DNA of 64,000 nucleotides, taken from positions 14,028-78,027 of the forward strand of contig JAZNXL010000024.1 in assembly GCA_045593905.1 (NCBI GenBank), given 5' to 3'. The notes under the pieces were generated by a model. That model worked only from the letters and a program-made list of their open reading frames with translations, was not told the origin of the DNA and did not search any database. The DNA comes from Eubacteriales bacterium (GTDB lineage: Bacteria > Bacillota > Clostridia > Oscillospirales > QAKW01). This document shows, piece by piece, positions 1 through 64,000 of the stretch (its first letter is position 1; each line of letters begins with the position of its first letter). The translations under genes and the position numbers were made by a program.

Positions 1-533
1 CAAGAATTGATAAGGTATACGGCAACGACAAGCTCCAGCCTGTAATTACAGCGCTTGGAACAAACATCGGTCCCGACTTTAATATCGAAAAACTCCGCTA
101 CGGCAAAGTTATTATTATGGCCGATGCCGACGTTGACGGTTCGCATATCCGTATACTTCTTTTAACCTTCTTCTTCAGATTTATGCGTCCGCTTATCGAA
201 GAAGGTCACGTGTATTTAGCACAACCGCCGCTTTACAAAATTTTAAAGGGCAAAAAAGATTATTACGCATATTCTGACGAAGAGCGTGATAGAATTTTAG
301 CCGAAATCGGCGACGGCGCTATGATTCAGCGCTATAAAGGTCTTGGTGAAATGAACCCCGAACAGCTTTGGGAAACAACTATGGACCCCACAAGAAGAAC
401 AATAGTTAAGGTAACAATGGAAGACGCTGTGCTTGCTGACCAAATATTCACAGTTTGTATGGGCGGCGATGTTGAGCCCCGCCGTGAGTTTATTGAACAA
501 AACGCACAGTACGTTAAAAATCTTGACATTTAA
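1..533 (+). CDS. gyrB: DNA gyrase subunit B, C-terminal part (5' end outside window)
   Basis: Open frame from the window edge. Contains TOPRIM/GyrB-C motifs [23 protein letters not shown] and [21 protein letters not shown], and is directly followed by gyrA. Confidence 0.97.
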
Positions 534-544
534 GGTGATATAAA

Positions 545-3025
545 ATGGCAGACATTAAACATAGTAGTGAAATAGATTTCGAGGGCCAAAAGGTCATTGA
601 AATAGACGTTGAAAACGAGGTGCGCAACGCGTTTATTGACTATGCAATGAGCGTTATTACCGCACGTGCGCTTCCTGACGTACGCGACGGCTTAAAGCCT
701 GTTCACAGACGTATTCTTTATACAATGCACAGGGCAAACCTAACCCCCGATAAGCCGTATAGAAAATCGGCAACTACCGTCGGTGATGTGCTCGGTCACT
801 TCCACCCCCACGGTGACGCATCGGTTTATGATGCAATGGTTCGTCTTGCGCAAACCTTCTCATTACGCTATCCGCTTGTTGACGGTCAGGGTAACTTTGG
901 TTCAATCGACGGCGACGGCCCTGCTGCTTACCGTTATACCGAAGCAAGAATGCAAAAAATTGCACTCGAAATGCTAACTGACATTAAAAAAGATACCGTT
1001 GACTTTATGCCCAACTTCGACGATAAAGACGAAGAGCCTACGGTTTTACCCGCACGTTTTCCAAATCTTCTTGTTAACGGCTCATCAGGTATTGCGGTTG
1101 GTATGGCTACCGAAATTCCGCCTCACAATCTTTCAGAGGTAATCGACGGCACAATCGCGCTTATGGAAAACCCCGATATTGATATTGAGGGACTTATGGA
1201 ATATATCCAAGGCCCCGACTACCCCACAGGCGGTATCATTATGGGCAGAACAGGTATTCGTAACGCTTACAAAACAGGCCGCGGTAAAATTTACGTTCGC
1301 GCTAAAGCCGAGATTGAAGAACAAAAAGACGGTAGATTCAAAATTGTCGTAACCGAAATTCCTTATATGGTAAGAAAATCGGCACTTATCGAAAAAATTG
1401 CCGACGAGGTTAAGGGTGAACGCATTGTTGGTATTTCTGATATCCGCGACGAGTCAGATAAAGACGGTCTCAGGTTTGTAATTGAGCTTAAAAAAGAAGC
1501 AAATGCACAGGTTGTTTTAAACCAGCTTTACAAATACACCGAGATGCAGGCAACCTGCTCGGCTATAATGATTGCGCTTGTTAATAATGTACCAAAGGTG
1601 CTTAACCTTAAAGAAATGTTAAGCGAGTACGTTAAGCATCAGCGCAGCGTAATTACCCGCCGTACACAGTTTGATATTAATAAAGCAAAAGCAAGAGCGC
1701 ATATTCTCGAAGGGCTCATTAAGGCTATCGACTATATTGACGAGGTTATTGAAATTATTAAAAAATCAAAGTCAATTGCCGATGCAAAGGTTGCGCTTTG
1801 TGAAAGATTTGGTCTTGACGACCTTCAGGCACAGGCTATTGTTGATATGAAACTTGGTCAGCTTGCAGGCCTTGAACGCGACAAGATTGAAAACGAGTAC
1901 AAAGAACTTACCGAAAAAATTGCCGACCTTGAAGATATTCTTGCAAACGCATGGCGTGTTGACGAGATTATCAAGACCGACTTACTTGAAATTAAACGTA
2001 AATACGGCGATGCAAGACGCACCGAGATTGGTGTTGGTGAAATCGGTATTGAAGACGAAGACTTAATTCCTGTTGAAGACTGCGTATTCACTCTTACCGA
2101 CGCAGGCTACGTAAAACGTATTCAAACATCAGAATACCGTGCTCAGCATAGAGGCGGTGTTGGTGTTAAGGGTGTTAAAACAAAAGAAGACGACACCGTT
2201 CGCCAAATGTTTGTTGCATCAACCCACGATTATATATTGTTCTTTACATCACTTGGCAGAGTTTATAAGGCAAAAGGCTACGAAATCCCCGAGTGCTCAC
2301 GTACTGCAAAGGGAACAAGCGCTGTTAATATCATTCCGCTTATCTCGGGCGAAAAGGTTTCATCAATGATTAGAGTAAGCGAGTTTAACGATGATTACTT
2401 GTTAATGGTTACAAGAAACGGTACCGTTAAAAAGACATCAATGACCGAGTACTCACATATTCGTAAAACAGGTGTTATTGCAATAGTACTCGATGACGAG
2501 GATACACTCGACACAGTACTTAAAACAACAGGTGACGATAACCTTATTATCGCATCGCACTTTGGTAAGGCTATCAAGTTCTCTGAGGCAGATGTTCGAC
2601 CCATGGGCAGAGTTACCCGCGGTGTTCGCGGCATTAAGCTTGTGGAAGGCGACTACGTTGTTGGCGCTGCAATCGAGCAACCCGATTCGGCACTTCTTAC
2701 AATTACTGAAAACGGCTACGGCAAACGCACCGATACAAGCGAGTATCGTGTTCAGGCAAGAGGCGGTAAAGGTGTTGGTAACTATAACATTACCGATAAA
2801 ACAGGTAACGTTGCGGCAGTTGCCGTTACAACCGGCGAAGAAGATGTGTTACTTGTAACATCGGCAGGTCAGCTTATGCGTACCGCTACAAGCGAAATCT
2901 CAATGTTCTCAAGAACAACCAAAGGCGTTCGCGTTGTAAGACTTCCCGACGGCATTAAGGTTATTGATATGGCTCTTTCACAAAAAGAAGACGAAGAAGA
3001 AATAACCGAAACAACTGAAGAATAA
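545..3025 (+). CDS. gyrA: DNA gyrase subunit A
   Basis: 826 aa. Contains [26 protein letters not shown], the HPHGD motif, repeated C-terminal beta-pinwheel blades and an acidic tail. Confidence 0.98.
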
Positions 3026-3027
3026 AT

Positions 3028-3055
3028 AAAAAAGCACTCTTACGAGTGCTTTTTT
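3028..3055 (+). terminator. Intrinsic terminator after gyrA (left copy of a duplicated hairpin)
   Basis: A-run, stem GCACTC, loop TTAC, stem GAGTGC, then T6. Almost identical to 3982-4008. Confidence 0.8.
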
Positions 3056-3057
3056 AT

Positions 3058-3297
3058 TTAAAAATCGTGCCTTGTTCCACAAGAAATACCGTTTTGCTCA
3101 AATAAACAAACAATGCATTCTATTTTTTCATAACAGTCAGTATCGTTTAAACTATCATTTAATAATATATTTTTTATTTCACATAATAATTTGTAACATT
3201 TTAATTCAAGCAACTGATTTATATTACAATCATTAAATTTAATCTCGATTGTTCCTTGATTTAAAGCATTAATCAACAGCTCTTTATATAGTTCCAT
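3058..3297 (-). CDS. Hypothetical 79-aa protein (helical, Cys-containing), in an AT-rich islet
   Basis: ORF with a strong RBS (GAGGAGGAAATT before the ATG). Divergent from an XRE gene. No family recognised. Confidence 0.55.
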   Translation of the reverse strand: MELYKELLINALNQGTIEIKFNDCNINQLLELKCYKLLCEIKNILLNDSLNDTDCYEKIECIVCLFEQNGISCGTRHDF

Positions 3298-3313
3298 AAT
3301 TTCCTCCTCAAAC

Positions 3314-3390
3314 TATGGGGGTTATATCCCCTTAATAAAAAAGATTATAACCCCCATAATAATTATTGTCAACAATAAGGGGGATATAAT
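3314..3390. promoter_or_regulatory. Divergent promoter/operator region with nested inverted repeats
   Basis: TATGGGGGTTATA (3314-3326) pairs with TATAACCCCCATA (3346-3358). TTATATCCCCTTA (3322-3334) pairs with TAAGGGGGATATAA (3376-3389). This gives four GGGG(G)-W-TATA half-sites in about 80 bp. Confidence 0.5.
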
Positions 3391-3391
3391 A

Positions 3392-3595
3392 ATGATTGTA
3401 TTTAATAAATTGTGGCAAATGATGGAACAAAAAGGCATTAGCACATATTATTTAAGAGAAAAGTGCGGCATTGACAGTAAAACTGTAAGGCGCCTTAGAA
3501 ATAACGAAAACGTCGAAACAAAAACACTTGATAAAATATGTAACGTTCTTGATTGTGGTTTAAACGACATAGCTGAATTTATAAAAGAAAAGTAA
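3392..3595 (+). CDS. XRE (Cro/CI-type) helix-turn-helix transcriptional regulator, 67 aa
   Basis: The pattern KGISTYYLREKCGIDSKTVRRLRNNENVETKTLDKICNVLDC is typical of HTH_XRE proteins. Confidence 0.8.
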   Translation: MIVFNKLWQMMEQKGISTYYLREKCGIDSKTVRRLRNNENVETKTLDKICNVLDCGLNDIAEFIKEK

Positions 3596-3609
3596 AATTA
3601 TAAATTATA

Positions 3610-3640
3610 AGATAACCTTTATATAAGGTTATCTTTTTTA
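3610..3640 (+). terminator. Intrinsic terminator
   Basis: AGATAACCTT / AAGGTTATCT 10-bp stem followed by a T-run. Confidence 0.7.
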
Positions 3641-3740
3641 TTAGTCGAAGGCTTTATATAGCCTAATAGTATCATATATAGCCTACTTTGTCAATATTAT
3701 AAGTCTATAATTAGTCTATATGGCAAAGAGAGGTTATATA

Positions 3741-3983
3741 ATGGACACATATAAAGTTGTAAAAGAAAGAATTATATGTTTGTGTGAGCAAAAGGGGATA
3801 ACAATTAATCAATTAGCAACCGATTCGGGTGTTGCCCCATCAACTATAAAAAATATTTTATATGGTAAAAGTAAAAATCCTGGAATTGTAACAATAAAAA
3901 TGTTATGTGATGGTTTAGGAATATCATTAACATCATTTTTTAATACAACAGAGTTTGAAAATCTTTTACAAGAAATAAAATAA
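3741..3983 (+). CDS. XRE-family HTH transcriptional regulator, about 80 aa
   Basis: Contains KGITINQLATDSGVAPSTIKNILYGKSKNPGIVTIKMLCDGLGISL. The ATG at 3741 has an AGAGAGG RBS, while the ORF-track start at 3720 has none. Confidence 0.75.
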   Translation: MDTYKVVKERIICLCEQKGITINQLATDSGVAPSTIKNILYGKSKNPGIVTIKMLCDGLGISLTSFFNTTEFENLLQEIK

Positions 3984-4008
3984 AAAAGCACTCTTGCGAG
4001 TGCTTTTT
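3982..4008. terminator. Bidirectional terminator (right copy of the duplicated hairpin) between the XRE gene and the DeoR gene
   Basis: A6, GCACTC, TTGC, GAGTGC, T5. Differs from 3028-3055 only in the loop base and T-run length. Confidence 0.8.
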
Positions 4009-4009
4009 A

Positions 4010-4765
4010 TTATGATAAAATTTCACAGCCGGATTGTAAAATAAGCTCTTTAAGCTCGGTTGGTATTTCACTGTCGGTTATTAAATAATCAAATTCTGAA
4101 AAATCGGCAATTTTGCATAAACAGGTTTTGTTAAGCTTAGAACTGTCACAAAGCAGTAAACGTTTTTTTGAATTTTTAAGCATACATCTTTTAACCTCGG
4201 CTTGATATGGCGAGCCTTCGGTTGCACCGTCTGATGAAATACCGCCGCACGAAATAATACAAAGGTCTGCGCGGTAGTTTTCTAAAAACCTGATTGTTTC
4301 GTGACCTATAACAGCATCTGAAGATTCGGTTGCTTCGCCGCCGCACAAAAGTACTTGCATACTATTATTTAGTATTGCTTTTATGCAATTTCTTATACCG
4401 TTTGTAATAACTGTTACGCCTTGTACATTATGTAATAAAGATATAACCTGTCCGGCACTTGAGCTTGAGTCGATAAACAGCGTTGTGTCAGTGCCAATAA
4501 AGTCGAGTGCAAGCTCGGCGATAAGACGTTTTTGGTGTATATTTTGTTTTTCGCGGATTGCGGCAGGGTTTTCGGTGGCGTTACCGCTTATAAGATATGC
4601 ACCACCGTGCGAGCGACCAATAGCGCCCGTGTGCTCAAGCTCTCTAAGGTCACGCCTGACTGTTGCCTCCGATACAAACAGGGCAGCTGCAAGTTCGCCG
4701 ACTGTTGCGCTTTTTTTAGTCTTTAATATATTTGTAATTTGTTCCTGACGTTCATTCTTAAACAT
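4010..4765 (-). CDS. DeoR-family transcriptional regulator
   Basis: N-terminal HTH (VGELAAALFVSEATVRRDLRELE) plus a DeoR C-terminal sugar-phosphate sensor domain. Divergent from rhaA. Confidence 0.9.
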   Translation of the reverse strand: MFKNERQEQITNILKTKKSATVGELAAALFVSEATVRRDLRELEHTGAIGRSHGGAYLISGNATENPAAIREKQNIHQKRLIAELALDFIGTDTTLFIDSSSSAGQVISLLHNVQGVTVITNGIRNCIKAILNNSMQVLLCGGEATESSDAVIGHETIRFLENYRADLCIISCGGISSDGATEGSPYQAEVKRCMLKNSKKRLLLCDSSKLNKTCLCKIADFSEFDYLITDSEIPTELKELILQSGCEILS

Positions 4766-4800
4766 AATTTTGTTCGCTTTTTAACATTTTCAACATATTT

Positions 4801-4818
4801 TTGCACAATGTTGTGCAA
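4801..4818. promoter_or_regulatory. Perfect palindrome TTGCACAA-TG-TTGTGCAA in the DeoR/rhaA divergent intergenic region
   Basis: Seen directly in the sequence. A related half-site, TAGCACATTGTTGT, follows about 25 bp downstream. Confidence 0.4.
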
Positions 4819-4937
4819 ATGTGTTCATATATTAGCACATTGTTGTCCATTTTGCAAGATATTGAGCAAATATAGACAAAAATTTTTTAATATGATAGAC
4901 TAAAAGAGTAAAAATAAAAATTTGCAGAGGTATACTT

Positions 4938-6197
4938 ATGGAAAACAACATTAAGCAAAGCTATGAACTTGCAAAACAAGCATATGCCAAAATCGGTGTT
5001 GATACCGACAAGGTGATTGAACAGTTGAAAAAAATCAGAGTTTCAATCAACTGCTGGCAAGGCGACGACGTTAACGGTTTTTTATTTAAGGATATTGCTC
5101 TTTCAGGCGGTATTCAAACAACAGGTAACTATCCCGGAGCCGCACGCACTGCTGACGAGTTAAGAGCCGACCTTGAAAAAGCAATGTCACTCATTCCCGG
5201 TAAGCACAAGCTAAATCTTCATGCTATTTATGCTGATACCGAAGAAAAAGTTGACCTTGACGAGCTTGAGCCCAAGCATTTTGAAAAATGGGTAGAGTGG
5301 GCAAAGAAAAATGAAATAGGTCTTGACTTTAACCCCACCTGTTTTTCACATCCGCTTGCTGAGTCGGGCTTTACACTTTCTTCAGCCGACCAAAAAACAA
5401 GAGAGTTTTGGATAGAGCACTGCAAGCGCGCAAGAAAAATTGCCGACTACTTTGGCAGAGAGCTTAACGATAAGTGCGTTACAAACTTCTGGTTCCCCGA
5501 CGGATATAAAGACATTCCCGTTGACCGCGAAGCACCCCGCACACGTATGATTAGCGCTATGGACGAGGTTATGGCTGAAAAATACGATGAAAAATACAGC
5601 CTTGATGCAATCGAGAGCAAGGTATTTGGTATCGGTGCTGAAAGCTACACAGTATTTTCAAACGAAACAGCTCTTGGTTACGCAATCAGCCGTAACAAAG
5701 CATACTGCCTTGACGCAGGCCACTTCCATCCCACCGAAGTTATCTCTGATAAAATTTCGTCGGTACTTCAATATACAAACGAGCTTTTACTTCACGTTTC
5801 ACGCCCTGTTCGTTGGGACTCTGACCACGTTGTTATTATGGATGACGAGCTTATGGCAATTGCGCAATCACTCGTTAGAACAAACCTTGTACAAAGAACA
5901 CATATCGGTCTTGATTTCTTTGATGCTTCAATCAACCGTATTGCTGCATGGGTAATCGGTACACGCAATATGATTAAAGCGCTTCTTCGTGCTTACCTTG
6001 AACCCACCGAAATGCTTAAAAAATTAGAAAACGACGGCGACTACACCGCTCGTCTTGCGCTTACCGAAGAATATAAGAGCTATCCCTTTGGCGCTATTTG
6101 GGACTACTACTGCTTAACAATGGGCGTACCCACACGCGAAAGCTGGCTTGACGATGTTAAAGAATATGAGAAAAAAGTTTTAGAGGAGAGAAAATAA
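4938..6197 (+). CDS. rhaA: L-rhamnose isomerase
   Basis: 419 aa with RhaA-typical length and sequence ([34 protein letters not shown]). Confidence 0.92.
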
Positions 6198-7009
6198 TGA
6201 ACGATATTAAATCAGCTAAATTTTTTAAAGAGTTTTGCGCACTTACATCAAATATGTACCGCTTGGGCTGGGACGAGCGTAACGGCGGTAACGTTAGCCT
6301 TATGCTCGATGAGAATGAGGTTAAAAAATACATAGACGTAACAGATGTAAAACGCACCTTCCAAATTACATTTGACGCATCATACTTAAAGGGTAAAATG
6401 TTCCTTGTTACAGGCAGCGGTAAATATTTTAAAAACGTTGAAGCTGACCCCGAAAACAACATTGGTATTGTACGCGTTGGTGAGGACGGTAAAACAATGG
6501 AAATTCTTTGGGGCTATGAAGACGGCAGCCGTCCTACCTCAGAGCTTTCTTCACACTTTATGTCACACATTGAGCGTTTAAAGGTTGACCCCGAGCATAC
6601 AATCGTACTCCACACACACTGCACAAACGTAATCGCAATGACATTTATTCACTCACTCGACGAAAAAGAATTTACAAAAACTCTTTGGCATATGATTACC
6701 GAGTGTCTTGTTGTATTCCCTGACGGTATCGGCGTTCTTCCGTGGATGGTTTGCGGCACTGACGAAATCGGTTACGCAACTGCTGAAAAAATGAAAGACC
6801 GCAGACTTTGTGTTTGGGGTATGCACGGTATCTTTGGTACAGGTAAAAACATTGACGAAGCTTTCGGACTTGTTGAGACTGTTGAAAAGGCGGCTGAAAT
6901 CTATATGAAGATAGCTAATATGGATATTAAAGCTCACATTACTGACGACGAACTCAAAGCACTTGCAAAAGAGTTTGGTCTTACACCCAGAGCAGGTTAT
7001 TTAGATTAA
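6197..7009 (+). CDS. rhaD: Rhamnulose-1-phosphate aldolase (class II aldolase/adducin family)
   Basis: 270 aa. Contains GWDERNGGNVS and the His-rich metal site HTHCTNVIA....GMHGIFG. Start overlaps the rhaA stop. Confidence 0.85.
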   Translation: MNDIKSAKFFKEFCALTSNMYRLGWDERNGGNVSLMLDENEVKKYIDVTDVKRTFQITFDASYLKGKMFLVTGSGKYFKNVEADPENNIGIVRVGEDGKTMEILWGYEDGSRPTSELSSHFMSHIERLKVDPEHTIVLHTHCTNVIAMTFIHSLDEKEFTKTLWHMITECLVVFPDGIGVLPWMVCGTDEIGYATAEKMKDRRLCVWGMHGIFGTGKNIDEAFGLVETVEKAAEIYMKIANMDIKAHITDDELKALAKEFGLTPRAGYLD

Positions 7010-7017
7010 TACACAAC

Positions 7018-7048
7018 AAAAAAAGACACCCAGTCGGGTGTCTTTTTT
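7018..7048. terminator. Bidirectional terminator between rhaD and the PEPCK gene
   Basis: A-run, GACACCC, AGTC, GGGTGTC, T6. Confidence 0.85.
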
Positions 7049-7052
7049 ATTA

Positions 7053-8831
7053 TTATTTAAGGTTAGCTTTAAGAGTTTCGAGTTGGTTAACAAGCTCTTT
7101 GGGGAGTCTGTCGCCAAACTTTTTGTAGTGTTCTTCAATCTCTTTAGCTTCTTGTGTCCAGATGTCTTTATCAACCTCGAGAATTGATTTGAGTGTTTCA
7201 ATATCAAGGTCAAGGTCAGTTAAGTCAATATCTTCAGGACGCGGAACATAGCCGATAGCGGTTTCAACAGCATCAGCCTTGCCTTCGCAACGGTCGATAA
7301 TCCAGTTAAGAACTCTCATATTGTCGCCAAAGCCGGGCCAAATAAAGTTACCTTCGTCGTCGGTTCTAAACCAGTTAACGTTAAAGATTTTGGGAGCCTT
7401 GTCGCCAAGCTTTTTGCCCATTTCGAGCCAGTGTGCAAAGTAGTCGCCCATGTGGTAACCACAGAAGGGGAGCATTGCCATCGGGTCGCGGCGAACAACG
7501 CCTACTGCACCTGCAGCGGCAGCAGTTGTTTCAGAAGCCATAGCCGAACCAATGAATACACCGTTTTCCCAGTTCTTTGACTGGTAAACGAGCGGAGCGC
7601 ATTTAGCACGGCGTCCGCCAAATACGATAGCCGAAATCGGAACGCCTGCGCCTTTGTCAAATTCTTCAGAGATGCAGGGGCAGTTTTCAGCAGGAGCTGT
7701 AAATCTTGAGTTGGGGTGAGCAGCGCAGGTTGACTTGTCAGCCTTGTCAAACTTTGATGCATCCCAGGGGTTACCGCGCCAGTCGATAGCGTTTTCGGGT
7801 AAGTTTTTGTTAAGACCTTCCCACCAAACAGTGTTATCGTTTAAGCAGTGAGCAACGTTTGTAAAGATTGTGTTTTTCTTTGTTGATGCAAGAGCATTGA
7901 AGTTTGATTTTTCGTTAGTACCGGGAGCAACGCCAAAGAAACCGTTTTCGGGGTTGATAGCGTAAAGTCTGCCGTCGGGACCTATGCGCATCCAAGCGAT
8001 GTCGTCACCAACTGTCCAAATCTTGTAGCCCTTTTCTTTAAGGTACTTGGGCGGAATAAGCATTGCGAGGTTTGTTTTGCCGCAAGCTGACGGGAAAGCA
8101 GCTGCAATGTATTTAACTTCGCCCTGCGGGTTTTCAAGACCGAGAATAAGCATATGCTCAGCCATCCAGCCTTCTTTCCAGCCTTGGTAAGAACCAATAC
8201 GGAGCGCAAAGCATTTTTTACCAAGTAAAACGTTACCGCCGTAACCTGAGTTAACTGAAATAATTGTGTTGTCTTCGGGGAACTGGCAAATGTATCTTTG
8301 TTCAGGGTCAATGTCGCATCTTGAATGGAAGCAACGTACCCAATCATTGCTGTCGCCAAGAACCTCTAATACCTTCTTATCAACACGTGTCATAATGAGC
8401 ATATTAAGAACAACGTAGATAGAGTCAGTAACCTCAATACCGATTTTAGCAAGCGGTGAGCCGATAGGACCCATTGAGAAAGGAACAATGTACATTGTTC
8501 TGCCTTTGTAGCTGTCACGAGCGATGTCGTAAAGCTTTTTGTACATTTCTTTGGGGTCGTACCAGTTGTTTGTAGGCCCAGCATTTTCTTTTTCGCGTGA
8601 ACAAATGAATGTTCTGTCTTCAACACGGGCAACGTCGTTTACTTTTGTTCTGTGAAGGTAGCAGCCGGGAAGTTGCTCTTGGTTAAGGGGCTCAAGTTCG
8701 CCGATTTCACAAGCTTCAGCGCGAAGAGCGTCTCTTTGCTCATCAGAACCGTCAATCCAAACCACTTTGTCGGGGTTAACAAGCTCTTTAATTTCGTCGA
8801 GCCAAGCAACAACTGTTTTGTTTGTTGTCAT
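7053..8831 (-). CDS. pckG: Phosphoenolpyruvate carboxykinase (GTP)
   Basis: 592 aa. Kinase-1a motif FPSACGKTNLAML and the GTP-PEPCK core WMAEHMLILG. Confidence 0.95.
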   Translation of the reverse strand: MTTNKTVVAWLDEIKELVNPDKVVWIDGSDEQRDALRAEACEIGELEPLNQEQLPGCYLHRTKVNDVARVEDRTFICSREKENAGPTNNWYDPKEMYKKLYDIARDSYKGRTMYIVPFSMGPIGSPLAKIGIEVTDSIYVVLNMLIMTRVDKKVLEVLGDSNDWVRCFHSRCDIDPEQRYICQFPEDNTIISVNSGYGGNVLLGKKCFALRIGSYQGWKEGWMAEHMLILGLENPQGEVKYIAAAFPSACGKTNLAMLIPPKYLKEKGYKIWTVGDDIAWMRIGPDGRLYAINPENGFFGVAPGTNEKSNFNALASTKKNTIFTNVAHCLNDNTVWWEGLNKNLPENAIDWRGNPWDASKFDKADKSTCAAHPNSRFTAPAENCPCISEEFDKGAGVPISAIVFGGRRAKCAPLVYQSKNWENGVFIGSAMASETTAAAAGAVGVVRRDPMAMLPFCGYHMGDYFAHWLEMGKKLGDKAPKIFNVNWFRTDDEGNFIWPGFGDNMRVLNWIIDRCEGKADAVETAIGYVPRPEDIDLTDLDLDIETLKSILEVDKDIWTQEAKEIEEHYKKFGDRLPKELVNQLETLKANLK

Positions 8832-8900
8832 AGTGTTTTCTCCTTTGAGTTATAAAAATATCGTTTTAATTATATTAGTAATATCCAAAAAAAGCAATAA

Positions 8901-9698
8901 TTATTTGGTTAAATTGCAAAAAATTTCATAAATTTGCTGTGGTGACAGTTGTTCTGCACGGGTTGAAGGTAAAAAACCAAGCTGTTCAAGGGTTTTTATT
9001 GCATTTTGTTTTTGTGTTTGGTCTTTTAAAACCGATGTAAGCTTTTTTCGTCTTGCGCAAAAAACAGTGTTAACAAACTCAAAAAATTCATTTTCGATTT
9101 TAGTGTGGTTAAAATCAAGCACAACAACCGACGATGTAACGTGCGGTGCGGGTATAAAGCAGTCGGGCGACACGTCAAACAGCTTTGTCACCTTGCAAAC
9201 ACAGCCGGTCATTACCGATATTGCGCGGTAGTTTTTGTTGCCGGGCGCTGCGATTAATTTGTCAGCCGCCTCTTTTTGTATCATAATCACCGCGCGCTCA
9301 ATATACTCGCGGTTTTTAATAAGCTTTTTTAAAATATCCGATGTAATGTAATAGGGCAGGTTGCCAACAACCGTTACCTTTTTGCCGCCACAAAGCTCTT
9401 TAAAGTTAACCCTTAAAAAGTCGGCATATACCATTGTATGATTATTGCAGACGATAAGCGAAAAATCAGTAACCTCTTTAAGTGACTTGTCAATCTCAAC
9501 AGTTGTTACCGACCTAAACCCGTCGCAAAGTCGTTTCGATAAAACCCCAAGCCCTGCGCCAATTTCAATAGCGGTATCTGTTACTCCAAATGCCGCCGAT
9601 GCAATATCGTCTAAAATATCGTCACGGTGTAAAAAGTTTTGCCCGAGCGACTTGTTTGCGCTTATATTAAATTTTTGTATAAGCTGTTTTGAATCCAT
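8901..9698 (-). CDS. rsmA: 16S rRNA (adenine1518/1519-N6)-dimethyltransferase
   Basis: Contains LGQNFL, SAM motif IEIGAGLGVLS and GNLPYYITS. Confidence 0.93.
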   Translation of the reverse strand: MDSKQLIQKFNISANKSLGQNFLHRDDILDDIASAAFGVTDTAIEIGAGLGVLSKRLCDGFRSVTTVEIDKSLKEVTDFSLIVCNNHTMVYADFLRVNFKELCGGKKVTVVGNLPYYITSDILKKLIKNREYIERAVIMIQKEAADKLIAAPGNKNYRAISVMTGCVCKVTKLFDVSPDCFIPAPHVTSSVVVLDFNHTKIENEFFEFVNTVFCARRKKLTSVLKDQTQKQNAIKTLEQLGFLPSTRAEQLSPQQIYEIFCNLTK

Positions 9699-10246
9699 TA
9701 CTTGTTAATAGCTTTAAAGGTAGAAAGCATAACCTCTGAGTTCTGATTAAAGTAATCGTAATCAGCAGGCTCTGCAATAAACGAGTATACAAATACCACG
9801 TTTTTGTTTTTAATAAAAGTGTGTGCAATACGCAAAACACCGTCATTGGTCTCGCCCTCGTATACAATGCGATAAGCATCGTACTCGGCAACTGTGTACT
9901 CGCCTTCTGAAACAAGGTTATAGCCGTTTATTGTTTTAGGAAGCTCTGCAACATAGTCGCGAACGTAGCTGTCAAAGGCGAGTTCGTCTTTTGAAAGGTC
10001 GTATGCGCAAATGGTCACGTTATCGCGATACTTGTCGGCAATACCAACCGATGGTGTTACAAACGCAACAGAACGCTCTTTTTTAGAGTCTTTAACCTCC
10101 CAAAAATCAGGGTACTCAATTTGTATGCCAACAGGTGATGAGCGGTATAGCTTGTACCCCTCGTTTTCGGCTCTGTTCATACTGCAAGAGCAGGTTAAAA
10201 CCACAGTAATTATTAAGGTTAATGCAAATAAAATTTGCTTTTTCAT
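9698..10246 (-). CDS. Secreted or lipoprotein of unknown function
   Basis: N-terminal signal peptide MKKQILFALTLIITVVLTCSCS. Stop overlaps the rsmA start. Confidence 0.6.
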   Translation of the reverse strand: MKKQILFALTLIITVVLTCSCSMNRAENEGYKLYRSSPVGIQIEYPDFWEVKDSKKERSVAFVTPSVGIADKYRDNVTICAYDLSKDELAFDSYVRDYVAELPKTINGYNLVSEGEYTVAEYDAYRIVYEGETNDGVLRIAHTFIKNKNVVFVYSFIAEPADYDYFNQNSEVMLSTFKAINK

Positions 10247-10375
10247 AAAACGTCTCCAAATAAATAAAAATCATAGTAATTATATCATTTTTTCAACATA
10301 TTGTCAAATTAAGCAAATGTATTGTAAAGTAAATAATAATTTGGTATACTGTTATGAGTAAAGGAAGTAATACTT

Positions 10376-11356
10376 ATGAAAAAATCAAACTATACATCAA
10401 TTGGTGGCAGTGCGCTTATAGAGGGCGTAATGATGCGCGGCAACAACAAAATGGCAATCGCCGTTAAAAAAGAAAACGGCGACCTCATTTTAAAAGTCGA
10501 GCCAACCAAACCCGCCAATAAAATAATATCTAAAATACCGATTGTAAGGGGCATTGTTTCATTTATAGCATCAATGGTTACAAGCTATAAATCGCTTATG
10601 TACTCGGCTGATGTTTCAATGGAGGACGCACTCGATGAAGAGCCCGAAAGCAAGCTCGATGCGTGGCTTACCAAGGTACTTGGTAACGGCGGCATGCAGG
10701 TGCTGGGCATTGTTTCAATGATGCTTGGTCTTGTACTCGCTGCGGCAATGTTTGTGTTTTTGCCCACCATTGTTGCCGATTTGTTTTCTGACTATGTTTT
10801 AGAGCTTTCGCCAACTGTTAAACGCCTGTCGGTAGGCATTTTTAAAATATTAATATTCGTTTTGTATATGTTTGGCGTTTCGCGTATGAAAGATATGCGC
10901 CGCGTGTTTATGTACCACGGTGCCGAGCATAAAACAATCTTTTGTTACGAAGCAAATAAACAACTCACAGTAGAAAACGCAAGACAGTTTACGCGCTTTC
11001 ATCCGCGTTGCGGAACATCGTTTATTGTGATAACCCTAATTGTAAGCTTTGCAATAAGCCTTGTTATTCCGTGGCAAAACGCGTGGTATCACTCGCTTAT
11101 AAAATTCTTGCTTTTACCTGCCGTTATGGGTGTTGCTTACGAGTGCATCCGCTTTGCAGGTAAATACGATAATGCGTTTACTCGTATTTTGTCAGCGCCG
11201 GGTGTGTTTATGCAACGAATAACAACAATCGAGCCTGATGACGATATGCTCGAGTGCGCAATCTACTCGCTAAAAGGTGTTATTGAAGATATTCCCCAAA
11301 ACACCCGACTCAAAGTTGTAAACGGAGAAATTGTAACCGATGAAAAAGGCAACTGA
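10376..11356 (+). CDS. DUF1385-family membrane protein (YqhQ-like)
   Basis: Contains SIGGSALIEGVMMRG and YHGAEHK. Sits upstream of prmC, which is the usual position in Firmicutes. Confidence 0.8.
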   Translation: MKKSNYTSIGGSALIEGVMMRGNNKMAIAVKKENGDLILKVEPTKPANKIISKIPIVRGIVSFIASMVTSYKSLMYSADVSMEDALDEEPESKLDAWLTKVLGNGGMQVLGIVSMMLGLVLAAAMFVFLPTIVADLFSDYVLELSPTVKRLSVGIFKILIFVLYMFGVSRMKDMRRVFMYHGAEHKTIFCYEANKQLTVENARQFTRFHPRCGTSFIVITLIVSFAISLVIPWQNAWYHSLIKFLLLPAVMGVAYECIRFAGKYDNAFTRILSAPGVFMQRITTIEPDDDMLECAIYSLKGVIEDIPQNTRLKVVNGEIVTDEKGN

Positions 11357-12173
11357 TGTTTTTTTACAAGGTAAACAAATACTAAAACAAAGCGGTATTC
11401 AAAGCTATAGCTTTGATGCCGCTTGCCTTTTTGAGCACTGCTTTAAAATTTCCCGACATCAGCTTTTGCTAAACCCCGACACCCCGCTCGACCCTACCGA
11501 GTTTTATGCGCTTTGTCAAAAATATGCAAACGGATATCCGCTGCAGTACATACTAAAATCGTGGCAGTTTATGGACTGCGAGTTTTATGTTGATGAAAAC
11601 GTGCTTATTCCGCGCGCAGATACTGAAACACTTGTTGAATACGTACTCACGCTCGACAACAAAACCGATATACTCGATATGTGCACAGGCTCGGGCTGTA
11701 TTGGTATTTCGCTTGCAAAAGCGTTGCCCGACTCAAACGTAACCCTTTGCGATGTCAGTGATTGCGCACTAAAGGTTGCACGAAAAAACAAAAAGCAAAA
11801 CGGTGTAAATGTTACAATTAAAAAAGCCGATCTATTAAATGGCTACAAGCGCTATTTTAAAAAGGCAAGCTTTGATGTTATTGTTTCAAACCCGCCATAT
11901 ATTAAATCAGCAGATATGCAAACGCTTGATAAATATGTAAAACACGAGCCAACACTCGCGCTGGATGGCGGCGAGGACGGCACCGATTTTTATAGAGCGC
12001 TCATTGTTTTGTGGAAAGACGCGCTAAAGCCGGGCGGAAGACTCGTGCTTGAAGCAGGGTATGATACAAAGAACGATATTATCGCTTTGTTTACCGAGTG
12101 CGGCTATGCCGACATAACGGTAAAAAAAGACTTAAGCGGTATTGTACGCGCAATAAGTGGAAAAAACTCGTAG
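11340..12173 (+). CDS. prmC: Release factor glutamine N5-methyltransferase
   Basis: SAM motif LDMCTGSGCIG and catalytic NPPY (VSNPPYI). Confidence 0.9.
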   Translation: MKKATDVFLQGKQILKQSGIQSYSFDAACLFEHCFKISRHQLLLNPDTPLDPTEFYALCQKYANGYPLQYILKSWQFMDCEFYVDENVLIPRADTETLVEYVLTLDNKTDILDMCTGSGCIGISLAKALPDSNVTLCDVSDCALKVARKNKKQNGVNVTIKKADLLNGYKRYFKKASFDVIVSNPPYIKSADMQTLDKYVKHEPTLALDGGEDGTDFYRALIVLWKDALKPGGRLVLEAGYDTKNDIIALFTECGYADITVKKDLSGIVRAISGKNS

Positions 12174-12193
12174 CCATTGGCTACGAGTTTTTT
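12161..12193. terminator. Bidirectional terminator (prmC / MATE gene)
   Basis: ACTCGTAGCC / GGCTACGAGT 10-bp stem flanked by A and T runs. Confidence 0.85.
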
Positions 12194-13533
12194 GTTATCC
12201 TTTTATAAACTACAAAGCACATAGTTGTTTGCACCGCAAAGGTTGCAATCCACGAAATCGGGTATGACATCGCAAGCGAAATTATATTGTGGTATTTTGG
12301 AATTTGGAATACTGTAAATATCCACATGAGCCTGAATCCGCAAACACCCATAATCGAAACAAGCATTGGTATAACCGAGCTTCCCATACCTCTTAGTATA
12401 CCTGTTGAAATTTCCATAAACCCGCATAAAAAATAGGTTGATGCTATAACATAAAACTGTAGCATACCCTGTTTTATTGCCTCGGGCGAATCGGTAATGT
12501 AAATTGATAAAAGCGGCTCACCAAACAATATAATAAGTCCGCCTATTGTTATGCCAATAATAAAGGCGCAGGCAATTGTAACTCCAAACACCTTTTTAAT
12601 TCGAGGATAGTTTTTAAAACCAAAGCATCTGCCTGCAAAGTTAACTGCAGTTGCTGAAAACGAGTTGAGCGAGGTATATAAAAAGCCTGTTATGTTACTT
12701 GCCGCCGCATATCCCGACATGGTAACCGAACCAAATGAGTTAACCGACGACTGAATTATAACGTTTGATATTGCAAACAGCGACGACTGAATACCTGCAG
12801 GGAGACCTATTTTAATAATTTTTGAAAGGGTGCGCCTGTCGATTTTACTCTTTTTAATTTGATACTTACAACAGTCGTTACAGCGCATAAGCGTTCTTAA
12901 AACCAACACTGCCGAAATAAGCTGTGAGGTCATTGTTGCAATAGCAACACCTGCAACGTCAAGCTTTACCGCTGTTACAAGAATAACATTTAAAATAACG
13001 TTTACAACACCCGCAACGGTTAGCGCAATAAGTGGGCTTTTGGTGTCGCCCTGCGCCCTTAAAATTGCCGCGGCAAAGTTATAAAGGAGCGTAAACACCA
13101 TGCCGCAAAAATAAATTCGCAAATAAAGGCTTGATTTATCAATTACGTCTGCGGGGCTGCCCATAAGCCTGAGTAACGGTTTTGCAGCAAACACGCCAAT
13201 AACCGTCAACATCAATCCGCAAATTACAGCGGTGGGTATTGCGGTATGAACAATTTTTGACACTTGTTTCTCGTCGCCTGCACCAAGAGCGTGAGCCGCC
13301 GAAACACCAACGCCAACCGAAAGGCCTATAAACAGGTTTACAATAAGCGATGTAAGTGAGCCTGTTGAACCAACTGCCGCAAGTGATGTGCTTCCACAAA
13401 ACCTGCCGACTACTACAAGGTCTGCAGCATTAAACAAAAGCTGTAAAATACCCGACAAAATAATAGGAACGGTGTAAGAAAAAATGCTTTTAAAAAGTGG
13501 TCCGTTCAGCATATCAACCTTAGTGTTGCGCAA
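12181..13533 (-). CDS. MATE-family efflux transporter
   Basis: 450 aa, about 12 TM segments, MATE-like N-terminus (LFKSIFSYTVPIILSGILQLLFNAADLVVVGRF). Confidence 0.9.
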   Translation of the reverse strand: MRNTKVDMLNGPLFKSIFSYTVPIILSGILQLLFNAADLVVVGRFCGSTSLAAVGSTGSLTSLIVNLFIGLSVGVGVSAAHALGAGDEKQVSKIVHTAIPTAVICGLMLTVIGVFAAKPLLRLMGSPADVIDKSSLYLRIYFCGMVFTLLYNFAAAILRAQGDTKSPLIALTVAGVVNVILNVILVTAVKLDVAGVAIATMTSQLISAVLVLRTLMRCNDCCKYQIKKSKIDRRTLSKIIKIGLPAGIQSSLFAISNVIIQSSVNSFGSVTMSGYAAASNITGFLYTSLNSFSATAVNFAGRCFGFKNYPRIKKVFGVTIACAFIIGITIGGLIILFGEPLLSIYITDSPEAIKQGMLQFYVIASTYFLCGFMEISTGILRGMGSSVIPMLVSIMGVCGFRLMWIFTVFQIPKYHNIISLAMSYPISWIATFAVQTTMCFVVYKRITKNS

Positions 13534-13651
13534 AACAATCGCCCCCCATTGCCCTCATTATAGCACCCTCGTTTTATTTTTCAATAGTTTGTTGTAATTT
13601 ATTTTAAATTATATTAGAATATAGTTAATTCACTTTTTTAAGGAAAGTAAA

Positions 13652-14905
13652 ATGAAAATAAAAACTAAAAAAATAGACTTTGAAACTACGCAAACGCTAA
13701 AGCGCATAACCCACCAAAAGCCACTAAAGGCACCGATTGTTATGCGCTTTCTTGTTCGTGTTTTGTCAATACCCGACCTTATGCGAGTCCGCTTTTCGTA
13801 TACAGGTAAAATACCAAAAGAGGCTGGGCTTGTGCTAATGAACCACTCAAGCTTTTTAGACCTTAAGATTGCATCAAAAATATTTTTTCCAAAGGCTTAC
13901 GGCATTGTTTGCACAACCGACGCGCTTATCGGCAAAAAATGGCTTATGCGCCTTATCGGTTGCATACCCACCCGCAAGTTTATAAGCGATTATTCGCTTA
14001 TATCCGATATTAAATATATGTTGTCAAAAAACACCCATGTGCTTATGTACCCTGAGGCAGGGTATAGCTTTGACGGTACAAAAACAGTGCTCCCCAGAAA
14101 GTTCGGGCTTTTGTTAAAACGCCTTAACGTGCCCGTTTATTACATTGGAACAAGCGGCGTGTTTTTACACGACCCGCTTTATAACGGACTGCGTTTGCGT
14201 AAGGTTAAAGTAACCGCCAAAGTTAAAACCTTACTTACACCCGAACAAATTAAATCAATGTCGGTTGACGAGATTGACAAGGCCGTAAACGACGCGTTTG
14301 GCTTTGATGCGTTTTTAGAGCAACAACAAAACAATATTAAAATTACCGAGCCGTTTCGCGCAATAGGTCTTGAGCGCATTTTGTATAAGTGTCCGCACTG
14401 TATGGCAGAGGGCAAAACAAAAGGCGAAGGCATAACCCTTACCTGTAGTGCCTGCGGCAAAAAATGGCTTTTAACCGAATACGGCAAAATGCTCTCTACC
14501 GAGGGCGTTACCGAGTTTAAGCATATTCCAAATTGGTTTAACTGGCAACGCGCCGAGGTACTAAAAGAAATCGAGAGCGGCAGCTATAACCTCAAATCAA
14601 AAGTAAAAATCGGTATGATTGTAAACTATAAAGCCTTTTATGAGGTGGGCGAGGGCGAACTTACTCACACAAATGACGGCTTTGAACTTACAGGCTGTAA
14701 CGGTAAACTAAACTATACCCAACCGTCAGGCGCAACGCATACGCTAAATGCTGATTGGTTTTGGTACGAAAAGGGCGATGTTATCAGCATTGGCGATACC
14801 GATGCGTTATATTATTGCTTTGTACAAGATGGAATAAGCGTTGCAAAAGCAAGGCTTGCCACCGAAGAACTTTATAAAATAGCAAAACAAAAAAGGACTC
14901 AATGA
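13652..14905 (+). CDS. PlsC-type acyltransferase-family protein with a C-terminal Zn-ribbon-containing domain
   Basis: HX4D motif (NHSSFLD) and the YPEAG block. CPHC...CSAC pair in the C-terminal half. Confidence 0.7.
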   Translation: MKIKTKKIDFETTQTLKRITHQKPLKAPIVMRFLVRVLSIPDLMRVRFSYTGKIPKEAGLVLMNHSSFLDLKIASKIFFPKAYGIVCTTDALIGKKWLMRLIGCIPTRKFISDYSLISDIKYMLSKNTHVLMYPEAGYSFDGTKTVLPRKFGLLLKRLNVPVYYIGTSGVFLHDPLYNGLRLRKVKVTAKVKTLLTPEQIKSMSVDEIDKAVNDAFGFDAFLEQQQNNIKITEPFRAIGLERILYKCPHCMAEGKTKGEGITLTCSACGKKWLLTEYGKMLSTEGVTEFKHIPNWFNWQRAEVLKEIESGSYNLKSKVKIGMIVNYKAFYEVGEGELTHTNDGFELTGCNGKLNYTQPSGATHTLNADWFWYEKGDVISIGDTDALYYCFVQDGISVAKARLATEELYKIAKQKRTQ

Positions 14906-14920
14906 GTCCTTTTTATTTTT
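14889..14920. terminator. Bidirectional terminator
   Basis: AGGACTC AAT GAGTCCT followed by a T-run. Confidence 0.8.
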
Positions 14921-16796
14921 TCACTATAAAAGCCGCGAACTTGTATGCGCCAATATCGTTTAAAACAACCTTGTCGCCCAAAAGCTTACCGCTTGTATTT
15001 ATAAATTCTATATTTGAATATTCGCTATCAAGCTCAACAGTGGGGTTAAAAGCATCGTCTTCAAAAAAGTTCCATAGCCCTACCGTGAGCGAACTTTCGT
15101 CTTGCTTACATAAAATGTACAGCGACGGACAACCGTCAACGTGTGCAGGCAGCTTTTTGCCGCAGAGCCAGGGCATTATGTTTGCGTATTGACGCGCGCG
15201 TTCATAGTGATATAACAGGTTGCTGTTAACACTTTTTGAAACAATGCGTGTGTTTATGTTTAGCACAAAAAACCTGTTGCCGTCAGCGTTTTCATAGGTG
15301 AACGAAACAGGAATAACACCCTTTAACGTTTGCATATTACTTAAAACAGTTGCGTTTTTGCAAAGCTCTATGTTAAACACGCCGGAGCCGAGAGATAAAA
15401 TGTGGTTGTCGTTATGTAAAAATCGTTCTTCGATGCCGTCGGTCAGCATTTCTCCAAAGCTTTCAATACCAACGTCAACGCCGCGTTCGGTTAAAATTTT
15501 AGCCGCAATAATATCAACTATCGTACCGTTTTTCAAAGCATCAAGCGGAAGTGCGCGTGCGTTTTCGTCAAACACCGCACCGCAAACACCGTCACCCTCG
15601 TATACTGTAGGGATAGTGTTGTATGCAAGCGTGCGAGCCGCCGCCGAAAAGAACATATACTCAGGCTTTTCGCATTTTACAAGCGAGTCGGTTTGCATAT
15701 TTAAAAATTTACCCTCGTACTCATAAACACGAACACCGCAGTCGGTTTTGTTTGAAAAAGCGGCCTCAATTTGTTTATAGACATCTTTATTGCGGATATG
15801 GTGCTTTGTATATCCCGTTTCATAGTCGGCGTTTGAGCAGTAGTCGAGTGCATACTTTAAGATTCCGTCTGTTGCACCCGAAGCTCTTATAGCAGTATCA
15901 AAGCCTTCAACAAAGCTTGCAGGACAAAGTGTTCGCGGACGCGGGAATGAATCTCCCTCTGCCATAATCTCGATGTTGTCGTCTTTTGTCCACGCACTTT
16001 CCATGCGCTCAAGCTCTATCGTATCAGCAAGGCGGTTGCCCCAGCTTTTTCGCGCTGCCCAGTAGGGCGCACCGCTTAAGCGCAAAAACGGTTTTGTGTC
16101 ACCTGCAAGGACATATGCAAGCTCGCGGGCAAATACTCCGTCAATATCCCACGACGAAAGACAGGCGCACGCGCCAAGCCTTATGCTTGTGTTAATTTCA
16201 TTTACCGCCGAGCGCATATTTTTTGCAAATTGTAAAAATGCATCGCCGTTTGCTTTTATGTACGCATCGCGGTAAGCGTTTTTACCGCCCTGCAATATTT
16301 TTTTATAAAGCTGCTCACGCGTTAAATTATCATTTGTTATTTCATTAATTATTTTAATGTGATTGTCGCAAAGACAGGCAGGGGAGTCTCCCAAAAAAGC
16401 GTACCTGTAATCGTCGTCGAACATTATAAGGTCAACACCGCATTTTGCAATGTTTTTTATATATTCTTTTGCAAACTCAACAAAATTTTTGTCGGTAGGA
16501 CAGACAAACTCTGTTATCTCACTGCCATTGAGACTACGCATATTGCAAAAGCTGTGCTTTTCTTTTATCCAAAAAGTCCAAATCCAAGCGCCAACCTCAA
16601 ACCCGTGCGATTTAAAAAACTCGCAGTTGTCTTTAAGCTCTTCAAAAACGGCGGTTGCAGTATCAACGTTTAGCTCATAACACGAAAGCGCCAAAAAAAC
16701 ACGCTTTGCATCAAGCGCTTTTAAATGCTCAAGCAATTTTTGTCTGCCGGCTCTTTTAATGGTACTGTTTTTTATAGGTACAGAAATGCTATACAT
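14913..16796 (-). CDS. Uncharacterised 627-aa cytoplasmic protein (N-terminal half possibly TIM-barrel/hydrolase-like)
   Basis: Long uninterrupted ORF in an operon with a DMT permease. No family recognised by eye. Confidence 0.7.
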   Translation of the reverse strand: MYSISVPIKNSTIKRAGRQKLLEHLKALDAKRVFLALSCYELNVDTATAVFEELKDNCEFFKSHGFEVGAWIWTFWIKEKHSFCNMRSLNGSEITEFVCPTDKNFVEFAKEYIKNIAKCGVDLIMFDDDYRYAFLGDSPACLCDNHIKIINEITNDNLTREQLYKKILQGGKNAYRDAYIKANGDAFLQFAKNMRSAVNEINTSIRLGACACLSSWDIDGVFARELAYVLAGDTKPFLRLSGAPYWAARKSWGNRLADTIELERMESAWTKDDNIEIMAEGDSFPRPRTLCPASFVEGFDTAIRASGATDGILKYALDYCSNADYETGYTKHHIRNKDVYKQIEAAFSNKTDCGVRVYEYEGKFLNMQTDSLVKCEKPEYMFFSAAARTLAYNTIPTVYEGDGVCGAVFDENARALPLDALKNGTIVDIIAAKILTERGVDVGIESFGEMLTDGIEERFLHNDNHILSLGSGVFNIELCKNATVLSNMQTLKGVIPVSFTYENADGNRFFVLNINTRIVSKSVNSNLLYHYERARQYANIMPWLCGKKLPAHVDGCPSLYILCKQDESSLTVGLWNFFEDDAFNPTVELDSEYSNIEFINTSGKLLGDKVVLNDIGAYKFAAFIVKK

Positions 16797-16806
16797 ATAA
16801 AACTCC

Positions 16807-17655
16807 TTAAATATTGAGTAAAACTACTGAGCAAACGCCAAGCACAAAGCCAATAAGCTGTGTTTTTGTAAGTTTTTCTTTGTAAACAAACCTTGAAACA
16901 AAGTATGTAATTATTATTCCGCCTGCCGATATGAGCGGGAACATAAGCGATACAGGCATTTTGCCCGAAAGCACCATAACAAATAAATTAACAGCACCGT
17001 TTGTTAAGCCGCAGCCAATGGCAAAATACCAGCCTGCTTTTGCACATCTTTTAATGTAGCTTTTTTCTTTTATAAGCGAAGCGATAAAAAGACCAAAGCA
17101 AACCGATGCAAGCGCAATAATCATAAACTCGTTTTTGTATTTGCCGTCAAAGGCGACCTGTTGCATTTTTTGAACGGTTGAACACATACCGTTGCCTACA
17201 AATGCCAAAAATACGTATATAAGCCATCTGCGTGTAATTTTAATAGACTCGCTCTTTTTGTTTATAAGCACAAGCGATATAAGTAATAAAGCAATACCGG
17301 GTATAAGCCCAATGCTTACAGGGTCGTTTAAAAAAATCAATCCGTAAAAGGTAGGTATCATTAACGAAAACGAGATTATAAGCGCGGTTAGTGACAAAGC
17401 GCCCGTTGAGGTGGCAAGCACGCTAAATACGGTTGACGTACCGTACGAAAGCGCAAACCCGAGCGCATAAGGTATAAGCCCCGCTTCCCACTTAAAGCCG
17501 CCCGATGTTATTATAAAAAACGTCATAGCCGCAAAGCTCGAAAGAGTACTGAATAAAAACGAACCTTTGCCATCGTTTTTTTGTGTATACGGTTTTTTGA
17601 TTATGTTTTGGAAAGAAACACCCAAAATAATTGATAATAAAAGTATAGCGTTCAT
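16807..17655 (-). CDS. DMT/EamA-type permease (10 TM)
   Basis: 282 aa, two-fold repeated 5-TM pattern. Confidence 0.8.
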   Translation of the reverse strand: MNAILLLSIILGVSFQNIIKKPYTQKNDGKGSFLFSTLSSFAAMTFFIITSGGFKWEAGLIPYALGFALSYGTSTVFSVLATSTGALSLTALIISFSLMIPTFYGLIFLNDPVSIGLIPGIALLLISLVLINKKSESIKITRRWLIYVFLAFVGNGMCSTVQKMQQVAFDGKYKNEFMIIALASVCFGLFIASLIKEKSYIKRCAKAGWYFAIGCGLTNGAVNLFVMVLSGKMPVSLMFPLISAGGIIITYFVSRFVYKEKLTKTQLIGFVLGVCSVVLLNI

Positions 17656-17767
17656 TGTTTCACCTCAAATATATTTATACATTAATAACACGCTGTTTTC
17701 AATATGTTTTTTTCTTAAAATATTGCACTTTCTTCCTAAAATAAGTATAATAATTTTAGGTGATAAA

Positions 17768-18565
17768 ATGAAAATAAGGTATAATACACAAAAGCTCGAA
17801 CAAATCGTAAACACGTTATTTACACTCACAGGAATAAGTATTGCGGTTTTAGACACAGAGTATAACTATATTTGTAAAAGAACAAAACAAAATGATTTTT
17901 GTGTTAATATTCAAGGCGATGAGCAAAGCAAGAAAAAATGCGTTATCTGTGACCAAGAATTATTGCAAAAATGTAAAAATAGCCGAGCTTTCGAAAGCCA
18001 TATTTGTCACGCAGGCTTGTTTGATGCGGTAACTCCAATAATTAAAAACGAAAAAATTGTCGGCTACGTTATTATGGGCAGAGTACGTGTGGAGGAGCAG
18101 GGCAATAGTCAGCTTTGCTTATCTTCTAAACAGCAAACCCTGTATAATGAACTGCCGTTTTATACAAGCGAACAAGTACAATGCTTAAAATTGCTTGTTG
18201 AAGATATACTTTTTGAAAACGCAATCACGGTCGACTTTGACCCCTTAATTGATAGCGTTGCGGAATATATAAAAAACAACCTTGCAAGCAATCACAGTAT
18301 TAGTCAGCTGTGTTCAAGGTTTTGCATTTCGAAAAATTATTTGTATAACGGCTTTGCAAGGTACTTGGGTGTTACTGTAAACGACTATATAATAAATTTA
18401 CGTATTGAAAAGGCTAAGCAGCTGCTTAATCAAAGTGATTTAAAGGTTTATCAGGTGTGTGAACAGGTGGGAATTGATAACTATACATATTTTTGTAAAA
18501 TGTTTAAAAAACGAACAGGCTACACACCAAAACAATTTAAAGACAAACAAAAAAGGGCTCATTGA
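17768..18565 (+). CDS. AraC-family regulator with an N-terminal PocR-like sensor domain
   Basis: Cys/His-rich PocR-like N-terminus (CVNIQ..CVICD..CHAGLFD) and a C-terminal AraC HTH. ATG at 17768; the upstream extension in the ORF track overlaps the neighbouring gene. Confidence 0.85.
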   Translation: MKIRYNTQKLEQIVNTLFTLTGISIAVLDTEYNYICKRTKQNDFCVNIQGDEQSKKKCVICDQELLQKCKNSRAFESHICHAGLFDAVTPIIKNEKIVGYVIMGRVRVEEQGNSQLCLSSKQQTLYNELPFYTSEQVQCLKLLVEDILFENAITVDFDPLIDSVAEYIKNNLASNHSISQLCSRFCISKNYLYNGFARYLGVTVNDYIINLRIEKAKQLLNQSDLKVYQVCEQVGIDNYTYFCKMFKKRTGYTPKQFKDKQKRAH

Positions 18566-18576
18566 GCCCTTTTTTA
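18549..18576. terminator. Bidirectional terminator (AraC gene / spoVT)
   Basis: A-run, GGGCTC ATT GAGCCC, T-run. Confidence 0.8.
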
Positions 18577-19104
18577 ATTTTCCATTTGTTTGCCAATGAA
18601 TACAGCCGATGCGGTTACAAGCTTAAGGTCGGCTTCGGTTATAGGCTTGTCAGCGGTTTTAATAAACGCGACCGCGCCAAGCGCATCGCCCGCGGCGATA
18701 ATGGGGTAGGCTGCAACCACCACCTGCGCGCTGTCACTTGTCAGAGGCAGGTCAGAGCTTTCGCTCAAATATGCCTTGCGTGACGAGATAATCTCTTCAA
18801 TACCCTTGCTTACAGGGCGCTCAAGCACGTCTTTTTTACCGCTGCCAGCAAACGCAATAACCGAGTCGTTGTCGCACACGGCACAGGCTACGCCTGTAAC
18901 ACCGTAGAGCGATGCGCAAATATCCCCGGCAAACGCCGACAAATCATTAAGCGGCGAATACTTTTTAAATATAACCCCGCCCTCGCGGTCAGTAAAAATC
19001 TCAAGCGGGTCGCCCTCACGAATTCTCATAGTACGGCGAATTTCTTTCGGGATAACAACCCTACCTAAATCATCTATTCTTCTCACAATACCTGTTGCTT
19101 TCAT
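18574..19104 (-). CDS. spoVT: Stage V sporulation protein T (AbrB-type N-domain plus GAF-like C-domain)
   Basis: Starts MKATGIVRRIDDLGRVVIPKEIRRTMRIREGDPLEIF; 176 aa. Confidence 0.9.
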   Translation of the reverse strand: MKATGIVRRIDDLGRVVIPKEIRRTMRIREGDPLEIFTDREGGVIFKKYSPLNDLSAFAGDICASLYGVTGVACAVCDNDSVIAFAGSGKKDVLERPVSKGIEEIISSRKAYLSESSDLPLTSDSAQVVVAAYPIIAAGDALGAVAFIKTADKPITEADLKLVTASAVFIGKQMEN

Positions 19105-19205
19105 ATATAAAAACTCCTTTTCACTATTTAATGGTGTGGAGTTAGTATGTGGAATATTGCCATTATTATACTCGAAAAGAATATGCGTGTTTTTTTATTT
19201 AGGTC

Positions 19206-19264
19206 TTGACAAATGCATTTTTATGGTATATTCTAAGGATAGAACAACTTAGAGTCTAAGTTGT
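19206..19264 (+). promoter_or_regulatory. Putative promoter (TTGACA-17-TATTCT) followed by a perfect 10-bp-arm palindrome
   Basis: TTGACA at 19206-19211. ACAACTTAGA-G-TCTAAGTTGT at 19244-19264, just upstream of the RBS of the 145-aa gene. Confidence 0.4.
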
Positions 19265-19288
19265 GATAATTAAAAAGGAGATATTTAT

Positions 19289-19726
19289 ATGCGAGTACAA
19301 TTTTATCCATCAAAAGCACTTCAAACTTGTTTGTCTGCTGATGCAGCTTCAATGAACATAAGTCTATCAGCAGTAGTTGTCAGTATTTTGGAGGAGTATT
19401 ACAAGATTTCCCCTCAACTCCCTCCGTTTACACAATTGATAACACAAATTTGTGTTGAAGTCGAAAGGTATTTATTGTCTATTGAAGATATGCATCATGA
19501 GTTCCCTCTATCTGAGGCCTCGGAAACATATAGAAAAATACCTATGACCGCTAACGGAAAACCCAACCCATTAAGGATGAGAATCGGTAAAGCCTTCAAT
19601 AAACAAACCACTTCTGGTCGTTTTAGTGGAATTATTGAACAAGTGTTTTTAGATTCAGAAAGAAAAAAGCCAAAACGAGACGCAAACAGAGCAGCAATAT
19701 ATATCTTATTAAGTAATCCAAAGTAG
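19289..19726 (+). CDS. Hypothetical 145-aa protein with a possible ribbon-helix-helix N-terminus
   Basis: Good RBS (AAAGGAG). The N-terminus VQFYPSKALQTCLSADAASMNISLSAVVVSILEEYY fits a beta-alpha-alpha pattern. Confidence 0.6.
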   Translation: MRVQFYPSKALQTCLSADAASMNISLSAVVVSILEEYYKISPQLPPFTQLITQICVEVERYLLSIEDMHHEFPLSEASETYRKIPMTANGKPNPLRMRIGKAFNKQTTSGRFSGIIEQVFLDSERKKPKRDANRAAIYILLSNPK

Positions 19727-19928
19727 AAAGGATGGAATAATTATGGTTTGGAATGAATTGAAAGAACCATGATTTCCCGATTGACAAGGGAGGCTTTCCC
19801 TGTGCCTACAATAATTTTACAAATTACGCTGTTAGTATCTGTAAACAGGGAAGATTTATACTTGCGGATTTACTTTTGATAATTATTATGGTATAATACA
19901 TAGAAAAATTTGCTTGGAGGAATTTATT

Positions 19929-21278
19929 ATGACCCCATTGATTTCTTTGATTGGTATTGTCTTAGGTTTGGTTTTGTTGATTTTTCTTGCCTATAAAGGA
20001 CATTCTATCATTTGGGTTGCGCCAATCTGCGCTGCTTTGGTTGCGCTTTTGGGCGGAATGAACATACTGCAGACATATCTTAACGATTACATAGGCGGTA
20101 CAGCCGCTTACATCGTGTCATGGTTTCCTGCCTTTTTCCTGGGCGCGGTTTACGGAAAAATCATGGACCTGACCGGATCGGCCCGTTCCCTTGCCAATAA
20201 GCTGATCTCCCTGATCGGCTCTAAGTATGCGATCCTTGCGGTGGTTTTGCCCTGCCTGCTGATGACTTACGGCGGAATTTCCCTTTTCGTTGTGGTGTTT
20301 GTGGTTTATCCTATGGGTTACGCCATTTACCGCGAAGCAGATCTTCCCCGCACCTTGCTCCCCGGCGCAATTGCTTTTGGTGCTTTTGGTATCACTATGA
20401 CTTGTATCCCCGGCACCCCCCAAATTCAGAACATTATTCCCACCTCTTATTACGGCACTACCGCCGCTGCAGCACCGATCATGGGCTTGATCGCGGCAGC
20501 GCTGATTGCCGTACCCGGATATATCTACTTAGAGTGGCGTGCAAAACAAGCCAGAAATAAGGGCTTGCATTTTGTGGAGGATCCCAAACATAAGGAAGCT
20601 CCTGCTGCTACCCAGGAACAACCCAAGTGGCACTGGCTTTGCGGACTTGTGCCGCTGTTGGTCGTGGTCCTTATGCTGAATGTGCTGCCGGGGCTGCTGA
20701 AAAAATACGGTATTGCCGACTGGTCCTCCAGTCAAGCGATTGTGGTAGCTCTGCTGGGTGGCATCGCAGTAGCCTGCCTGATGAATGTACATCAGCTGAA
20801 GGTTCTGCTGCCGGCAGTCAACGAGGGTGCCAACGGCTCTCTGCCTGCCATTATGAACACCGCCTGCGCAGTGGGCTTCGGCTCTGTGGTCAAGCTCGTA
20901 CCCGGTTTTGTTTTGCTGAAGAATGCTATGCTTAATATGCCCGGCTCCATTCTGTTTTCCGAGGCTGTGGCTGTCAATGTGCTTGCCGGGGCTACCGGCT
21001 CGGCCTCAGGCGGTATGTCTATCGCATTGGAGGCATTAGGCCCCCAGTACTTAGCAAAAGCAGCCGAACTCGGCCTCAGCCCGGAATACCTGCACCGTAT
21101 CGCTTCTATTGCCTCCGGCGGCCTGGATACTCTGCCCCATAACGGAGCGGTGCTGACCCTTTTGGCGGTTTCTAACTGTAAGCATAAAGAATCCTACCTT
21201 GATATTTGCGTGACTTCTTGTATTATTCCGGTGTTGGTTTCTCTTGTGCTGTCCTTTGTTTGGGGTTTGTTTATTTAA
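19929..21278 (+). CDS. GntP-family (gluconate/organic-anion:H+) permease
   Basis: About 450 aa polytopic protein with a GntP-like N-terminus. ATG at 19929 follows a GGAGG RBS. GC and CTG-codon rich relative to its neighbours. Confidence 0.85.
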   Translation: MTPLISLIGIVLGLVLLIFLAYKGHSIIWVAPICAALVALLGGMNILQTYLNDYIGGTAAYIVSWFPAFFLGAVYGKIMDLTGSARSLANKLISLIGSKYAILAVVLPCLLMTYGGISLFVVVFVVYPMGYAIYREADLPRTLLPGAIAFGAFGITMTCIPGTPQIQNIIPTSYYGTTAAAAPIMGLIAAALIAVPGYIYLEWRAKQARNKGLHFVEDPKHKEAPAATQEQPKWHWLCGLVPLLVVVLMLNVLPGLLKKYGIADWSSSQAIVVALLGGIAVACLMNVHQLKVLLPAVNEGANGSLPAIMNTACAVGFGSVVKLVPGFVLLKNAMLNMPGSILFSEAVAVNVLAGATGSASGGMSIALEALGPQYLAKAAELGLSPEYLHRIASIASGGLDTLPHNGAVLTLLAVSNCKHKESYLDICVTSCIIPVLVSLVLSFVWGLFI

Positions 21279-21282
21279 CAAC

Positions 21283-21313
21283 AAAAGCGAGGTGAATTTC
21301 ACCTCGCTTTTTT
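21283..21313. terminator. Bidirectional terminator (GntP gene / GtrA gene)
   Basis: GCGAGGTG AATTT CACCTCGC followed by T6. Confidence 0.85.
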
Positions 21314-21345
21314 CTATGTAAAGGTCAAAATTGCCCAAAAGTCAG

Positions 21346-21750
21346 TTACTTTTTTAAAGTATCTTCTTTGCCGCGATATACTACAAGCTTGCAAAAAAGG
21401 AATTCTAAAACAAAATTTGCCAACATCGTCACAATTAAAATAATAAAATCGTTTATGCCTGCACCTTCTGCCAAATCTCCAAGATATGTAGAAAGCGGTG
21501 TAAATACCAAATAAAAACCAAACACCTTAGCCATTGCTATCGGCACGTTTGCCGCCGACTTAAAAGTATATCGGCGGTTCAAGGTAAAGTTCCAAAGAAT
21601 TGAAAGCACCAGTGAAATTAAATACGGAATCCAATAATCTTTTATAAATATTTCAAGCAGAGCAAAAGATGCAATTTGAATTACACCGGCAGAAACAGAA
21701 AACAGTGTGAATTTAAGTGCCTGCCATAATTGTTTTTTATTATCGTTCAT
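21346..21750 (-). CDS. GtrA-family membrane protein
   Basis: 134 aa, 4 TM, GtrA-like pattern (FTLFSVSAGVIQI...WNFTLNRRYTF). The ATG at 21750 has an AAAGGA RBS. Confidence 0.8.
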   Translation of the reverse strand: MNDNKKQLWQALKFTLFSVSAGVIQIASFALLEIFIKDYWIPYLISLVLSILWNFTLNRRYTFKSAANVPIAMAKVFGFYLVFTPLSTYLGDLAEGAGINDFIILIVTMLANFVLEFLFCKLVVYRGKEDTLKK

Positions 21751-21946
21751 ATTTATATCCTTTCTTATAACCCTTTTCAACTGCTTAAAAGAACAGTTTT
21801 CGTTCTAACATTTCACGAGCCGCACTATTTATGGCAACGGAATAAGGCGTACATACGGGTTTTTTTCATCATTTACATTGGTTGCAATAACACAGCTCAT
21901 ATGCTTGGCTGTAATTTCAGTCCTTTGTTAATTGTTTTGCTATTAG

Positions 21947-22399
21947 TTATTCCGGTATTCCTTCTTTACAAAGCTCGCGCAAATTTGCGGTTATAGATTC
22001 GAGAGATTTATAAAAAACTGCTCTTTCCGCGTCGGTGAGGTTTTTGCCCGCTACCTCTACTGCACGGCTTGCTCTTTTTGAAACGTGCTCTGCTGCAAGC
22101 TTACCTTTGTCTGTAAGCTGCAGTTTTCCTCTGTAGAGGCTGCCTCCAACAACTTGCTTTTTTACAAGTCCTTTTTCTTCCAATATGGATATCATACGTG
22201 ATGCATCGGACTTGTCCTTTCCGCATACTTCGCAAAGCTGTGGAACGGTAATTCCTTCGGGATATTTATACATAGCGGTCAGATAGGTTGCGTGAGGACC
22301 TTTCAGTCCATATTTTGTAAGTTCTTCGGCAGTGAGTTTATGCCAATAGCGAGAAATCTCGGAAATGGCAAGCGAAAATCGTTCAAATCTGTCTATCAT
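21947..22399 (-). CDS. MarR-family transcriptional regulator
   Basis: Winged-helix core (GITVPQLCEVCGKDKSDASRMISILEEKGLV). Start taken at the ATG at 22399, which has a GGAG RBS; the ORF-track TTG at 22510 cannot be excluded. Confidence 0.85.
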   Translation of the reverse strand: MIDRFERFSLAISEISRYWHKLTAEELTKYGLKGPHATYLTAMYKYPEGITVPQLCEVCGKDKSDASRMISILEEKGLVKKQVVGGSLYRGKLQLTDKGKLAAEHVSKRASRAVEVAGKNLTDAERAVFYKSLESITANLRELCKEGIPE

Positions 22400-22566
22400 T
22401 ATTTTTTTCTCCATTAAATTATTGATAAATTGAAGCAGCTCACTAAAACCGCCATTATTGTAATCTGATATATCTTTATCAGTTTTATTAATCAGGCAGT
22501 CTGTCAGCAAAAAACCTTCATTCCAAGCTCTGATGCCACAATATCGTTACCAACGTCATTATAAAA

Positions 22567-22616
22567 GTTGAAGCTTCAACGTTTGCATTATACCTCAAAC
22601 AAGTTGAAATGTCAAC
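22567..22616. promoter_or_regulatory. Two 14-bp palindromes (GTTGAAGCTTCAAC, GTTGAAATGTCAAC), candidate MarR operators
   Basis: Seen at 22567-22580 and 22603-22616, upstream of the MarR gene. Confidence 0.45.
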
Positions 22617-22659
22617 AAGCGCTTAATACCTCTAGACTTATGTAAAGATTGTACAAATT

Positions 22660-22696
22660 AAAAGCCAGATGAATATATGCGTTCATCTGGCTTTTT
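22660..22696. terminator. Orphan hairpin terminator in the MarR/sialidase intergenic region
   Basis: GCCAGATGAA / TTCATCTGGC 10-bp stem, A4 upstream and T5 downstream. No gene reads into it on either strand. Confidence 0.6.
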
Positions 22697-22726
22697 GCTC
22701 ACAAGCGTTCCTTGCACATTTGATGA

Positions 22727-22794
22727 ATCTTTAATAAAAAGCACACTATAGATTTTCTTTGCGTGTTATGGTATAATTGCTTTATCTTAAACAG
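22727..22794 (+). repeat. Promoter cassette copy A (extended -10 TGgTATAAT)
   Basis: Core 22741-22794 matches 24052-24105 with one mismatch. TATAAT at 22772-22777 is preceded by TG. Confidence 0.7.
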
Positions 22795-22841
22795 AAATAT
22801 TTTTAAGCTCAGGGCACTGATATTTGATAAGGAGAATGATT

Positions 22842-23927
22842 ATGACAAAGTGGGAGTATACCGAGCAGGAACTATGGCGCTTTAATGAGAACGGCGACTC
22901 TATTTTTCATGTTTTTGGAGTAATCGCTGTGGGAACAACGGTGATTGCTTTTTCAGAAGCCCGAAAGGGTGACGGCTCTGACGACAAGTGTCCCCACGAT
23001 ATTCGTATGCGCAAAAGCATTGACGGCGGTCGGACATTTCTTTCGGACCGTACCATTATTCCCGCAAAAGGGGTGCATTGCTGGGCAAACCCTGTTCCTG
23101 TGTATGATTCCGAGATAGGACGGCTGTTTCTCTTCTACTGCGAAAATATCGACGGAACCAATACCAATACCTATCTGGTCCACAGCGATGACCTGGGGGA
23201 AAACTGGTCTGAGCCTCGGGACCTTAGTCCGATATTTGACCAATCGGGGTTGCCGGAGTTCCGTCTGGCCGGTCCGGGTCACGGAATTCAGCTGAAGCGG
23301 GGAGTGGCAGCCGGAAGGCTTTTGATGCAGTTTTGGTACCGTCACAGTTCGCGGTACGGCTTGCCTCAGGACCGCGGTTACTGCGTATCAGCGTTATATA
23401 GTGACGACCATGGCGACACCTGGGCAACGACCAAGAGCATTGGAAATGAACAGTGCGCCAACGAATCTCGCCTTGTAGAAACGCAAAAAGATATTTTGTG
23501 GCTCATGCGCACCAAAGGGCCTCGTGCCTGCATGAGTCGCAGCACAGACGGCGGCTTTTCCTGGGGTGCGGTAACTGAGATACAGTTGCCTGATGCCAGA
23601 TGCTGCGATATGGGCGCCATCAGCCTGTCTGCTAAGGATGGGTACGAGGATATGGTACTCCTTTCACGTGTAGGCGACCTTGAAAAGCGGATGGATATGG
23701 AGATTCGCATTAGTTTAGATGGCGGTGTAAGCTTTACTGACACCTTCAAGCTGATGGCGGGTGATATAATGCCCGGCTACAGCGATTTATGTGTTATTGA
23801 GGAGGAGCAACCGGTGATTGGTCTGCTTCATTGCCGCAATAATCACGTGATGTTCTCCCGAATCTCTTTGCAGACACTAACAGGTGGAAAGTATGACAAT
23901 ACCGGCCGCAACTGTTGGCTACAATAA
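22842..23927 (+). CDS. BNR/Asp-box repeat protein, sialidase (GH33)-like, no signal peptide
   Basis: Five Asp-boxes: SIDGGRTF, SDDLGENW, SDDHGDTW, STDGGFSW, SLDGGVSF. ATG at 22842 follows an AAGGAG RBS. Confidence 0.8.
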   Translation: MTKWEYTEQELWRFNENGDSIFHVFGVIAVGTTVIAFSEARKGDGSDDKCPHDIRMRKSIDGGRTFLSDRTIIPAKGVHCWANPVPVYDSEIGRLFLFYCENIDGTNTNTYLVHSDDLGENWSEPRDLSPIFDQSGLPEFRLAGPGHGIQLKRGVAAGRLLMQFWYRHSSRYGLPQDRGYCVSALYSDDHGDTWATTKSIGNEQCANESRLVETQKDILWLMRTKGPRACMSRSTDGGFSWGAVTEIQLPDARCCDMGAISLSAKDGYEDMVLLSRVGDLEKRMDMEIRISLDGGVSFTDTFKLMAGDIMPGYSDLCVIEEEQPVIGLLHCRNNHVMFSRISLQTLTGGKYDNTGRNCWLQ

Positions 23928-23932
23928 ACAAC

Positions 23933-23966
23933 AAAGCCGAATGAGCTATAAACTCATTCGGCTTTA
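23933..23966 (+). terminator. Hairpin after the sialidase-like gene
   Basis: AGCCGAATGAG / CTCATTCGGCT 11-bp stem with a weak T-tract. Confidence 0.55.
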
Positions 23967-24037
23967 AGCGACTTTTTGGCTATTTTAACATCTATGTTAA
24001 CTTTGCTCATTTTTCTTACTGCAGTTTCTTACACAAG

Positions 24038-24105
24038 ATTTTTAATGAAAGGCACACTATAGATTTTCCTTGCGTGTTATGGTATAATTGCTTTATCTTA
24101 AACAG
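24038..24105 (+). repeat. Promoter cassette copy B
   Basis: Near-identical to 22727-22794 and immediately upstream of the GH2 RBS. Confidence 0.7.
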
Positions 24106-24117
24106 GAGTGATGGTAT

Positions 24118-25809
24118 ATGTTGGGCAAACTATACACTACTCAGGGTGAGGCGCTAAACGGCACACCCTGGGATATATATCCAAGACCCCAGATGCGACG
24201 CGAAAGCTTTTATAACCTTAACGGCGTTTGGGAACTTAGCGTTAACGGACAGGCAGAAACTTATTCTATCCGTGTGCCGTTTTGTCCCGAGAGTCTGCTT
24301 TCGGGGGTGAACAGGCATTTTGCCGAGGGCAGTACCCTATGTTACAAGCGTGAGTTTACATTACCCGATAACTTTAACAAAGGTAGAGTTCTTTTACATA
24401 TAGGCGCAGCCGACCAGGTTGCAAAGGTTTATGTTAATAATAAATTTATAGGCAGTCACGAGGGCGGTTACAGCGCGTTCACCCTTGACATCACCGACGC
24501 GTTGCAACAGGAAAACCTGCTTGAAATAAGATGCACCGATGATTTGCGCGACCTTTCTATGCCGTACGGCAAGCAAACGCTTAAGCGTGGCGGTATGTGG
24601 TACACCCCTGTTTCAGGAATTTGGCAGAGTGTGTGGCTTGAGAGCGTACCGATGCAATATATAGAAGATATGCGAATAGAAAATCGGGGATACAGCGTAC
24701 ACATATCTATTTGCCCTGCTATTGACGGTAGCGTGCAGGTCGAGGGCTTGGGCGAATATCCTTTAAAGAACGGCAAGGCGGTAATTGAGCCGAAAGAGCC
24801 TCATCTTTGGAGTCCTGAAGACCCCTATCTTTATAATTTTCGTATAATTACCAAGACAGACGCGGTGGAATCTTACTTTGCTATACGCACTATTGAGAGT
24901 AAGATAGTAAACGGCATACCTCGGCTTTGCCTTAACGGAAAGCCCTATTTCTTTCACGGTCTTTTAGACCAAGGCTACTGGCCCGACGGCATCTATACCC
25001 CTGCCGCACCCGAAAGCTATGCCGAGGATATATTGGCTATGAAAAAGCTTGGCTTTAACACCTTACGTAAGCACATCAAGGTTGAGGCTGAAGAGTTTTA
25101 CTACCAATGCGACAAGCTTGGTATGATAGTATTTCAGGATATGGTGAACAACGGCGACTACAGTTTCGTCCGCGACACCGCTATACCCACAGTGCGTATT
25201 CAAAAACTGTCGGATAAGAATATGCACAAAGACCCCAAAACCCGAGCACGTTTTTTGCAGACGATGGAGCAAACAGTGGCACAGCTTGGTAACCACCCCT
25301 GTATCCTTTACTGGACCGTCTTTAACGAGGGTTGGGGGCAGTTTGACAGCGATAATGTGTATCAAAAACTCCGCGCGTTAGACGATACCCGAATTATCGA
25401 CACCACATCAGGTTGGTTCAGGCAAAAATGTAGCGACGTAGAAAGCCTACATATTTATTTCGGTCGGTGGAATCAGATTCGTCCCGCCAAAAAACCGGTG
25501 GTGCTCAGTGAGTTTGGCGGTTACACCTATGCTGTGGAGGGGCACCTTTTCAACCCGAACAACGCTTATGGCTATAAAGCCTGTGGCAGCAGGGAGCAAT
25601 TTCAAAGTCAGATGCTAAAACTGTATCACAGCAAGGTGCTGCCGGCTATCAGTAAGGGGCTTTGCGGCGCTATTTGTACACAGGTAAGCGATGTAGAGGA
25701 TGAAATCAACGGCTTTTTAACTTATGACCGAAAGGTGTGTAAAGCCGACCAACAGGCAATGAGCGACCTTGCCGATAAGCTGCAAGCAGAAATAACAAAA
25801 ACGAGGTGA
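24118..25809 (+). CDS. Glycoside hydrolase family 2 protein (beta-galactosidase/glucuronidase-like)
   Basis: GH2 sugar-binding N-domain (GGYSAFTLDITD), WSPEDPYLY and a TIM-barrel with NTLRKHIK / FNEGWGQ. Confidence 0.88.
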   Translation: MLGKLYTTQGEALNGTPWDIYPRPQMRRESFYNLNGVWELSVNGQAETYSIRVPFCPESLLSGVNRHFAEGSTLCYKREFTLPDNFNKGRVLLHIGAADQVAKVYVNNKFIGSHEGGYSAFTLDITDALQQENLLEIRCTDDLRDLSMPYGKQTLKRGGMWYTPVSGIWQSVWLESVPMQYIEDMRIENRGYSVHISICPAIDGSVQVEGLGEYPLKNGKAVIEPKEPHLWSPEDPYLYNFRIITKTDAVESYFAIRTIESKIVNGIPRLCLNGKPYFFHGLLDQGYWPDGIYTPAAPESYAEDILAMKKLGFNTLRKHIKVEAEEFYYQCDKLGMIVFQDMVNNGDYSFVRDTAIPTVRIQKLSDKNMHKDPKTRARFLQTMEQTVAQLGNHPCILYWTVFNEGWGQFDSDNVYQKLRALDDTRIIDTTSGWFRQKCSDVESLHIYFGRWNQIRPAKKPVVLSEFGGYTYAVEGHLFNPNNAYGYKACGSREQFQSQMLKLYHSKVLPAISKGLCGAICTQVSDVEDEINGFLTYDRKVCKADQQAMSDLADKLQAEITKTR

Positions 25810-25815
25810 AATTCA

Positions 25816-26520
25816 CTACTCATTCTTTTCAGTTATTATTCCGCTTATTTTGTCGGCGGTTGTTATTTTAAATGCAAAGCGTTTGCCGTGCTTACTGCTG
25901 TCAAAAAGAAAATACTGTTTTTGCGAGTTTTTAATCATAAGCCTGCGCAGTGCGCTTTCGCTTTCTGACTGGTCAGAGATAATTCCGTTTTCGTCTATGC
26001 CTTGCGCCGAGAAAAAGCAAGTGTTTGCAAAAAGCGTTGAAATGGTTGACTCGGCAATACTGCCCACAAGCGCGTGGGAGTTTTCAACCGGCTTTCCGCC
26101 TGTGAGGTAGCACAAAATATGCTTTTGCTTCAGCTTGTTCAAAACCAATGTGCTGTTAGTTATAACGGTAAGATTTTGCTCGGGTGTTAAAAAATCAACA
26201 AGGTGGCTGACTGTTGAAGACGCGTCTAAAAACAAAATATCTCCGCTTTTTATAAACTTTGCCGCTTTTTTTGCTATTTGTTGCTTTGCATCAAAATTAC
26301 TTTTGTTGCGTATCTCAAACGGCACTTCGCGGTTTTCGTAATCGGGTACTGTTGCACCGCCAAAGCACCTTGTTATGAGCCCTTCGCTTTCCATCACGTC
26401 TAAATCTCGGCGGATAGTAATTGGCGCAACATAAAGCTGCTTTGATAAAAAATCAACCGTGCAATACTTTCTTTCTTTTACAATATTCAATATAGTGTTT
26501 TGTCTTTCTTTTTTGAGCAT
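25816..26520 (-). CDS. DeoR-family transcriptional regulator
   Basis: Starts MLKKERQNTILNIVKERKY, HTH then DeoR C-domain. ATG at 26520; the upstream extension is unlikely to be coding. Confidence 0.88.
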   Translation of the reverse strand: MLKKERQNTILNIVKERKYCTVDFLSKQLYVAPITIRRDLDVMESEGLITRCFGGATVPDYENREVPFEIRNKSNFDAKQQIAKKAAKFIKSGDILFLDASSTVSHLVDFLTPEQNLTVITNSTLVLNKLKQKHILCYLTGGKPVENSHALVGSIAESTISTLFANTCFFSAQGIDENGIISDQSESESALRRLMIKNSQKQYFLFDSSKHGKRFAFKITTADKISGIITEKNE

Positions 26521-26621
26521 ATTTGTTCCTTTTTGTTCGTTTATCAAAATTTGGGACATATATTGACCTACAAACGAACATTTTTTATAATAGTAGCATA
26601 ACATTGAAAGGATGTCAAAGC

Positions 26622-27668
26622 ATGAAAACAATTACAATTATCGGTGCGGGTATGATGGGCTCGGCGCTTGCATTCCCTGCAAGAGAAAACGGCAACGAGG
26701 TAAGACTTGTCGGCACACATCTTGATAGAGAAATAATTGAAAACTGTATAAAAACAAACCGCCATTTAAAGTTTACAAAAGACTTTCCGGCAGGCGTTAA
26801 ATATTATCAGATTGAACAGCTTTCAGATGCTATTTGCGGCGCTGATTTTATTATTTGCGGTGTAAGCAGCTTTGGTGTTGAGTGGTTTAGAGACGAGATT
26901 TTACCAAGACTTAACGAAAACGTTCCGGTTATTTCGGTAACAAAAGGTCTTATGAACACTGACGGAGGTACTCTGCTTACATATCTTGACGTATGGCAAC
27001 AAAAACTTGATGAGATAGGCAAAAAAATTCCGCTCAACGCAATCGGTGGACCTTGCACAAGCTATGAGCTTGTTGCTCACGACCAGACCGAAGTCAGCTT
27101 TTGCGGTGATGATTTAGAAATTTTGCGTATGATAAAATCGGCAATGGCTACCGACTACTATCACATAAGCCTTTCGACCGATATTGTAGGTGTTGAAAGT
27201 GCGGTTGCACTCAAAAACGGATACGCCCTCGGTATTGCGCTCACAATCGGTCTTAACCAAAAAGAGTTTGGAATTGACAGCGAGCTTCACTTTAATTCAC
27301 AGGCGGCAATCTTTGGTCAATCAGTAAGAGAGATGTATAAGCTTTTAAAACTTCAGGGCGCACAAGACTTTGACAACCTTGTGCTTGGCGCAGGTGACCT
27401 TTACGTAACCGTTTATGGCGGAAGAACAAGGCTTGTTGGTATTTTGCTCGGCCGCGGTCTTAACATTGACGAGGCAAAGGCAGAGCTTGCAGGCGTTACT
27501 CTCGAGTCGCTTGTTGTGGCAGGGCGCGTCGCAAAGGCAATAAAGAAAAAGGCAGAGCTTGGCTTGGTTGATATAACCGAGTTCCCGCTACTTATGCACA
27601 TTGACGAGATTATTACCGATAAAAAGCCGGTAAACATCCCGTGGGAAAAATTCACATTCGAAAGATAA
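26622..27668 (+). CDS. NAD(P)H-dependent glycerol-3-phosphate dehydrogenase-like protein (GpsA family)
   Basis: Rossmann N-terminus MKTITIIGAGMMGSALAF and a GpsA-like C-domain (VALKNGYALGIAL). Confidence 0.65.
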   Translation: MKTITIIGAGMMGSALAFPARENGNEVRLVGTHLDREIIENCIKTNRHLKFTKDFPAGVKYYQIEQLSDAICGADFIICGVSSFGVEWFRDEILPRLNENVPVISVTKGLMNTDGGTLLTYLDVWQQKLDEIGKKIPLNAIGGPCTSYELVAHDQTEVSFCGDDLEILRMIKSAMATDYYHISLSTDIVGVESAVALKNGYALGIALTIGLNQKEFGIDSELHFNSQAAIFGQSVREMYKLLKLQGAQDFDNLVLGAGDLYVTVYGGRTRLVGILLGRGLNIDEAKAELAGVTLESLVVAGRVAKAIKKKAELGLVDITEFPLLMHIDEIITDKKPVNIPWEKFTFER

Positions 27669-27669
27669 T

Positions 27670-27702
27670 AAAAAACGGAGTGGAAAACCACTCCGTTTTT
27701 TT
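27670..27702. terminator. Bidirectional terminator
   Basis: ACGGAGTGG AAAA CCACTCCGT followed by T6. Confidence 0.85.
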
Positions 27703-28552
27703 ATAATACAAAAAGTAAAACAAGACCGATAAAAGACAGCGCTACCGAAACAAGCTCTTTTTTTGTCGGTTTGTTTTTTGAAAACAGGCTGACTATTGTT
27801 GAAACAATAATAACTCCGCCTGTGATGAGTGGGTATTGCACCGACGCGTCGATATGCACAAGCGCAACGACTAACAAAAAGTTGGCAACGCGATTGAGTA
27901 CGCCGTTTGTTGAGCTTATTGATACAGCCTTTACAAACTGGTTCCGGCTTTTGTCTTTTTTGTAAAACAGCAGTAACACTCCCGAGATTATCGCCGTTAG
28001 AATTGCAATCCATATTGAGTACCAATCGGCGCTTGTTTTAGAATAGTCGGACGAAGTGAATATTTTTGAAAGCACGCCCGACATACCGTTTAACACAAAA
28101 ACGCCTATGTAATAGGGGAGTCCGTTTTTGCTTTTTTTAAAATTCACCGTTAGCATAAGCGAGCCGATTATAAACAAAACGCAGCACAGCTTTGCAATAG
28201 TAAACTTTTCGCCATAAAAAAGTATGCCCTGAAAAAACGGCAACACCATACCGCCAAGCATTGAAAAAAGCGAATACAGCGAGAGGTTTGCACTGTCGAG
28301 AGCTTTAAAACTACAAAACAAAAACGCAATTCCGTTAAGCGCGGCAAAAGTCGCCATAATAATTGTAAAGGGAGTTGATTCAAATTTAAACCCGCTTATT
28401 AAAAATAACACAACAAGCCCTGCAAGTGAGCCTATAAACGAGCTTTCGAGGCTGCTTTTGATGCTGCTTGAACGCAGTTTTTTGTAGCAGTCGTTAAGTG
28501 CAAAGCAGCCGCCGAACATAACGACCGAAATAACAACCAAAAAGTAATACAT
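27701..28552 (-). CDS. DMT/EamA-type permease
   Basis: 283 aa, 10 predicted TM segments. Confidence 0.75.
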   Translation of the reverse strand: MYYFLVVISVVMFGGCFALNDCYKKLRSSSIKSSLESSFIGSLAGLVVLFLISGFKFESTPFTIIMATFAALNGIAFLFCSFKALDSANLSLYSLFSMLGGMVLPFFQGILFYGEKFTIAKLCCVLFIIGSLMLTVNFKKSKNGLPYYIGVFVLNGMSGVLSKIFTSSDYSKTSADWYSIWIAILTAIISGVLLLFYKKDKSRNQFVKAVSISSTNGVLNRVANFLLVVALVHIDASVQYPLITGGVIIVSTIVSLFSKNKPTKKELVSVALSFIGLVLLFVL

Positions 28553-28553
28553 A

Positions 28554-29849
28554 TTATAACTTTAACTCGCCTTGTGTAAGAGCTGTGCTTCTGTACGAGC
28601 TTTCTTTGCTTTTGCATTCCTCATCCCAAAGCGTTTTTACGTGCTCGTACACGCCGTCGTCAATGTCGGGCGTGCCTTTTGAAAAGGTGGGCAAAAGCAT
28701 ATCGCCCGCAACCTCGGGGTCGGTACAAGCGGGATCGTTTCTCCACGCATCGCGCTCGTCTTTGTTTCTTAGGTTGGGTATTTGCACACTCGCGCCGCCC
28801 TTTAAGATTGAGCGGAAAGCAAACATACCCGGTAAAGACATATCAAGAGCCTCGTACACGTCTATAATGTCAGCATCGGGGTTGCCTTTTATTTTTTCTA
28901 TAAAGTGCCACATCGAGTAAAAGTCGGAACCGCCATGGCCAAAGCCCTTAACCTTTTCGCTGTTATCGGTTAAGTCAAGGTCCTGACGGGTTTTGTTTTT
29001 ATAATCGCCCGAAAACGGGGTGTTTGTTAAAAACAGGCGGCGGATATGACCGTCTTTTGCCGCTTCGCGTCCGCACTCCATGCTACCTTTTGAGCCATAC
29101 GCCGCATACCATATGGAGTTGGTGTAAAGGTTGCCGTGGGTGCTTTTTACAATAGCGTCGTTTTCAAGTGTTACCATTTCAATGGCAAACTGTCCGCTTT
29201 TTGCGCCAACGCGGAGGTTGCGCTCGGTTTTTACGCTTTCAAACCCAACAACGCTGACAGGTCGAAGCCCTGTAGAATGGATAATGGGGCCAAGCGAGTG
29301 AGTGCAGTAAAAGGTAGAGTATTTGTTGTTGCGCCAATGGTTTTTGTCGCCGTAGGTAATGCTCGGCCAAATTGACTCGCAGTTATGTATATATTCGCAC
29401 TCGGCATACTCAAGCTCGCCGATTTCGCCCGCCCCGTATCTCTTTTTCATTTCGGTTGTTGCGGGCATATAGCAGTAGTTTTCGCCGTATGCATAAATCA
29501 TACCTGTTTTTTCAACCGTTTCAATAAGCTCTACCGCCTCTTTCATTGTTTGGCAGGGTAAAACCTCCGAAAAAACGTGCAGACCTCTGTTCATAGCCGC
29601 TATTGCAAACGGCGCGTGCTGATGCGCATAGTTTGCAAGCACCACAGCGTCCATATCGTGTTTTATAAAATCGTTAAAATTATCGTAAAAAGTAACGTTA
29701 AGTCCCACGGCGTGTTCTTTTTGCGCCTCTAAAATGTCGGGGTTGTTATCGCAAATTGCAACAACCTCGGCATTGTCTGCTCTTTTGCAGTAGTTAATCA
29801 TACTTGTGCCTCGGTATCCGCCCAAAACACCAATTCTTACTTTTTTCAT
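28554..29849 (-). CDS. Gfo/Idh/MocA-family oxidoreductase
   Basis: N-terminal Rossmann fold MKKVRIGVLGGYRGTS and the family-typical EVLPC/EKP-like block. Confidence 0.88.
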   Translation of the reverse strand: MKKVRIGVLGGYRGTSMINYCKRADNAEVVAICDNNPDILEAQKEHAVGLNVTFYDNFNDFIKHDMDAVVLANYAHQHAPFAIAAMNRGLHVFSEVLPCQTMKEAVELIETVEKTGMIYAYGENYCYMPATTEMKKRYGAGEIGELEYAECEYIHNCESIWPSITYGDKNHWRNNKYSTFYCTHSLGPIIHSTGLRPVSVVGFESVKTERNLRVGAKSGQFAIEMVTLENDAIVKSTHGNLYTNSIWYAAYGSKGSMECGREAAKDGHIRRLFLTNTPFSGDYKNKTRQDLDLTDNSEKVKGFGHGGSDFYSMWHFIEKIKGNPDADIIDVYEALDMSLPGMFAFRSILKGGASVQIPNLRNKDERDAWRNDPACTDPEVAGDMLLPTFSKGTPDIDDGVYEHVKTLWDEECKSKESSYRSTALTQGELKL

Positions 29850-29950
29850 AAAACAATCTCCTTTTTATGAGCTGTATTTATTGTATCAGCAAAACAAGCA
29901 ACGAACAATGGATATATTCTATATATTACAGTAAAATAGTTAGATTATTG

Positions 29951-29979
29951 TTGACAAGCAACAAAACAAACTTTATACT
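29951..29979 (+). promoter_or_regulatory. Putative sigma-A promoter TTGACA-17-TATACT
   Basis: TTGACA at 29951-29956 and TATACT 17 nt downstream. Precedes an AAGGAGG RBS and a GTG start. Confidence 0.45.
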
Positions 29980-30001
29980 TTTTAAAAAAGGAGGTGGGCG
30001 C

Positions 30002-30805
30002 GTGATAGAGAATATTTGCCATTTTATACCGAGCTATAACAATGTTTATACAATACGCACAATCAACTTTGTTTTTGAAACAAAGCCGCAACAATATACC
30101 CACCTGCGCTCTGAATCGGTGTATAAAATGTATTACGTTTGCACAGGCACAGGCTGCATACATACTGCGGGAAAAATAACACCGCTAAAGCAGGGGGACG
30201 TGTTTTTTACATTTCCTGCTTCGCCTTTTGCAATAGAGTCAAACGAAAACTTTACTTATATGTACATATCCTTTGTCGGAAACAGGGGAAACAAGATTAT
30301 GGAGGAGTTAAAAATTTGCTCTAATAATTTTGTTTTTCACGACGTAGGGCAGGTGCATGGGTTTTGGAAAAACGGGATTATAACAAACACTCACGCAACC
30401 GACCTGATAAGCGAGTCGATTTTGTTATATACTTTTTCGGTACTGAGCGAGCGGGCACCCAAAAAGCAACCAAAAACCCCGCGCGGCGCCGACTTTATAA
30501 AAAAATATATCGACGAACATTTTTCCGACTGTAATTTTTCATTAAACAGTATGAGCACCGACCTGTCGTATAACAAAAAATATTTGTCGCACGCGTTTAA
30601 AAAGACTTTTGGAATTGGTATAAGCGAGTATTTAAACATTATGCGTATTCAGAACGCCTGCACAATGATAGGGCAAGGGTTTACAAGCGTCAGCGATATT
30701 GCCGACAGATGCGGATATTCCGATCCTCAGTACTTTTCAAAAATATTTAAGTCAAAAATGGGCGTATTACCCACACAGTACATAAAACAACAAACAAAAG
30801 GCTGA
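30002..30805 (+). CDS. AraC-family transcriptional regulator (cupin N-domain)
   Basis: C-terminal dual HTH (SMSTDLSYNKKYLSHAFKK...DIADRCGYSDPQYFSKIFK). GTG start at 30002 follows AAGGAGG. Confidence 0.85.
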   Translation: MIENICHFIPSYNNVYTIRTINFVFETKPQQYTHLRSESVYKMYYVCTGTGCIHTAGKITPLKQGDVFFTFPASPFAIESNENFTYMYISFVGNRGNKIMEELKICSNNFVFHDVGQVHGFWKNGIITNTHATDLISESILLYTFSVLSERAPKKQPKTPRGADFIKKYIDEHFSDCNFSLNSMSTDLSYNKKYLSHAFKKTFGIGISEYLNIMRIQNACTMIGQGFTSVSDIADRCGYSDPQYFSKIFKSKMGVLPTQYIKQQTKG

Positions 30806-30826
30806 TTCTTTTGAATCAGCCTTTTT
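30796..30826. terminator. Bidirectional terminator
   Basis: GGCTGATTC TTTT GAATCAGCC followed by T5. Confidence 0.85.
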
Positions 30827-30827
30827 G

Positions 30828-31580
30828 TTATGCCATTATTATTTCGCTTTTGCTTTGCGGTGTAAAATAGTTGGTTATGTTTGGGTTGTTTGTAATTATG
30901 TAGTCGATTGCCTGAATAGAGATAAGGTTGTACGGCGTTGACAGTTCAAACTTTGTTTTATCGCATAAAAACACCGTTTTTCGCGATTGGTTAATAGCGA
31001 CCTTGCGTATTTGTGTTTCGGGCAGCGACGGGTCGGTAAGCATGCCCTTTTCGGTGACCCCATGACAAGAGAAAAACAGAGTGTCAATATTAAACCTTTG
31101 AATAAACTCCTCGGCAAAGCTGCCAAAATGCGCAAGCGAGTTTTCAAAAATCTCGCCGCCGGTGCAATAGGTTTTAATGCCTTTTTTAACAAGCAAAGTC
31201 GCAAGCTCAATACCGTTAGTTATAACTGTTATTCCTTTTTTATCGGTCAAAAACTCTGCCATTTGTAAGGTGGTAGTTGACGAGTCGATAAAAATAATAT
31301 CTCCCTCGCCAACAAGCTCGCAGGCGCGTTTGCAAAGTGAGCGCTTTTCGGCTGCGTGTATGGTTTTTCTAAAACTTAAGGGTGCTACAATATGCTCTGA
31401 TTGTATTTTTTTAGCACCGCCGTGTGAGCGCACAATAACACCGCGTTTGTCAAGCTCGGCAAGGTCACGGCGTATGGTTGGAAGACTTACAAAAAGAGCT
31501 TTTGAAAGCTGGTCAGCCGATATGTATTGTTGTTGTTCGAGTATTTCGAGTATTTTATCATACCGCTCTTGTTTTAACAT
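30828..31580 (-). CDS. DeoR-family transcriptional regulator (GlpR-like by context)
   Basis: HTH ADQLSKALFVSLPTIRRDLAELD plus a DeoR C-domain. Divergent from the G3P-dehydrogenase-like operon. Confidence 0.9.
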   Translation of the reverse strand: MLKQERYDKILEILEQQQYISADQLSKALFVSLPTIRRDLAELDKRGVIVRSHGGAKKIQSEHIVAPLSFRKTIHAAEKRSLCKRACELVGEGDIIFIDSSTTTLQMAEFLTDKKGITVITNGIELATLLVKKGIKTYCTGGEIFENSLAHFGSFAEEFIQRFNIDTLFFSCHGVTEKGMLTDPSLPETQIRKVAINQSRKTVFLCDKTKFELSTPYNLISIQAIDYIITNNPNITNYFTPQSKSEIIMA

Positions 31581-31707
31581 AAAAGCACCTCTTTTTTGAG
31601 CGTTTTTGATTGATTATCAACTTTTTAGCCACATATTGACTTTTGTTTTGATTGTTTTATTATAATATAAGTAATAATTAATTGTCAACAAGGAGAATTT
31701 TTGGCGT

Positions 31708-33144
31708 ATGTATGATGTAGCAATTATAGGCGCCGGCGTCGTAGGCGGTATGACTGCTCGCGAGCTTTCAAAATACAACCTTAAAATTTGTATTTTAGAA
31801 AAGCAAAACGACGTTGCAATGGGTGCCACAAAAGCAAACTCGGCAATCGTTCACGCAGGCTTCGATGCTAAAGAAAACAGCTTAAAAGCGTTACTTAACG
31901 TAAAAGGCTCAAAAATGATGGCCAAGGTTTGTTCTGAGCTCGGTGTTAAATACAAAAACAACGGCTCACTCGTTATCGGTTTTAACGACGAGGACAGACA
32001 GGTTATAAACTCACTTTTAGAGCGCGGTAATAAAAACGGTGTTGAGGGCTTAAGAGTTATTGAAAAAGACGAGATTAAAGCGCTCGAGCCTAACATTTCA
32101 AATAACGTGCTTTGCGCACTCTATGCACCCACAGGTGCAATCGTGTGCCCTTATGACCTTACAATAGCTGCAATCGGCAACGCTATGGACAACGGCGCTG
32201 ACCTTAAATGCAACTTTGATGTTAAAGAAATTAACAAAACCGAAAACGGCTACGAGATTAAATCAAACAACGACAAGATTGAAGCGCGCTACGTTGTAAA
32301 CTGCGCAGGTTTATATTCTGACGAAATTGCAAAGCTTGTAGGCGACGATTCGTTTAATGTTCACGCAAGAAAAGGCGAATACATTCTTCTTGATAAAGAG
32401 TGCGGCAACCTTGTTTCGCACACAATCTTTAGAACACCCTCTAAAATGGGTAAGGGTATTTTAGTATCACCCACAGTTGATGGCAACCTGCTTTTAGGAC
32501 CAACATCTGTTGATATTGACGACAAAGAAAACAAAAACACAACAGCCGAGGGCTTTGCCGATATTATTTCAAAGGCAAACGAAAACGTAACCTCCGTTAA
32601 CCTTTCAAAAACAATCACTTCGTTTTGCGGACTTCGCGCAGTAGGAAGCACCGGCGACTTTATCATAACATCTCCAAAACAAAATTATATAAATGCTGCA
32701 GGTATAGAGTCGCCGGGTCTTTCTTCAGCGCCCGCAATCGCTGAATATATAGCTGATATGCTCAAAGACCAAGGTCTTGAGCTTAATGAAAAAGCTGACT
32801 TTAACCCCATACGCGAGTCGGCACACGCGTTTGCCGATGCAACACTCGAGCAAAAAAACGAGATTATTAAAAAATATCCTGCTTACGGTAGAATTGTTTG
32901 CAGATGCGAAAGCATTACCGAAGGCGAAATTTTAGATGCTATAAGACGTAACCCCAAAGCTACCGATTTAGACGGTGTTAAGCGTAGAACACGCGCACAA
33001 ATGGGCCGTTGCCAAGGCGGTTTTTGCGGTCCGTACATAACCGAGCTTTTAGCAAAAGAGCAAGGCATTAAATACGAACAGGTTACAAAATTCGGCGGCG
33101 AGTCGTACATAAACGTAGGTATTACAAAAGGAGGTCGCAAATAA
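31708..33144 (+). CDS. FAD-dependent oxidoreductase with a BFD-like [2Fe-2S] domain (clostridial glycerol-3-phosphate dehydrogenase-like)
   Basis: Dinucleotide motif YDVAIIGAGVVGG. C-terminal CRCESITEGEI...RCQGGFC. Confidence 0.8.
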   Translation: MYDVAIIGAGVVGGMTARELSKYNLKICILEKQNDVAMGATKANSAIVHAGFDAKENSLKALLNVKGSKMMAKVCSELGVKYKNNGSLVIGFNDEDRQVINSLLERGNKNGVEGLRVIEKDEIKALEPNISNNVLCALYAPTGAIVCPYDLTIAAIGNAMDNGADLKCNFDVKEINKTENGYEIKSNNDKIEARYVVNCAGLYSDEIAKLVGDDSFNVHARKGEYILLDKECGNLVSHTIFRTPSKMGKGILVSPTVDGNLLLGPTSVDIDDKENKNTTAEGFADIISKANENVTSVNLSKTITSFCGLRAVGSTGDFIITSPKQNYINAAGIESPGLSSAPAIAEYIADMLKDQGLELNEKADFNPIRESAHAFADATLEQKNEIIKKYPAYGRIVCRCESITEGEILDAIRRNPKATDLDGVKRRTRAQMGRCQGGFCGPYITELLAKEQGIKYEQVTKFGGESYINVGITKGGRK

Positions 33145-34379
33145 TGAAAGATTTAGTTATTATTGGCGGCGGTCCTGCCGGTATGAGTGCGGCAATTGCC
33201 GCATACGAAAGCGGTATTAAAGATATTTTAATACTCGAGCGCGACTCAAACCTTGGCGGTATTTTACAACAATGTATTCATAACGGCTTTGGTCTTCACA
33301 AGTTCGGTCAGGAGCTTACAGGCCCCGAATATGCGTGGAGATATGAGCAAAAAGTAAGAGAGCTTGGCATTGAGTTTAAGCTCGATACAATGGTTGTCGA
33401 CTTAACCGAGGATAAGGTGATTACCGCAACAAATTCAAAGGACGGCATTTTTCAAATCAAAGCAAAGGCAGTTATTCTTGCTATGGGCTGCCGCGAACGC
33501 GCAAAGGGCGCGCTTAATATTGCGGGCAGCCGTCCTGCAGGTATTTACAGCGCAGGTACAGCACAAAAATATGTTAATATAAAAGGCTATCTCCCCGGCA
33601 AAAACGTTGTTATTTTAGGTAGCGGCGATATTGGTCTTATTATGGCAAGACGTATGACACTTGAAGGCGCAAAGGTAAACGCAGTTTGCGAGCTTATGCC
33701 CTACTCAGGGGGTCTTGCAAGAAACATTGAGCAGTGCTTAAACGACTTTAATATTCCCTTAAAGCTCAGCCACACCGTAGTAGAAATTCACGGTAAAGAC
33801 AGGCTCGAGGGTGTAACAATAGCAAAGGTTGATGAAAGAAGAAGGCCTATTGAACAAACCAAAGAATTTATCCCTTGCGATACACTTTTGTTATCGGTTG
33901 GTCTTATTCCCGAAAACGAGCTTACACGCGGCGCCGATATTGACATAAGCAATATCACAAACGGTGCGGTTGTTGACCAGGACAGACAAACCTCAATCGA
34001 AGGCGTTTATTCGTGCGGTAACGTTTTACACGTTCACGACCTTGTTGACTTTGTATCGGACGAGGCAGAAATTGCCGGTAAAGCCGCCGCTGATTATATT
34101 AAAGGCGTAAAAACCGAAAGCACCGAGATTACAATTAAAACCGACGGTAAAATCAGATACACTGTTCCGCAGGTAATCACAAAACAAAAAGACGTTACAG
34201 TTTACTTTAGAGTTAGCGACGTTTACAAAAACGTAAAGGTAACTGTAAAAAGCGGCGACAATGTTGTTATAAGCAAAAAACGCCCCAAGGTTGCTCCGGG
34301 CGAAATGGAGTCGGTAACACTTAAGTGCGACCAGCTTAAAGATGTTAAAGAATTAAGTTTTATGTTGGAGGAAATGTAA
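33144..34379 (+). CDS. Pyridine nucleotide-disulfide/FAD oxidoreductase partner subunit
   Basis: LVIIGGGPAGMSAA and a second Rossmann motif VVILGSGDIGL. Start overlaps the upstream stop (TAATG). Confidence 0.8.
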   Translation: MKDLVIIGGGPAGMSAAIAAYESGIKDILILERDSNLGGILQQCIHNGFGLHKFGQELTGPEYAWRYEQKVRELGIEFKLDTMVVDLTEDKVITATNSKDGIFQIKAKAVILAMGCRERAKGALNIAGSRPAGIYSAGTAQKYVNIKGYLPGKNVVILGSGDIGLIMARRMTLEGAKVNAVCELMPYSGGLARNIEQCLNDFNIPLKLSHTVVEIHGKDRLEGVTIAKVDERRRPIEQTKEFIPCDTLLLSVGLIPENELTRGADIDISNITNGAVVDQDRQTSIEGVYSCGNVLHVHDLVDFVSDEAEIAGKAAADYIKGVKTESTEITIKTDGKIRYTVPQVITKQKDVTVYFRVSDVYKNVKVTVKSGDNVVISKKRPKVAPGEMESVTLKCDQLKDVKELSFMLEEM

Positions 34380-34380
34380 T

Positions 34381-34725
34381 ATGGAAAGAAAATTAACTTG
34401 TATTATATGTCCTCTTGGCTGTGACCTCACAGTAACCCTCGATGGCAAAAAAGTTATAGGCGTTACAGGCAACACCTGTAAACGCGGCGAGGTTTATGCA
34501 AATAACGAGTGCACAAACCCGCAAAGAACTGTTACCTCAACAGTAAAATGCAAAGATGGTAGTATGGTAGCGGTTAAAACCGATACCACAATACCTAAAG
34601 ACAAAATGTTCGAGGCAATGGAGATTATTAACGCGCAAACCGCTATGCTTCCCGTTCACATAGGCGACGTGATAGTTGAAGATTTATTCGGCGCAAAGCT
34701 CGTAGCAACACAAAACAAACAATAA
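34381..34725 (+). CDS. DUF1667-domain protein (third member of the trio)
   Basis: 114 aa, with CIICPLGC...CKRG Cys motifs at the N-terminus. Confidence 0.8.
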   Translation: MERKLTCIICPLGCDLTVTLDGKKVIGVTGNTCKRGEVYANNECTNPQRTVTSTVKCKDGSMVAVKTDTTIPKDKMFEAMEIINAQTAMLPVHIGDVIVEDLFGAKLVATQNKQ

Positions 34726-34919
34726 AAAAAGGCATAGGCTGTTTCACATAAGGAGCAATAGCCTTAAAAAGCAAGATTTTGGCACAAAACTGCGTTAAAA
34801 ATGCTCGTAATACACAAAGGTATACTAACGCTTTTGTGCCTTGTTTTGCACACAAACTATTGCTTTATAAGGTGCCGAAGGCAGTTTTTATGTAGCTATT
34901 TTTCTATTAGACAAACAAC

Positions 34920-34957
34920 AAAAATCTCGCAATGCTGACGCATTACGAGATTTTTTT
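34920..34957. terminator. Bidirectional terminator
   Basis: ATCTCG-AATGC TGAC GCATT-CGAGAT followed by T7, with an A-run upstream. Confidence 0.8.
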
Positions 34958-35033
34958 ATGCAGTATAATTGGAAAAGAGCTGTTAAAAACCTATTCATCC
35001 TTATGAGAAGCAGCCTTTTAGAGCCTTTTTATT

Positions 35034-35822
35034 TTATTCATTTGCAAGCTTTACAATATCACCAACACCATCAAGAACAATCGACGGCTTATAACCGTAG
35101 GTGGCGAGCGTTTGCTTGGTCGACACACCTGAAAGCACAAGAACAGTCGACATACCGCATTCAAGACCCGAGATAACGTCGGTATCCATTCGGTCGCCTA
35201 CCATTACCGCCTCAGCCGAGTGACAACCCAAAATTTTAAGACCGGTGCGCATCATAAGCGGGTTAGGTTTTCCGCAAAAATATGCCTTTCTGCCTGTTGC
35301 AATTTCAATGGGTGCTACAAGTGCACCGCAAGCGGGTGCTATTCCGTTTTCAATGGGACCCGATACGTCGGAGTTTGCGCCTATAAGCTTTGCACCGCCG
35401 AGTACCAGGTTGGTAGCCTTTGTTAACGACTCGAGCGAGTAGGCTTTGCCCTCTCCCACAACAACGTAGTCAGGGTTAACGTCGTTCATAGTAATGCCTG
35501 CATCGTAAAGCGCGTTAAAAAGCCCCGCTTCGCCGATTGCGTAAACACTGCAACCGGGTGCTTGCTCTTTTAAAAACGCGGCGGTTGCAAGCGCGCTTGT
35601 GTAAAAATGCTCTTCGCTGACGTCAAGACCCATACGCATTAGCTTTTGTTGCAGCTCTCTTGGGGTATATCCACTGTTGTTTGTTAAAAATAAAAACTTT
35701 TTGTTGTTTTTTGTAAGCCAGTCAATAAACTCTCTTACACCGGGCAAAATCTGATTTCCGTGATATATAACACCGTCCATATCACATATATAGCCTTTTT
35801 TGTCGTTAAAATTAACAGCCAC
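35034..35822 (-). CDS. HAD-IIA family sugar-phosphate phosphatase (NagD-like)
   Basis: DMDGVIYHG motif I, LTNNS motif II, GDRMDTD motif IV. Confidence 0.85.
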   Translation of the reverse strand: MAVNFNDKKGYICDMDGVIYHGNQILPGVREFIDWLTKNNKKFLFLTNNSGYTPRELQQKLMRMGLDVSEEHFYTSALATAAFLKEQAPGCSVYAIGEAGLFNALYDAGITMNDVNPDYVVVGEGKAYSLESLTKATNLVLGGAKLIGANSDVSGPIENGIAPACGALVAPIEIATGRKAYFCGKPNPLMMRTGLKILGCHSAEAVMVGDRMDTDVISGLECGMSTVLVLSGVSTKQTLATYGYKPSIVLDGVGDIVKLANE

Positions 35823-35934
35823 GTCTTATTCCTCCTGTGTATACTAAAGTTATTTTATCACAGTATATCTGTTTTTTGCAATAAAAAAGAAATTGAGGTG
35901 CATTTAACACAATGCACCTCAAATTCTTTATTAA

Positions 35935-37356
35935 TTATTTTACTATTCCGCCGCCCCACTCAACTGCGGTAAAACCGCATCTTTGCGGTGCGGATAATGT
36001 TTGTTCTTTAATTTTTACAAACTCGTTTGACGGCTTGTATGCCATAAACACACGAATAAGCGTGTCGGGTGCGGGGTTAATATTCAGCTTTGCGCCGTTG
36101 GTGTACGCATCGGTCTGGAACGCGATAACGTTGTAGGGGTTATTTTGCATAAGCGGCAGCCAGTACACAATAAACTCGTTGGCTTCTTTGCGGTTAAGTC
36201 CTAATTTTTCAAGCGCGGTTTCTAAAAATAAAGCGGTGTCTTCGCCTTTTACACAAAAGCCCTCGCTAAAATCGTATTCGGCGTCAATTTCGCCCTCCCA
36301 GTATAAATAGTTATACTGCTTACCGTTTTTGTCAAAAAGTGTGCCGTCGGGCTTGGCTGTAACCTGCCAGCCGTTATTGTATGCAGGGTAGGTGCAACTA
36401 AGTGCGCCGTTTAAGTCAAGGGTTACCGAAACATTGGTTGTTTTTTCGGGGTACAGATAAATAACAGGCTTGTAGCAAACGTCCGGGTCGGGCTCAAAGT
36501 AACTCGGCTCAATAGACACTAAATCAGCTTCGTATCTACGCGATTTTTGGTCAAAATACACGTTTTCAATTTTACAGGTAACCTGGTCGTTTGTACACCA
36601 CTTGTCTTCAATACTTCCGTTTATTTTGTATTGGTAAGGGGTTGGTATTACGTCAACCGCCATAAAGCAGTCGCTATAAATTTTTGTTATTCTTATATCA
36701 TCAAATACAGCGCGATTTGATAGGTTGTTTTCGGTTTTTTCTATCCAGCTGCCTGTGTATTCAACAATGGTTGCCTTTGTTCTTGCCCACTCAACAATTT
36801 CACTTACCTTTTTTGCCTGCTCCTCGGTAAAGTTTGCCTGACCGCGTGTGCATCTTGCAAGGCTTGTTGGGTTTACAGAGTATTCGCCAAACTCGGTTAT
36901 AACCGTTACGGGTGCTTCGCACTTGCATGCGTCAAGATTTGAATACCAAAAGCTCGAAAGCAAATTGGTTAAATAAACCGATTCGCCACCCATAAACGAA
37001 AACTCCTTGCTGTCTGAAAAAGCTATTGTTGTTATTGTATTACCGCAATCAGCATATAACTCGTCGTCGGTGTTGGTAGGTGTGTGAGCGTGGTCAATTT
37101 CTATATCGGTATGAATCAGGTTTTTTTCTTCGCGCTCAAACAACTTATCGAGCGATAAAAAGTTGAGCGGGAAGGGATAAATTTTTGTAGCCTCATATAC
37201 ATCGCCCGCACCGTAAAGGCGGTTCCAGTCAACAATTTTATAAGTGAGCGATGTAAATGCCTTTGTTCCGCCATCTTTTACAAAAAGCGTTGTCGGAACG
37301 GGAATAACTAAAATGAGTAAAACAATTACCAAAGTAATTATTATTTTCTTTTTCAT
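35935..37356 (-). CDS. Membrane-anchored protein of unknown function
   Basis: N-terminal TM anchor MKKKIIITLVIVLLILVIPVP. ATG at 37356 follows AAGGAG. Confidence 0.7.
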   Translation of the reverse strand: MKKKIIITLVIVLLILVIPVPTTLFVKDGGTKAFTSLTYKIVDWNRLYGAGDVYEATKIYPFPLNFLSLDKLFEREEKNLIHTDIEIDHAHTPTNTDDELYADCGNTITTIAFSDSKEFSFMGGESVYLTNLLSSFWYSNLDACKCEAPVTVITEFGEYSVNPTSLARCTRGQANFTEEQAKKVSEIVEWARTKATIVEYTGSWIEKTENNLSNRAVFDDIRITKIYSDCFMAVDVIPTPYQYKINGSIEDKWCTNDQVTCKIENVYFDQKSRRYEADLVSIEPSYFEPDPDVCYKPVIYLYPEKTTNVSVTLDLNGALSCTYPAYNNGWQVTAKPDGTLFDKNGKQYNYLYWEGEIDAEYDFSEGFCVKGEDTALFLETALEKLGLNRKEANEFIVYWLPLMQNNPYNVIAFQTDAYTNGAKLNINPAPDTLIRVFMAYKPSNEFVKIKEQTLSAPQRCGFTAVEWGGGIVK

Positions 37357-37474
37357 AAAAATCACTCCTTTTGTTTAAGGTGATAAGAGTAATACGAGCC
37401 TGCCTGAAAGTCATAAATTAATGTGCTTTTCACCATATACAACACTTAACAATATAAAAATGTTTCAAAAACTG

Positions 37475-38251
37475 TTATTTTTTTCTAAAACTTGTGGGCG
37501 GCATACCGTATTGCTTTAAAAACGCGCGGTTAAAGGTGCGAATTGTACCAAAACCGACCTTTGATGCAATATCGGTTACCGAGTCGGTTGTGTTTTTTAA
37601 AAGCTTAACGGCATCTGAAAGCCTTAACGAGTTTACATAGTCGTTAAAGCTGATAGAAAGCCGACTGCTGAATATATGCGATACCGAGCTTCGACTGATG
37701 TTAAGCGCACTCGCTACGTCGTCAACCGCAAGAGGTTCTTTATAATTTTTTAGGCAGTAATCAAGTATTTGTAAAACAACATCGCTCGACATCTGCTTTT
37801 TTTGAAGCTTTAAGTGTTTTAAAAGCTTTACAAAAAATGTTGTGAGGTATGCATCAATCACAACGCTGTAGCCGTCACGCTCATACTCTTTAAGCGCCGT
37901 TAAAAGCAGGTTTAAAAGGTTGTCGTCATCGGTGTTTTTAAAATCAACCGCCGCACAGGTAGAATCGTTTTGCAAAAATATATCGCCAAGCGTTAAAAGC
38001 CGTGACGGCTTTATAATCAAAAATATGTACTCGCCCTCGCAAAAATCGACGTATTGGTGAATCTGATAGGGAAACGCAATAAACACCGATTTTTCTTTAA
38101 GCGCATACCGCTTGCCATTGCAGATGGCAGTTCCGCTGCCCTTTGTCACGTAACAAAGCTCAATATCGTCGTGTATGTGCGCAATATAATTGGCGTCGTG
38201 ACGCTTTTTAAAGGTTACTTGTGTTCTTGTTTCTGTAAAGATGTTGTGCAT
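37475..38251 (-). CDS. AraC-family regulator (cupin plus HTH)
   Basis: C-terminal AraC HTH. Divergent from the GH3 pair. Confidence 0.88.
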   Translation of the reverse strand: MHNIFTETRTQVTFKKRHDANYIAHIHDDIELCYVTKGSGTAICNGKRYALKEKSVFIAFPYQIHQYVDFCEGEYIFLIIKPSRLLTLGDIFLQNDSTCAAVDFKNTDDDNLLNLLLTALKEYERDGYSVVIDAYLTTFFVKLLKHLKLQKKQMSSDVVLQILDYCLKNYKEPLAVDDVASALNISRSSVSHIFSSRLSISFNDYVNSLRLSDAVKLLKNTTDSVTDIASKVGFGTIRTFNRAFLKQYGMPPTSFRKK

Positions 38252-38340
38252 AATATGTCCTGAAATTAAAATTATTTTACTTGTATTATAGCACTATATG
38301 TCTTAAAATACAAGTAAATAGTACTTGGAGGTAGTATTTT

Positions 38341-40680
38341 ATGAACATAACAAGACCAAGAGTTAAAGTAAAGGCTCAAAAATGGGCAAGATACAAGCAC
38401 AGTTTAATATCAGCGCTCGGTCCTGACGGCAAGCGTATGACAGGCTGTGACGAACATATCGCGCTTTCGCAAAAAGCGGCAAGCGAGGGCATGGTACTTC
38501 TCGAAAACAACGGTGTTTTACCGCTTAAAAAAGGCACAAAGGTTGCGCTTTTTGGTATGGGTACGCTCGACTATACAAAGGGCGGCGGCGGTAGCGGTGC
38601 CGTTTACTGCAAATATACATATAACATATACGAGGGCTTTAAGTTAAAAGAGCCGTATGTATCGGTTTACGAGCCTGTAACAAAATATTACTACGACTAT
38701 GCAATGGCGCATCTTGACGAATATGCAGGCGAAGGAGATTGTGAACCGCTCATACCAAATATACCGCTCACGACCGATTTGCTCAACGATGCGGCAAGAA
38801 TATGTGACGTTGCTATTATAACAATCAGCCGCACCTCGGCCGAGGGTGCCGACCGTCTTTCAGAAAAAGGTGACTTTTACTTAACTGATGATGAGCAGCA
38901 AACTGTTGATGCTGTTACATCGGTGTTTGATAAATGCGTTGTTATTTTAAACGTTGGCGGTATGGTTGATGTTTCGTGGATAAAGAGTAACGATAAAATC
39001 GGCGCGGCACTTCTTGCATGGCAAGCAGGCCAGAACGGTGCGCTCGCGGCAGCTGACATTATTTGCGGTGACGTTAACCCATCGGGTAAACTTGCCGATA
39101 CCTTTGCAAAAACTTTTGCAGACTATCCATCGGCAGATACCTTTAACGAAAGCGAAGACTATGTTGAATACTTTGAAGATATCTATGTAGGCTACCGCTA
39201 TTTTGAAACTATCCCCGGCGCTAAAGACAAGGTAAACTATCCCTTTGGCTACGGTCTTTCATACACAACCTTTGATATTTCAAAACCGGTTGCAAAACAA
39301 AACGGCGACAGCATTGAGCTTTTTGTAACTGTTACAAACACAGGCGATGTGGCAGGTAAAGAGGTTGTTCAAGGCTACTACTCAGCGCCTCAGGGTGTTC
39401 TCGGTAAGAGCGCAATTGAACTTGGTGCGTTCCAAAAAACAAAGCTTTTAGCACCCGGCGAGAGTGAAGATATTACACTTTCGTTCAAAATTGCTGATAT
39501 GGCAAGCTATGACGACCTTGGCAAGCTTCAAAAATCAGCATATCTTTTAGAAAAAGGTGACTATAAATTCTTCGTTGGTAACAGCTGCCGTAACACACAG
39601 CAGGCTGACTACGTTTACACAGTAACCGAGGAGTTTGTTGTAACAGAGCAGTTATCACAAAAATGCGCTCCCGTTCATATTAAAAAGCGTATGCTCTCTG
39701 ACGGTAGCTTCGAAGCTCTCCCCGAGGGTAGCTTTAAGCACTACAGCCCCGCGCCGTACGTAAACCCTGCAAAACCCGTTGAAAGCGCAACTCCTTTCAC
39801 ACTCGAGGACGTATATAACGGTAAGCTCACACTTGACGAGTTTTTAACACAGTTTACCGATGACGAGCTCATAACTCTTTTGGCAGGAACAGGTGTGCGT
39901 TGGGGTGTTTCAACAACAATGGGTATAGGCGGAATTGACCGACTTGGTGTGCCTGTGCTTATGACAAACGACGGACCTGCGGGCCTTAGGGTGCGCTCTA
40001 CAATAGGCATTGCAACAACTGCTTGGCCGTGCGCAACACTTCTTGCTTGCACCTGGAACACCGATATTATGTACGAAATAGGTAAAGCAGGCGCCATTGA
40101 AGCAAAAGAACAAGGCAACGCTATTTGGCTCACCCCCGGACTTAATATCCATAGAAACCCGCTTTGCGGCCGTAACTTTGAATACTTTAGCGAAGACCCT
40201 GTTGTTGCGGGTAAGTTAGCCGCTGCAAAGGTAAACGGTATTCAAAGCCAAAAGATTGGCGCATCAATCAAGCATTTTTGCTGTAATAATAAAGAGATTA
40301 ACCGTCAGTTCTCTGATAGCCGACTTTCAGAACGTGCACTCAGAGAAATTTACTTAAAGTGCTTTGAAATTGCAGTTAAAGAGTCACAGCCGTTTACTCT
40401 TATGTGTGCATACAACATTGTAAACGGACAAAGATGCTGCGAAAGCTATGAGCTTAACCAGCTTATCCTTCGCGATGAATGGGGCTATGAGGGTATGATA
40501 GAGACTGACTGGTGGACACCCTGTGACCAATCAAGCATTGTACTTGCAGGTTGCGATGTGCGTATGCCAATAGGTGAGCCCGAGGTGGTTAAGTTTGCGT
40601 TAAAAAACAAAAAGCTCACTCGCGGACACCTTGAAAAATGCGCAAAACGAGTACTCGAAATGATGCTTAAGATTGACTGA
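38341..40680 (+). CDS. Glycoside hydrolase family 3 beta-glucosidase-like enzyme, circularly permuted domain order (copy 1)
   Basis: The N-terminal part matches the GH3 alpha/beta-sandwich and FnIII-like domains (LLENNGVLPL, SAEGADR, YPFGYGLSYTTF). The C-terminal part matches the GH3 barrel (NIHRNPLCGRNFEYFSEDP, KHFCCNNKE, ETDWW). Confidence 0.92.
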   Translation: MNITRPRVKVKAQKWARYKHSLISALGPDGKRMTGCDEHIALSQKAASEGMVLLENNGVLPLKKGTKVALFGMGTLDYTKGGGGSGAVYCKYTYNIYEGFKLKEPYVSVYEPVTKYYYDYAMAHLDEYAGEGDCEPLIPNIPLTTDLLNDAARICDVAIITISRTSAEGADRLSEKGDFYLTDDEQQTVDAVTSVFDKCVVILNVGGMVDVSWIKSNDKIGAALLAWQAGQNGALAAADIICGDVNPSGKLADTFAKTFADYPSADTFNESEDYVEYFEDIYVGYRYFETIPGAKDKVNYPFGYGLSYTTFDISKPVAKQNGDSIELFVTVTNTGDVAGKEVVQGYYSAPQGVLGKSAIELGAFQKTKLLAPGESEDITLSFKIADMASYDDLGKLQKSAYLLEKGDYKFFVGNSCRNTQQADYVYTVTEEFVVTEQLSQKCAPVHIKKRMLSDGSFEALPEGSFKHYSPAPYVNPAKPVESATPFTLEDVYNGKLTLDEFLTQFTDDELITLLAGTGVRWGVSTTMGIGGIDRLGVPVLMTNDGPAGLRVRSTIGIATTAWPCATLLACTWNTDIMYEIGKAGAIEAKEQGNAIWLTPGLNIHRNPLCGRNFEYFSEDPVVAGKLAAAKVNGIQSQKIGASIKHFCCNNKEINRQFSDSRLSERALREIYLKCFEIAVKESQPFTLMCAYNIVNGQRCCESYELNQLILRDEWGYEGMIETDWWTPCDQSSIVLAGCDVRMPIGEPEVVKFALKNKKLTRGHLEKCAKRVLEMMLKID

Positions 40681-40717
40681 TTAATTTAAATATATATAAA
40701 GCTAAATGGAGGCAATT

Positions 40718-43057
40718 ATGAACATAACAAGACCAAGAGTAAAAGTAAAAGCTCAAAAATGGGCAAAATACAAATATAACTTAATATCGGCGCTCGGTCC
40801 TGACGGTAAGCGTATGACAAGCTGTGATGAACATATTGCGCTTTCGCAAAAGGCGGCAAGCGAGGGTATGGTACTGCTTGAAAATAACGGTATTTTACCG
40901 CTTAAAAAAGGCACAAAGGTTGCGCTTTTTGGTATGGGTACACTCGACTATACCAAAGGCGGCGGCGGTAGTGGTGCCGTTTACTGTAAATATACATACA
41001 ATTTTTACGAGGGCTTTAAGAAAAAAGAGCCTTACGTCAGCGTTTATGAGCCTGTTACAAAATACTACTATGACTACGCAATGGAGCATCTTGACGAGTA
41101 CGCAGGCGAGCGTAACAACGACCACCTTGTTCCTTGTATTGAACTCCCCGAAAAGCTTTTAAACGATGCCGCAAAAGAGTGCGACGTTGCGGTTATTACA
41201 ATAAGCCGTACCTCACACGAGGGTGCTGACCGTTTTTCAGAAAAAGGCGACTTTTACTTAACTGACGACGAGCAGCAAACTGTTGATGCCGTCACATCGG
41301 TATTCGATAAATGCGTTGTTATTTTAAACGTTGGCGGTATGGTTGACGTTTCGTGGATAAAGAATAACGATAAAATCGGTGCGGCACTTCTTGCATGGCA
41401 AGCAGGCCAAAACGGTGCGCTCGCGGCAGCTGATATTATTTGCGGTGACGTTAACCCGTCAGGTAAGCTTACCGATACATTTGCAAAAACCTTTGACGAT
41501 TATCCGTCAGCTGATACCTTTAACAAAAGCGAAGACTATGTTGAATACTTTGAAGATATTTACGTAGGCTACCGCTATTTTGAAACTATCCCAGGCGCCA
41601 AAGACAAGGTAAACTACCCCTTTGGCTACGGTCTTTCATACACAACCTTTGATATTTCAAAACCTGTGGCAAAACTCGACGGTGACACAATAGAAATTTC
41701 AACAACCGTTAAAAACACAGGCGATATGGCGGGCAAAGAGGTTGTTCAAGCATATTACTCGGCACCGCAGGGTGTACTTGGCAAAAGCGCTATTGAACTT
41801 GGTGCATTCCAAAAAACAAAGCTTTTAGCCCCCGGCGAGAGCGAGGATATTACAGTTTCGTTTAAAGTGGCCGATATGTCAAGCTACGATGACCTCGGCA
41901 AGCTTAAAAAATCAGCATACCTTTTAGAAAAAGGCGATTACAGGTTCTTTGTAGGTAACAACTGCCGTAACTTAATACAGGCTGACTACGTTTACACAGT
42001 GGCTGATGAGTTTATTGTAACCAAGCAGCTTAGCGAACTTTGTCCGCCAATCAACCTTAAAAAGCGTATGCTTGCTGACGGTAGCTTTGAAGCTTTGCCC
42101 GAAGGTAAATTTAAACACTACAAACCCGAACCGTACGTAAACACCGCAAAGCCTGTTGAAAGCGCAACTCCTTTCACACTCGAAGACGTATACAATCAAA
42201 AGCTCACCCTCGACGAGTTTTTAACACAGTTTACCGACGACGAGCTTGTTACAATAGTTACAGGCTGTGGCTCAAACAGAAGCGTTTCAACAACGGCAGG
42301 TATGGGCGGTATCGTAAGACTTGATGTACCAATTATGCCTACAGCCGACGGCCCTGCAGGCGTGCGTATTAGACCTACAGTTGGTATTGAAACAACCGCT
42401 TGGCCGTGTGCAACACTGCTTGCTTGTACCTGGAACACCGACATTATGTATGAAATAGGTAAAGCGGGCGCAATCGAGGCAAAAGAGCAAGGACTTGCAA
42501 TATGGCTTACACCCGCGCTCAATATCCACAGAAACCCGCTTTGCGGACGTAACTTTGAATACTTTAGTGAAGACCCTGTTGTTGCGGGTAAGTTTGCTGC
42601 TGCAAAGGTAAACGGTATTCAAAGCCAAAAAATCGGCGCATCAATCAAACATTTTTGCTGCAACAACAAAGAGGTTAACCGTAAGTTCTCTGATAGCCGT
42701 GTTTCAGAACGCGCTTTACGTGAAATTTACCTCAAGTGCTTTGAAATTACAGTTAAAGAATCTCAGCCCTATACACTAATGAATTCGTACAACATTGTAA
42801 ACGGACAAAGATGCTGCGAAAGCTATGAGCTTAACCAGCTTATCCTTCGCGATGAATGGGGCTATGAGGGTATGATAGAGACTGACTGGTGGACACCCTG
42901 TGACCAATCAAACAATGTTCTTGCAGGTTGCGATGTTCGTATGCCTGTAGGCGACCCCGAGGTGTTAAAGGGCGCACTCCATAACAAAAAGATTACTCGC
43001 GGACACCTTGAAAAATGTGCAAAACGCATACTCGAAATGATGTTAAAGATTGACTAA
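40718..43057 (+). CDS. GH3 beta-glucosidase-like enzyme, permuted (copy 2, tandem paralog)
   Basis: Collinear with copy 1, with long identical nucleotide stretches. ATG at 40718 follows GGAGG. Confidence 0.92.
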   Translation: MNITRPRVKVKAQKWAKYKYNLISALGPDGKRMTSCDEHIALSQKAASEGMVLLENNGILPLKKGTKVALFGMGTLDYTKGGGGSGAVYCKYTYNFYEGFKKKEPYVSVYEPVTKYYYDYAMEHLDEYAGERNNDHLVPCIELPEKLLNDAAKECDVAVITISRTSHEGADRFSEKGDFYLTDDEQQTVDAVTSVFDKCVVILNVGGMVDVSWIKNNDKIGAALLAWQAGQNGALAAADIICGDVNPSGKLTDTFAKTFDDYPSADTFNKSEDYVEYFEDIYVGYRYFETIPGAKDKVNYPFGYGLSYTTFDISKPVAKLDGDTIEISTTVKNTGDMAGKEVVQAYYSAPQGVLGKSAIELGAFQKTKLLAPGESEDITVSFKVADMSSYDDLGKLKKSAYLLEKGDYRFFVGNNCRNLIQADYVYTVADEFIVTKQLSELCPPINLKKRMLADGSFEALPEGKFKHYKPEPYVNTAKPVESATPFTLEDVYNQKLTLDEFLTQFTDDELVTIVTGCGSNRSVSTTAGMGGIVRLDVPIMPTADGPAGVRIRPTVGIETTAWPCATLLACTWNTDIMYEIGKAGAIEAKEQGLAIWLTPALNIHRNPLCGRNFEYFSEDPVVAGKFAAAKVNGIQSQKIGASIKHFCCNNKEVNRKFSDSRVSERALREIYLKCFEITVKESQPYTLMNSYNIVNGQRCCESYELNQLILRDEWGYEGMIETDWWTPCDQSNNVLAGCDVRMPVGDPEVLKGALHNKKITRGHLEKCAKRILEMMLKID

Positions 43058-43091
43058 ATAAAAAATCTCGTAGTTTTTACTACGAGATTTT
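43055..43091 (+). repeat. 37-nt direct repeat, left copy (includes the GH3 stop codon and an intrinsic terminator)
   Basis: TAAATAAAAAATCTCGTAGTTTTTACTACGAGATTTT is identical to 48154-48190. Confidence 0.9.
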
Positions 43092-43175
43092 ATTTTGTGA
43101 AAATTTTTGCCGTTCTAAATAATAACTTCGCTTACGAGAGGTACTTATCGGCACGGGCAACTCGTCTCCTACATA

Positions 43176-43461
43176 TAAATTTAATATATTATTGCAATTT
43201 TTTAAAAAACATGATAAACTGATAATTGCCAAACTAACTGAATACTTGTGTGAAATTGGGTGTATTTTCTTTTTATAAGGATAAATACGCTCTATTTTCG
43301 TAACCTATAATTATTACGAATTTGATAAAAATGCAAATTTCAACGAATGTATGTTGCGAGCGTTTTTACGCCCTTTTCACACTCGGTTAGTTTGGCGACT
43401 ATCGGAGTTTGCGTTTTTTGTGCGGTTGCTTCGGTAGCCGCACTTTTTAATTTTTAGGAGG
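43176..43461 (+). promoter_or_regulatory. Conserved leader copy 1: promoter, about 230-nt structured 5'UTR, terminator, RBS
   Basis: TTGCAA (43192-97), 17 nt, TAAACT (43215-20). Long-range helix 43228-43255 with 43375-43396. Terminator 43420-43448. AGGAGG at 43456. Near-identical to 45549-45834. Confidence 0.65.
43420..43456 (+). terminator. Leader terminator/attenuator hairpin (UUCG loop) directly upstream of the RBS
   Basis: GTGCGGTTGC TTCG GTAGCCGCAC followed by T5AAT5. Confidence 0.7.
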
Positions 43462-43466
43462 AAAAA

Positions 43467-45473
43467 ATGAAAAAACGAATTTTAAGCTTAGTACTTGTTT
43501 TAGTTATGTCGGTATCTTTTGCAGCTACTATGTGTGTTACAGCTAGTGCCTATACATATAATGGAAGCGCTGCCGTTGATTATGCCAATCAGCATTGGAA
43601 TGATGGTGTAGGCAAGTGTGCAACCTTCGTATCTAATTGTTTGGCAGCAGGTGGTTGCAACGCGTGGTCTTCTTTAGTTGTAAATTTAAGAGAACAGTTA
43701 ATTAGTGGCGGTTGGGGAACCGAATATCTTCTTACAGAGAATGGACAATCAATATATGAATATCAAAACTCTGGAAAGCTTTCTGCGGGCGACCCCATAT
43801 TTTTTTATTGTAAAAAATGTAAAACTTTCACACATGTGGTTATTTGCACTGGATTCAATAGCGAGGGAAAAGCAACTGCATCTGGACATAATGCCGCATG
43901 GAATAATGTTACTTACATAGCGGGATTTTGGGACGCTTCAGAGCATAAAGGTGACGATATTTTAGTATATTCATTTCATATTGACGGAGACGATATAAAC
44001 TATCACAACCTTAGTGAAGGTGTATATTTCATATTGAATATGGGTCAAAAAAGATATCTGGCAGTTGACAACGGAATAGATGAGAATGCGCAGAACGTAT
44101 CAGCTCATATATTTTGGAACAGCGACGCTTATAAAATGTCAATTACAAAGGTAGGGGATGCCTATAAAATGCGACCTCTTTGTTCTGCTTCAAGACTAAT
44201 AAATGTGTATGCAGATACAGTTGTGAGTGGAAAAAATGTAAATATTTACAACGAAACTAATCATGCATCGCAGTGGTGGAGATATGAGCTTGTCGGCGAT
44301 TCGTTTATTATAAGAAACGCCCAAAATCCAAGTTGTGTACTTACCGTTGATGGCGAAAATGTAATAGTATCAACATATACAGGCTCCGACTACCAAAAGT
44401 GGCAAATATACGCTCCTCAAGATACAATTGCTTATAATGCAAATGGTGGCACAGGGGCGCCGCCTTCGCAAGTCAAATATCACAATATTGACCTTGTGTT
44501 GACTTCTCAAACTCCTGTTCGCGAGGGCTATACCTTTTTGGGTTGGTCACATAGTCCTACGGCAACACAACCAAGTGCATACCCCAGTGGTGTTTATCAT
44601 AGTTTGACGGGAGCAACTTTGTATGCAGTATGGTCTAAAAATACCGTGCACACTTGTGAATTTTCAAATTATATTTATAACAATGATGCAACTTGTATAA
44701 ACAATGGTACAGAAACAGCTACTTGCAGTTGTGGTAAAACAAATACAAAAGAAAAAGCTAACTCGGCAACTGGTAATCATTATTGGGGAGAATATATATC
44801 AAACAAGAATGCAACCGAAACAGCTGATGGTACAAAAACACGTACTTGCGCGGTTTGTGGTCATAGCGAAACTGCAGTAGACGTTGGTTCAAAACTTCCT
44901 GCAATCAAGGACACAACGGCAATATTTACCGACGTAGCTCAAGATTGGTATACAACCTTTGTTAACTACGCATACACCTACGGCATATTCAAGGGCAACG
45001 AAGACGGCACGTTTAAACCGCTTTCAAATATCACACGTGCTGAATTTGTGCAGGTGCTTGCAAACATTACAGGCGTTGATACCTCAAACAAAGCGGTTGT
45101 AACAAAGTTTAGCGATGTGAGAGCAGGCGATTGGTTTGCACCTGCTGTTAAGTGGGCAAACGATAACGGAATTGTTGCAGGTAAATACGCAAATCAGTTT
45201 GCTCCCGAAGAAAACATAACACGTGAGCAAATGTGCGTTATGATTGTAAACTATGCAAAATACAGGGGAATTACTCTTGCAGTAGTTGAGGCAAAAGAGG
45301 CGTTTGCTGACGATTGGGCAATAAGCTCATGGGCAAAAGATGCAGTTTATGCTTGTCAGATGGCTGACATTGTAAACGGCAAAGGCGAGGGAAGATTTGA
45401 CCCACAAGGCACAGGTCTTAGAGCCGAAGCATCGGTTATATTTACAAAATTCCATCAAAATTATTTAAAATAG
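43467..45473 (+). CDS. Secreted multidomain S-layer-homology protein: papain-like putative amidase, ricin-type lectin, Listeria-Bacteroides repeat, Cys-rich module, 3x SLH
   Basis: Signal peptide ending TASA. Cys/His pair GKCATFVSNCL / FTHVVICTG. QxW-like motifs SQWW and YQKW. NANGGTGAPP...YTFLGWS. Three SLH repeats at the C-terminus (FTDVAQDWY.., FSDVRAGDWF.., FADDWAISSW..). Confidence 0.85.
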   Translation: MKKRILSLVLVLVMSVSFAATMCVTASAYTYNGSAAVDYANQHWNDGVGKCATFVSNCLAAGGCNAWSSLVVNLREQLISGGWGTEYLLTENGQSIYEYQNSGKLSAGDPIFFYCKKCKTFTHVVICTGFNSEGKATASGHNAAWNNVTYIAGFWDASEHKGDDILVYSFHIDGDDINYHNLSEGVYFILNMGQKRYLAVDNGIDENAQNVSAHIFWNSDAYKMSITKVGDAYKMRPLCSASRLINVYADTVVSGKNVNIYNETNHASQWWRYELVGDSFIIRNAQNPSCVLTVDGENVIVSTYTGSDYQKWQIYAPQDTIAYNANGGTGAPPSQVKYHNIDLVLTSQTPVREGYTFLGWSHSPTATQPSAYPSGVYHSLTGATLYAVWSKNTVHTCEFSNYIYNNDATCINNGTETATCSCGKTNTKEKANSATGNHYWGEYISNKNATETADGTKTRTCAVCGHSETAVDVGSKLPAIKDTTAIFTDVAQDWYTTFVNYAYTYGIFKGNEDGTFKPLSNITRAEFVQVLANITGVDTSNKAVVTKFSDVRAGDWFAPAVKWANDNGIVAGKYANQFAPEENITREQMCVMIVNYAKYRGITLAVVEAKEAFADDWAISSWAKDAVYACQMADIVNGKGEGRFDPQGTGLRAEASVIFTKFHQNYLK

Positions 45474-45475
45474 AA

Positions 45476-45505
45476 TAAAAAAACACCCGTAAAGGTGTTT
45501 TTTTA
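45476..45505 (+). terminator. Intrinsic terminator after the SLH gene
   Basis: A-run, ACACC CGTAAA GGTGT, T7. Confidence 0.7.
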
Positions 45506-45548
45506 TGCTTCGCTTTGCCTACCTTGCCTATAGAGGCAAGGGTACGGT

Positions 45549-45834
45549 TAAATTTAAATTATCATTGCAATTTTTAATAAAACGTGGTAAACTGATATTT
45601 GCCAAACTAACTGAATACTTGTGTGAAATTGGGTGTATTTTCTTTTTATAAGGATAAATACGCTCTGTTTTCGCAACCTATAATTATTACGAATTTGATA
45701 AAAATGCAAATTCCAGCGATTGTAGGTTGCGAGCGTTTTTACGCCCCATTTCACACTCGGTTAGTTTGGCGACTATCGGAGTTTGCGTTTTTTGTGCGGT
45801 TACTTCGGTAGCCGCACTTTTTAATTTTGGGAGG
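45549..45834 (+). promoter_or_regulatory. Conserved leader copy 2
   Basis: TTGCAA (45565-70), 17 nt, TAAACT (45588-93, with TG extension). Helix 45601-45628 with 45749-45770. Terminator 45794-45822. GGGAGG at 45829. Confidence 0.65.
45794..45828 (+). terminator. Leader terminator/attenuator hairpin, copy 2
   Basis: GTGCGGTTAC TTCG GTAGCCGCAC followed by T5AAT4. The G-to-A change turns a G.U pair into an A-U pair. Confidence 0.7.
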
Positions 45835-45842
45835 ATGATTAA

Positions 45843-47870
45843 ATGAAAAAATGTATTGCATGTGGCAACAAGCTAAAAAAAAGCAGTGAATTTTGTAGCA
45901 AGTGCGGTGCACAGGTTTTACAAGAGGATACGTTACAAAACGATACTTCAAACTTGACGGAACAAACAGAACAAACAGTAACTGTTCTGAAAAAAGGTGG
46001 CTTTATAAATTTTTTAAAAAAGCATATTTTCATTATTTTAGGTGCTGTTGTTGCAATTGCCGCAATAACAACTACTTTGGTTTTGCTTATTCCTAAACTA
46101 ACTTCAGTAGTAACTATGGGTAAACCCAAAAGAACAAATCATGTGTTGTATTTTAAAGACAAAGAAATGTTCTTTTATAATCTTAAAGAAGAACAAGCTC
46201 CAATACAGGTTACATCCGATTTTGATAGAGATAATTTAATTGAAAAAGACCAATATGGTTGGTGGATTTCAAGCGATGAAACATACTTATGTAAAAATGG
46301 CACCTTGCTTTTTTATCCGGGACAAATATCGTCTAACGGAGAAGATGAAGTTAAAAATGTAAGTATATATTATCGCAATGTTAAAGAGCAGGAATCGGAG
46401 CCTGTAAAAATAGATTCTGACATACGCGAGGGTTCCGTAAACGCTTCTGGTACAATTGTTATTTACGTAAAGGGCAATGAAAGAAATTTATTTCAGTATT
46501 TTGTAGAAACTGAAACACGCGAGAAAATTGCAAGCGGGGTTGATTGGTTTGAATATACCGAGGACCACGAAAAAATATTATATCAAAATTCAGAGGGCGA
46601 TATTTATTTATTAAACTCCGAAAATAAAAAAGAAAAGATTGTAAGTGAAGCGTCCAGCGTAGAGTATGTAAATTTTGATTTTTCTATTATATACTATATT
46701 AAAGACAATACACTTTATAAACAAACAGTCGGCGGCGAACGCGAGAAAATTGCTGAAGGAGTGAGCTATGTTATTAATGTATACGATTCGGGCGAGATAT
46801 ATTATAGAAAAACCGAAGAAATAACCTTAACCTATATGGATTTGGTTGAAGATGATTTAAAGGATAGCGATGCTTCAATTACTATGCCTGAAAAACCAAC
46901 TGCACCAAAGGCGTATGATTATGACACGTGGGATGAATATTATGATGCATGGGATATATATGACTTTGCGTATGAAAATTATAAAACCCAACTTGAAAAA
47001 TACGAAGATAAATTATATCGTGACAGTCTTCGTGAAATTCTTTATGAGTCAACATTAACCTACGATAACGACTCGTTATATTTTTATAATGGCTCAGAAG
47101 AAAAGAAAATTACAGACAACTATGCATACTATGACGGATGGAATTATTCAGAAAAGTCGCCTATTATTACATATAATGTATGTGACAGGTCTAATTTGAA
47201 GACAGTAAAGTTTAGCGAATTAATAGTTAAGTATGAAAATGACGAGATTGAGAATATAGATGATTTTTCATATTTTGATACACTTCATGAAGGTGATTAT
47301 ACATATATAGCAAGTAAGGATAATGTAACTAAAGTTGAAGTTGAAAAAACTGCTAAAGTTTTAATAAATGAATCAGGCACCGGCGCATATTACATAGAGC
47401 GTCCCGTCGAGGAAAAGAATTACGGAGAATTATATCATGTAGACATTATAGATGGTGCCATAGGTAAACCTAAGTTATATGACAGTGACGTTTGCTATTA
47501 TAATATATATTTTATAGATGACAACAGAATTGCATATTATAAAAATGCCAAAGAAAATGATGGCGACCTTTATATTAACAAAGAAGAAATTGACTTTGAT
47601 GTTTGGAGCTTTCAATATTACGAACATTGTGATACACTTGTTTACTATACTGACTATAATACCGAAAAAGAGTACGGTGTATTAAAAATATATAAAGACG
47701 GCGAGTCAACAAAAATTTCAGATGACGTGTATGACCATTATATCACAGAAGACGGCACAGTTTTATTCTTGTATGATTACAGTACGGAGTATTACAGAGG
47801 TGAGCTTGATATGTGGAAAGACGGCGAGAAAACAAAAATAGACGATGATGTAATGGCTATTATAGATTAG
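45843..47870 (+). CDS. Zinc-ribbon / single-TM protein with a large repeat-rich Tyr/Asp/Glu-rich ectodomain
   Basis: CIACG..(x10)..CSKCG zinc ribbon, TM segment HIFIILGAVVAIAAITTTLVLLI, then about 580 aa with a recurring Y-Y/F-x-K/D-G/N beta-strand-like periodicity. Confidence 0.8.
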   Translation: MKKCIACGNKLKKSSEFCSKCGAQVLQEDTLQNDTSNLTEQTEQTVTVLKKGGFINFLKKHIFIILGAVVAIAAITTTLVLLIPKLTSVVTMGKPKRTNHVLYFKDKEMFFYNLKEEQAPIQVTSDFDRDNLIEKDQYGWWISSDETYLCKNGTLLFYPGQISSNGEDEVKNVSIYYRNVKEQESEPVKIDSDIREGSVNASGTIVIYVKGNERNLFQYFVETETREKIASGVDWFEYTEDHEKILYQNSEGDIYLLNSENKKEKIVSEASSVEYVNFDFSIIYYIKDNTLYKQTVGGEREKIAEGVSYVINVYDSGEIYYRKTEEITLTYMDLVEDDLKDSDASITMPEKPTAPKAYDYDTWDEYYDAWDIYDFAYENYKTQLEKYEDKLYRDSLREILYESTLTYDNDSLYFYNGSEEKKITDNYAYYDGWNYSEKSPIITYNVCDRSNLKTVKFSELIVKYENDEIENIDDFSYFDTLHEGDYTYIASKDNVTKVEVEKTAKVLINESGTGAYYIERPVEEKNYGELYHVDIIDGAIGKPKLYDSDVCYYNIYFIDDNRIAYYKNAKENDGDLYINKEEIDFDVWSFQYYEHCDTLVYYTDYNTEKEYGVLKIYKDGESTKISDDVYDHYITEDGTVLFLYDYSTEYYRGELDMWKDGEKTKIDDDVMAIID

Positions 47871-47979
47871 CTTTACAACTGATACGCAAATTTGGTATAC
47901 TTAATTTAAGTATACCCACAACATTATAGCACAAAACAATCTTAAAATATACTTAAAATAAGATTTTTTTGGAGATGTT

Positions 47980-48156
47980 ATGAGAAATAAAGCTAATAAG
48001 CATTTGGGAATAGAGGTTGACCCCGAGCTGCATAAAAAGTTGCACTTTATTGCAAAGTACGAGGGTCGTTCTGCAAACGGACAAATTCTTTATCTTATAA
48101 GACAGTGTATTCGTGAGTTTGAAGACAAGCACGGAAAAATAGAAGATGAGCAATAA
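47980..48156 (+). CDS. Ribbon-helix-helix (Arc/CopG-like) DNA-binding protein, 58 aa (below the ORF-track cutoff)
   Basis: My translation: MRNKANKHLGIEVDPELHKKLHFIAKYEGRSANGQILYLIRQCIREFEDKHGKIEDEQ. GGAG RBS at 47971. A perfect 23-bp palindrome lies upstream at 47894-47916. Confidence 0.7.
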   Translation: MRNKANKHLGIEVDPELHKKLHFIAKYEGRSANGQILYLIRQCIREFEDKHGKIEDEQ

Positions 48157-48190
48157 ATAAAAAATCTCGTAGTTTTTACTACGAGATTTT
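48154..48190. repeat. 37-nt direct repeat, right copy (RHH stop codon plus bidirectional terminator)
   Basis: Identical to 43055-43091. The FTR-like gene stop codon lies 2 nt further on the minus strand. Confidence 0.9.
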
Positions 48191-48191
48191 T

Positions 48192-48392
48192 TTAATCTTT
48201 TGATTTATAGTAGAGCATACAGTGGCAAAAGCCTTCAAAGTTAGGGTCGGCAATTTGCTCTTTAAACTCTTTGCAAATACATTTGTATTCTTCGGTTTTT
48301 GGCAGTCGGCAGGGACAGTATCCGCCTTTTGCCTTAAGACCGTCTTTTATTCTTTTTACAACTTCTTTATCGGGGTTAAGTTTTACTGCCAT
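48192..48392 (-). CDS. Ferredoxin:thioredoxin reductase catalytic-subunit-like mini-protein
   Basis: 66 aa carrying a CPC...CIC...CHC cysteine pattern. Confidence 0.75.
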   Translation of the reverse strand: MAVKLNPDKEVVKRIKDGLKAKGGYCPCRLPKTEEYKCICKEFKEQIADPNFEGFCHCMLYYKSKD

Positions 48393-48400
48393 ATGTCACC

Positions 48401-49291
48401 TCATAAAAATTTTCTTATGCATAAAAATATTGAAAGCGCAAAAAACAGCCAAATGTAAAGTGAGCCGAGCGGGTCGCCGTAGGCGAGTTTTTTAACGTTT
48501 GTTTTAAGCCTGTTTTTTGAGCCGAGGTCGTCAATTATACCCTCGGTAAGCTTAAGAGTAACAAACATTATAATAAACAGTATGCAAACAAGCGCCACAA
48601 CAAAAATAATATCGGTTAAAAGATAGGATATGTAATCGCTGTTTGCCGACACGTAAAGCGCGAGCGCGTTGTTTATGGTGTGGCAAATAATTGCAGGCCA
48701 CACGCTTTTAAAAAGGTGGGTAAGCACCGCATAAAATACACCCGCAACAAAAAGCGACGGGATAGTGAGCGCATTGCTGTGAAACAGCGCAAAAATAACC
48801 GACGTCATAATAACCGATATTGAAACGCCGTAACGCGCATATTCTGAAAGCGCAACACCGCGAAGCAAAAGCTCCTCGCAAATTGCAGGTAAAATTACCG
48901 ACGTTAAAACAACAACATAGGTCTTATCGCTTGTAAAGTTAACGGTTGATGTGGTTATATTAAAATCAACTGCGTTTTTTGCAAGCGCAAACACGCCCAT
49001 ATTAATTAGTGCGCAAATAATCGAGGCTGAAGTTCCAAATAAAATTATAAACGGAAGATACTTTATTTTTACGTAGTTAAGGTTGAGTAAATACTTGGCC
49101 TTACTGCGCGATTTTTTTATGTAAACAATAATGGGGATAATAAAAATTACAACATAAATTGCAATTTTTTCGAGGTTGGTAAGATTTTTTAAAAAAAGCC
49201 CCGTGCAAAAATCAAGCGCTGCAAGTAAAAATAAAACTATCAGCAAAAGCAGTGATATTCGGTTTGAAACATAGCTTTTTTTGGTTGACAT
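48401..49291 (-). CDS. CPBP-family (CAAX/Abi) intramembrane glutamic endopeptidase
   Basis: Motifs EELLLRG, FALFH and HTINN in a polytopic protein. Confidence 0.85.
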   Translation of the reverse strand: MSTKKSYVSNRISLLLLIVLFLLAALDFCTGLFLKNLTNLEKIAIYVVIFIIPIIVYIKKSRSKAKYLLNLNYVKIKYLPFIILFGTSASIICALINMGVFALAKNAVDFNITTSTVNFTSDKTYVVVLTSVILPAICEELLLRGVALSEYARYGVSISVIMTSVIFALFHSNALTIPSLFVAGVFYAVLTHLFKSVWPAIICHTINNALALYVSANSDYISYLLTDIIFVVALVCILFIIMFVTLKLTEGIIDDLGSKNRLKTNVKKLAYGDPLGSLYIWLFFALSIFLCIRKFL

Positions 49292-49839
49292 TAATAAATA
49301 ATACTCTCTTTTATCTCAAGCATTTTTTGCTGTCCGAAAAGTGCGTTTATAAGACCTAGCGCAAAGTCGACAGCAGTGCCTGCGCTTTTTGATGTGATTA
49401 TATTATCCGATACGCAAACCTTGGTGTCGGGGTTGTTTTTACAGTTGAGTCCTGCCTCCATACCTTTGTAGCATACGGCATCGTAATCTTTTAAGTATCC
49501 GTTTTTGCCAAGAACCTCGGCGGGAGACGCGCAAATTGCCGCAATCAGCTTTTTGCTTTCGAAATAGTAATCAATAATCTTAAATAGCTCTTTGCAGTTT
49601 GCAAGGTTTTGATAACCCGGGTAGCCGCCCGGCAAAACAATCATATCGCCGTCACAAAACTTACTGTCAAAAATGCTCATATCGGCTTTAACGGGTATTT
49701 GGTGTGCGCCTGTAACAGACAAATCGTTTGTGATTGAAACAGTTGCAACGTTTGCGCCTGCACGACGTAACAAGTCGATTGGAGCAATAGCTTCAACCTC
49801 TTCAAAGCCTTCGGCTAAAAACAAATAAACTTTTTTCAT
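49291..49839 (-). CDS. DJ-1/PfpI-family protein
   Basis: 182 aa. Nucleophile elbow AAICASP. Confidence 0.88.
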   Translation of the reverse strand: MKKVYLFLAEGFEEVEAIAPIDLLRRAGANVATVSITNDLSVTGAHQIPVKADMSIFDSKFCDGDMIVLPGGYPGYQNLANCKELFKIIDYYFESKKLIAAICASPAEVLGKNGYLKDYDAVCYKGMEAGLNCKNNPDTKVCVSDNIITSKSAGTAVDFALGLINALFGQQKMLEIKESIIY

Positions 49840-50705
49840 TTTACATACCTTGCCTTAAATTTTTTACCAAGCTCGGTTGGGTAGTAGCTTTTTTTAGCGC
49901 GCGCGAGACCTTCGTCACCTGCATCGTCCTCGCGGTTAATGTAAGGATAGTCTTTGCAATAGGTTTTGGCAAACTCGCGGTTAATCATCTGATATGCGCC
50001 GCGAACATCGGCATCTGCCTTTTCAACGTGAACGCAAAACGCTTTTTTTGAAATCGGCTCGCCATAGCTATATGCAACGAGTGTGTTGTTCTTGTAAAGC
50101 ATAAGGCCTAAAAGCCCCATTTTATCAAAGTTATTAAGCGCAATCTCGGCGGCGCACAGTTCCATTTTTAAATATTTGTCGGCATTTTCACATCTGCCCT
50201 CGCACCACTTTTTGTTAAACTCTAAAAGTGTGGGTATATCACTTTGCTCAATCGGTTTTGTATGCCACTTTCCGTCGGCAACAAAAGCGTTTATGTGGTT
50301 GCGCTTTGCGGCAAGCTTTTTGCCTGACAGCGTAATCAGTTTTTCGCTGTCATAAATATAGTCAAAAAACGAGCAGTGTTCTTCAATTTCAAAACCGCCG
50401 ATTGTATTTAAAATGTTAAAATCGCACTCGCAAACACTTTTTAAACTAATTTGCCCGTAGGTGTTAATAAGGTACTCAACTACCGCCTGTTTATTGCAGT
50501 CGCCCATTGGCATATCGAAAACCTTTTTGTCGGGGTTACCAAGCACCATACCTCCGTCAATAAACGCAACCTTGTATCCCGATACGCCCGACCAACAAAA
50601 GACTGTGCCAAAGGTGTTTTCGCAGTATATTCGGTTTTCACTAAAAAATATTTTAGTAATTTTGTCTTTGTCGCAAAGCTCAATTTGCTTAAAGGTCAGT
50701 TCCAT
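49836..50705 (-). CDS. DUF2156-like protein (lysyl-PG synthase C-domain/acyltransferase fold)
   Basis: 289 aa. The assignment comes from overall resemblance only. Confidence 0.6.
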   Translation of the reverse strand: MELTFKQIELCDKDKITKIFFSENRIYCENTFGTVFCWSGVSGYKVAFIDGGMVLGNPDKKVFDMPMGDCNKQAVVEYLINTYGQISLKSVCECDFNILNTIGGFEIEEHCSFFDYIYDSEKLITLSGKKLAAKRNHINAFVADGKWHTKPIEQSDIPTLLEFNKKWCEGRCENADKYLKMELCAAEIALNNFDKMGLLGLMLYKNNTLVAYSYGEPISKKAFCVHVEKADADVRGAYQMINREFAKTYCKDYPYINREDDAGDEGLARAKKSYYPTELGKKFKARYVK

Positions 50706-51360
50706 AAATTCCTTTTAAAACGTCTATTATTTTTTCGAGATTCTCTTCACGGGTACACATTTTACCGTTCTTTACAAGGCATACCTTGTGCCAACCGAGT
50801 TTGTCGGCAGCATAGAGCGCGGCGCTTCGGCAATGCTCAAGATATGCGGTGTCTTGCTCGTGAATATCTTTTTTACTATTATCTCCGTTATACCTGCCTT
50901 CAATCAGTTTTTGTGAAATTTCGGGCGGAACATCAAGATAAATAACAGCATCGGGCTTTGGAAGCTCCATTTTGTTAAACTCAAAATCATAAAGCCACTC
51001 AAAATAATCGTCACGCGCCGTACCCTCAAGCTTTGATGCCTGATGCACCGCGTTTGATGTGGTGTAGCGGTCAGCAATTATCCAGGTTCCGTCAAGGTAC
51101 TCTTTTTGCCAGTTTTTCTTGTAGCTTGCAAAGCGGTCAACCGCATAAAAAGCGGACGCAGCGTATGCGCCCACATCACTCGGTTTTTTACCAAACTGTC
51201 CTGCAAGGTACATTTTTACAAGTGCGGACGAATCGCTCTCGTAATCGGGAAAGGTGATTTTAAGAGTTTTTTTACCGCGCTGTTTTAAGTAGTTTTCGAG
51301 CAAAGCCGCGTTTGTGGCTTTGCCGCTTCCGTCAAGGCCTTCTATGACAATAAGAGGCAT
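50689..51360 (-). CDS. tmk: Thymidylate kinase-family protein
   Basis: P-loop IVIEGLDGSGKAT and a DRY-like motif (ADRYTTS). Confidence 0.85.
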   Translation of the reverse strand: MPLIVIEGLDGSGKATNAALLENYLKQRGKKTLKITFPDYESDSSALVKMYLAGQFGKKPSDVGAYAASAFYAVDRFASYKKNWQKEYLDGTWIIADRYTTSNAVHQASKLEGTARDDYFEWLYDFEFNKMELPKPDAVIYLDVPPEISQKLIEGRYNGDNSKKDIHEQDTAYLEHCRSAALYAADKLGWHKVCLVKNGKMCTREENLEKIIDVLKGIYGTDL

Positions 51361-51362
51361 AG

Positions 51363-52106
51363 TTATTCTCCCTTAAACTGTTTTCTCATTTCTTTGGCTT
51401 TGCCACAGGTCATAGCGCCCTCTGAGCAACCGCCGCGAACACAGGCAGGGCCTGCATCGGCAAATATGGTGGGCGCAACCTCTTTTACAAGCTCAAGCAT
51501 TTTGCACGCAAGCTCTCTTATTTCCCATTGCGCTCTCGAGCAACAACGGAGCTTGAAAAAGTTAAGGAGTGAACGCGCGTTCATTGTAACAATCATTTTT
51601 GTAGTACAAGCGTTGGGAAGCACAAATCTCGCGTCTTCGATTGCCTTTTTCTCGGCAGCCTTTTGGTCGATACCCTCGGCTATGTATTTTGTTTTGAGTG
51701 TATCGGCAAGGTTGTTATATGCCTTGGCAATATCGCTCATTGTATCAAGATAAAGCTGTTTTGCTTTTTCGTCGCCCTCTATCGCAGGCGGAGTTACAAA
51801 CTCAAAGTTTGTTTCTTTAACGTAGCGTTGGCTCTGTACCGAAAACGAAGCCATACGGTGACGGGTAATCTGTGCCAAAAGCGCACGTGATACGTTTTCA
51901 ATGCCAAATGTAAAGCTCATATGCTCCATAGGGCTTTCGTGACCGATTTGCGCAAGCATTTCAACAAAGCTCTCGGTCTTTTCGGGTGTGAGTCCGTCCA
52001 TTACGGTATCAATATCAGCGCGTGCGTAGCAAAGCTTTGCTGCCGCCGAAACAATCTTTTGCGGCTGGGGAGTATGGGTAAGTAATTTAACTTTAAGTTG
52101 GGGCAT
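51363..52106 (-). CDS. thyX: FAD-dependent thymidylate synthase
   Basis: ThyX signature RHRMASFSVQSQRY. Confidence 0.93.
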   Translation of the reverse strand: MPQLKVKLLTHTPQPQKIVSAAAKLCYARADIDTVMDGLTPEKTESFVEMLAQIGHESPMEHMSFTFGIENVSRALLAQITRHRMASFSVQSQRYVKETNFEFVTPPAIEGDEKAKQLYLDTMSDIAKAYNNLADTLKTKYIAEGIDQKAAEKKAIEDARFVLPNACTTKMIVTMNARSLLNFFKLRCCSRAQWEIRELACKMLELVKEVAPTIFADAGPACVRGGCSEGAMTCGKAKEMRKQFKGE

Positions 52107-52126
52107 TTTTACTTTCTCCTTTTAGC

Positions 52127-52696
52127 TTATTTTTGCGACATTTCGTCAAGCGTCATACTATAGCAGGGTAATACGTTATCAATAAAATACTTAACGCTTT
52201 TAAATTCGCTTTTTTCAAGTGCACTTCGTATTGTTTTTTCTGCACTTGAAAAGTCGTTGTTGCCAACCGCTTTTTCGGTTATGCATTTTATAAGCGCCGA
52301 AAGCTTGTCTGCGGCTTTTATAATCGGGTGCTCAACCATATACCCGCGGTAAATATCTTTAAGCTCATCAGCAAGCCCTGTGATTAATGTTTCTTGTGCC
52401 TTTTTTTCAATTGTATGATACTCACTGAGCAGTGCGGGGTTGTTGTGCTTTACGGGTGTTGGCAAATCGCCTGTTATAATTTCGGCGCAATCGTGAAACA
52501 GTGCCGCAACCGTTATTTTTTCGGCGTCAAACTCGCCGCCAAACATCTCGTTTTCGATGTTGGCAAGAGCGTTTGCAATAATCGCCGTTTCAAAACTGTG
52601 CTCTGACAGGTTTTCAAACCGTGAGTTGTGCATAAGCCCCCAACGGTTTATATATTTCATACGCGATATAAACGCGAAGAACGAATTTTTGTTCAT
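52127..52696 (-). CDS. HD-domain 5'-deoxynucleotidase (YfbR-like)
   Basis: Contains RWGLMHNSRFENLSEHS and ALFHDCAEIITGDLPTPVK. Confidence 0.85.
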   Translation of the reverse strand: MNKNSFFAFISRMKYINRWGLMHNSRFENLSEHSFETAIIANALANIENEMFGGEFDAEKITVAALFHDCAEIITGDLPTPVKHNNPALLSEYHTIEKKAQETLITGLADELKDIYRGYMVEHPIIKAADKLSALIKCITEKAVGNNDFSSAEKTIRSALEKSEFKSVKYFIDNVLPCYSMTLDEMSQK

Positions 52697-53007
52697 TTGT
52701 TTTCAATTCCTTTTGTGTAGTATGCCACGTAACACTCGCCCTCATAAACAATGTTAATACCCGACAGGTTCATAAGCTCATAAGCTTTTAGCTCGTTTAT
52801 TGGCGCGCGCAGTATTACTTCGTTGTTGCAATGTATTACAAGGTCGCCTTCAATAACGTTTATAATTCCGTCTTTTGCAAGCACCGTTTCGTTGTTAGAA
52901 CTTCTATCGCGCTTTGTAATGTATTGAATAGTGCGCCCGTGCCTTGCGCTTACAAGCTGAGCAGACTCTGAAAGTTTTGGCTTTTTATTAAACTTTAGAA
53001 AGCGCAT
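52693..53007 (-). CDS. Hypothetical 104-aa protein
   Basis: ORF with a GGAG RBS. Its ends overlap both neighbouring genes in the operon. Confidence 0.55.
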   Translation of the reverse strand: MRFLKFNKKPKLSESAQLVSARHGRTIQYITKRDRSSNNETVLAKDGIINVIEGDLVIHCNNEVILRAPINELKAYELMNLSGINIVYEGECYVAYYTKGIENK

Positions 53008-53836
53008 ATTGTTTTTTCTCCTCTGTTATGGCATAATAAAACAAATACTGCTGAGCAATACCGCCGTAGCCGTAAAAGTTAAGCTCTTTTTCGGTGTCGG
53101 TGCCGTAATACTCTTTTAGTATGCGCTTTATCCATACGTCTTTAGGAAAGCTGTCACAAAACCCAAGCCCAAAAAGCAGTGCGCAGTCGGCAACCTTGTC
53201 GCCAACACCGTTTACTGTTTTTAACTGCTCGCGCGCCGAGTTTATGTTAAGGCTCTTAATTTTTTTAAAATCAATCTGACCGCTTACAACTTTTTTGGCG
53301 CAATCAATAATGTACTTATCTCTAAACCCTGCTTTTATAACGGCAAGGTCCTCGGTTGACTTTGTTGCAAGTACCTCGGGTGTAGGAAACGCAAATCCGC
53401 CGGTTATTTGCTCGCCAAAGTTTTCACAAAGGCTGTTTATAATTTTTTTAATTCTCGGTATGTTGTTTGAAGCCGATATAATAAACGAAACAAGCGTTTC
53501 AAACGGATGTTGATTTAAAATGCGTATTCCCTTTGAGTGAGGGATGATGTTACACAGTACAGGGTCGGTTTGTAAAAGCGCGTCAACCTTGTCATAATCG
53601 CGCCCCAAATCAAAATAGTCAAAAAACGTATTGTAAAACTCGTTTTCGGTAACCCCGTAAAGCTCAACACCGTCGTCTTTTTGTACAAGCGTTAAAAGTT
53701 TGTTGTATGCAATGCCTTGGTAAGTGTTGTCGTCAATTTTGTTAAAACGAAAACACTGTCCGCACTCAAAAGTTTTTTGTATATTAAACCTATCGGTGTT
53801 AATAAAAATGCTATTTTTATTAATTTTAATATTCAT
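52988..53836 (-). CDS. ogg: 8-oxoguanine DNA glycosylase/AP lyase (HhH-GPD, Ogg type)
   Basis: HhH-GPD motif LKTVNGVGDKVADCALLFG, with Lys and Asp in the expected context. Confidence 0.85.
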   Translation of the reverse strand: MNIKINKNSIFINTDRFNIQKTFECGQCFRFNKIDDNTYQGIAYNKLLTLVQKDDGVELYGVTENEFYNTFFDYFDLGRDYDKVDALLQTDPVLCNIIPHSKGIRILNQHPFETLVSFIISASNNIPRIKKIINSLCENFGEQITGGFAFPTPEVLATKSTEDLAVIKAGFRDKYIIDCAKKVVSGQIDFKKIKSLNINSAREQLKTVNGVGDKVADCALLFGLGFCDSFPKDVWIKRILKEYYGTDTEKELNFYGYGGIAQQYLFYYAITEEKKQYALSKV

Positions 53837-53874
53837 ACACTATATTATAACATATAAAAAAGGAAATGTGAACT

Positions 53875-54561
53875 ATGTCAGCAGAAAAAATTTACACAAT
53901 TCGTATAAGTGAGGCTATGGACAAAAAATGCGGGTGTCCACTTTGTGCAATCGAAAGTCAGTTAAGAGACGACGAAGTTGAAAGAATACTCGGCGCGTCA
54001 ATGATGGAACCAAACGTTCGTGTTCAGACTAACGCAAAAGGCTTTTGTGCAAATCACCTTGATGCAATGATGGCAAAATCAAACCGCCTGTCACTTGCGC
54101 TTATGCTGTCAACTCATATGCAAGAGCTTAATAAAAAAATATTTGCCGACTGCGTGCCGCTTATGTCAAAAACACCCGATGCCAAAAAACAGGTGTCGGC
54201 GCTTACCAAAAAAGCGTGCAGCTGCTACCTTTGTGAGCGTGAGAACGCTTTTATGAGCGCAACCTACGGTGCGTTTGTGTATATGTATAAGTCGATGGAC
54301 GGCTTTGAAGAAAAACTAAAACAGCAGCCCTATATTTGCCTAAAGCATACAAGACTGCTGTTTGATACTGCAATAAAATCACTTTCAAAAGACCAGTTAA
54401 AAGGGTTTGCCGCCGCTATAAACGAAATCAATATGCGCTACAGCGCCGAGCTTGTAGAAGACGTTGATTGGTTTTGCAAAAAATTCGATTACCGTTATAA
54501 AGATGCCGACTGGAAAAACTCAAAAGACTCGGTTGAACGCGCTGTTAAGTTTTTAAAGTAG
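53875..54561 (+). CDS. Cys-rich protein of unknown function
   Basis: 228 aa with the motifs CGCPLC and CSCYLC. The 3' end overlaps the convergent gene by 17 nt. Confidence 0.65.
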   Translation: MSAEKIYTIRISEAMDKKCGCPLCAIESQLRDDEVERILGASMMEPNVRVQTNAKGFCANHLDAMMAKSNRLSLALMLSTHMQELNKKIFADCVPLMSKTPDAKKQVSALTKKACSCYLCERENAFMSATYGAFVYMYKSMDGFEEKLKQQPYICLKHTRLLFDTAIKSLSKDQLKGFAAAINEINMRYSAELVEDVDWFCKKFDYRYKDADWKNSKDSVERAVKFLK

Positions 54562-55174
54562 TGTCATTGTAACAAATATACCAGTCTACACAGTATCCGC
54601 CTGTTTGAAGAGCCTGCGTTGCGCCGTTAAGTGCCTCGTCAAGCGTTGTCGGCGGATGCGATAATGTTTGCTCCCCCGGTGTCCAGTTTGCAGGTGTGCG
54701 AAGGCTCTTTTCGCTTATTTCTTTTAGCGCTAAAAGCTCTCTTTCAATCTCGGTTACGTTAAGTCCCGACGATGTATCGCCTTTTTTAATATGGCGCACA
54801 ACACCGTCGGGGTCAATTATTATAACTGCCGACTCATTACCCGCATCAATACCGAGCGCGTTTTGCGTAACTCCGTTTTTGTCTGAAATAAGCTCAATAC
54901 CAATCGACTTTCCCTGTCGGCTCTGGTTTCGAAGCGAAAGTATCCACGCAAGATGGGTGGCTATTGAGTCAGAAGACATTGCTATTACGTTTGCGTCATA
55001 CGCAAAAAACTTTGGAAGCGCTTTTTCAAGCGCAAGTATGTCCGATGCCGACGACGGCGAAAAATCGCCCTCGTATATATAAAGCACTGTCCACTTTCCG
55101 TCGGTTGCAGGCAGGCTTATCTGCCCGTTTGTAGACGGCAGTGTTGCAGGCGTAAATTTGTTGCCTGTTGTCAT
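54545..55174 (-). CDS. Peroxiredoxin-fold protein lacking the peroxidatic cysteine
   Basis: Prx6-like alignment, but DFTPVCTTE is replaced by DFSPSSASD. The SSDSIATHLAW block is retained. Confidence 0.8.
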   Translation of the reverse strand: MTTGNKFTPATLPSTNGQISLPATDGKWTVLYIYEGDFSPSSASDILALEKALPKFFAYDANVIAMSSDSIATHLAWILSLRNQSRQGKSIGIELISDKNGVTQNALGIDAGNESAVIIIDPDGVVRHIKKGDTSSGLNVTEIERELLALKEISEKSLRTPANWTPGEQTLSHPPTTLDEALNGATQALQTGGYCVDWYICYNDTTLKT

Positions 55175-55241
55175 ACAAATACTCCTTTCGGTCTATTATA
55201 TGAAAAACAGCGCAAATTAAATAAAAACTAAAGGAATTGTT

Positions 55242-56336
55242 ATGAAACGTATATTTCAGTTTAAAAGAATATACCTTTTACTGCTAACGCCCCTGTCGCT
55301 TTTGCTTGTGTTTTTTGCACGGTTAAACAACGAGTGGGTAGAGCATTTTTATTTTCCGTATATTTACTCACCTATAAGGGCGGTAGTTGGAACGCTAACC
55401 TCTCTTTTTCCATTTTCGGTAACCGAGCTGCTTGCGGTTTTGCTTTTTTTGTTTTGCGTTTGGTATATTGTTAGGGTAATTATACAGATTGTAAAGAACA
55501 AACGAAGGTGGAAGCATATTGTATACAAGCTTTTTATAAACATCCTTTGCACCGCATCAATACTGCTTTTTGGCTTTGAGCTGTGCATGGGGCTTAACTA
55601 CTATCGCAAAAGCGTAACTGAATATTTGGGGCTTGAGGTTAAACAGTCATCAGCGACCGAACTTTACAACGTTTGTAAAATACTTGTAAACGATATGAAT
55701 AAGGCGCGCGCTAAAATGAAAACAAACGCGGCAAACGTCGCGGTACTTTCAGATGACAACCGCTATCAAACATCAAATGCGGCGCGTGATGCTTACAAAA
55801 AATTAAGTAACGACTACCCAATATTAAAGGGCACCGATATAAAAAATAAACCTCTTGTGTCAAGCAGGTTGTTTTCGTACTTTTTAACAACCGGCATTTA
55901 TATTCCGTACACCTTTGAGTCGAACATAAACGTTGATGTTCCCGAGCATACAATTCCTGCAACAATGTGCCACGAGCTTACTCACTCGCGCGGGTTTATG
56001 CGCGAAGAAGAGGCAAACTTTTTGGGGTATCTTGCCTGTATCTATTCTGACCGTGCCGACTTTAACTACAGCGGCAGTGTAATGGCGTTTAACTACTGCT
56101 TTGAAAAGCTTTACGACGCTGATATATCTCTTGCAAAAGAAATTGCTGCAATGTGTGACAAGGGTATTGTTATTGATATGACTTACGAGTCGCAATATTG
56201 GAAAAAGTATTTTGGTACACCTGTAGCCGATGCGGGCGATGTTGTGTACGATAGTTATCTGCAGGTAAACGGACAGCAAAGCGGTATTAAAAGCTACGGA
56301 TTAATGGTCGATTTGCTTATTGCCTATTACTCATAA
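55242..56336 (+). CDS. DUF3810-family membrane protein with an HExxH motif
   Basis: N-terminal TM segments and the motif MCHELTHSRG. Confidence 0.8.
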   Translation: MKRIFQFKRIYLLLLTPLSLLLVFFARLNNEWVEHFYFPYIYSPIRAVVGTLTSLFPFSVTELLAVLLFLFCVWYIVRVIIQIVKNKRRWKHIVYKLFINILCTASILLFGFELCMGLNYYRKSVTEYLGLEVKQSSATELYNVCKILVNDMNKARAKMKTNAANVAVLSDDNRYQTSNAARDAYKKLSNDYPILKGTDIKNKPLVSSRLFSYFLTTGIYIPYTFESNINVDVPEHTIPATMCHELTHSRGFMREEEANFLGYLACIYSDRADFNYSGSVMAFNYCFEKLYDADISLAKEIAAMCDKGIVIDMTYESQYWKKYFGTPVADAGDVVYDSYLQVNGQQSGIKSYGLMVDLLIAYYS

Positions 56337-56353
56337 AAGCAAATATTTTAAAG

Positions 56354-56420
56354 TCGCTCTCAATATATATTTGATAGAGTATTAAAATTCTGTCAATGAT
56401 ATATTGAGAGCGATTTTTTT
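56354..56420 (+). terminator. Long hairpin (about 15-bp stem, 30-nt loop) plus T7
   Basis: TCGCTCTCAATATAT pairs with ATATATTGAGAGCGA. The T-run ends 16 nt before the clpC-like ATG. An extended -10 (TGATATATT, 56397-56405) lies in the 3' arm. Confidence 0.6.
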
Positions 56421-56436
56421 ATTGAGGGAGAATTGT

Positions 56437-58764
56437 ATGGAACGTTTTTCAAAAAAAGCAGGTGCGTCACTACAAAACGCACAGGATATAGCCTCGTCAT
56501 TGGGGCACACATACATTGGCTCAGAGCATTTGTTGCTCGGAATTTTAAAAGAAACGGCGTCGGTAGGCGGGCGGATATTGCTCACACGCGGTATTACCTA
56601 CGATAAAGTAAAAGATAAGCTTTTAGAGCTTGTGCCGACGGCGTCACCTACAAAACTTGGTAGCGGTGATATGACCTCGCGCACACGCAAAATAATTGAG
56701 CAGTCAATGGTACAGGCAAAGCGACTTGGGTTTACCGCTATAGGTACCGAGCATATTTTACTTGCAATGTGTGCCGAGCGCGAGAGTGTTGCAATGCAGA
56801 TACTTACCCGTCTTGGTACGCCACCGCAAACGTTAAAAGACACCATAACTGAAAAATTGGGTCTTTACGAGATTATGCCGTATAGCAATCGACCACAGCA
56901 AAAAAACTATAAGGTTATTTCAAAATACGCGCAAAACCTTGTTTCGCAGGCAAAAGAGGGTAGGCTTACTCAGGCGGTAGGGCGCGAAAAAGAGCTTGAG
57001 CGGGTAATGAGCATACTGTGTAGAAAAAGTAAAAACAACCCCTGCCTTATAGGTGAGCCGGGTGTTGGCAAAACCTGTATTGCCGAGGCGCTCGCAATAG
57101 CGATAGCATCAAATCAGGCACCGCCAATGCTTTGTGACAAGCAACTGTTTATGCTTGACCTTACCGCAATGATTGCAGGCTCAAAATACAGGGGCGAGTT
57201 TGAAGAACGCCTTCGCGCCGTGCTTGACGAGGCAGAGAAAAACCCCGAAATAATACTGTTTGTTGACGAGGTGCATATAGTGGTCGGTGCGGGCGCCGCC
57301 GAGGGCGCAATTGATGCAGGTAACATTTTAAAGCCTGCGCTTGCAAGAGGTAAAATAAAAATGATGGGTGCCACCACCACGCTCGAGTACCGAAAACATA
57401 TTGAAAAAGACCGCGCGCTTGAGCGTAGGTTTGCACCTGTTATAGTAAGTGAGCCGAGCGAGGCGGTAACGGTTGATATTATAAAAAGTCTTCGACCGTC
57501 GCTCGAAAGCCACCACAGCGTTACCATTTTGGATGAGGCGATTGATACCGCGGTTTCGCTTTCGGTAAGGTTTATAGGCGACAGGTTTTTGCCCGATAAG
57601 GCTATTGACCTTATTGACGAGAGCGCATCTTGTGCAAAAATACAAAAGCTAAACCGACAGGCGTTAACAAAAAAAGAAACTCGCCAAAAGGTAGAGCAGC
57701 TTATAAAAAGCGGAAAATACTCACTTGCTGCACAACTGAGAGAAAGTATGTATGAGGCGGCGGCCGATGTTACGCCTGTAATAAGTGCCGAACAGGTGCG
57801 CCGTACAGTTTCAAAATGGACGGGTGTTCCAATGCACTCGCTCGGGCAAAAAAGCGATTTTGAGTTTGAGAGAGTTGCCGATGCGCTTAATAAAAAAATA
57901 ATAGGTCAAAGCGGGGCTATAAACAAGGTTTGCTATGCGCTTATGCGCTCTTATACAGGAATATCCGACCCCGACCGACCTGTTGCATCGTTTGTGTTTG
58001 CAGGGCCTACAGGTGTTGGTAAAACCGAGCTTTGCAGAGAACTTGCAAAACAGCTTTTTGGCTCAAAAAATGCACTTATAAAGCTTGATATGTCAGAGTA
58101 CACCGAGCGCCACAGTATCTCACGTCTTACAGGCTCGCCGCCGGGCTATATCGGTCACGATGAGGGCAGTATGCTTTGCGAACGAGTGCGCACAAGACCG
58201 TATAGCATTGTGCTTTTTGACGAGATGGAAAAAGCGCACCCTGAGGTGCTTAATATTTTGCTCGGGATACTTGACGACGGCGTACTCACCGACACTCACG
58301 GCAGGGTGACGTCGTTTAAAAACACCGTTATAATTTTAACAACCAACATTGGTCAAAATGACGTAAAACCGCTCGGCTTTAAAAATGAACAGGGAGATAG
58401 CGCGGTCGTTCGCGCGCTCTCAAAGTTTTTACGCCCCGAGCTTTTAAACCGAATTGACAGCGTTGTCGAGTTTGAGCCGCTTTATAAAGAGGATATTTTA
58501 AAAATAACAAGCCTTGCACTTTCAGAGCTTTCAAACAAGCTAAAACTGCGCGGGTTTGAAATCGCCTTTGATAGCGGCGTTGCCGAGTATTTATTTTTAA
58601 AGAACAAAAGCTTAAAGTTTGGCGCACGCGAGGTAAAACGTATTGTAAGCGAACACGTTGCAAACCCTGTTGCACTTAAAATTTCAAAGGGCGAAATTTC
58701 AGAGGGAGTGCCTGTGTGCCTTAGTGCAAACGATATCAGCTGTCACTCTACCGTAACAATATAA
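56437..58764 (+). CDS. clpC: Clp/Hsp100 AAA+ ATPase, ClpC-like
   Basis: Double Clp-N repeat, Walker A motifs GEPGVGKT and GPTGVGKT, short middle domain, LGF ClpP-docking tripeptide. ATG at 56437 follows GAGGGAG. Confidence 0.88.
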
Positions 58765-58790
58765 AAAGCAGCCTTTTAGGCTGCTTTTTT
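58763..58790. terminator. Bidirectional terminator
   Basis: GCAGCC TTTTA GGCTGC followed by T6. Confidence 0.85.
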
Positions 58791-58791
58791 A

Positions 58792-59760
58792 TTAGTTGTT
58801 TAAAAACTCTTTTTGAGCTTCGGCAAATCTAAACATATCGTTTAGTATCCAGTAGTATTTTGACTCAACGGTAAACGCGTTGGGGTTGCATACCCAGCCT
58901 TTAACATTGTTAAGACCTACGCAGTTTACGTGATAGTTAATCATATCACGCGAGCTTTCGTGTCTGAACCAGGTTGAGCACATAGGGTAAACGTCATAGC
59001 CCCACGAACAAAGCTTGTCGCACATCTTCATTTCGTCTTTGATACGTCCCTGAACGATATAGTGCGGATAAATTGGCTTAAAGTAGAGGTATGATAAAAT
59101 TACGTTTTTGGGTAAAAAGCTTTTAAGCACGTCTTCTTTGTCAGCACCGCGGCCGCCGATAAACTCGGCTGAATTTTCGTCAATCCAAATCCAAGGTCTT
59201 GTGCCGAATTTGTCGCAAATATCAAAGAGCGCACGCATATCGCGTCTTAAAACCTCTTGATTTCGGCGGGTCATAATCGCCTGGTTTTCTTGCTTTTCCA
59301 TAAACTCCGACTCAAAGCCTAAATGGCAAAACTCGGGGCTTTCAAAAAGCTCTAAAACCTCGGTTAAAATATCGCAGCAAAACTCGTTATACCACTTTGA
59401 GCCTGCGGTTGTGCAGTATTCACCTGTCCAGGCGTTTCTTACTGCCGAAAAGTCGAGCATGGGAGCTACTTTCATACCAAGCTCTCTTATTTTGTTTAAG
59501 TAACCCTTAAATTCGGCTTTTGGCATTGAGCCTTTAATAGCAATTTCGGGGTGCGAATCGTAAATAATGCCTTCACCAAGGTTGAGCATTACTGTGTCAA
59601 AGCCGTAGTCTTTTGCGGCAACGAGTAATTTTTCAAAGGTGTTTTTATCAAAGTATACTTCAGTTTTATATCCGCCGTCTTCAATGTCGAGCGGGTAAAG
59701 TGCGCCGGGCTTGTCGTAGAAGTTTGAGCCTACGCGTAAGATAATTACTTTGTTCATCAT
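58792..59760 (-). CDS. Uncharacterised protein, paralog 1 (possible TIM-barrel glycosidase-like fold)
   Basis: 322 aa, clearly homologous to the upstream gene (IYDSHPEIA, PEF..LG, RPWIWID, SWGYD). Confidence 0.75.
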   Translation of the reverse strand: MMNKVIILRVGSNFYDKPGALYPLDIEDGGYKTEVYFDKNTFEKLLVAAKDYGFDTVMLNLGEGIIYDSHPEIAIKGSMPKAEFKGYLNKIRELGMKVAPMLDFSAVRNAWTGEYCTTAGSKWYNEFCCDILTEVLELFESPEFCHLGFESEFMEKQENQAIMTRRNQEVLRRDMRALFDICDKFGTRPWIWIDENSAEFIGGRGADKEDVLKSFLPKNVILSYLYFKPIYPHYIVQGRIKDEMKMCDKLCSWGYDVYPMCSTWFRHESSRDMINYHVNCVGLNNVKGWVCNPNAFTVESKYYWILNDMFRFAEAQKEFLNN

Positions 59761-60674
59761 TTTTCTACCTCGTCTTTCCAGGCCTTGTCAAAGTTATGTA
59801 AGTTTGTTAAAAGGCCAAGCTCTTGGTACTTTGTTGTCATAAGCCAGGGTGCAATCATATAACCTTTTATCGACTCTTTTGAAACGTGGTTTTCGCAATA
59901 GCGCAAAACGTCTTTTGAGTTTAAGTGATAACCCCAAATTGACGTTGTGGGAATTTGTTCATAGCCCCACTCGTCGAGCTGGTTAAAAAACTTTATCCAA
60001 TCGGGGAAACCTGTTTGATAGTGTTTTTCGGTAACGTCGTCATAGTACCAGTTTGAAACGAGAACGTCGGTGCCAACGCCTTTTCTAAAGTTTTCTTCGC
60101 CGCCAAACGAGGGAATATCGCGCGGGTCAACCCAAATCCAAGGTCTAACACCCTTTGCTCTTGCAACGTCGAAAAAGTAGTTCATATCCTCAATACGTTT
60201 GTTTTGTGTTCTTACAACACCAACGCGTTGGTTAACCTGCATTATATAAATTTCCTCGTCCATACCAAGCTGTATAAACTCGGGTTTTTCAAAAAGTTCA
60301 ATTGTTTCTTCAATAAGGTTTTTGCACACTTCGTAATATTTTTTGGTGCCGACCATATACGAATACTCTTTAAGCCAGGTATCGTGACCTGTTGAGAAGT
60401 TGAGCTTGGGGTAGGGGGTGAGTCCAATTTCTCTTAACCGGTCAAGCTCCTTTTTAAATTCAGCTTTTGTCCAGCTTCCCTCAAGCGCAATTTCGGGACA
60501 GCTATCGTAAATAACGGCATCGCCAACGTCAACTAAAACTGCGTTGTAGCCGAGTGCAGCCATTTCGTTTGTAATGCTTTTCCATACCTCGTAGTCCAAA
60601 TTAAGCGGGCCGTCGTCTTCAACCCACATATTTGTGGCAAAGTGTAAAAGCGCTGCTTTCATGTTTTTTTGCAT
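59757..60674 (-). CDS. Uncharacterised protein, paralog 2
   Basis: 305 aa counted from the ATG at 60674 (AGGAGG RBS). An ATGA start/stop overlap links it to paralog 1. Confidence 0.75.
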   Translation of the reverse strand: MQKNMKAALLHFATNMWVEDDGPLNLDYEVWKSITNEMAALGYNAVLVDVGDAVIYDSCPEIALEGSWTKAEFKKELDRLREIGLTPYPKLNFSTGHDTWLKEYSYMVGTKKYYEVCKNLIEETIELFEKPEFIQLGMDEEIYIMQVNQRVGVVRTQNKRIEDMNYFFDVARAKGVRPWIWVDPRDIPSFGGEENFRKGVGTDVLVSNWYYDDVTEKHYQTGFPDWIKFFNQLDEWGYEQIPTTSIWGYHLNSKDVLRYCENHVSKESIKGYMIAPWLMTTKYQELGLLTNLHNFDKAWKDEVEK

Positions 60675-60743
60675 AATAAAAACACCTCCTACCACAAATT
60701 ATATAGAAGGTGTTAAATTTGTCAATGAGAAAAACCAAAAATT

Positions 60744-61535
60744 TTAAACTTTTTTATAAACTAAAATATTAAACGCTGCCGTTATTTCAAGGCTTGGTAT
60801 TTTATCAAGTTTTTTAATATCTTCGGGCGAGGTTTTATAGTAGTACGGTGTCATTGTAAACAGCGTTTTTAACTGCTCGGTGGTTGCTGTAAACTTGTAT
60901 ACCACCGACTCTGTTTTTGTAATTTCAAATCCGTCAATTTGGGGCGAGAGCAGGTCGTTATAAAGCGGGTTTTTATAAACCGCCGCTTTTAGCTCGAACA
61001 AATGCTCTTTTTTCGGGGTTACACGCAAAAGTGTACCGCCGTCTTTTAAAATTCTTAAAATCTCGGCTTGGTTTATTGGCGCAAAAACCGAAAGCGTGGC
61101 ATCAATGCTTTTATCGTTAAACGGAAGCGCCGCGCTTGATGCAACTGCAGTCTTTATGCCAAGCGGTTTTGTGCGAGGTGATGCCACCTCTAAAATTTCT
61201 TTTGAAATATCAATACCAACACAGTCAATATCTTCACGAAGTTTTTTTATTTGTTCTAAGTAATAACACTCGCCGCAACCAATATCGGCTAAAGTGCCGC
61301 ACGGCAAAAGCTTTGCAACAGTTTTTGCAAGCTTAAAATAATGACCGCTGTTTAAAAATTCGCGCCTTGCAATTGCCATTGCCTTGTCGTCGCCGTGATG
61401 CCGATTTTTTGAAGCTTGCGACATCAAAAGGTTAACATACCCTTTTTTAGAAATATCGTAGCAATGGTTGTTTTTGCAAAGGTAACTGCCACCGCTTATT
61501 ATTAAATTTTGTTTGCAAACAGGGCAAATAAACAT
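60744..61535 (-). CDS. rlmA: 23S rRNA (guanine-N1)-methyltransferase RlmA-like
   Basis: N-terminal Zn finger CPVC...CKNNHC...GYVNLL, then a SAM motif DIGCGECYY. Confidence 0.85.
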   Translation of the reverse strand: MFICPVCKQNLIISGGSYLCKNNHCYDISKKGYVNLLMSQASKNRHHGDDKAMAIARREFLNSGHYFKLAKTVAKLLPCGTLADIGCGECYYLEQIKKLREDIDCVGIDISKEILEVASPRTKPLGIKTAVASSAALPFNDKSIDATLSVFAPINQAEILRILKDGGTLLRVTPKKEHLFELKAAVYKNPLYNDLLSPQIDGFEITKTESVVYKFTATTEQLKTLFTMTPYYYKTSPEDIKKLDKIPSLEITAAFNILVYKKV

Positions 61536-62405
61536 TTACTGTTTCCTTTCAAAGTTTGGTATAAACTTTTTGTCGGCTGACGAAATTTGCTGGCAAAACG
61601 CCTGTGTCAAACCAAGGCGCGCGGCATAGTCTACCACGCTTTTATACTCGCGCTCGGTAAGCTTTCGCATAAGCTCGGGGTAGTCACTGCTTGTAACAGG
61701 CGTATACTGACTCATAATCGAGATATAAACCTTATTACAGTAGCGTTCAAAAATATGCTTTATTATTTGCTTTGCTTCAATAATGTTGTCGGGTAAAACA
61801 AGCACCCGCACAATAACGCCCTTTACCATAAGCCCATTTTCAAAAACAGGCTCAGGTGCGTTTTTAACCATAACGTCAATAGCTTTTGTTGCAACCTCGG
61901 GGTAGTCGGGCGCGTTTGCATACTTTTTAGCGGTAGCATTGTTAAAAAACTTAAAATCGGCAAGGTATATGTCAATGTCGTCTTTTAACGCTTTGACTAC
62001 ATTCTCGGTAAGATAAGACGAGGTGTTGAGTACAAACGGAATGTTTATTCCATCTTTTTTTGCCCTTTTTATAACAGGCAATACCTGTGGTATATAGTGG
62101 TCGCAGGTGACAAGGTTAATGTTGTGTGCGCCCTCGTTTTTAAGGTCAAAAAAGATGTTATAAAGCTCGTTGTCGGTTACGGCATTACCTGTAAGTCGCT
62201 TTGAAATATCGGCGTTTTGACAAAATACGCAACCTAGCGAACAACCCGAAAAAAAGACTGTACCCGAGCCGTTTTTGCCCGAAATGCACGGCTCTTCCCA
62301 AAAATGCCGAGCGGCACGGGCAACCTTTATAGTGTTGTCCGCACCGCATAAACCGTTTTCTTTTTGTCTGTTTTTATTACATTTTCTTGGACAGAGATTA
62401 CACAT
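61536..62405 (-). CDS. Radical SAM protein (PflX/activase-like)
   Basis: CX3CX2C motif CSLGCVFCQN. Confidence 0.85.
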   Translation of the reverse strand: MCNLCPRKCNKNRQKENGLCGADNTIKVARAARHFWEEPCISGKNGSGTVFFSGCSLGCVFCQNADISKRLTGNAVTDNELYNIFFDLKNEGAHNINLVTCDHYIPQVLPVIKRAKKDGINIPFVLNTSSYLTENVVKALKDDIDIYLADFKFFNNATAKKYANAPDYPEVATKAIDVMVKNAPEPVFENGLMVKGVIVRVLVLPDNIIEAKQIIKHIFERYCNKVYISIMSQYTPVTSSDYPELMRKLTEREYKSVVDYAARLGLTQAFCQQISSADKKFIPNFERKQ

Positions 62406-63316
62406 TATAAATCAAGTATACCAAGAATTATAACACCAACGAGTGTTATACCAAGCATAAGATAATGCTTTTTCGAAAGTCGCTCTTTTAAGAAAATTCT
62501 GCTCCAGAGCATTGAAACAATGCAGTAAGCCGAGATAATGGGAGCGGCATACATAACGTGCTCCTCGTCGCCGATTGCATAGATGTATGCGAGCTGACCT
62601 GCCGTTTCAAAGATAGCGCCGATGTATTTTGGGGTTTCTTGACGTGCAACAAGCGGCTGCTTTTTAATGAGCACAACGTAAACAAAGCATAAAATACCTG
62701 CAATTAAAAAGGTAAGCTCGTATGCAACGTTTGCCGAGTCTTCGTTAAGTGTTCTAAGAACAAGGCTGTCGGCAAAGGTGCCTGCTGCATCAAGAACACA
62801 GTATAATACAGGCAAAATAATAGCAAGCGCTGACTTTGCGTATTTAAAGTTACCCTTTAACTGACGCGCCGCGCGAAGCTCGTCGTCTTCGTGCGCCTCA
62901 ACAAAGCCAAGACCAATAACGCCTGTACAAACTGCTGCAAGAGCAATAAGCGGTAAAATGCCCGACTTGTCAAACGCAATCTCGCCCATAAATATGTAAA
63001 CAAGCGCAACACAAGCGCCCGATGCGTTACAAATGGGTGATGAAATTGAAAGCTCAATGTAACGCAGTGAAATGTAGCCCATTACCATTGAGATAATATA
63101 TAAGAGCGAAACGGGAAGATATTTTAAAATAATATCCAAGTTAATTTCAACACCGCCTACAAATACTTCGTAAGCCGCGTGTAGACCCATTATAATACCA
63201 ACCGCAGTTACCATTTTAAACTGCGCGTACTTATCTTTTTCTCTACAGCCTATTTTACTAAAAAGGTCAGAACCTGACCAGCACAAAAGTGCAATAATTG
63301 ATAACCAAAACCACAT
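62405..63316 (-). CDS. DMT/EamA-family permease
   Basis: 303 aa, 10 TM segments. Confidence 0.8.
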   Translation of the reverse strand: MWFWLSIIALLCWSGSDLFSKIGCREKDKYAQFKMVTAVGIIMGLHAAYEVFVGGVEINLDIILKYLPVSLLYIISMVMGYISLRYIELSISSPICNASGACVALVYIFMGEIAFDKSGILPLIALAAVCTGVIGLGFVEAHEDDELRAARQLKGNFKYAKSALAIILPVLYCVLDAAGTFADSLVLRTLNEDSANVAYELTFLIAGILCFVYVVLIKKQPLVARQETPKYIGAIFETAGQLAYIYAIGDEEHVMYAAPIISAYCIVSMLWSRIFLKERLSKKHYLMLGITLVGVIILGILDL

Positions 63317-63322
63317 AATTTT

Positions 63323-64000
63323 TTACCTTATAGTGCCGCCGCCAACTACGGTGTCGTCAATGTAAACCACCGCCGCCTGTCCTGCAGTAATTGCACGTTG
63401 GGGCGCATCAAATTCAATTTTTACCCACTTGCCGCCGTCCATAGCGGTAACAGTAGCAGGTGCCTCTTTTGCCTTATATCGTGTTTTCACCTTTGCTTTA
63501 AAAGGCTGGTCGGGAGGCGCGAAAGCGACCCAGTTAAAATCCCACGTTAAAAGAGTCCGTGAGAAAAGCTTGTCGTTTTCGCAAAGCACTACACGGTTGT
63601 TTTGCATGTCTTTTTCACAAACATACATTGGGTGCGGCAGCGCAAGACCAAGGCCTTTTCGCTGACCGATTGTGTAGCGTATCATACCCTTGTGGCGACC
63701 AAGAACTTTGCCGTTTTTATCAACAAAATCGCCCTCGGGATATTTTTTGTTTGTATAGTTTTCAATAAATTTTGCATAGTCACCGTCAGGTACAAAGCAA
63801 ATATCTTGCGAGTCTTTTTTGTTAGCGTTAACAAGACCAAGGCTTTGTGCCATTTCACGCACCTCGGCTTTTGAAAACTCGCCGAGCGGCAAAATCGTTT
63901 TTGAAAGCTCGTCTTGTGTTAGCGAATAAAGAACATAGCTTTGGTCTTTTGACTCGTCGTGACCTTTTTTGAGCAAATACCTGTCGCCCGACTTTTCTAC
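63323..64000 (-). CDS. mnmA: tRNA 2-thiouridine(34) synthase MnmA, C-terminal part (5' end outside window)
   Basis: Contains KDQSYVLYSLTQDEL, KKDSQDICFV and GQRKGLGLA. The frame is open to the window edge. Confidence 0.92.
   Translation of the reverse strand, partial: VEKSGDRYLLKKGHDESKDQSYVLYSLTQDELSKTILPLGEFSKAEVREMAQSLGLVNANKKDSQDICFVPDGDYAKFIENYTNKKYPEGDFVDKNGKVLGRHKGMIRYTIGQRKGLGLALPHPMYVCEKDMQNNRVVLCENDKLFSRTLLTWDFNWVAFAPPDQPFKAKVKTRYKAKEAPATVTAMDGGKWVKIEFDAPQRAITAGQAAVVYIDDTVVGGGTIR

Follow-up and report, generated by a model that had tools for sequence, protein, structure and literature searches.

The islet described here lies, within the 64-kb stretch of DNA referred to as the window, at a conserved origin-proximal locus with the gene order dnaA–dnaN–recF–gyrB–gyrA, which is also found in relatives, followed by a DeoR-family regulator gene, rhaA and rhaD (Table 1). 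The gyrA and DeoR genes are convergent, with a spacer of ~33 nt that is essentially one bidirectional intrinsic terminator, and the segment found between them in the window is an accessory islet lodged in this terminator common to gyrA and the rhamnose-regulator (DeoR) gene. The G+C content of the islet is 26.8%, versus 43.9% for gyrA, 40.7% for DeoR and 40.3% for the genome, and falls within the lowest 0.1% of equal-sized genome windows; a first-pass annotation made from the DNA letters had described the segment as more AT-rich than both neighbors. The gene content listed there likewise holds: a 79-aa open reading frame (p79) divergent from a gene for a 67-aa XRE regulator (XRE1), a hairpin (T_mid), and a second XRE gene (XRE2) whose stop codon opens the right copy of a flanking repeat.

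The gyrA–hairpin–islet arrangement recurs, at 98.7 to 98.9% identity, in Logan contigs from two further runs, and these independent contigs rule out an assembly artifact as the source of the islet. A transposase domain is found in 0/3 of the small ORFs of the islet, no gene for a tyrosine or serine recombinase lies between gyrA and DeoR, and neither terminal inverted repeats nor conserved element ends were found for the islet. The only candidate enzymes seen, a serine recombinase and a Y1 transposase, are encoded on another contig; the single IS200-like Y1 transposase of the genome was set aside, since it shows no link to the hairpins. Rfam and tRNA scans of positions 2900 to 5000 returned no tRNA and, among Rfam matches, sub-threshold terminator look-alikes only.

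Table 1. Features of the gyrA–DeoR junction in the window
Feature	Coordinates	Strand	Description	Basis
gyrA	545..3025	+	826 aa; left flanking core gene	ORF list; homologs with PF00521/PF03989
Left repeat copy	3024..3054		Perfect bidirectional terminator A6-GCACTC-TTAC-GAGTGC-T6; serves convergent gyrA and p79	
Islet	3055–3977		AT-rich, ~0.95 kb, between gyrA and DeoR gene	
p79	3058..3297	−	79 aa, acidic, pI 4.5, three predicted helices	
Divergent control region	3298..3391		94 nt between p79 and XRE1	
XRE1	3392..3595	+	67 aa, HTH domain only, Cro/C1 type	Pfam HTH_26, E = 1.1e-18
T_mid	3609..3635	+	Terminator hairpin of XRE1 itself, AAGATAACC-loop-GGTTATCTT then T run	
XRE2 upstream region	3655..3720		Direct repeats, candidate operators	Read from sequence
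XRE2	3741..3983	+	80 aa	HTH_3/HTH_26
Right repeat copy	3978..4008		Loop TTGC; bidirectional terminator for convergent XRE2 and DeoR	
DeoR-family regulator	4010..4765	−	Right flanking core gene	Pfam HTH_DeoR and DeoRC
rhaA; rhaD	4938–6197; 6197–7009		DeoR gene divergent from rhaA	RhaA and Aldolase_II found in syntenic relatives

The islet is bounded by two copies of a terminator hairpin

The direct repeat flanking the islet, AAATAAAAAAGCACTCTT[A/G]CGAGTGCTTTTT, is 31 nt long and 97% identical between its two copies, with the sole mismatch in the hairpin loop, which confirms the duplicated terminator with one loop difference reported in the first-pass annotation. The 26-nt core of the repeat has no other match in the window and was recovered in 0 of 100 shuffles. 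If two single-A indels and a T run shorter by one T are allowed, the similarity stretches over ~41 nt, from AAGAATAA, the last 8 nt of gyrA, to ATT. Both copies form perfectly palindromic hairpins with A and T tracts, the hallmark of terminators. The repeat also provides part of the p79 stop codon and the stop codon of XRE2 (TAA, 3981–3983), whose last codons lie inside the repeat as well; in the sister species discussed below, it is the XRE1 stop that the repeat provides. With a terminator on both sides of the insert, the gyrA/p79 and XRE2/DeoR convergent pairs each keep a terminator. The right copy had been proposed to terminate the convergent DeoR gene; it is a predicted bidirectional terminator for XRE2 and DeoR, and the DeoR stop codon (4010–4012) is located 1 nt past the hairpin.

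The likeness of this flanking pair far exceeds that of generic terminators. In the genome as a whole, 19 same-hairpin pairs are found within 15 kb of each other versus 1.25 expected (~15-fold enrichment), and this proximity test together with the shared flanks rules out chance likeness of two generic terminators. The GCACTC stem itself is not unique, recurring once more in the genome (C32:737–762) with a different loop and flanks. The same insertion geometry had been ascribed to a 5.1-kb cassette elsewhere in the window (43055–48190), and an identical 37-nt pair does flank that cassette.

Occupancy of the junction varies among relatives

Exact-protein look-ups of DeoR and gyrA gave no match, and the GTDB species representatives provide no empty-site comparison because their gyrA is only ~77% identical and other genes lie downstream; the informative relatives came from a region-restricted search for gyrA homologs. 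In a close relative (L038), the gyrA TAA is followed by a single hairpin (GACACC stem, TTAT loop) and the DeoR stop, with no islet. The sister species (L037) harbors p79 and XRE1 only, between two GACACC/CAAA hairpin copies, with a repeat that reaches back into AAGAATAA at the gyrA end. A more distant relative (L040) carries an unrelated 141-aa gene at this junction. As the downstream order DeoR–rhaA–rhaD–PEPCK is conserved in L040 and L038, gyrA–terminator–DeoR is the likely ancestral state. The proposed insertion at a conserved origin-proximal locus, for which a comparison of synteny at the gyrA/DeoR junction had been suggested, is therefore upheld by an islet that is absent from L038, where a single hairpin is found, and partial in L037. 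Whether the site is empty or holds two genes, three genes or an alternative insert, the end-points lie at the hairpin; four such states are too few to separate gain from loss by parsimony.

The copies of the flanking hairpin are alike within each genome, but the alleles differ between genomes, GCACTC/TTAC in the window versus GACACC/CAAA in the sister species, whereas the p79-side junction is the same in both (T6-AT-TTA). Because the hairpin pairs differ while the junction is identical, a single ancestral target duplication would need later concerted change. The loop of the single hairpin in L038 also differs from that of the L037 pair, though the flanks are 97 to 98% identical. In L016, the right-copy loop is inverted; a Logan chimera is an unlikely cause of this odd right side, as exact identity between the two hairpins is limited to 28 bases, and the hairpin–DeoR' junction seen in L016 is also present in a second run.

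The islet is composite, with the p79/XRE1 cassette and XRE2 forming separable units. XRE2 is seen in the window and in L016/L018, that is, only in this species, and not in L037, in which T_mid is also missing and XRE1 leads straight into the right hairpin copy. This distribution suggests that XRE2 is a later, species-specific addition, or else that it was lost in the sister species. Neither the composite make-up of the islet nor the difference in hairpin pairs between relatives with the same junctions had been recorded in the first-pass annotation.

XRE1 faces p79 across a conserved control region

Both regulators belong to the XRE (Cro/C1) family on the basis of their Pfam scores, 67.6 bits for XRE1 against HTH_26 (cut-off 22) and, for XRE2, 36.5 bits against HTH_26 and 35.4 bits against HTH_3; the two proteins share only 22% identity. 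Orthologs of XRE1 with 67 to 89% identity adjoin p79 homologs in L037, L012 and L008. The predicted p79 promoter in the control region matches the sigma-70 consensus perfectly (12/12, TTGACA-17-TATAAT, minus strand, 3372 to 3344), and the XRE1 promoter candidates on the plus strand are weaker. The region also contains four GGGGG(W)TATA half-sites, at 3317–3326(+), 3323–3332(−), 3346–3355(−) and 3379–3388(+), one of which overlaps the −10 box of p79. All three exact matches to this motif in the 64-kb window, and one copy with one mismatch, lie inside these 94 nt. The control region is ~98% identical to that of the sister species, p79 itself being 72% identical, and the motifs recur in G036, Faecousia and L084, which represent other families of the order. 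XRE1 most likely represses the p79 promoter through the four half-sites and is presumed to repress its own expression as well.

T_mid, which separates XRE1 from XRE2, is unrelated to the flanking hairpin pair. Upstream of XRE2, the candidate operators comprise TATATAGCCTA at 3655–3665 and 3675–3685 and AGTCTATA at 3702–3709 and 3713–3720.

p79 belongs to an undescribed family wired to XRE genes

p79 has no family match in Pfam, NCBIfam or PADLOC, with insignificant matches only in Pfam (E = 0.2) and PHROGs (E = 0.022). A structure check of the 79-aa protein, recommended in the first-pass annotation, gave an AF2 model of three helices at low confidence (pLDDT 68; 66 to 68 over two runs), for which a Foldseek search of the PDB found nothing below E = 2; the family HMM had no significant match among PDB sequences. 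The p79 family is undescribed, with no Pfam model and no structural relative. An HMM search recovered 802 clusters at 50% identity. Members share an N-terminal MELYKE, conserved C34, Y35, K42, D52, C55 and E60, and a C-terminal RHDF. Their hosts are mostly Oscillospiraceae and allied gut and rumen Clostridia, and the family is found in 24 of 300 genomes of the class, at one to five copies each. The cultured Anaerotruncus colihominis DSM 17241 has a cassette in NZ_CP102255.1, within 2,294,067–2,300,309. With one member queried per collection, tblastn found no match in 50,697 phage or 72,556 plasmid records.

The proposal that p79 and its divergent XRE gene form a module proved sound. A family member is divergent from a gene for a 70- to 86-aa XRE protein in 3/3 unrelated contexts examined, with housekeeping genes as neighbors; the p79 paralog encoded elsewhere in this genome likewise has a divergent XRE neighbor; and a divergent XRE gene lies within 300 nt of the family member in 42 of 52 GTDB loci. 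The partner XREs come from different subfamilies, with 16 to 22% identity. The core of the islet is therefore a conserved, widespread and undescribed two-gene cassette in which a small XRE gene faces a gene for an acidic protein of ~80 aa.

This cassette is recurrently bracketed by duplicated hairpins. It lies between such hairpins in L061, L068 and L084, which account for three of only four such repeats in 296 kb, and likewise in L049 and L051. Across these other genomes, at least five in number, the duplicated hairpins are mutually unrelated between loci and genomes and share no att core, and the ends of the cassette differ among bracketed copies and coincide with ORF ends. In another bracketed case, p79 is interrupted by an in-frame stop while the XRE gene is intact. 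G260 carries a matching hairpin pair and G152 an orthologous cassette (83% identical, same locus) between two different hairpins, which indicates that hairpin copies can be gained or lost once the cassette is in place. For the Faecousia genome (L061) and for G260, the relatives are too distant or rearranged to offer clean empty sites, and metagenome pattern scans for the empty site predicted for L068 and for the gyrA end of this species gave no match.

Origin of the islet and of its flanking hairpins

The site varies by presence and absence of the insert, its terminator is duplicated, the cassette is conserved, and its bracketing by duplicated hairpins recurs. Taken as a whole, we consider that the locus is probably best explained as an accessory islet of two units with a second hairpin derived from the resident terminator, a repressor–operator logic and an effector role for p79. 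Unit 1 (~0.55 kb) consists of the presumed small XRE repressor and the ~80-aa acidic helical protein on either side of the 94-nt control region. XRE1 bound at the four half-sites would silence p79 at its consensus promoter, and probably also its own gene, and p79, once derepressed, may act through protein–protein contact with a host target other than the XRE. Unit 2 is XRE2, downstream of T_mid. The second hairpin copy would most likely have arisen at insertion, through a long duplication of the target that takes in the entire hairpin; the repeat flanks the insert and includes the gyrA end, but its copies differ from the hairpin allele of the empty site.

We regard it as somewhat unlikely that the hairpins were instead matched after insertion by short-range copying between neighboring terminators (gene conversion or replication template switching), such that short two-terminator cassettes like XRE/p79 would often end with matching hairpins. 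Copying of this kind would account for hairpin pairs that differ between sister species at the same junctions, for the matching pair of G260 alongside the different hairpins of the orthologous G152 cassette, for the inverted loop in L016, which is expected from strand switching in a palindrome, and for the genome-wide enrichment of same-hairpin pairs at short range. It accords poorly with a repeat that is longer than the hairpin, taking in the final 8 nt of gyrA and giving the XRE1/XRE2 stop, with T_mid, which lies between both copies and is unconverted, and with the 5.1-kb cassette, whose identical 37-nt pair is separated by a far longer distance; conversion also requires a prior similar hairpin on the other side. 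An origin of the islet as a decayed site-specific integrative element (prophage, ICE or cis-mobilizable), with the repeats as attL/attR, a core that restores the gyrA 3' end and an integrase lost or supplied in trans, is highly improbable: no integrase lies in or beside the islet, the 0.55-kb cassette sits between unrelated hairpins in at least six genomes with no common att core, its neighbors are housekeeping genes, and the p79 family lacks a tblastn match in the phage and plasmid collections, each queried with one member. These observations outweigh the features that such an element would explain, namely direct repeats with a target-gene 3' end, typical of tyrosine-integrase elements, XRE genes, which are common at element ends, and the serine recombinase and Y1 transposase encoded elsewhere in the genome.

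The first-pass annotation had also offered a CI/Cro-style switch or an addiction module as models for the islet, and neither is sustained. The gene divergent from XRE1 does not encode an HTH protein, XRE2 is codirectional with XRE1 and behind a terminator, and neither the neighboring housekeeping genes nor the phage and plasmid searches, each with one family member as query, point to a prophage remnant. As for p79 and XRE1 forming a toxin–antitoxin or addiction pair, or a defense switch that stabilizes the locus, small XRE proteins are often antitoxins, XRE1 and XRE2 give weak matches to HigA, HipB, CapH and control-protein models, and the distribution is patchy and accessory. We nevertheless think this very unlikely, given that the genes are divergent with separate promoters rather than an operon, XRE1 is a bare HTH domain that lacks a toxin-binding extension, no toxin or PADLOC family matches the acidic, helical p79, the partner XREs come from different subfamilies, and the bracketed copy with the p79 stop keeps an intact XRE.

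Comparison with known systems

PeSL (promoter-early stem-loop) cassettes of T4-type phages (Arbiol et al. 2010, PMC2839356; Comeau et al. 2014, PMC4122927) are likewise small accessory genes bounded by repeated terminator stem-loops, with gain, loss and replacement between close relatives exactly at the stem-loops, as is seen for the islet, and from which a circle could be freed by recombination between flanking copies. However, PeSLs are one conserved promoter-plus-terminator motif reused across a phage genome, whereas the hairpins here vary with locus and genome, have no common promoter and lie on a bacterial chromosome. As in transposable elements with target-site duplications, including casposons, and in the duplication of CRISPR repeats by Cas1, the insert is flanked by a direct repeat, here a putative duplication of its target, and in the CRISPR case the duplicated unit is also a palindrome; the islet differs in having no transposase or Cas1 in or near it, no terminal inverted repeats or conserved ends, and a duplication of 25 to 41 nt that tracks hairpin size and not a fixed stagger. 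Furthermore, the islet is not an integron gene cassette, in that the cassette has its own consensus promoter, no integrase is adjacent and the hairpins are terminators.

In their regulatory layout, divergent XRE modules (cI/cro-type, C-protein control of restriction–modification, SinR/SinI) resemble the islet in placing a small Cro/C1-type HTH gene back-to-back with a strongly promoted small gene, with palindromic operators (putative here) overlapping −10 boxes. However, p79 is neither an HTH protein nor a restriction enzyme nor a recognizable SinI-like peptide; the locus lacks a prophage context, and no member of the partner family has been described. Type II toxin–antitoxin systems with XRE antitoxins (HigBA, HipBA, MqsRA) share the small XRE next to a small protein and the patchy accessory distribution, and differ from the islet in that its units are divergent and not cotranscribed as an operon, its XRE lacks a toxin-binding domain, and its putative "toxin" is acidic and helical, with no recognized toxin fold or family.

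Implications

Considered together with the 5.1-kb cassette, the islet shows that gene gain in these genomes favors bidirectional terminators located between convergent genes, with the terminator reproduced on both sides of the insert. A further-reaching possibility, which we put forward as improbable, is that XRE/p79 is a minimal mobile unit that inserts specifically into intrinsic terminators and duplicates the hairpin in full (25–41 nt) with no transposase, inverted repeats or fixed ends, its mobility being due to a host structure-specific activity or to p79, and that terminators are general gene-capture sites in Oscillospiraceae and allied gut Clostridia. If the duplication was made at insertion, it would represent gene integration that keeps neighboring transcription units insulated, with no dedicated recombinase in the insert; if it arose by later copying, it would represent concerted evolution of terminators over sub-kilobase distances. 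Finally, p79 defines an undescribed small-protein family that, in abundant Clostridia of the gut and rumen, is nearly always paired with an XRE repressor, and for which Anaerotruncus colihominis DSM 17241 offers a cultured cassette host for experiments.

Organization of the islet between gyrA and DeoR

The window begins inside gyrB, and a perfect palindromic terminator (A6-GCACTC-TTAC-GAGTGC-T6) lies directly 3′ of the gyrA TAA stop codon, with a second copy (loop TTGC) 954 nt downstream of the first. A repeat search of the window places the two in a 31-nt direct repeat with a single mismatch, in the loop; by direct reading that tolerates two single-A indels and a T run shorter by one T, the similarity covers ≈41 nt, beginning at AAGAATAA, where gyrA has its final codons and stop, and ending at the ATT that immediately precedes the following stop codon. 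The 26-nt core of the repeat has no further copy in the 64-kb window and none in shuffled sequence. The segment between the copies has a G+C content of 26.8%, versus 43.9% in gyrA, 40.7% in DeoR, and 40.3% in the whole genome, an AT-richness matched by only 0.1% of equally sized genome windows. The duplicated terminator, the AT-richness, and the order of ORFs (p79, XRE1, a hairpin, XRE2, and convergent DeoR) are as the first-pass annotation described them. Since gyrA, the hairpin, and the islet also occur on Logan contigs from two other sequencing runs (98.7–98.9% identity), the arrangement is not an artifact of the window's assembly. A promoter-like site on the minus strand is aimed leftward from the upstream region of XRE2 to T_mid (the terminator hairpin of XRE1) and XRE1; it could be a divergent promoter, an antisense promoter, or a chance match.

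Features of the islet, its junctions, and related hairpin pairs (window positions unless a contig, C, or a locus from another genome, L, is named; hairpins as stem/loop)
Feature	Position	Strand	Details
gyrA	545–3025		ORF list
Left repeat	3024–3054		
p79	3058–3297	−	ORF
GGGGG(W)TATA half-sites	3317–3326, 3323–3332, 3346–3355, 3379–3388		Alternating orientation
p79 promoter	3372 to 3344	−	TTGACA-17-TATAAT
XRE1	3392–3595	+	HTH_26, E=1e-18
T_mid	3609–3635		Terminator hairpin after XRE1
Promoter-like site	3666–3694	−	TTGACA-17-TACTAT with extended TG
XRE2	3741–3983	+	Stop codon is first triplet of right repeat
Right repeat	3978–4008		
DeoR stop codon	4010–4012		One base past right hairpin
5.1-kb cassette	43055–48190		
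Junction in L038			gyrA protein 98% over C-terminal 267 residues, DNA ≈90% versus window; single hairpin GACACC/TTAT; stop codons 33 nt apart
Junction in L037			DNA 97–98% versus L038; hairpin-p79-XRE1-hairpin, no XRE2; both hairpins GACACC/CAAA; repeat begins in AAGAATAA
Junction in L040			gyrA 83% over same C-terminal region as for L038; 141-aa lipoprotein-like gene, then one unrelated hairpin
56-aa gene in L040 (GCA_054284525.1)	10044–10214		Ribbon-helix-helix-like by eye
Bracketed cassette, L061			Faecousia sp.; repeat 27 nt, span 573
Bracketed cassette, L068			Human-gut MAG, HTH_3-type XRE; repeat 28 nt, span 658
Bracketed cassette, L084			Repeat 25 nt, span 589
Bracketed cassette, L049			Class-wide sample; repeat 31 nt, span 801
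Bracketed cassette, L051			Class-wide sample; repeat 28 nt, span 572
Near-identical hairpins, window's genome	C15:4471/5268; C32:2061/4931; C49:25851/26794; C53:17847/18194; C60:4990/5157/6976; C69:17517/17713/31741		Pairs or triplets

The junction in related genomes

GTDB species representatives of the genus were uninformative (gyrA ≈77% identical, other genes downstream), and closer relatives were found by a region-restricted search with the gyrA C-terminus. The rhaA-rhaD-PEPCK synteny after DeoR is maintained in L040, L037, and L038, and this conserved order makes gyrA-terminator-DeoR most simply the ancestral state. The islet, proposed earlier to be inserted, is a real insertion; L038 has only one hairpin between gyrA and DeoR. 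The islet is also present in a second strain of the window's species (L016/L018, backed by L025). There, the segment corresponding to window 3978–7122 (L016/L018 positions 1–960, and L025) has, rightward of the right hairpin, a lone inverted DeoR gene (only 75% identical) in place of DeoR-rhaA-rhaD, then a GCACCC hairpin and PEPCK; a whole inter-terminator block has been exchanged. Variation at the locus starts and stops at terminators, and the gyrA–DeoR junction is a hot spot for small inserts. L040 also has a 56-aa gene, bordered by hairpins, inserted between rhaD and PEPCK; the window, L037, and L038 lack this gene, which is a further example of a small insert at a convergent terminator.

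The window and L037 can be aligned without a break from gyrA through p79 and XRE1, with identities of 89% in the flanks, ≈90% in XRE1, and ≈98% in the 94-nt control region; p79 itself is at ≈72% (DNA) and 64.6% (protein). The junction on the p79 side is the same in both (T6, AT, and the TTA stop), which argues for a single insertion of the p79/XRE1 unit ancestral to the two. In the window, XRE1 retains T_mid and is followed by XRE2; in L037, XRE1 abuts the right hairpin copy, and the duplicated end of gyrA provides its stop codon. One event between AAGAA microhomologies sets the two forms apart, and that event may have been either a gain of XRE2 or, in the opposite lineage, its deletion. The islet is composite.

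Conservation of the XRE/p79 cassette

The divergent p79/XRE pair noted in the first-pass annotation proved to be a conserved module: by a crude HMM, 42 of 52 family genes from 55 GTDB loci have a divergent XRE gene within 300 nt, and 11 of 20 more distant members sampled across the class also have a divergent XRE gene. The GTDB loci are mostly from gut or rumen Oscillospiraceae, Ruminococcaceae, or "Eubacteriales," one being the cultured Anaerotruncus colihominis DSM 17241. A profile search places the family at 802 clusters at 50% identity, and a word-index search with the A1 profile returned 568 proteins; among the matches listed, all those named by their source are "hypothetical protein," and none has a precomputed Pfam domain. 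In A. colihominis, Anaerotignum, and one metagenome contig (three unrelated contexts), the gene always faces a 70- to 86-aa XRE gene across ≈100 nt, and all remaining neighbors differ. The window's genome holds a paralogue (45% identical, contig C72), also divergent from an XRE gene (69 aa), with a different palindromic operator around its −35 box. Its distribution is patchy, with one to five copies in each of 24 genomes among 300 of the class; tblastn gave no match of p79 to 50,697 phage records or of the Anaerotignum member P0196 to 72,556 plasmid records.

Partner XREs come from different subfamilies (HTH_26- or HTH_3-type, only 16–22% identical), and close XRE1 homologues also partner unrelated divergent genes, which suggests that the XRE controls p79 and is not bound to it as an obligate partner. 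An Anaerotignum MAG (L030, 2474–4511) carries two tandem divergent pairs, an XRE with an 82-aa gene (weak HTH_3 match only) and an XRE with P0196, then a co-directional 77-aa ORF without a family, which suggests that cassettes can stack. A partial p79-family match in an Alphaproteobacteria MAG bin (L114, contig JAZUMA010000017.1, 2063 nt) is most likely from a mis-binned Clostridia contig.

Control region and possible function of p79

The p79 promoter is perfect and is followed by a GGAGG ribosome-binding site; XRE1 has weaker plus-strand candidates. Four half-sites fill the control region, one overlapping the p79 −10 box; the three exact matches in the whole window all lie here, and the motifs are kept with XRE1-type cassettes in G036, Faecousia, and L084. 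On the simplest reading, XRE1 would repress the very strong p79 promoter and regulate itself through these putative operators. With a pI of 4.5, p79 is an acidic protein, and its predicted structure has three helices (pLDDT 66–68); the family conserves an MELYKE N-terminus, C34, Y35, K42, D52, C55, E60, and an RHDF tail, and neither a sequence nor a fold relative was found in the PDB. We conjecture that p79 is a small effector working by protein contact, perhaps metal- or redox-dependent via Cys/Cys/His.

The first-pass interpretation holds in part: the islet, likened there to a CI/Cro-style switch, is judged not to be a phage switch, and it is probably not an addiction module. Several points argue against a toxin–antitoxin pair: the two genes are transcribed divergently, XRE1 consists of an HTH domain alone, p79 is an acidic protein, and no toxin-family or PADLOC-family match to p79 was found. 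Also speaking against it, the bracketed p79 homologue of L084 (3001–3234; G339:C75:20803–21033) has an in-frame TAG, either a pseudogene or a sequencing error, beside a seemingly intact XRE gene and operators.

Terminator duplication and the origin of the brackets

The 55 GTDB loci (296 kb) yielded just four direct repeats with a hairpin inside (repeat 20–80 nt, span 200–6000 nt), three of which tightly bracket the XRE/p79 cassette. As the cassette is only about one tenth of each locus, hairpin brackets are strongly enriched around it; with the window and L037, bracketed cassettes total seven genomes with seven different hairpins. They have neither inverted repeats nor conserved ends, and their boundaries are the ends of the two ORFs; where one genome (G276) has two copies, homology is limited to the two genes. 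Same-genome copies are 44–91% identical, which excludes IS-like proliferation. The Faecousia genome of L061 has a third copy of its 27-nt bracket hairpin (96% identical; G337:C33:65389–65415) ≈8 kb downstream on the same contig.

Whether the hairpin is a generic terminator, as the first-pass annotation had considered, has a divided answer. Its GCACTC stem recurs once more in the 1.68-Mb genome (C32:737–762), after an unrelated gene and with a different loop and flanks; the pair around the islet nonetheless shares three of four loop bases and its flanks. A scan requiring A4-stem-loop-stem-T4 finds 228 perfect hairpins, some stems repeating often (GCACCC ten times). A broader census gives 423 terminator-like hairpins and 91 pairs that agree in the stem and differ at no more than one loop position, 19 of them within 15 kb versus 1.25 expected by random pairing. 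Given this excess, local terminator duplication is a real and recurring process in this genome, with other cases on six contigs (see table) and at the 5.1-kb cassette. Among the short segments that these hairpins flank are genes for a lipoprotein-like protein (199 aa) and a kinase-like protein (171 aa), as well as 347 nt without a convincing ORF; the loops of the C32 pair are reverse complements of each other. The genome's only IS200-like Y1 transposase gene (C52:21237–22100; 145-aa frame, 124.8 bits) stands back-to-back with a serine recombinase gene, probably as part of a mobile element, and no connection with the duplicated hairpins was observed.

More probably than not, the second hairpin copy is a duplication of the target made at insertion. 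The repeat amounts to the entire convergent spacer, from the final 8 nt of gyrA to the start of the DeoR stop region, and gives the inserted genes their stop codons; T_mid, between the copies, is unaltered, and the 5.1-kb cassette has an identical 37-nt pair. Later copying between neighboring terminators, which we consider distinctly less probable, would fit the unlike hairpin pairs of the window and L037 at one insertion junction, the wholly different loops of the single L038 hairpin and the L037 pair despite 97–98% flank identity, and the inverted loop (GTAA) of the right L016 hairpin. The same holds for G152, where the cassette orthologous to that of G260 (same locus, 83% identity) has two unlike hairpins versus the matching pair of G260. 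Among published systems, the nearest counterpart is the PeSL cassettes of T4-type phages: the accessory genes shuffled there are delimited by terminator stem-loops, which can give rise to mini-circles (PMC2839356); PeSLs reuse one motif across the genome, in contrast to the different hairpin found in each bracketed genome here. The islet is best described as a small-gene cassette, controlled by an XRE and belonging to an undescribed family, that sits in the terminator of convergent genes and has this terminator reproduced at either end; the unexpected part is that such a bracket recurs around the same cassette in unrelated genomes.

Follow-up and report, generated by a model that had tools for sequence, protein, structure and literature searches.

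A recent gene islet between two copies of a bidirectional terminator at convergent genes of a Clostridia genome

How does a block of foreign genes come to lie between two identical copies of a terminator? Most integrase-free chromosomal gene gains are ascribed to homologous recombination in flanking core genes, and the founding event is seldom visible. The locus considered here, a three-gene cassette between a GH3 beta-glucosidase-like gene and a convergent FeThRed_B-like (FTR-like) gene, lies in a 64-kb window (by which we mean the whole stretch of DNA analysed) from a gut bacterium, and it offers the filled and the untouched site of one species at base resolution; a comparison of the two shows that a bidirectional terminator has been duplicated cleanly and in its entirety (37 nt). 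A further duplicated case and two non-duplicating cases are present inside the same 64 kb. The GH3/FTR islet is a real recent gain in which the duplicated target is unusually long, and it shows no sign of being a new kind of mobile element.

Two copies of one terminator hairpin bound the cassette

The sequence TAAATAAAAAATCTCGTAGTTTTTACTACGAGATTTT occurs at either end of the cassette (Table 1), and the two copies are identical, as in the original prediction. With up to three mismatches allowed, no third copy was found in the 64-kb window, and the chance expectation is 0 (100 dinucleotide-shuffled sequences yielded no match at all). Identity ends at both edges of the repeat, the left flanks reading ..GATTGAC versus ..GAGCAA and the right flanks ATTTTGTG versus TTTAATC. 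The ends of the open reading frames agree with the claim that each copy starts with the stop codon of the gene to its left: the first triplet of the left copy (TAA, 43055-43057) ends GH3 copy 2, and that of the right copy ends the 58-aa gene. This coincidence is weaker than it looks; in nearly all genes of the source genome the stop is TAA, followed by an A-tract, and because the repeat opens TAAATAA, two of the three incoming reading frames would stop within 6 nt of entering it.

Both copies fold on either strand into A/U-extended hairpins of 13-15 bp (-17 to -18 kcal/mol, z -5.5 to -7.7), and both were terminator-like on the + and - strands in a terminator scan. The stop codon of the FTR-like gene (TTA, 48192-48194) lies in the T-tract directly past the right copy; as proposed, this copy would also serve as the terminator of that convergent gene. 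By its structure and its placement between convergent stops, the 37-mer hairpin has the properties of a bidirectional intrinsic terminator, and termination in vivo is predicted. The window contains about 19 terminators, with differing stems. The sequence AATAAAAAA is seen 23 times (7.2 expected), mostly at terminators, and the 11-mer TAAATAAAAAA is found at the end of gyrA too.

The cargo consists, as foreseen, of genes for a surface-layer (SLH) hydrolase/lectin, a zinc-ribbon protein and a ribbon-helix-helix (RHH) regulator; the domains found bear this out, the RHH match being weak. Ahead of the first leader is a promoter-like TTGCAA (43192-43197), separated by a 17-nt spacer from TGnTAAACT (43215-43220), and this leader closes with a terminator hairpin (43420-43443, from the terminator scan) right before the ribosome-binding site. 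Its fold is strong (-87.3 kcal/mol, z -9.6), as is that of leader copy 2 (-101.4 kcal/mol, z -9.6), and leader copy 1 matched no Rfam family. The RHH protein is full length relative to its homologues, and has homologues in phages. Beyond the FTR-like gene come Rce1-like, DJ-1 and further genes; nearby, a separate microhomology deletion, with an overlap of 7 nt, has removed the WecG gene at 52128-52134.

Table 1. Positions in the window of the features at the GH3/FTR and GyrA/DeoR sites
Feature	Position	Strand	Details
Left copy of GyrA/DeoR terminator	3017..3060	.	Core 3024-3054; 17-bp palindrome including both strands' stop codons
GyrA/DeoR-site cargo gene, 79 aa	3058-3297	-	
GyrA/DeoR-site cargo, GC 0.27	3061..3970	.	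Missing from relative L012
GyrA/DeoR-site cargo gene, XRE/HTH_26, 67 aa	3392-3595		
GyrA/DeoR-site cargo gene, XRE, 87 aa	3720-3983		
Right copy of GyrA/DeoR terminator	3971..4012	.	Core 3978-4008
GH3 beta-glucosidase-like gene, copy 2 (left core flank)	40706..43057	+	Pfam Glyco_hydro_3_C, Fn3-like, Glyco_hydro_3
Left 37-nt repeat copy	43055..43091	.	Stop codon, A6, 9-bp stem TCTCGTAGT/ACTACGAGA, loop TTTT, T4; predicted bidirectional intrinsic terminator
Inserted cargo, 5,062 nt, GC 0.357	43092..48153	+	Missing from 8/8 related contigs
Promoter-like stretch and structured leader copy 1	43192..43466	+	Sequence reading, fold, alignment to leader copy 2
Cargo gene 1, 668-aa SLH-anchored surface protein, putative amidase and lectin-like domains	43467..45473	+	Pfam SLH x3, Flg_new, RicinB_lectin_2, Amidase_6
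Internal cargo terminator	45475..45506	.	Unrelated stem (ACACC); design TAA, A-tract, stem, T-tract as in the repeat
Leader copy 2	45549..45842	+	93-98% identical to copy 1; precedes an unrelated gene
Cargo gene 2, 675-aa protein, N-terminal zinc ribbon	45843..47870	+	Pfam Zn_Ribbon_1
Cargo gene 3, 58-aa Arc/RHH-like protein	47980..48156	+	Weak match; stop is the TAA opening the right repeat
Right 37-nt repeat copy	48154..48190	.	Predicted terminator for RHH gene (+) and FTR-like gene (-)
FTR-like (FeThRed_B-like) gene, 66 aa (right core flank)	48192..48392	-	Pfam

Empty sites in relatives

The empty site that had been predicted (GH3 and FTR-like genes with a single hairpin between them and the cassette absent) is present in eight related contigs. 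Three of these (L001, L002 and L004) are conspecific metagenome contigs, with 98.6-99.4% nucleotide identity, so that the cassette is polymorphic within the species; the other five come from more distant relatives (L017 at about 90% and L005-L008 at about 85%), in which the gene order is AraC, single GH3, one hairpin, FTR-like gene. The supposed ancestral arrangement, GH3 and FTR-like genes converging on one bidirectional terminator, is thus seen directly, and its occurrence in all eight contigs indicates that the cassette is an insertion accompanied by duplication of the hairpin. At the site itself, L002 reads ..AAGATTGAC followed by the identical 37-mer and then TTA (the FTR stop), and it matches the window at 97.4% over the 3' end of GH3 and at 99.2% over the right flank. 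L001 and L004 likewise have a single hairpin, with A7/T7 tracts.

How old is the insertion? The hairpin loop is TTTT in both window copies, a species-specific form, and GAAA in L017 and L005-L008. Along the right flank, mismatches to L002 and L004, both conspecific and empty, are evenly dense, which speaks against an imported tract. The species loop, the identity of the repeats at 37/37 positions and the uniform flank mismatches support a recent gain of the cassette, as opposed to an ancestral presence.

Foreign cargo without machinery for its movement

The flanks have GC contents of 0.445 and 0.417, whereas that of the cassette is 0.357 (0.331 in its right half). In the collections searched, no relatives of the cargo were found above 40% amino acid identity, and those at or below this level sit in unrelated contexts without repeats. 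The best non-self homologue of cargo gene 2, for example, is 40% identical and is found in other contexts, the sole 100% match being the source contig. No relatives of the cargo DNA were found in phages or plasmids, no donor was found, and the cassette was not found outside the source genome in any collection searched. The claim that the window lacks integrases, transposases and recombinases held good for the scanned open reading frames of at least 100 aa, none of which has an integrase or transposase Pfam domain (six have no Pfam hit of any kind). The cassette has no terminal inverted repeats (end-to-end score 8.5, shuffle mean 8.0).

Other gene gains at convergent terminators

The same geometry had been pointed out at 3027-4008, and a real repeat pair is present there, with 31-nt cores that are 97% identical; the right copy differs from the left by one loop substitution and by changes in homopolymer length. 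A relative at 90% identity (L012) has GyrA, a single terminator and DeoR, with no cargo, and in L101 other genes occupy the GyrA-DeoR interval. The duplication is about 43 nt long at this site and 37 nt at GH3/FTR, and the stems of the two pairs are unrelated, A/T tracts being their only common part. A small DNA-binding gene does adjoin the right copy at both sites, though these are two cases only.

Two further gains at convergent-gene terminators in the window involved no duplication of the terminator and have no long repeat. At site B (27704-30833), where the insert is missing in L005, the resident terminator lies on the left and a cargo-borne terminator on the right. Site C exists in three states: empty in L005, with SASA in L006, and with a HAD hydrolase in the window; at the L006 junctions, AATAAAAAAGG is the only shared sequence. 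Such variation of outcome between sites is as expected for illegitimate events, and not for a fixed recombinase. A scan of other Clostridia contigs, about 890 kb in all, found no duplicated terminator of the A/T-tract type. Two candidates in these contigs are an exact repeat of 55 nt whose hairpin is GC-rich (L060) and a pair of similar terminators (L025).

From the paired geometries, the original prediction had envisaged either a recurrent terminator-associated route of gene gain or an unrecognised type of mobile cassette. The recurrence stands, with four sites in the window. A dedicated mobile-cassette type is not supported: relatives of the cargo are free of repeats, the stems at the two duplicated sites are unrelated, sites B and C have no long repeat, and the hairpin was not found in the genome, metagenome and viral collections searched.

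How might the cassette have been inserted?

The cassette probably represents, though we would not put it more firmly, a recent, strain-specific and one-off illegitimate insertion of foreign DNA, not self-mobile, at a bidirectional terminator between convergent core genes. As to the junction chemistry, we infer that the left end of the cargo would have been joined to the T-tract of the resident terminator, and its right end to the stop-codon/A-tract across the same hairpin. With the junctions staggered across the palindrome in this way, the 34-nt spacer and the GH3 stop codon would be copied on both sides, giving a 37-nt target duplication. The joins may have been guided by the motifs of nearly all terminators here, namely TAA(AT)AAAAAA, stem, and TTTTTT(AT)TTA. 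That the RHH protein is full length compared with its homologues suggests that the right junction fell at the natural stop/A-tract of its gene. The route may have been illegitimate recombination of the ends-in or gap-repair type, or perhaps nicking at the base of an extruded hairpin followed by fill-in; against the latter, the left edge of the repeat lies 5 nt beyond the perfect palindrome, an offset not predicted by pure cruciform nicking.

Selection may then have acted on the products, such insertions being retained because each junction still holds a terminator. The left copy would insulate the cargo promoter against read-through from GH3, and the right copy would act as terminator for the RHH gene as well as for the FTR-like gene. 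This provides a testable picture, in which the terminators of convergent genes are landing pads, the stop-codon/A-tract and T-tract motifs are the joints, and preservation of a terminator is the filter on surviving events. If it applied genome-wide, it would be a mechanistic footnote on the origin of islets in AT-rich Firmicutes; if not, these would be two ordinary, well-documented strain-specific insertions.

Further observations sit uneasily with illegitimate insertion. Two whole-terminator duplications within 64 kb are above expectation for rare random events, and stand in contrast to the absence of this type from the other Clostridia contigs scanned. The stem CTCGTA..TACGAG is common to four hairpins in the window (0.12 expected), a hint that hairpins have been copied here in the past, for which the model offers no explanation. 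Finally, excisionase or AlpA-type genes adjoin att sites (PMC12595487) much as small DNA-binding genes adjoin the right copies here.

Could the repeats be attachment sites, or the vehicle of spread?

CIMEs are decayed integrative elements that retain attL and attR, the integrase having been lost (PMC5704250), and the cassette resembles them as a recombinase-less block, surrounded by exact direct repeats, at the 3' end of a gene whose empty site keeps one copy. If it were a non-autonomous CIME- or satellite-like element, the 37-mer would be the att core, a recombinase elsewhere would have integrated a one-copy circle, and the RHH protein, with its phage homologues, would be a leftover directionality factor. 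The small DNA-binding gene beside the right repeat at both sites would then correspond to AlpA, which lies beside attR in tmRNA islands (PMC12595487). We think this unlikely. The incoming attP would have had to equal the species allele at 37/37 positions, including the loop that differs in the 90% relatives; none of the eight related contigs, all empty, carries an integrase-bearing element at the site; and searches of 185,579 species genomes, of JGI metagenomes and of viral contigs gave no match to the hairpin. For the two duplicated sites, neither a related autonomous element nor an integrase is known. Further differences from CIMEs are that the repeats are the local allele of a whole intergenic spacer and that the two duplicated sites are unrelated in sequence, so that two recombinases, or one that reads structure, would be needed. 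No remnants of ICEs, IMEs or prophages were found in the GH3/FTR cargo, and a cargo of surface proteins is unlike that of a decayed ICE or prophage.

A resemblance also exists to the PeSL (promoter-early stem-loop) regulatory cassettes of T4-type phages (Arbiol et al. 2010, PMC2839356; Comeau et al. 2014, PMC4122927), in which terminator-stem-loop repeats bound blocks that differ between close relatives, without a recombinase. RecA-type exchange between the 37-nt copies would excise a one-hairpin circle, which could re-insert where a strain without the cassette has its one hairpin; in this way the repeats themselves would let the cassette spread through the species. The geometry is that of the PeSL-bounded indels of close T4-type phages, for which mini-circles have been demonstrated (PMC2839356), the cassette is present or absent among conspecific strains, and L002 has the repeat sequence unchanged in its one copy. 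Such spread nevertheless seems improbable to us, leaving unexplained, as it does, the origin of the first duplication. Moreover, 37 nt is close to the lower limit for efficient RecA exchange, and the source genome is the only carrier of the cassette in the collections searched. Motif-bounded indels between close relatives are found in both systems; PeSLs, however, form a dispersed family with a conserved promoter and terminator at many sites of a phage genome, whereas the repeat here is the resident terminator of one chromosomal site, lacks a promoter part, and has two copies in 64 kb.

Would an enzyme acting in trans account for both duplications?

Known transposons make target duplications of 2-15 bp, and CRISPR adaptation duplicates a palindromic repeat of about 28-37 nt. 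As with transposons, casposons and CRISPR adaptation, the resident sequence was single before the insertion and is on both sides after it. It is conceivable, but decidedly unlikely, that the terminator palindromes of this lineage are targets of structure-directed integration in trans that inserts foreign gene blocks and duplicates the whole spacer, an undescribed kind of gene capture for which the element need encode no machinery. The corresponding enzyme, which would read the hairpin structure, insert DNA at terminator palindromes and duplicate the palindrome, much as Cas1-Cas2 does with a CRISPR repeat, seems to us quite improbable. In its favour, two independent sites with different stems have the same outcome, at both the extent of the duplication is near that of the palindromic spacer, and stem-sharing hairpins are enriched. 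Against it, the window contains no candidate; two other gains at terminators took place without duplication; the edges and lengths of the repeats differ (37 versus about 43 nt), the 37-nt repeat being offset from its palindrome; and there are two cases only. The locus differs from transposons, casposons and CRISPR adaptation in that no transposase, casposase, Cas1 or terminal inverted repeats are seen here, the duplication varies in length and is far above 2-15 bp, and ordinary genes make up the 5-kb insert.

Ancestral presence or assembly artefact?

Might the cassette be ancestral, other lineages having lost it by precise deletion between the repeats? Direct repeats as long as 37 nt could mediate such deletion, and the microhomology deletion involving WecG is nearby, but we regard this as very unlikely: the eight empty contigs, at 99%, 90% and 85% identity, would need several independent deletions; old repeats should have diverged, yet these are identical and share a derived species-specific loop; the GC content of the cargo is foreign; and the source of the two copies would still have to be explained. 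Finally, we give almost no credence to a misjoining, in a metagenome-assembled genome, of a 5.1-kb segment or a free hairpin-sharing circle at the 37-mer, for although the source is represented solely by a single NCBI contig (125,491 nt) from a probably uncultured organism, and a repeat-attached loop is a typical shape in de Bruijn graphs, a foreign segment would need the species-specific 37-mer at either end, the cargo has no replication gene, and the GyrA/DeoR site has the same geometry with non-identical repeats that an assembler could not create.

Other known systems

A transposon or insertion sequence was rejected, there being no transposase domain, no terminal inverted repeats and no short duplication of fixed length. 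Integron cassettes are recombinase-less and bounded by attC hairpin sites (imperfect inverted repeats that have extrahelical bases and RYYYAAC / GTTRRRY cores), within which the stop codon of the cassette reading frame may fall, and the present cassette likewise has recombinase-less genes, hairpin-forming bounds and a stop codon inside the repeat. The palindrome here, however, is perfect, without extrahelical bases or a GTTRRRY core, and the cargo is three genes with their own promoters; with no GTTRRRY in the 37-mer or the GyrA/DeoR repeat, no Phage_integrase-type hit among the scanned open reading frames of the window, and no IntI or attI there, this assignment was rejected too. So were PATEs of the IS200/IS605 type and REP/BIME sequences (the empty site retains the hairpin, which is orthologous in 85-90% relatives and has two copies in 64 kb), and a Xer-dependent IMEX or dif module, for which dif-like sites with conserved XerC/XerD arms around a spacer of 6-8 nt would be expected (the repeats here are all perfect stems closed by loops of 4 nt, and the two sites share A/T tracts only).

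Integrase-free insertion between conserved genes has reportedly been described for the minimal mobile elements of Neisseria and for the hotspots of Oliveira et al. 2017. The models for such hotspots invoke homologous recombination within the genes on either side, by which the spacer should not be duplicated; the 37-nt spacer duplication is an additional feature here. In other respects the likeness is close, the same pair of core genes holding nothing or varied cargo without mobility genes: GH3/FTR is empty or filled, site C has its three states, and the contents of the GyrA-DeoR interval vary.

Gene gain at a convergent-gene terminator

The three-gene cassette between the second of two tandem GH3 genes and an FTR-like gene belongs with the genomic islets without an integrase that occupy insertion hotspots; unusual here is the duplication of a whole terminator, of 37-43 nt. 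It is bounded by two copies of the 37-mer TAAATAAAAAATCTCGTAGTTTTTACTACGAGATTTT, which show no mismatch with each other and at either edge of which the sequence identity breaks off abruptly (features are listed in the table). No third copy with up to three mismatches is present in the window, and 100 shuffles gave no match. Each copy contains a 9-bp stem with a 4-nt loop, which the adjoining A- and T-tracts lengthen to 13-15 bp; its folding energy is about -18 kcal/mol on both strands (z -5.5 to -7.7), and terminator scanning predicts that it acts on the + and - strands alike. With its opening triplet the left copy supplies the stop codon of GH3 copy 2, and the right copy that of the 58-aa RHH gene; the convergent FTR-like gene stops within the T-tract directly beyond the right copy. 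Exact direct repeats carrying a terminator hairpin, each starting at a stop codon, as the original prediction had them, are confirmed by sequence, fold and terminator scan.

Features of the cassette locus and of the second site (window coordinates)
Feature	Position	Strand	Remarks
GyrA	545-3025		second site
DeoR	4010-4765	minus	second site
AraC regulator	37475-38251	minus	
GH3 tandem pair	38341-40680 and 40706-43057		87% protein identity between copies
Left repeat	43055-43091		
Leader, copy 1	43176-43454		promoter-like site and 280-nt structured leader
SLH-anchored amidase/lectin-like protein	43467-45473		
Internal terminator	45475-45506		unrelated stem
Leader, copy 2	45549-45828		93-98% identical to copy 1
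Zinc-ribbon protein	45843-47870		675 aa
Arc/RHH-like protein	47980-48156		58 aa
Right repeat	48154-48190		
FTR-like gene	48192-48392	minus	convergent
Rce1-like, DJ-1/PfpI and LPG-synthase-like genes		minus	with the FTR-like gene, beyond the right repeat

The hairpin pattern AAATCTCGTAGTNNNNACTACGAGATTT had no match in genome, metagenome and viral contig collections, and in 953 kb (the window and fetched loci) the 37-mer was the only exact repeat of at least 20 nt with a terminator-type hairpin flanked by A- and T-tracts. One other exact repeat bearing a hairpin was present in those 953 kb, a GC-rich 55-nt direct repeat at 10541 and 15069 (4.5 kb apart) of L060, an unrelated GC-rich Clostridia contig; another such contig, L025, has similar terminators 1 kb apart, at 3031-3056 and 4047-4076. 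Within the window, the stem CTCGTA..TACGAG is common to four terminator hairpins (12167-12187, 34926-34949, 43067-43086 and 48166-48185; 0.12 expected), and the one at 34926 has AAAAAATCTCGTA and CGAGATTTTT in common with the 37-mer, with a different apex.

The empty site in relatives

The DNA comes from an uncultured gut bacterium of the Clostridia, whose nearest named relative is a Eubacteriales MAG (72% for one protein). GTDB species genomes included a single relative (72%), in which synteny at the site is no longer preserved. A graded series of relatives of the Rce1-like flank protein did, however, give contigs for comparison. In the conspecific metagenome contigs this protein is identical, and the DNA is 98.6-99.4% identical to the right flank in the window. 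In one of these (L002), the 3' end of GH3 (..AAGATTGAC) is followed by the identical 37-mer and then by TTA, the stop of the FTR-like gene. Here, the 37-mer is the GH3 stop codon plus the complete 34-nt spacer to the FTR stop; therefore the ancestral arrangement that had been proposed, with GH3 and the FTR-like gene converging on a single terminator, is observed directly, as it is in the other empty contigs. The conspecific L001 and L004 have the same empty site, with one additional A and T in the tracts. At about 90% nucleotide identity, L017 has AraC, one GH3, one hairpin and the FTR-like gene, an order found also in L005-L008 (about 85%), and the hairpins of all these relatives have the same stem as the window and the loop GAAA. 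Their single GH3 is nearer to copy 2 than to copy 1.

The expected empty site with one hairpin was thus found in eight contigs, at three levels of divergence, as against one filled genome. Both repeat copies are identical at 37/37 positions and carry the loop allele of this species, unlike those of the 85-90% relatives, and the composition of the cargo is foreign: GC is 0.30-0.39 within the block and 0.42-0.46 outside it (0.357 for the whole block, 0.445 and 0.417 for the flanks). On these sequence comparisons the cassette appears as a gain, not a loss, and they directly support an insertion that duplicated what had been a single terminator in the ancestor; an ancestral cassette, precisely deleted again and again elsewhere, would be unparsimonious. 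Mismatches between the right flank and the empty L002 and L004 are even (about 2-5 per 500 nt), with no diverged tract beside the cassette, and its import together with diverged flanks was rejected. Further along, L001 (4934-5646) and L005-L007 carry a gene for a WecG-type glycosyltransferase that is absent from the window (where the joint, at 52128-52134, is a 7-nt overlap), L002 and L003; its absence is a separate microhomology deletion polymorphism.

Further gains at terminators

That gene gain recurs at convergent-gene terminators, also part of the original prediction, is supported by three further intervals. At the second site, two copies of a terminator lie between GyrA and DeoR, and they enclose 0.9 kb of DNA with a GC content of 0.27, in which there are a 79-aa gene (minus strand) and two HTH genes of the XRE type. 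A relative at about 90% nucleotide identity (L012) has only 33 nt and a single terminator between GyrA and DeoR, the terminator aligning over about 43 nt to either copy in the window. The stem of this terminator (GCACTC) and the 37-mer stem are unrelated. Since the two copies differ in one loop base and in the lengths of homopolymers, the event at this site dates from somewhat earlier. In a 71% relative (L101, 6760-9846), the GyrA-DeoR interval contains GFO_IDH, PHP and a 94-aa gene, with no terminator repeats detected; this interval is therefore variable at deeper divergence too.

BLAST of relatives against the window revealed two more, sites B and C. Site B (27704-30833), with EamA, GFO_IDH_MocA and AraC genes, is missing in L005, where a single terminator lies between the convergent G3P dehydrogenase and DeoR genes. 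The window has kept this resident terminator on the left and has a different, cargo-borne terminator on the right; there is no long repeat at site B, and the joints are alike in the T-tract only. Site C extends from a 476-aa gene to DUF1667 and comes in three states: it is empty in L005 (15824-15895), and is occupied by a SASA gene in L006 (12996-13943) and by a HAD hydrolase with about 300 nt of non-coding DNA in the window (34726-35934). The L006 joints have AATAAAAAAGG alone in common, the cargo having brought its own stem.

Elsewhere in the window, two terminators (14885-14922 and 18545-18582) show 84% similarity and a compensatory difference in the stem (GGACTC/GAGTCC versus GGGCTC/GAGCCC), and enclose 3.6 kb with an unknown 627-aa gene, EamA and a PocR-AraC regulator. 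They may go back to an earlier duplication of this type; a SpoVT metagenome scan for this region gave relatives of at most 58% identity only.

Origin of the cargo

Domain scans detected no recombinase, transposase or replication domain, either in the cargo or in the ORFs scanned elsewhere in the window (six ORFs had no Pfam match), and a search for terminal inverted repeats on the cargo gave none. By BLAST, the cargo DNA had only trivial short matches to phages and plasmids, and neither of the large cargo proteins had a relative in viral contigs. The zinc-ribbon protein has a 100% match in its source contig only, the next best being at 40% identity. Its homologues, at or below that level, sit in clusters of similar zinc-ribbon genes, in unrelated contexts without the leader or terminator repeats; the idea of a travelling cassette was rejected, and the suggestion of an unrecognised type of mobile cassette is not supported. 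Homologues of the RHH protein at about 50% identity, with which it aligns at full length, are encoded by a Ruminococcus phage, by a replicon of Monoglobus and by a small phage contig of unverified status, and these contexts were uninformative as a clue to mobility. In a GC-rich contig labelled as phage (MT837744.1), an RHH homologue (3392-3553) is flanked by inverted repeats some 150 nt long (2933-3091 and 3588-3747; span 2933-3747). The FTR-like, RHH, zinc-ribbon, DeoR and SpoVT proteins had no exact matches in indexed contigs.

Junctions and a possible mechanism

Terminators in this genome share a design: TAA and a short AT step lead into an A-tract, a stem-loop follows, and then come a T-tract and the reverse stop TTA, so that the whole spacer is a palindrome. 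AATAAAAAA occurs 23 times, against 7.2 expected, and TAAATAAAAAA is found also at the gyrA end. The left junction of the cassette lies within the T-tract (GAGATTTT / ATTTTGTG), and the right junction (GAGCAA / TAAATAAAAAA) coincides with the point where the RHH ORF naturally ends. The two outermost cargo ORFs of the second site also have their stops in the stop/A-tract, each at a repeat's inner edge.

How might a terminator be duplicated in this way? In the microhomology model favoured here, the cargo would have been bounded in its donor by two other terminators, with an upstream tail ..TTTTATTTTGTG and with the RHH stop followed by an A-tract and a different stem. One of its ends would have been joined to the resident terminator at the T-tract and the other at the stop/A-tract, and the hairpin would have been copied because the two joints were staggered across it. 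This could have come about by illegitimate recombination of the ends-in or gap-repair type at short shared tracts, or by nicking of an extruded hairpin or cruciform at its base, after which the gaps would be filled in and the ends joined; both routes are drawn from established recombination biology. In all four events a terminator, duplicated or cargo-borne, is present at each junction, a pattern that agrees with a selective filter on surviving insertions.

Exchange between the repeats, like that giving the mini-circles of promoter-early stem-loop (PeSL) elements (PMC2839356), may well be occurring now, but would leave the first duplication unexplained. A trans-acting site-specific recombinase could still have been involved, the cassette then resembling a CIME, a decayed integrative element without an integrase (PMC5704250): a small DNA-binding gene lies at the right end, in a position reminiscent of AlpA/Xis (PMC12595487). 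However, an attP matching the local allele across 37 nt would be required, the two sites would demand two specificities, and no integrase-bearing relative was found at the site. An assembly artefact is unlikely because the repeats at the second site are imperfect, and we give very little credence to a structure-directed integration system.

The duplicated leader and other repeats

Each copy of the leader within the cassette has a promoter-like site, a multi-branched fold of about 190 nt with a closing helix of some 24 bp, and a predicted intrinsic terminator directly 5' of the RBS, and the two genes downstream are mutually unrelated. The minimum free energies are -87 and -101 kcal/mol (z -9.6 in both copies), and two of the differences between the copies strengthen one helix. 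Rfam and tRNA scans of the locus gave no match, and the leader had no Rfam family at the gathering threshold nor at E up to 10; it is a candidate for a new cis-regulatory leader. The repeat period of the leader (2373-2374 nt) is nearly equal to that of the GH3 genes (2377 nt), which is probably a coincidence. A further repeat, of 68 nt and 94% identity (22727-22794 and 24038-24105), contains a promoter-like TATAAT, and its copies precede a BNR-repeat gene and a GH2 gene.

Follow-up and report, generated by a model that had tools for sequence, protein, structure and literature searches.

The two similar leaders in the window analyzed here (the whole stretch of DNA, 64,000 nucleotides) belong to a previously undescribed, strongly conserved family of non-coding leader RNAs of about 215 nt from rumen and gut Clostridia. 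Because a conserved, terminator-ended leader precedes ever-changing accessory genes, the RNA most likely gates transcription into whichever gene stands behind it. The best reading of the element is a cis-acting transcription attenuator with read-through into the downstream gene, to which we assign a probability of about 0.55. A preliminary description of this DNA had proposed a riboswitch or attenuator. It was borne out that the 5' leader is structured and non-coding, is served by its own promoter and carries a terminator immediately ahead of the ribosome binding site (RBS), but its assignment to the riboswitches is not established.

Alignment of positions 43176-43461 (copy A) with 45549-45834 (copy B) placed the repeat exactly where it had been reported, with 93.4% identity (17 mismatches and 2 gap columns in a 286/287 nt alignment). 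Merely nine of the differing columns lie in the transcribed part. The similarity has sharp ends, one 5' of the -35 box and the other a short way (a few codons) inside both ORFs. The copies are 2.4 kb apart, and all features given below are on the forward (+) strand. As had been claimed, the downstream coding sequences are unrelated: the protein encoded behind copy A (43467-45473) is secreted and combines Amidase_6, RicinB lectin, Flg_new and three SLH domains, and that behind copy B (45843-47870) is a membrane protein of 675 aa with an N-terminal zinc ribbon and one TM segment. All the elements listed in the preliminary description were located in both copies, with a correction to the length of one helix, and on reading the sequence each of the substitutions 43301 T/C, 43340 T/C and 43428 G/A turns a stem G.U pair into G-C or A-U, as had been noted.

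The promoter of copy A (43192-43220) consists of a -35 box TTGCAA (43192-43197), a 17-nt spacer and a -10 box TAAACT (43215-43220), and that of copy B (45565-45593) has the same boxes at 45565-45570 and 45588-45593. To this arrangement, already recognized in both copies, we add an extended -10 TG at 43212-43213 and 45585-45586. The transcription start of copy A probably lies at about 43226-43228. A sigma-70 consensus scan left this promoter unflagged (8 of 12 matches against a cut-off of 9). We accepted it nonetheless because the positions of the boxes are conserved: across 27 copies the distance of both boxes, the -35 and the extended -10, from the first helix, P1, is constant, the spacer being variable.

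At the other end of the leader stands the terminator hairpin with UUCG loop and T-run that had been described, found at 43420-43448 in copy A (GTGCGGTTGC-TTCG-GTAGCCGCAC followed by T5) and at 45794-45822 in copy B (GTGCGGTTAC-TTCG-GTAGCCGCAC at 45794-45817, T5 at 45818-45822). In the family its stem has 10 bp, six of them G-C, and is followed by T5 to T7. It is paired in 100% of the alignment cells, with compensatory changes at three pairs, and the computed energy of the copy-B-type stem is -16.3 kcal/mol. This GC-rich hairpin directly before a U-tract is an intrinsic (Rho-independent) terminator. Its base (GUGCG/CGCAC) and its loop (CUUCGG) are invariant or nearly so, divergent members included. 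In the expression platform of a riboswitch such invariance would be unusual; it suggests that a macromolecule recognizes the hairpin. The conserved block includes the RBS, usually about 10 nt 3' of the T-run, and the directly following ORFs usually start 19-22 nt past it. The window pair conforms to this spacing, with AGGAGG at 43456-43461 and GGGAGG at 45829-45834 and, as had been described, an ATG close behind the terminator, about 20 nt past the T-run.

Copies A and B fold far more stably than shuffled sequences (z = -6.2 and -8.6, respectively; 0 of 200 shuffles equal). In copy A the 5' strand of P1 (43228-43259) comprises P1a, GCCAAACTAACTGA (43228-43241), a conserved internal loop AUA(CUU), P1b, GTGTGAAAT (43248-43256), and GG (43258-43259), and its 3' strand (43372-43396) reads CC, TTTTCACAC, TCGGTTAGTTTGGC. 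The preliminary description gave this closing helix as 8+14 bp. The 14-bp part (GCCAAACTAACTGA/TCGGTTAGTTTGGC) stands, but the shorter part is of 9 bp (GTGTGAAAT/ATTTCACAC) plus a GG/CC extension, and an asymmetric internal loop separates the two. The three internal hairpins that it reported are present in both copies. P1 encloses the P2 hairpin (43260-43290, GUGUAUUU...AAAUACGC), the long P3 hairpin (43298-43359) and the mini-hairpin P4 (43360-43371, GCGT-TTTT-ACGC). The basal stem of P3 pairs 43298-43312 with 43345-43359, and its apical stem pairs GAATTTG (43318-43324) with CAAATTT (43334-43340) around the loop ATAAAAATG, with a computed apical hairpin energy of -3.2 kcal/mol. The structured core of copy B (45601-45770; z = -8.6) scores 256.7 bits against the family model and contains the P1 5' strand at 45601-45632, P2 at 45633-45663, P3 at 45671-45732 (apex 45691-45713), P4 at 45733-45744 and the P1 3' strand at 45746-45770. 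P4 is dispensable, being absent from four family members, and the multi-helix junction is unconserved among divergent members. An alternative pairing, GGGUGUA with UACGCCC, could replace local P2 and P4, and its pair-compatibility equals that of P2.

The collection of homologues and the covariation test proposed in the preliminary description showed that the helices covary strongly. In the model alignment, compensatory changes were found at 45 of 71 base pairs, against 14-24 in slid controls, and 95.9% of the cells were paired, against 85.5% in shuffles; 0 of 500 shuffles reached the observed values. With a plain MAFFT alignment and the same helices, 0 of 500 shuffles reached four of the five measures and 1 of 500 reached the fifth. 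The changes are distributed over 7 of 14 P1a pairs, 8 of 11 P1b/c pairs, 11 of 12 P2 pairs and all 15 pairs of the P3 basal stem, which is hypervariable and yet paired in every member. In divergent members P1a and P1b are wholly different in sequence but retain their complementarity. The element thus has the conserved, covariation-supported structure that is expected of a riboswitch aptamer. In the nested helices G.U pairs outnumber A.C combinations by 228 to 11, and therefore the structure belongs to the sense-strand RNA. We found no reading frame in the leader conserved across 26 family members: frames shift and a common start is absent. The small ORF reported to be frame-disrupted between copies A and B is indeed broken by a 1-nt indel, and an indel in locus L028 breaks the sole frame that stays open. 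A leader-peptide attenuator or a small protein gene was consequently ruled out.

Beyond the window pair, 27 further distinct copies were recovered, most of them in MAGs of Acutalibacteraceae and Oscillospiraceae and one on a phage contig. An exact 31-mer of the element is common to 17 species-level genomes, and seven more copies came from metagenomes. The covariance model recovers 26 full-length members scoring 103-257 bits, with one more in locus L039. Divergent copies were found on IMG/VR phage contigs and in record MT835503. In the viral search, two exact patterns gave 0 matches and a looser pattern gave three identical IMG/VR contigs. MT835503.1 was the sole match in the phage collection, but its first 12 kb look bacterial (MatE, ABC transporters, a PALP enzyme) and we discounted it as phage evidence. 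A search of the plasmid collection gave no match. Scanning the 64-kb window against Rfam 15 at the gathering threshold also gave 0 matches; at E<=10 sub-threshold noise appeared, in which the L20 leader scored highest over the element (20 bits against a threshold of 58.7). The same scan of 14 other element-bearing loci returned merely tRNA and a ZTP riboswitch, both outside the element. No known class core had been recognized in the preliminary description, and the Rfam check that it proposed for both copies agrees, as no family matched. It had also named, as grounds for abandoning its proposal, a match to an Rfam or IS/MITE family, copies outside leaders and a lack of covariation; none of these was encountered. 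In the literature searched, the sequence strings of the element had no match, and keyword searches returned the analogues LoaP and conAn alone.

The invariant linker between P1 and the terminator (GACTATC-GGAGTTTGCGTTTTT-T, 43397-43419 in copy A) takes part in competing complementarities. Its positions 43404-43418 are complementary over 15 bp to AAAAATGCAAATTTC (43327-43341), formed by the P3 loop and the 3' strand of the apical stem. In copy B the corresponding strands are at 45700-45714 and, within the linker and terminator (45771-45822), at 45778-45792 (GGAGTTTGCGTTTTT). This apex-linker complementarity was not part of the preliminary description. It is paired in 99.2% of cells, with one compensatory and eight one-sided changes, and with 58 G.U pairs against 0 A.C. 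On the strand shared by pseudoknot and apical stem every change is A-to-G opposite U, and therefore tolerated by both pairing partners. With -18.8 kcal/mol the duplex has a lower computed energy than the apical hairpin (-3.2). The case for this putative pseudoknot comes mostly from conservation; 20 of 500 shuffles matched its score. A single nucleotide separates its 3' strand from the terminator stem, and the two do not overlap. The linker GGAGT has an alternative pairing with ACTTC of the terminator (GCTTC in copy A). The resulting candidate antiterminator, an 8-bp linker-terminator pairing, has -5.8 kcal/mol against -16.3 for the terminator. It is pair-compatible in 99% of cells and, because it is invariant, lacks covariation support.

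The cis position is obligatory, with a co-oriented ORF behind all copies that have readable downstream sequence, and the functions of these ORFs are unrelated. They range from surface proteins and cell-wall hydrolases to DNA methylases and phage packaging, and include the SLH amidase, a BspA-LRR protein with dockerin, GT2, GH25, zinc-ribbon proteins and a terminase operon; from such functionally incoherent genes no ligand can be inferred. The IMG/VR phage copy heads a packaging operon in the order element, zinc-ribbon ORF, TerS and TerL. At least 15 other copies lie 65-170 nt (most 65-85) after spoIVB, where their presence is patchy among related genomes and the cargo at the same chromosomal site is different in nearly every species. 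The RNA retains 75-90% nucleotide identity where the adjoining SpoIVB proteins are 40-48% identical. Loci L014 and L015 share 96% in the RNA and 44% in SpoIVB, and L006 and L013 share 84% and 95%. The two similarities track each other weakly (Spearman rho 0.33), which indicates exchange or gene conversion. At L003 the RNA is intact although only an 8-codon remnant of the adjacent ORF is left and the gene beyond it is served by a separate promoter; a 23-nt direct repeat bounds this unit. The surroundings of both window copies look island-like: the two leader-gene units lie in a 5.1-kb block whose edges are 40-nt direct repeats (43055-43094 and 48154-48193) identical at 39 of 40 positions. The left repeat is the hairpin of the terminator behind the second GH3 gene; the right one follows a 58-aa ORF (47980-48156) that gave no Pfam match. 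The family distribution, the spoIVB location and the island context are likewise additions to the preliminary description. A scan of 18 ORFs of the window and about 48 flanking ORFs detected no NusG/KOW or loaP-like protein and no other candidate for a protein partner.

We propose that each copy is a self-contained regulatory unit, in which a strong sigma-A promoter with extended -10 drives the non-coding RNA. Its 5' end is buried in P1, which encloses P2, P3 and the optional P4, and the invariant linker and UUCG terminator follow. Since the terminator and the RBS of the gene behind it are only about 10 nt apart, a space too small for a second promoter, the downstream gene can be transcribed by read-through alone, and it is this dependence on read-through that would make the unit a transcription attenuator. 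Termination would be the default outcome of a four-step relay of mutually exclusive pairings. In the first (0:1), the P3 apical hairpin GAAUUUG/CAAAUUC would form; in the second (1:2), the P3 loop and 3' strand AAAAAUGCAAAUUCC would pair with the linker GGAGUUUGCGUUUUU in the 15-bp pseudoknot; in the third (2:3), GGAGU/GCG of the linker would pair with ACUUC/UGC in the 5' half of the terminator; and the fourth (3:4) would be the terminator hairpin itself. With the pseudoknot formed, the linker would be sequestered and the terminator would fold. An effector that kept the P3 apex closed, or that bound the linker or the terminator hairpin, would increase read-through; it might be a small ligand, RNA polymerase itself or a protein, for example a specialized factor of the NusG/NusA type. 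The RNA structure with its conservation, the terminator, the cis position and the competing complementarities are observed; that termination is conditional, which way it would switch and what kind of effector acts are inferred. The unit also appears portable, travelling with, or capturing, diverse accessory genes. A bolder and rather tentative proposal is that the element represents a regulatory RNA class of a new kind: an orphan riboswitch that senses some global signal, e.g. a second messenger, or else the RNA component of an unrecognized antitermination system. It would then serve as a portable "expression socket", exchanged between distantly related Acutalibacteraceae and their phages, that brings any horizontally acquired gene behind it under one common control, be it for a surface protein or a defence methylase, or a whole phage packaging operon, and in the antitermination version a factor would read the invariant pseudoknot and the UUCG hairpin.

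Against the attenuator speak the weakness of the candidate antiterminator, a pseudoknot supported mostly by conservation, downstream genes with no common pathway and the failure of the ORF scan to reveal a protein partner, and the strong conservation of the RNA and its persistence at L003 would fit an RNA with a function of its own. This leads to an unlikely alternative, a stand-alone sRNA of about 215 nt, trans-acting or protein-sequestering, with the terminator as its 3' end, incidental read-through and an accessory-gene hotspot beside it. Its own strong promoter and terminator, the burial of both RNA ends in helices and conservation far beyond that of its neighbours would suit such an RNA, as would the RNA kept at L003 despite the decayed ORF, the preferred site beside spoIVB at 15 loci or more, and a terminator so invariant that it might be part of the functional fold. 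Only 1 nt lies between the pseudoknot and this terminator, so that the entire transcript might collapse into a single compact structure. However, an sRNA would not require all readable copies to be co-oriented with the next ORF, for which chance gives about 0.5 per locus, nor an RBS inside the conserved block. Several copies per genome, the window pair 2.4 kb apart among them, and the copy heading a phage terminase operon also argue for action in cis, and a conserved single-stranded seed is not evident beyond an internal loop of 3-6 nt. The element RNA may even have a dual role in cis and in trans.

Mobility is compatible with regulation, and thus a constitutive portable expression cassette departs from the attenuator mainly in denying the switch: its promoter and 5'-paired structured leader would stabilize the mRNA, its leaky terminator would set a low fixed output and insulate, and its conserved sequence might be mainly a homology handle for gene swapping, by analogy with PeSL. 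The different cargo at one chromosomal site in nearly every species, the patchy presence beside spoIVB, the weak link between RNA and SpoIVB similarity (rho 0.33) with its indication of exchange or gene conversion, and the direct repeats of 40 nt around the 5.1-kb block and of 23 nt around the L003 unit all fit such a cassette. We consider it slightly less probable than the sRNA. A handle or stabilizer needs neither 45 covarying pairs nor an invariant linker complementary to an invariant apex, motifs that are kept even where the helices are fully resubstituted. Least credible by far is a DNA-level element (a cwpV-type invertible switch, an attC-like folded recombination site or a MITE) with the P1 arms as terminal inverted repeats. 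Some 140 bp between promoter and gene are flanked by imperfect inverted repeats, up to 21 nt long; in some copies the complementarity runs a few bases upstream of the likely start of transcription; the arms contain CTAAC/GTTAG, which resemble attC cores and might be analogous to them; and the units look mobile. Yet the inner segment has one orientation relative to promoter and terminator in every recovered copy, and with the second orientation absent an invertible switch of the cwpV/flgB type was rejected. Inversion or transposition would not need the covariation and conservation of hairpins, pseudoknot and terminator, and mismatches are almost all G.U on the sense strand. A recombinase, integrase or transposase is never consistently adjacent, the lone IS200-like gene (L009) having its own REP-type hairpins. 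A MITE or repeat element was also rejected, since there are two copies in the 64-kb window and one in each other locus, all ahead of co-oriented ORFs. The plasmid collection likewise lacked any match to the element.

Among known systems, the ZTP/pfl, c-di-GMP-II and fluoride riboswitches resemble the element in their promoter-proximal domain closed by P1, their covarying variable stems with conserved loops, and their loop-to-3'-tail pseudoknot with an intrinsic terminator directly before the RBS. The c-di-GMP classes, like the element, precede surface or adhesin genes and occur in phage DNA. The element differs from known riboswitches in having no Rfam match, a pseudoknot strand off the terminator stem, an invariant terminator, a junction unconserved in divergent members and downstream genes that offer no metabolic clue. 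Processive antitermination RNAs (HK022 put, Bacillales EAR and conAn2) are also structured RNAs early in the transcription unit, acting in cis on polymerase to pass terminators, and the phage packaging operon headed by one element copy recalls them. EAR has a pseudoknot, controls surface-polysaccharide operons and is believed to be included in Rfam. The element has no homology to them by Rfam, they are not known to have a conserved, sequence-invariant terminator behind them, and the units of the element are short, so processivity has little to act on. conAn2 of conjugative plasmids is a large leader RNA in which an inverted repeat is required (PMC8191782). The LoaP leader shares with the element a long 5' leader, a UNCG-type hairpin and an intrinsic terminator, and loaP genes often adjoin polysaccharide or secondary-metabolite clusters. 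In the dfn and mln operons of Bacillus velezensis the long leader contains an intrinsic terminator and a UNCG-tetraloop hairpin that hardly varies; LoaP, a NusG paralogue, binds the hairpin, which is separate from and upstream of the NusA-dependent terminator, and antagonizes NusA-stimulated termination (PMC12691694). The sole UUCG hairpin of the element, unlike that of a LoaP-type leader, is the terminator itself; the element also has a large extra structured domain, and its targets are mostly single genes instead of long multi-terminator operons.

Two further arrangements offer parallels. The lambda PR'-6S RNA-tR' gate has a constitutive promoter, a terminated leader of about 200 nt, a strong terminator and late and packaging genes dependent on read-through, the same position as that of the IMG/VR copy (element, zinc-ribbon ORF, TerS, TerL). 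However, lambda Q is recruited via DNA and a sigma-dependent pause and not by a covarying RNA fold, and most copies of the element are chromosomal and not obviously prophage-borne. PeSL are the promoter/stem-loop cassettes of T4-type phages. These and integron-like gene slots share with the element a conserved module before diverse horizontally acquired ORFs, genes flanked by tandem modules and evidence of exchange between genomes, whereas the element is a 215-nt RNA with extensive covariation, and an integrase and an attC-type cassette boundary are absent.

If the element is a conditional attenuator, the accessory and surface genes behind it form a regulon in rumen and gut Clostridia, a large group of which most members are uncultured, and either an orphan riboswitch class or an RNA-guided antitermination system, new in both cases, becomes available for study. 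It would also show horizontally acquired genes plugged into a ready-made control module. With its conservation far beyond the sporulation neighbour, its patchy presence and its signs of exchange, the element makes it practicable to study how a regulatory RNA can behave like a mobile part. Both the alignment and the model of the family could go to Rfam, and the promoter-leader-terminator-RBS unit is a candidate expression tool for the carrier organisms.

Three minor candidates were also considered. An apparent remnant after spoIVB at L038 is just a terminator. A recombination breakpoint in the 3' end of spoIVB was unsupported, the extra nucleotide similarity there being ordinary conservation of the SpoIVB C-terminus. 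Kissing of the P1 internal loop (CUGAA) with the terminator loop (UUCGG) was dropped, as the G is changed in 5 of 26 members with the terminator loop unchanged; the G of CUGAA pairs inside P1a instead.

The two copies of the leader in the window, 43176-43461 (copy A) and 45549-45834 (copy B), are a true repeat, as the preliminary description had proposed, with 93.4% identity over 286/287 nt (17 mismatches, 2 gapped columns); the transcribed part differs at only 9 columns. The likeness sets in shortly before the -35 box and stops a few codons inside both ORFs. These encode unrelated proteins, also as proposed: the ORF behind copy A (43467-45473) carries Amidase_6, RicinB, Flg_new and three SLH domains, and the one behind copy B (45843-47870) encodes a zinc-ribbon membrane protein. 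All the features originally listed were found in both copies, and the architecture of a closing helix followed by a terminator was right, with two amendments: the promoter stands as listed and additionally has an extended -10 TG, and the closing helix is present with an inner part of 9 bp plus GG/CC instead of 8 bp. Read from the sequence, the three stem substitutions between the copies do convert a G.U pair to G-C or A-U. The two copies fold into structures much more stable than those of shuffled sequences (z = -6.2 and -8.6).

No Rfam 15 family matched the window at gathering thresholds, noise was all that appeared in it at E<=10 and the element itself drew no match in any of 14 further loci, which bears out the earlier failure to recognize a known riboswitch or RNA class. 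A text search of a library of papers with sequence strings of the element gave no match. An exact 31-mer taken from the 3' arm and the linker occurred once per genome in 17 species-representative genomes, which gave 16 distinct sequences; almost all of the genomes are Acutalibacteraceae or Oscillospiraceae MAGs from ruminants. Metagenomes yielded 7 further copies through a degenerate pattern avoiding P1, and two far more divergent forms, one in MT835503.1 and one in three identical IMG/VR contigs, were retrieved by a BLAST match and a gapped pattern. A covariance model built on 24 sequences recovered every collected copy as a full-length match (main group, 190-257 bits; IMG/VR form, 118 bits; MT835503, 103 bits) and picked up one more copy, on a contig retrieved by way of SpoIVB. 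The element is a genuine, previously undescribed family of structured leader RNA. It belongs to a known kind, the terminator-based leader, for which its invariant terminator, pseudoknot relay, hot-swappable downstream gene and preferred spoIVB-flanking site with signs of horizontal exchange are unusual.

In a model-based alignment of 26 members, standard pairs occupied 95.9% of the cells against 85.5% in shuffles, and compensatory double changes were seen at 45 of 71 pairs against 14-24 when the partners were slid by 1-3 columns. None of 500 shuffles equalled these values, so the helices drawn from the two window copies do covary across homologues. Compensatory changes affect 15/15 pairs of the P3 basal stem, 11/12 of P2, 8/11 of P1b/c, 7/14 of P1a and 3/10 of the terminator, whose stem is always paired. 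The same helices hold in an unfitted MAFFT alignment, and P1a/P1b of the two divergent forms are complementary in spite of a wholly different sequence. Non-Watson-Crick cells comprise 228 G.U versus 11 A.C, which indicates that the folded molecule is the sense-strand RNA. Neither a reading frame nor a start codon is conserved among the copies, in agreement with the non-coding nature first suggested. The promoter boxes, -35 TTGCA(A/T) and TGnTA(A/T)AMT, keep a fixed distance, which predicts a transcription start 1-3 nt upstream of P1.

Invariant or nearly so, divergent members included, are the P3 apex UUUG-(A/U)UAAAAAUG-CAAAUUCC, the linker UCGGAGUUUGCGUUUU and the terminator GUGCG....CUUCGG....CGCAC with its U-tract, as is, in all members, a short A/U-rich internal loop in the P1 5' strand. 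Conservation does not extend to the multi-helix junction or to P4, which four members lack. The P3 loop and its 3' strand are complementary to the linker over 15 bp, forming a potential pseudoknot whose pairing holds in 99.2% of 389 cells; eight pairs vary one-sidedly and a single compensatory change, A-U to U-A, occurs in one locus (L001). Taken alone this covariation is weak, because 20 of 500 shuffles equal it. Every substitution in the strand shared by P3 and the linker pairing is A-to-G opposite U, a change tolerated by both the local partner GAAUUUG and the linker GAGUUUG; selection to keep two alternative partners would predict such a pattern. Nearest-neighbour energies put the long-range duplex at -18.8 kcal/mol, much stronger than the -3.2 kcal/mol of the apical hairpin. 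When the RNA was folded up to the terminator loop only, a small hairpin appeared in every member, in which GGAGU of the linker is paired to ACUUC (some members have GCUUC) and GCG to UGC, the 3' partners being located in the 5' half and loop of the terminator. This linker-terminator hairpin is invariant, pair-compatible in 99% of cells and weak (-5.8 kcal/mol). A miniature found at 8680-8810 of locus L033 consists of a consensus promoter, a ~60-nt leader, a terminator of the same type (AUGCGUUUGC-UUCG-GUGGGCGCAU plus T-run) and an RBS; it either arose by deletion or shows that this terminator type is in wider use.

Concerning the downstream genes, every copy with readable downstream sequence precedes a co-oriented ORF, which places the element in 5' leaders, as anticipated. 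The start codon usually lies 19-22 nt past the T-run and the RBS is inside the conserved block; this gap leaves no room for a promoter, so the downstream genes would depend on read-through. They are strikingly diverse across loci: an SLH amidase/lectin, zinc-ribbon membrane proteins (three times, one with DUF6273), a BspA-type LRR protein with a dockerin domain by Pfam (L004), two more proteins that look LRR-repeat-like by eye (L003 and L011), collagen-like repeat proteins, a GT2 glycosyltransferase, a GH25-SH3 lysozyme, a lipoprotein, an EcoRI-type methylase followed by a GmrSD/HNH nuclease (L031), a 785-aa protein with methyltransferase-like motifs (NPPY) and no Pfam match, and several proteins without any Pfam match. 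On the phage contig from IMG/VR, the element is followed by a zinc-ribbon ORF and then by the small and large terminase genes, and thus heads the packaging operon. In L003 (element at 2468-2695, minus strand) the ORF behind the leader is an 8-codon remnant, a fresh TTGACT-17-TAAAAT promoter precedes the LRR gene, and a 23-nt direct repeat of a terminator brackets the unit. The same contig carries a ZMP/ZTP riboswitch (6120-6200, minus strand; 63.7 bits) upstream of a pyruvate formate-lyase gene. The record behind L031, MT835503.1, is labelled 'UNVERIFIED bacteriophage', yet its positions 1-12000 encode MatE, ABC exporters, a PALP enzyme and an aldo-keto reductase, with a tRNA gene ~170 nt upstream of the element.

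The best-supported reading is that the element is a cis-acting transcription attenuator. Once the promoter fires, the structured RNA would fold and the polymerase would reach a strong terminator right before the RBS. The analysis shows the fold, its conservation, the terminator, the position in cis and the alternative pairings, and we further infer that termination is conditional, through a relay of competing pairings made of the apex hairpin, the apex-linker pseudoknot, the linker-terminator hairpin and the terminator. Formation of the pseudoknot would favour termination, and an effector holding the apex closed, or binding the linker or terminator hairpin, would favour read-through. A small ligand appears no more likely as effector than a macromolecule, given that the terminator hairpin sequence is invariant, the junction lacks conservation, the downstream gene sets show no coherence and one copy stands at the head of a phage late-type operon. 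The element is thus a possible, not a demonstrated, riboswitch. Among documented systems LoaP comes closest: it binds a UNCG hairpin in a leader and antagonises NusA at a terminator (PMC12691694). In the present element, by contrast, the UUCG hairpin forms the terminator itself, and no LoaP gene was found among the ORFs scanned. The RNA-only antitermination elements put, EAR and conAn2 (PMC8191782) and the lambda PR'-tR' gate are like the element in logic but unlike it in sequence.

Two other explanations fit in part. The extreme conservation of the RNA, its compact fold taking in the terminator and its persistence in L003, where it is intact at 236 bits despite the decayed ORF, would suit a stand-alone sRNA with downstream genes expressed by incidental read-through, yet neither the universal co-orientation with the next ORF nor the conserved RBS is explained in this way. 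A portable expression cassette devoid of any switch agrees with the evidence of mobility but leaves the conserved competing motifs unexplained. An element acting as DNA (an inverton, attC-like site or MITE) is contradicted by the uniform orientation of the copies, by covariation in the internal helices, by the G.U asymmetry and by the lack of consistently adjacent recombinases.

As for the preferred chromosomal location of this putative attenuator, in at least 15 loci it begins 65-170 nt, mostly 65-85 nt, past the spoIVB stop codon, as is usual in the set L001, L004, L006-L010, L012-L017, L025, L037 and L039, and occupies the stretch that joins spoIVB directly to spo0A in related genomes. The order in L009 is spoIVB, IS200-like gene, element, two ORFs and spo0A. 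REP-like palindromes GGGGACGATGCCCACATCGTCCC surround this IS200-like Y1 transposase gene (L009 1680-2260), and the same palindrome lies upstream of the element in L021. Other sites follow a pyruvate formate-lyase/activase pair, a radical-SAM gene and, in the window, a GH3 gene. Presence at the spoIVB site is patchy among related species: among genomes fetched through SpoIVB homologues, L037 and L039 have the element there, and it is absent from this site in L032, L033, L036, L038, L040 and one Anaeromassilibacillus genome, where spo0A directly follows spoIVB. The RNAs are 75-90% identical where the SpoIVB proteins are 40-48% identical, and both identities correlate weakly (Spearman rho 0.33), with 96% for RNA and 44% for SpoIVB between L014 and L015 versus 84% and 95% between L006 and L013. 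These comparisons point to an RNA under strong constraint that has also undergone exchange or gene conversion.

Both leader-gene units of the window, together with a 58-aa ORF without Pfam match (47980-48156), form a 5.1-kb block edged by 40-nt direct repeats of a terminator hairpin (43055-43094 and 48154-48193; 39/40 identical). The block looks like an island inserted behind the second GH3 gene, and no integrase was found inside it. The tandem GH3 beta-glucosidase-type paralogues in front of it (38341-40680 and 40706-43057) share 87% DNA identity over parts, and both show the permuted domain order GH3_C, Fn3-like, GH3_N. The window opens with the end of gyrB (117-3025 region), a long ORF at 545-3025 sits where gyrA would be and is presumably, by position, a candidate gyrA, and SpoVT is encoded at 18574-19104; the window thus lies in the origin-proximal part of a spore-former's chromosome.
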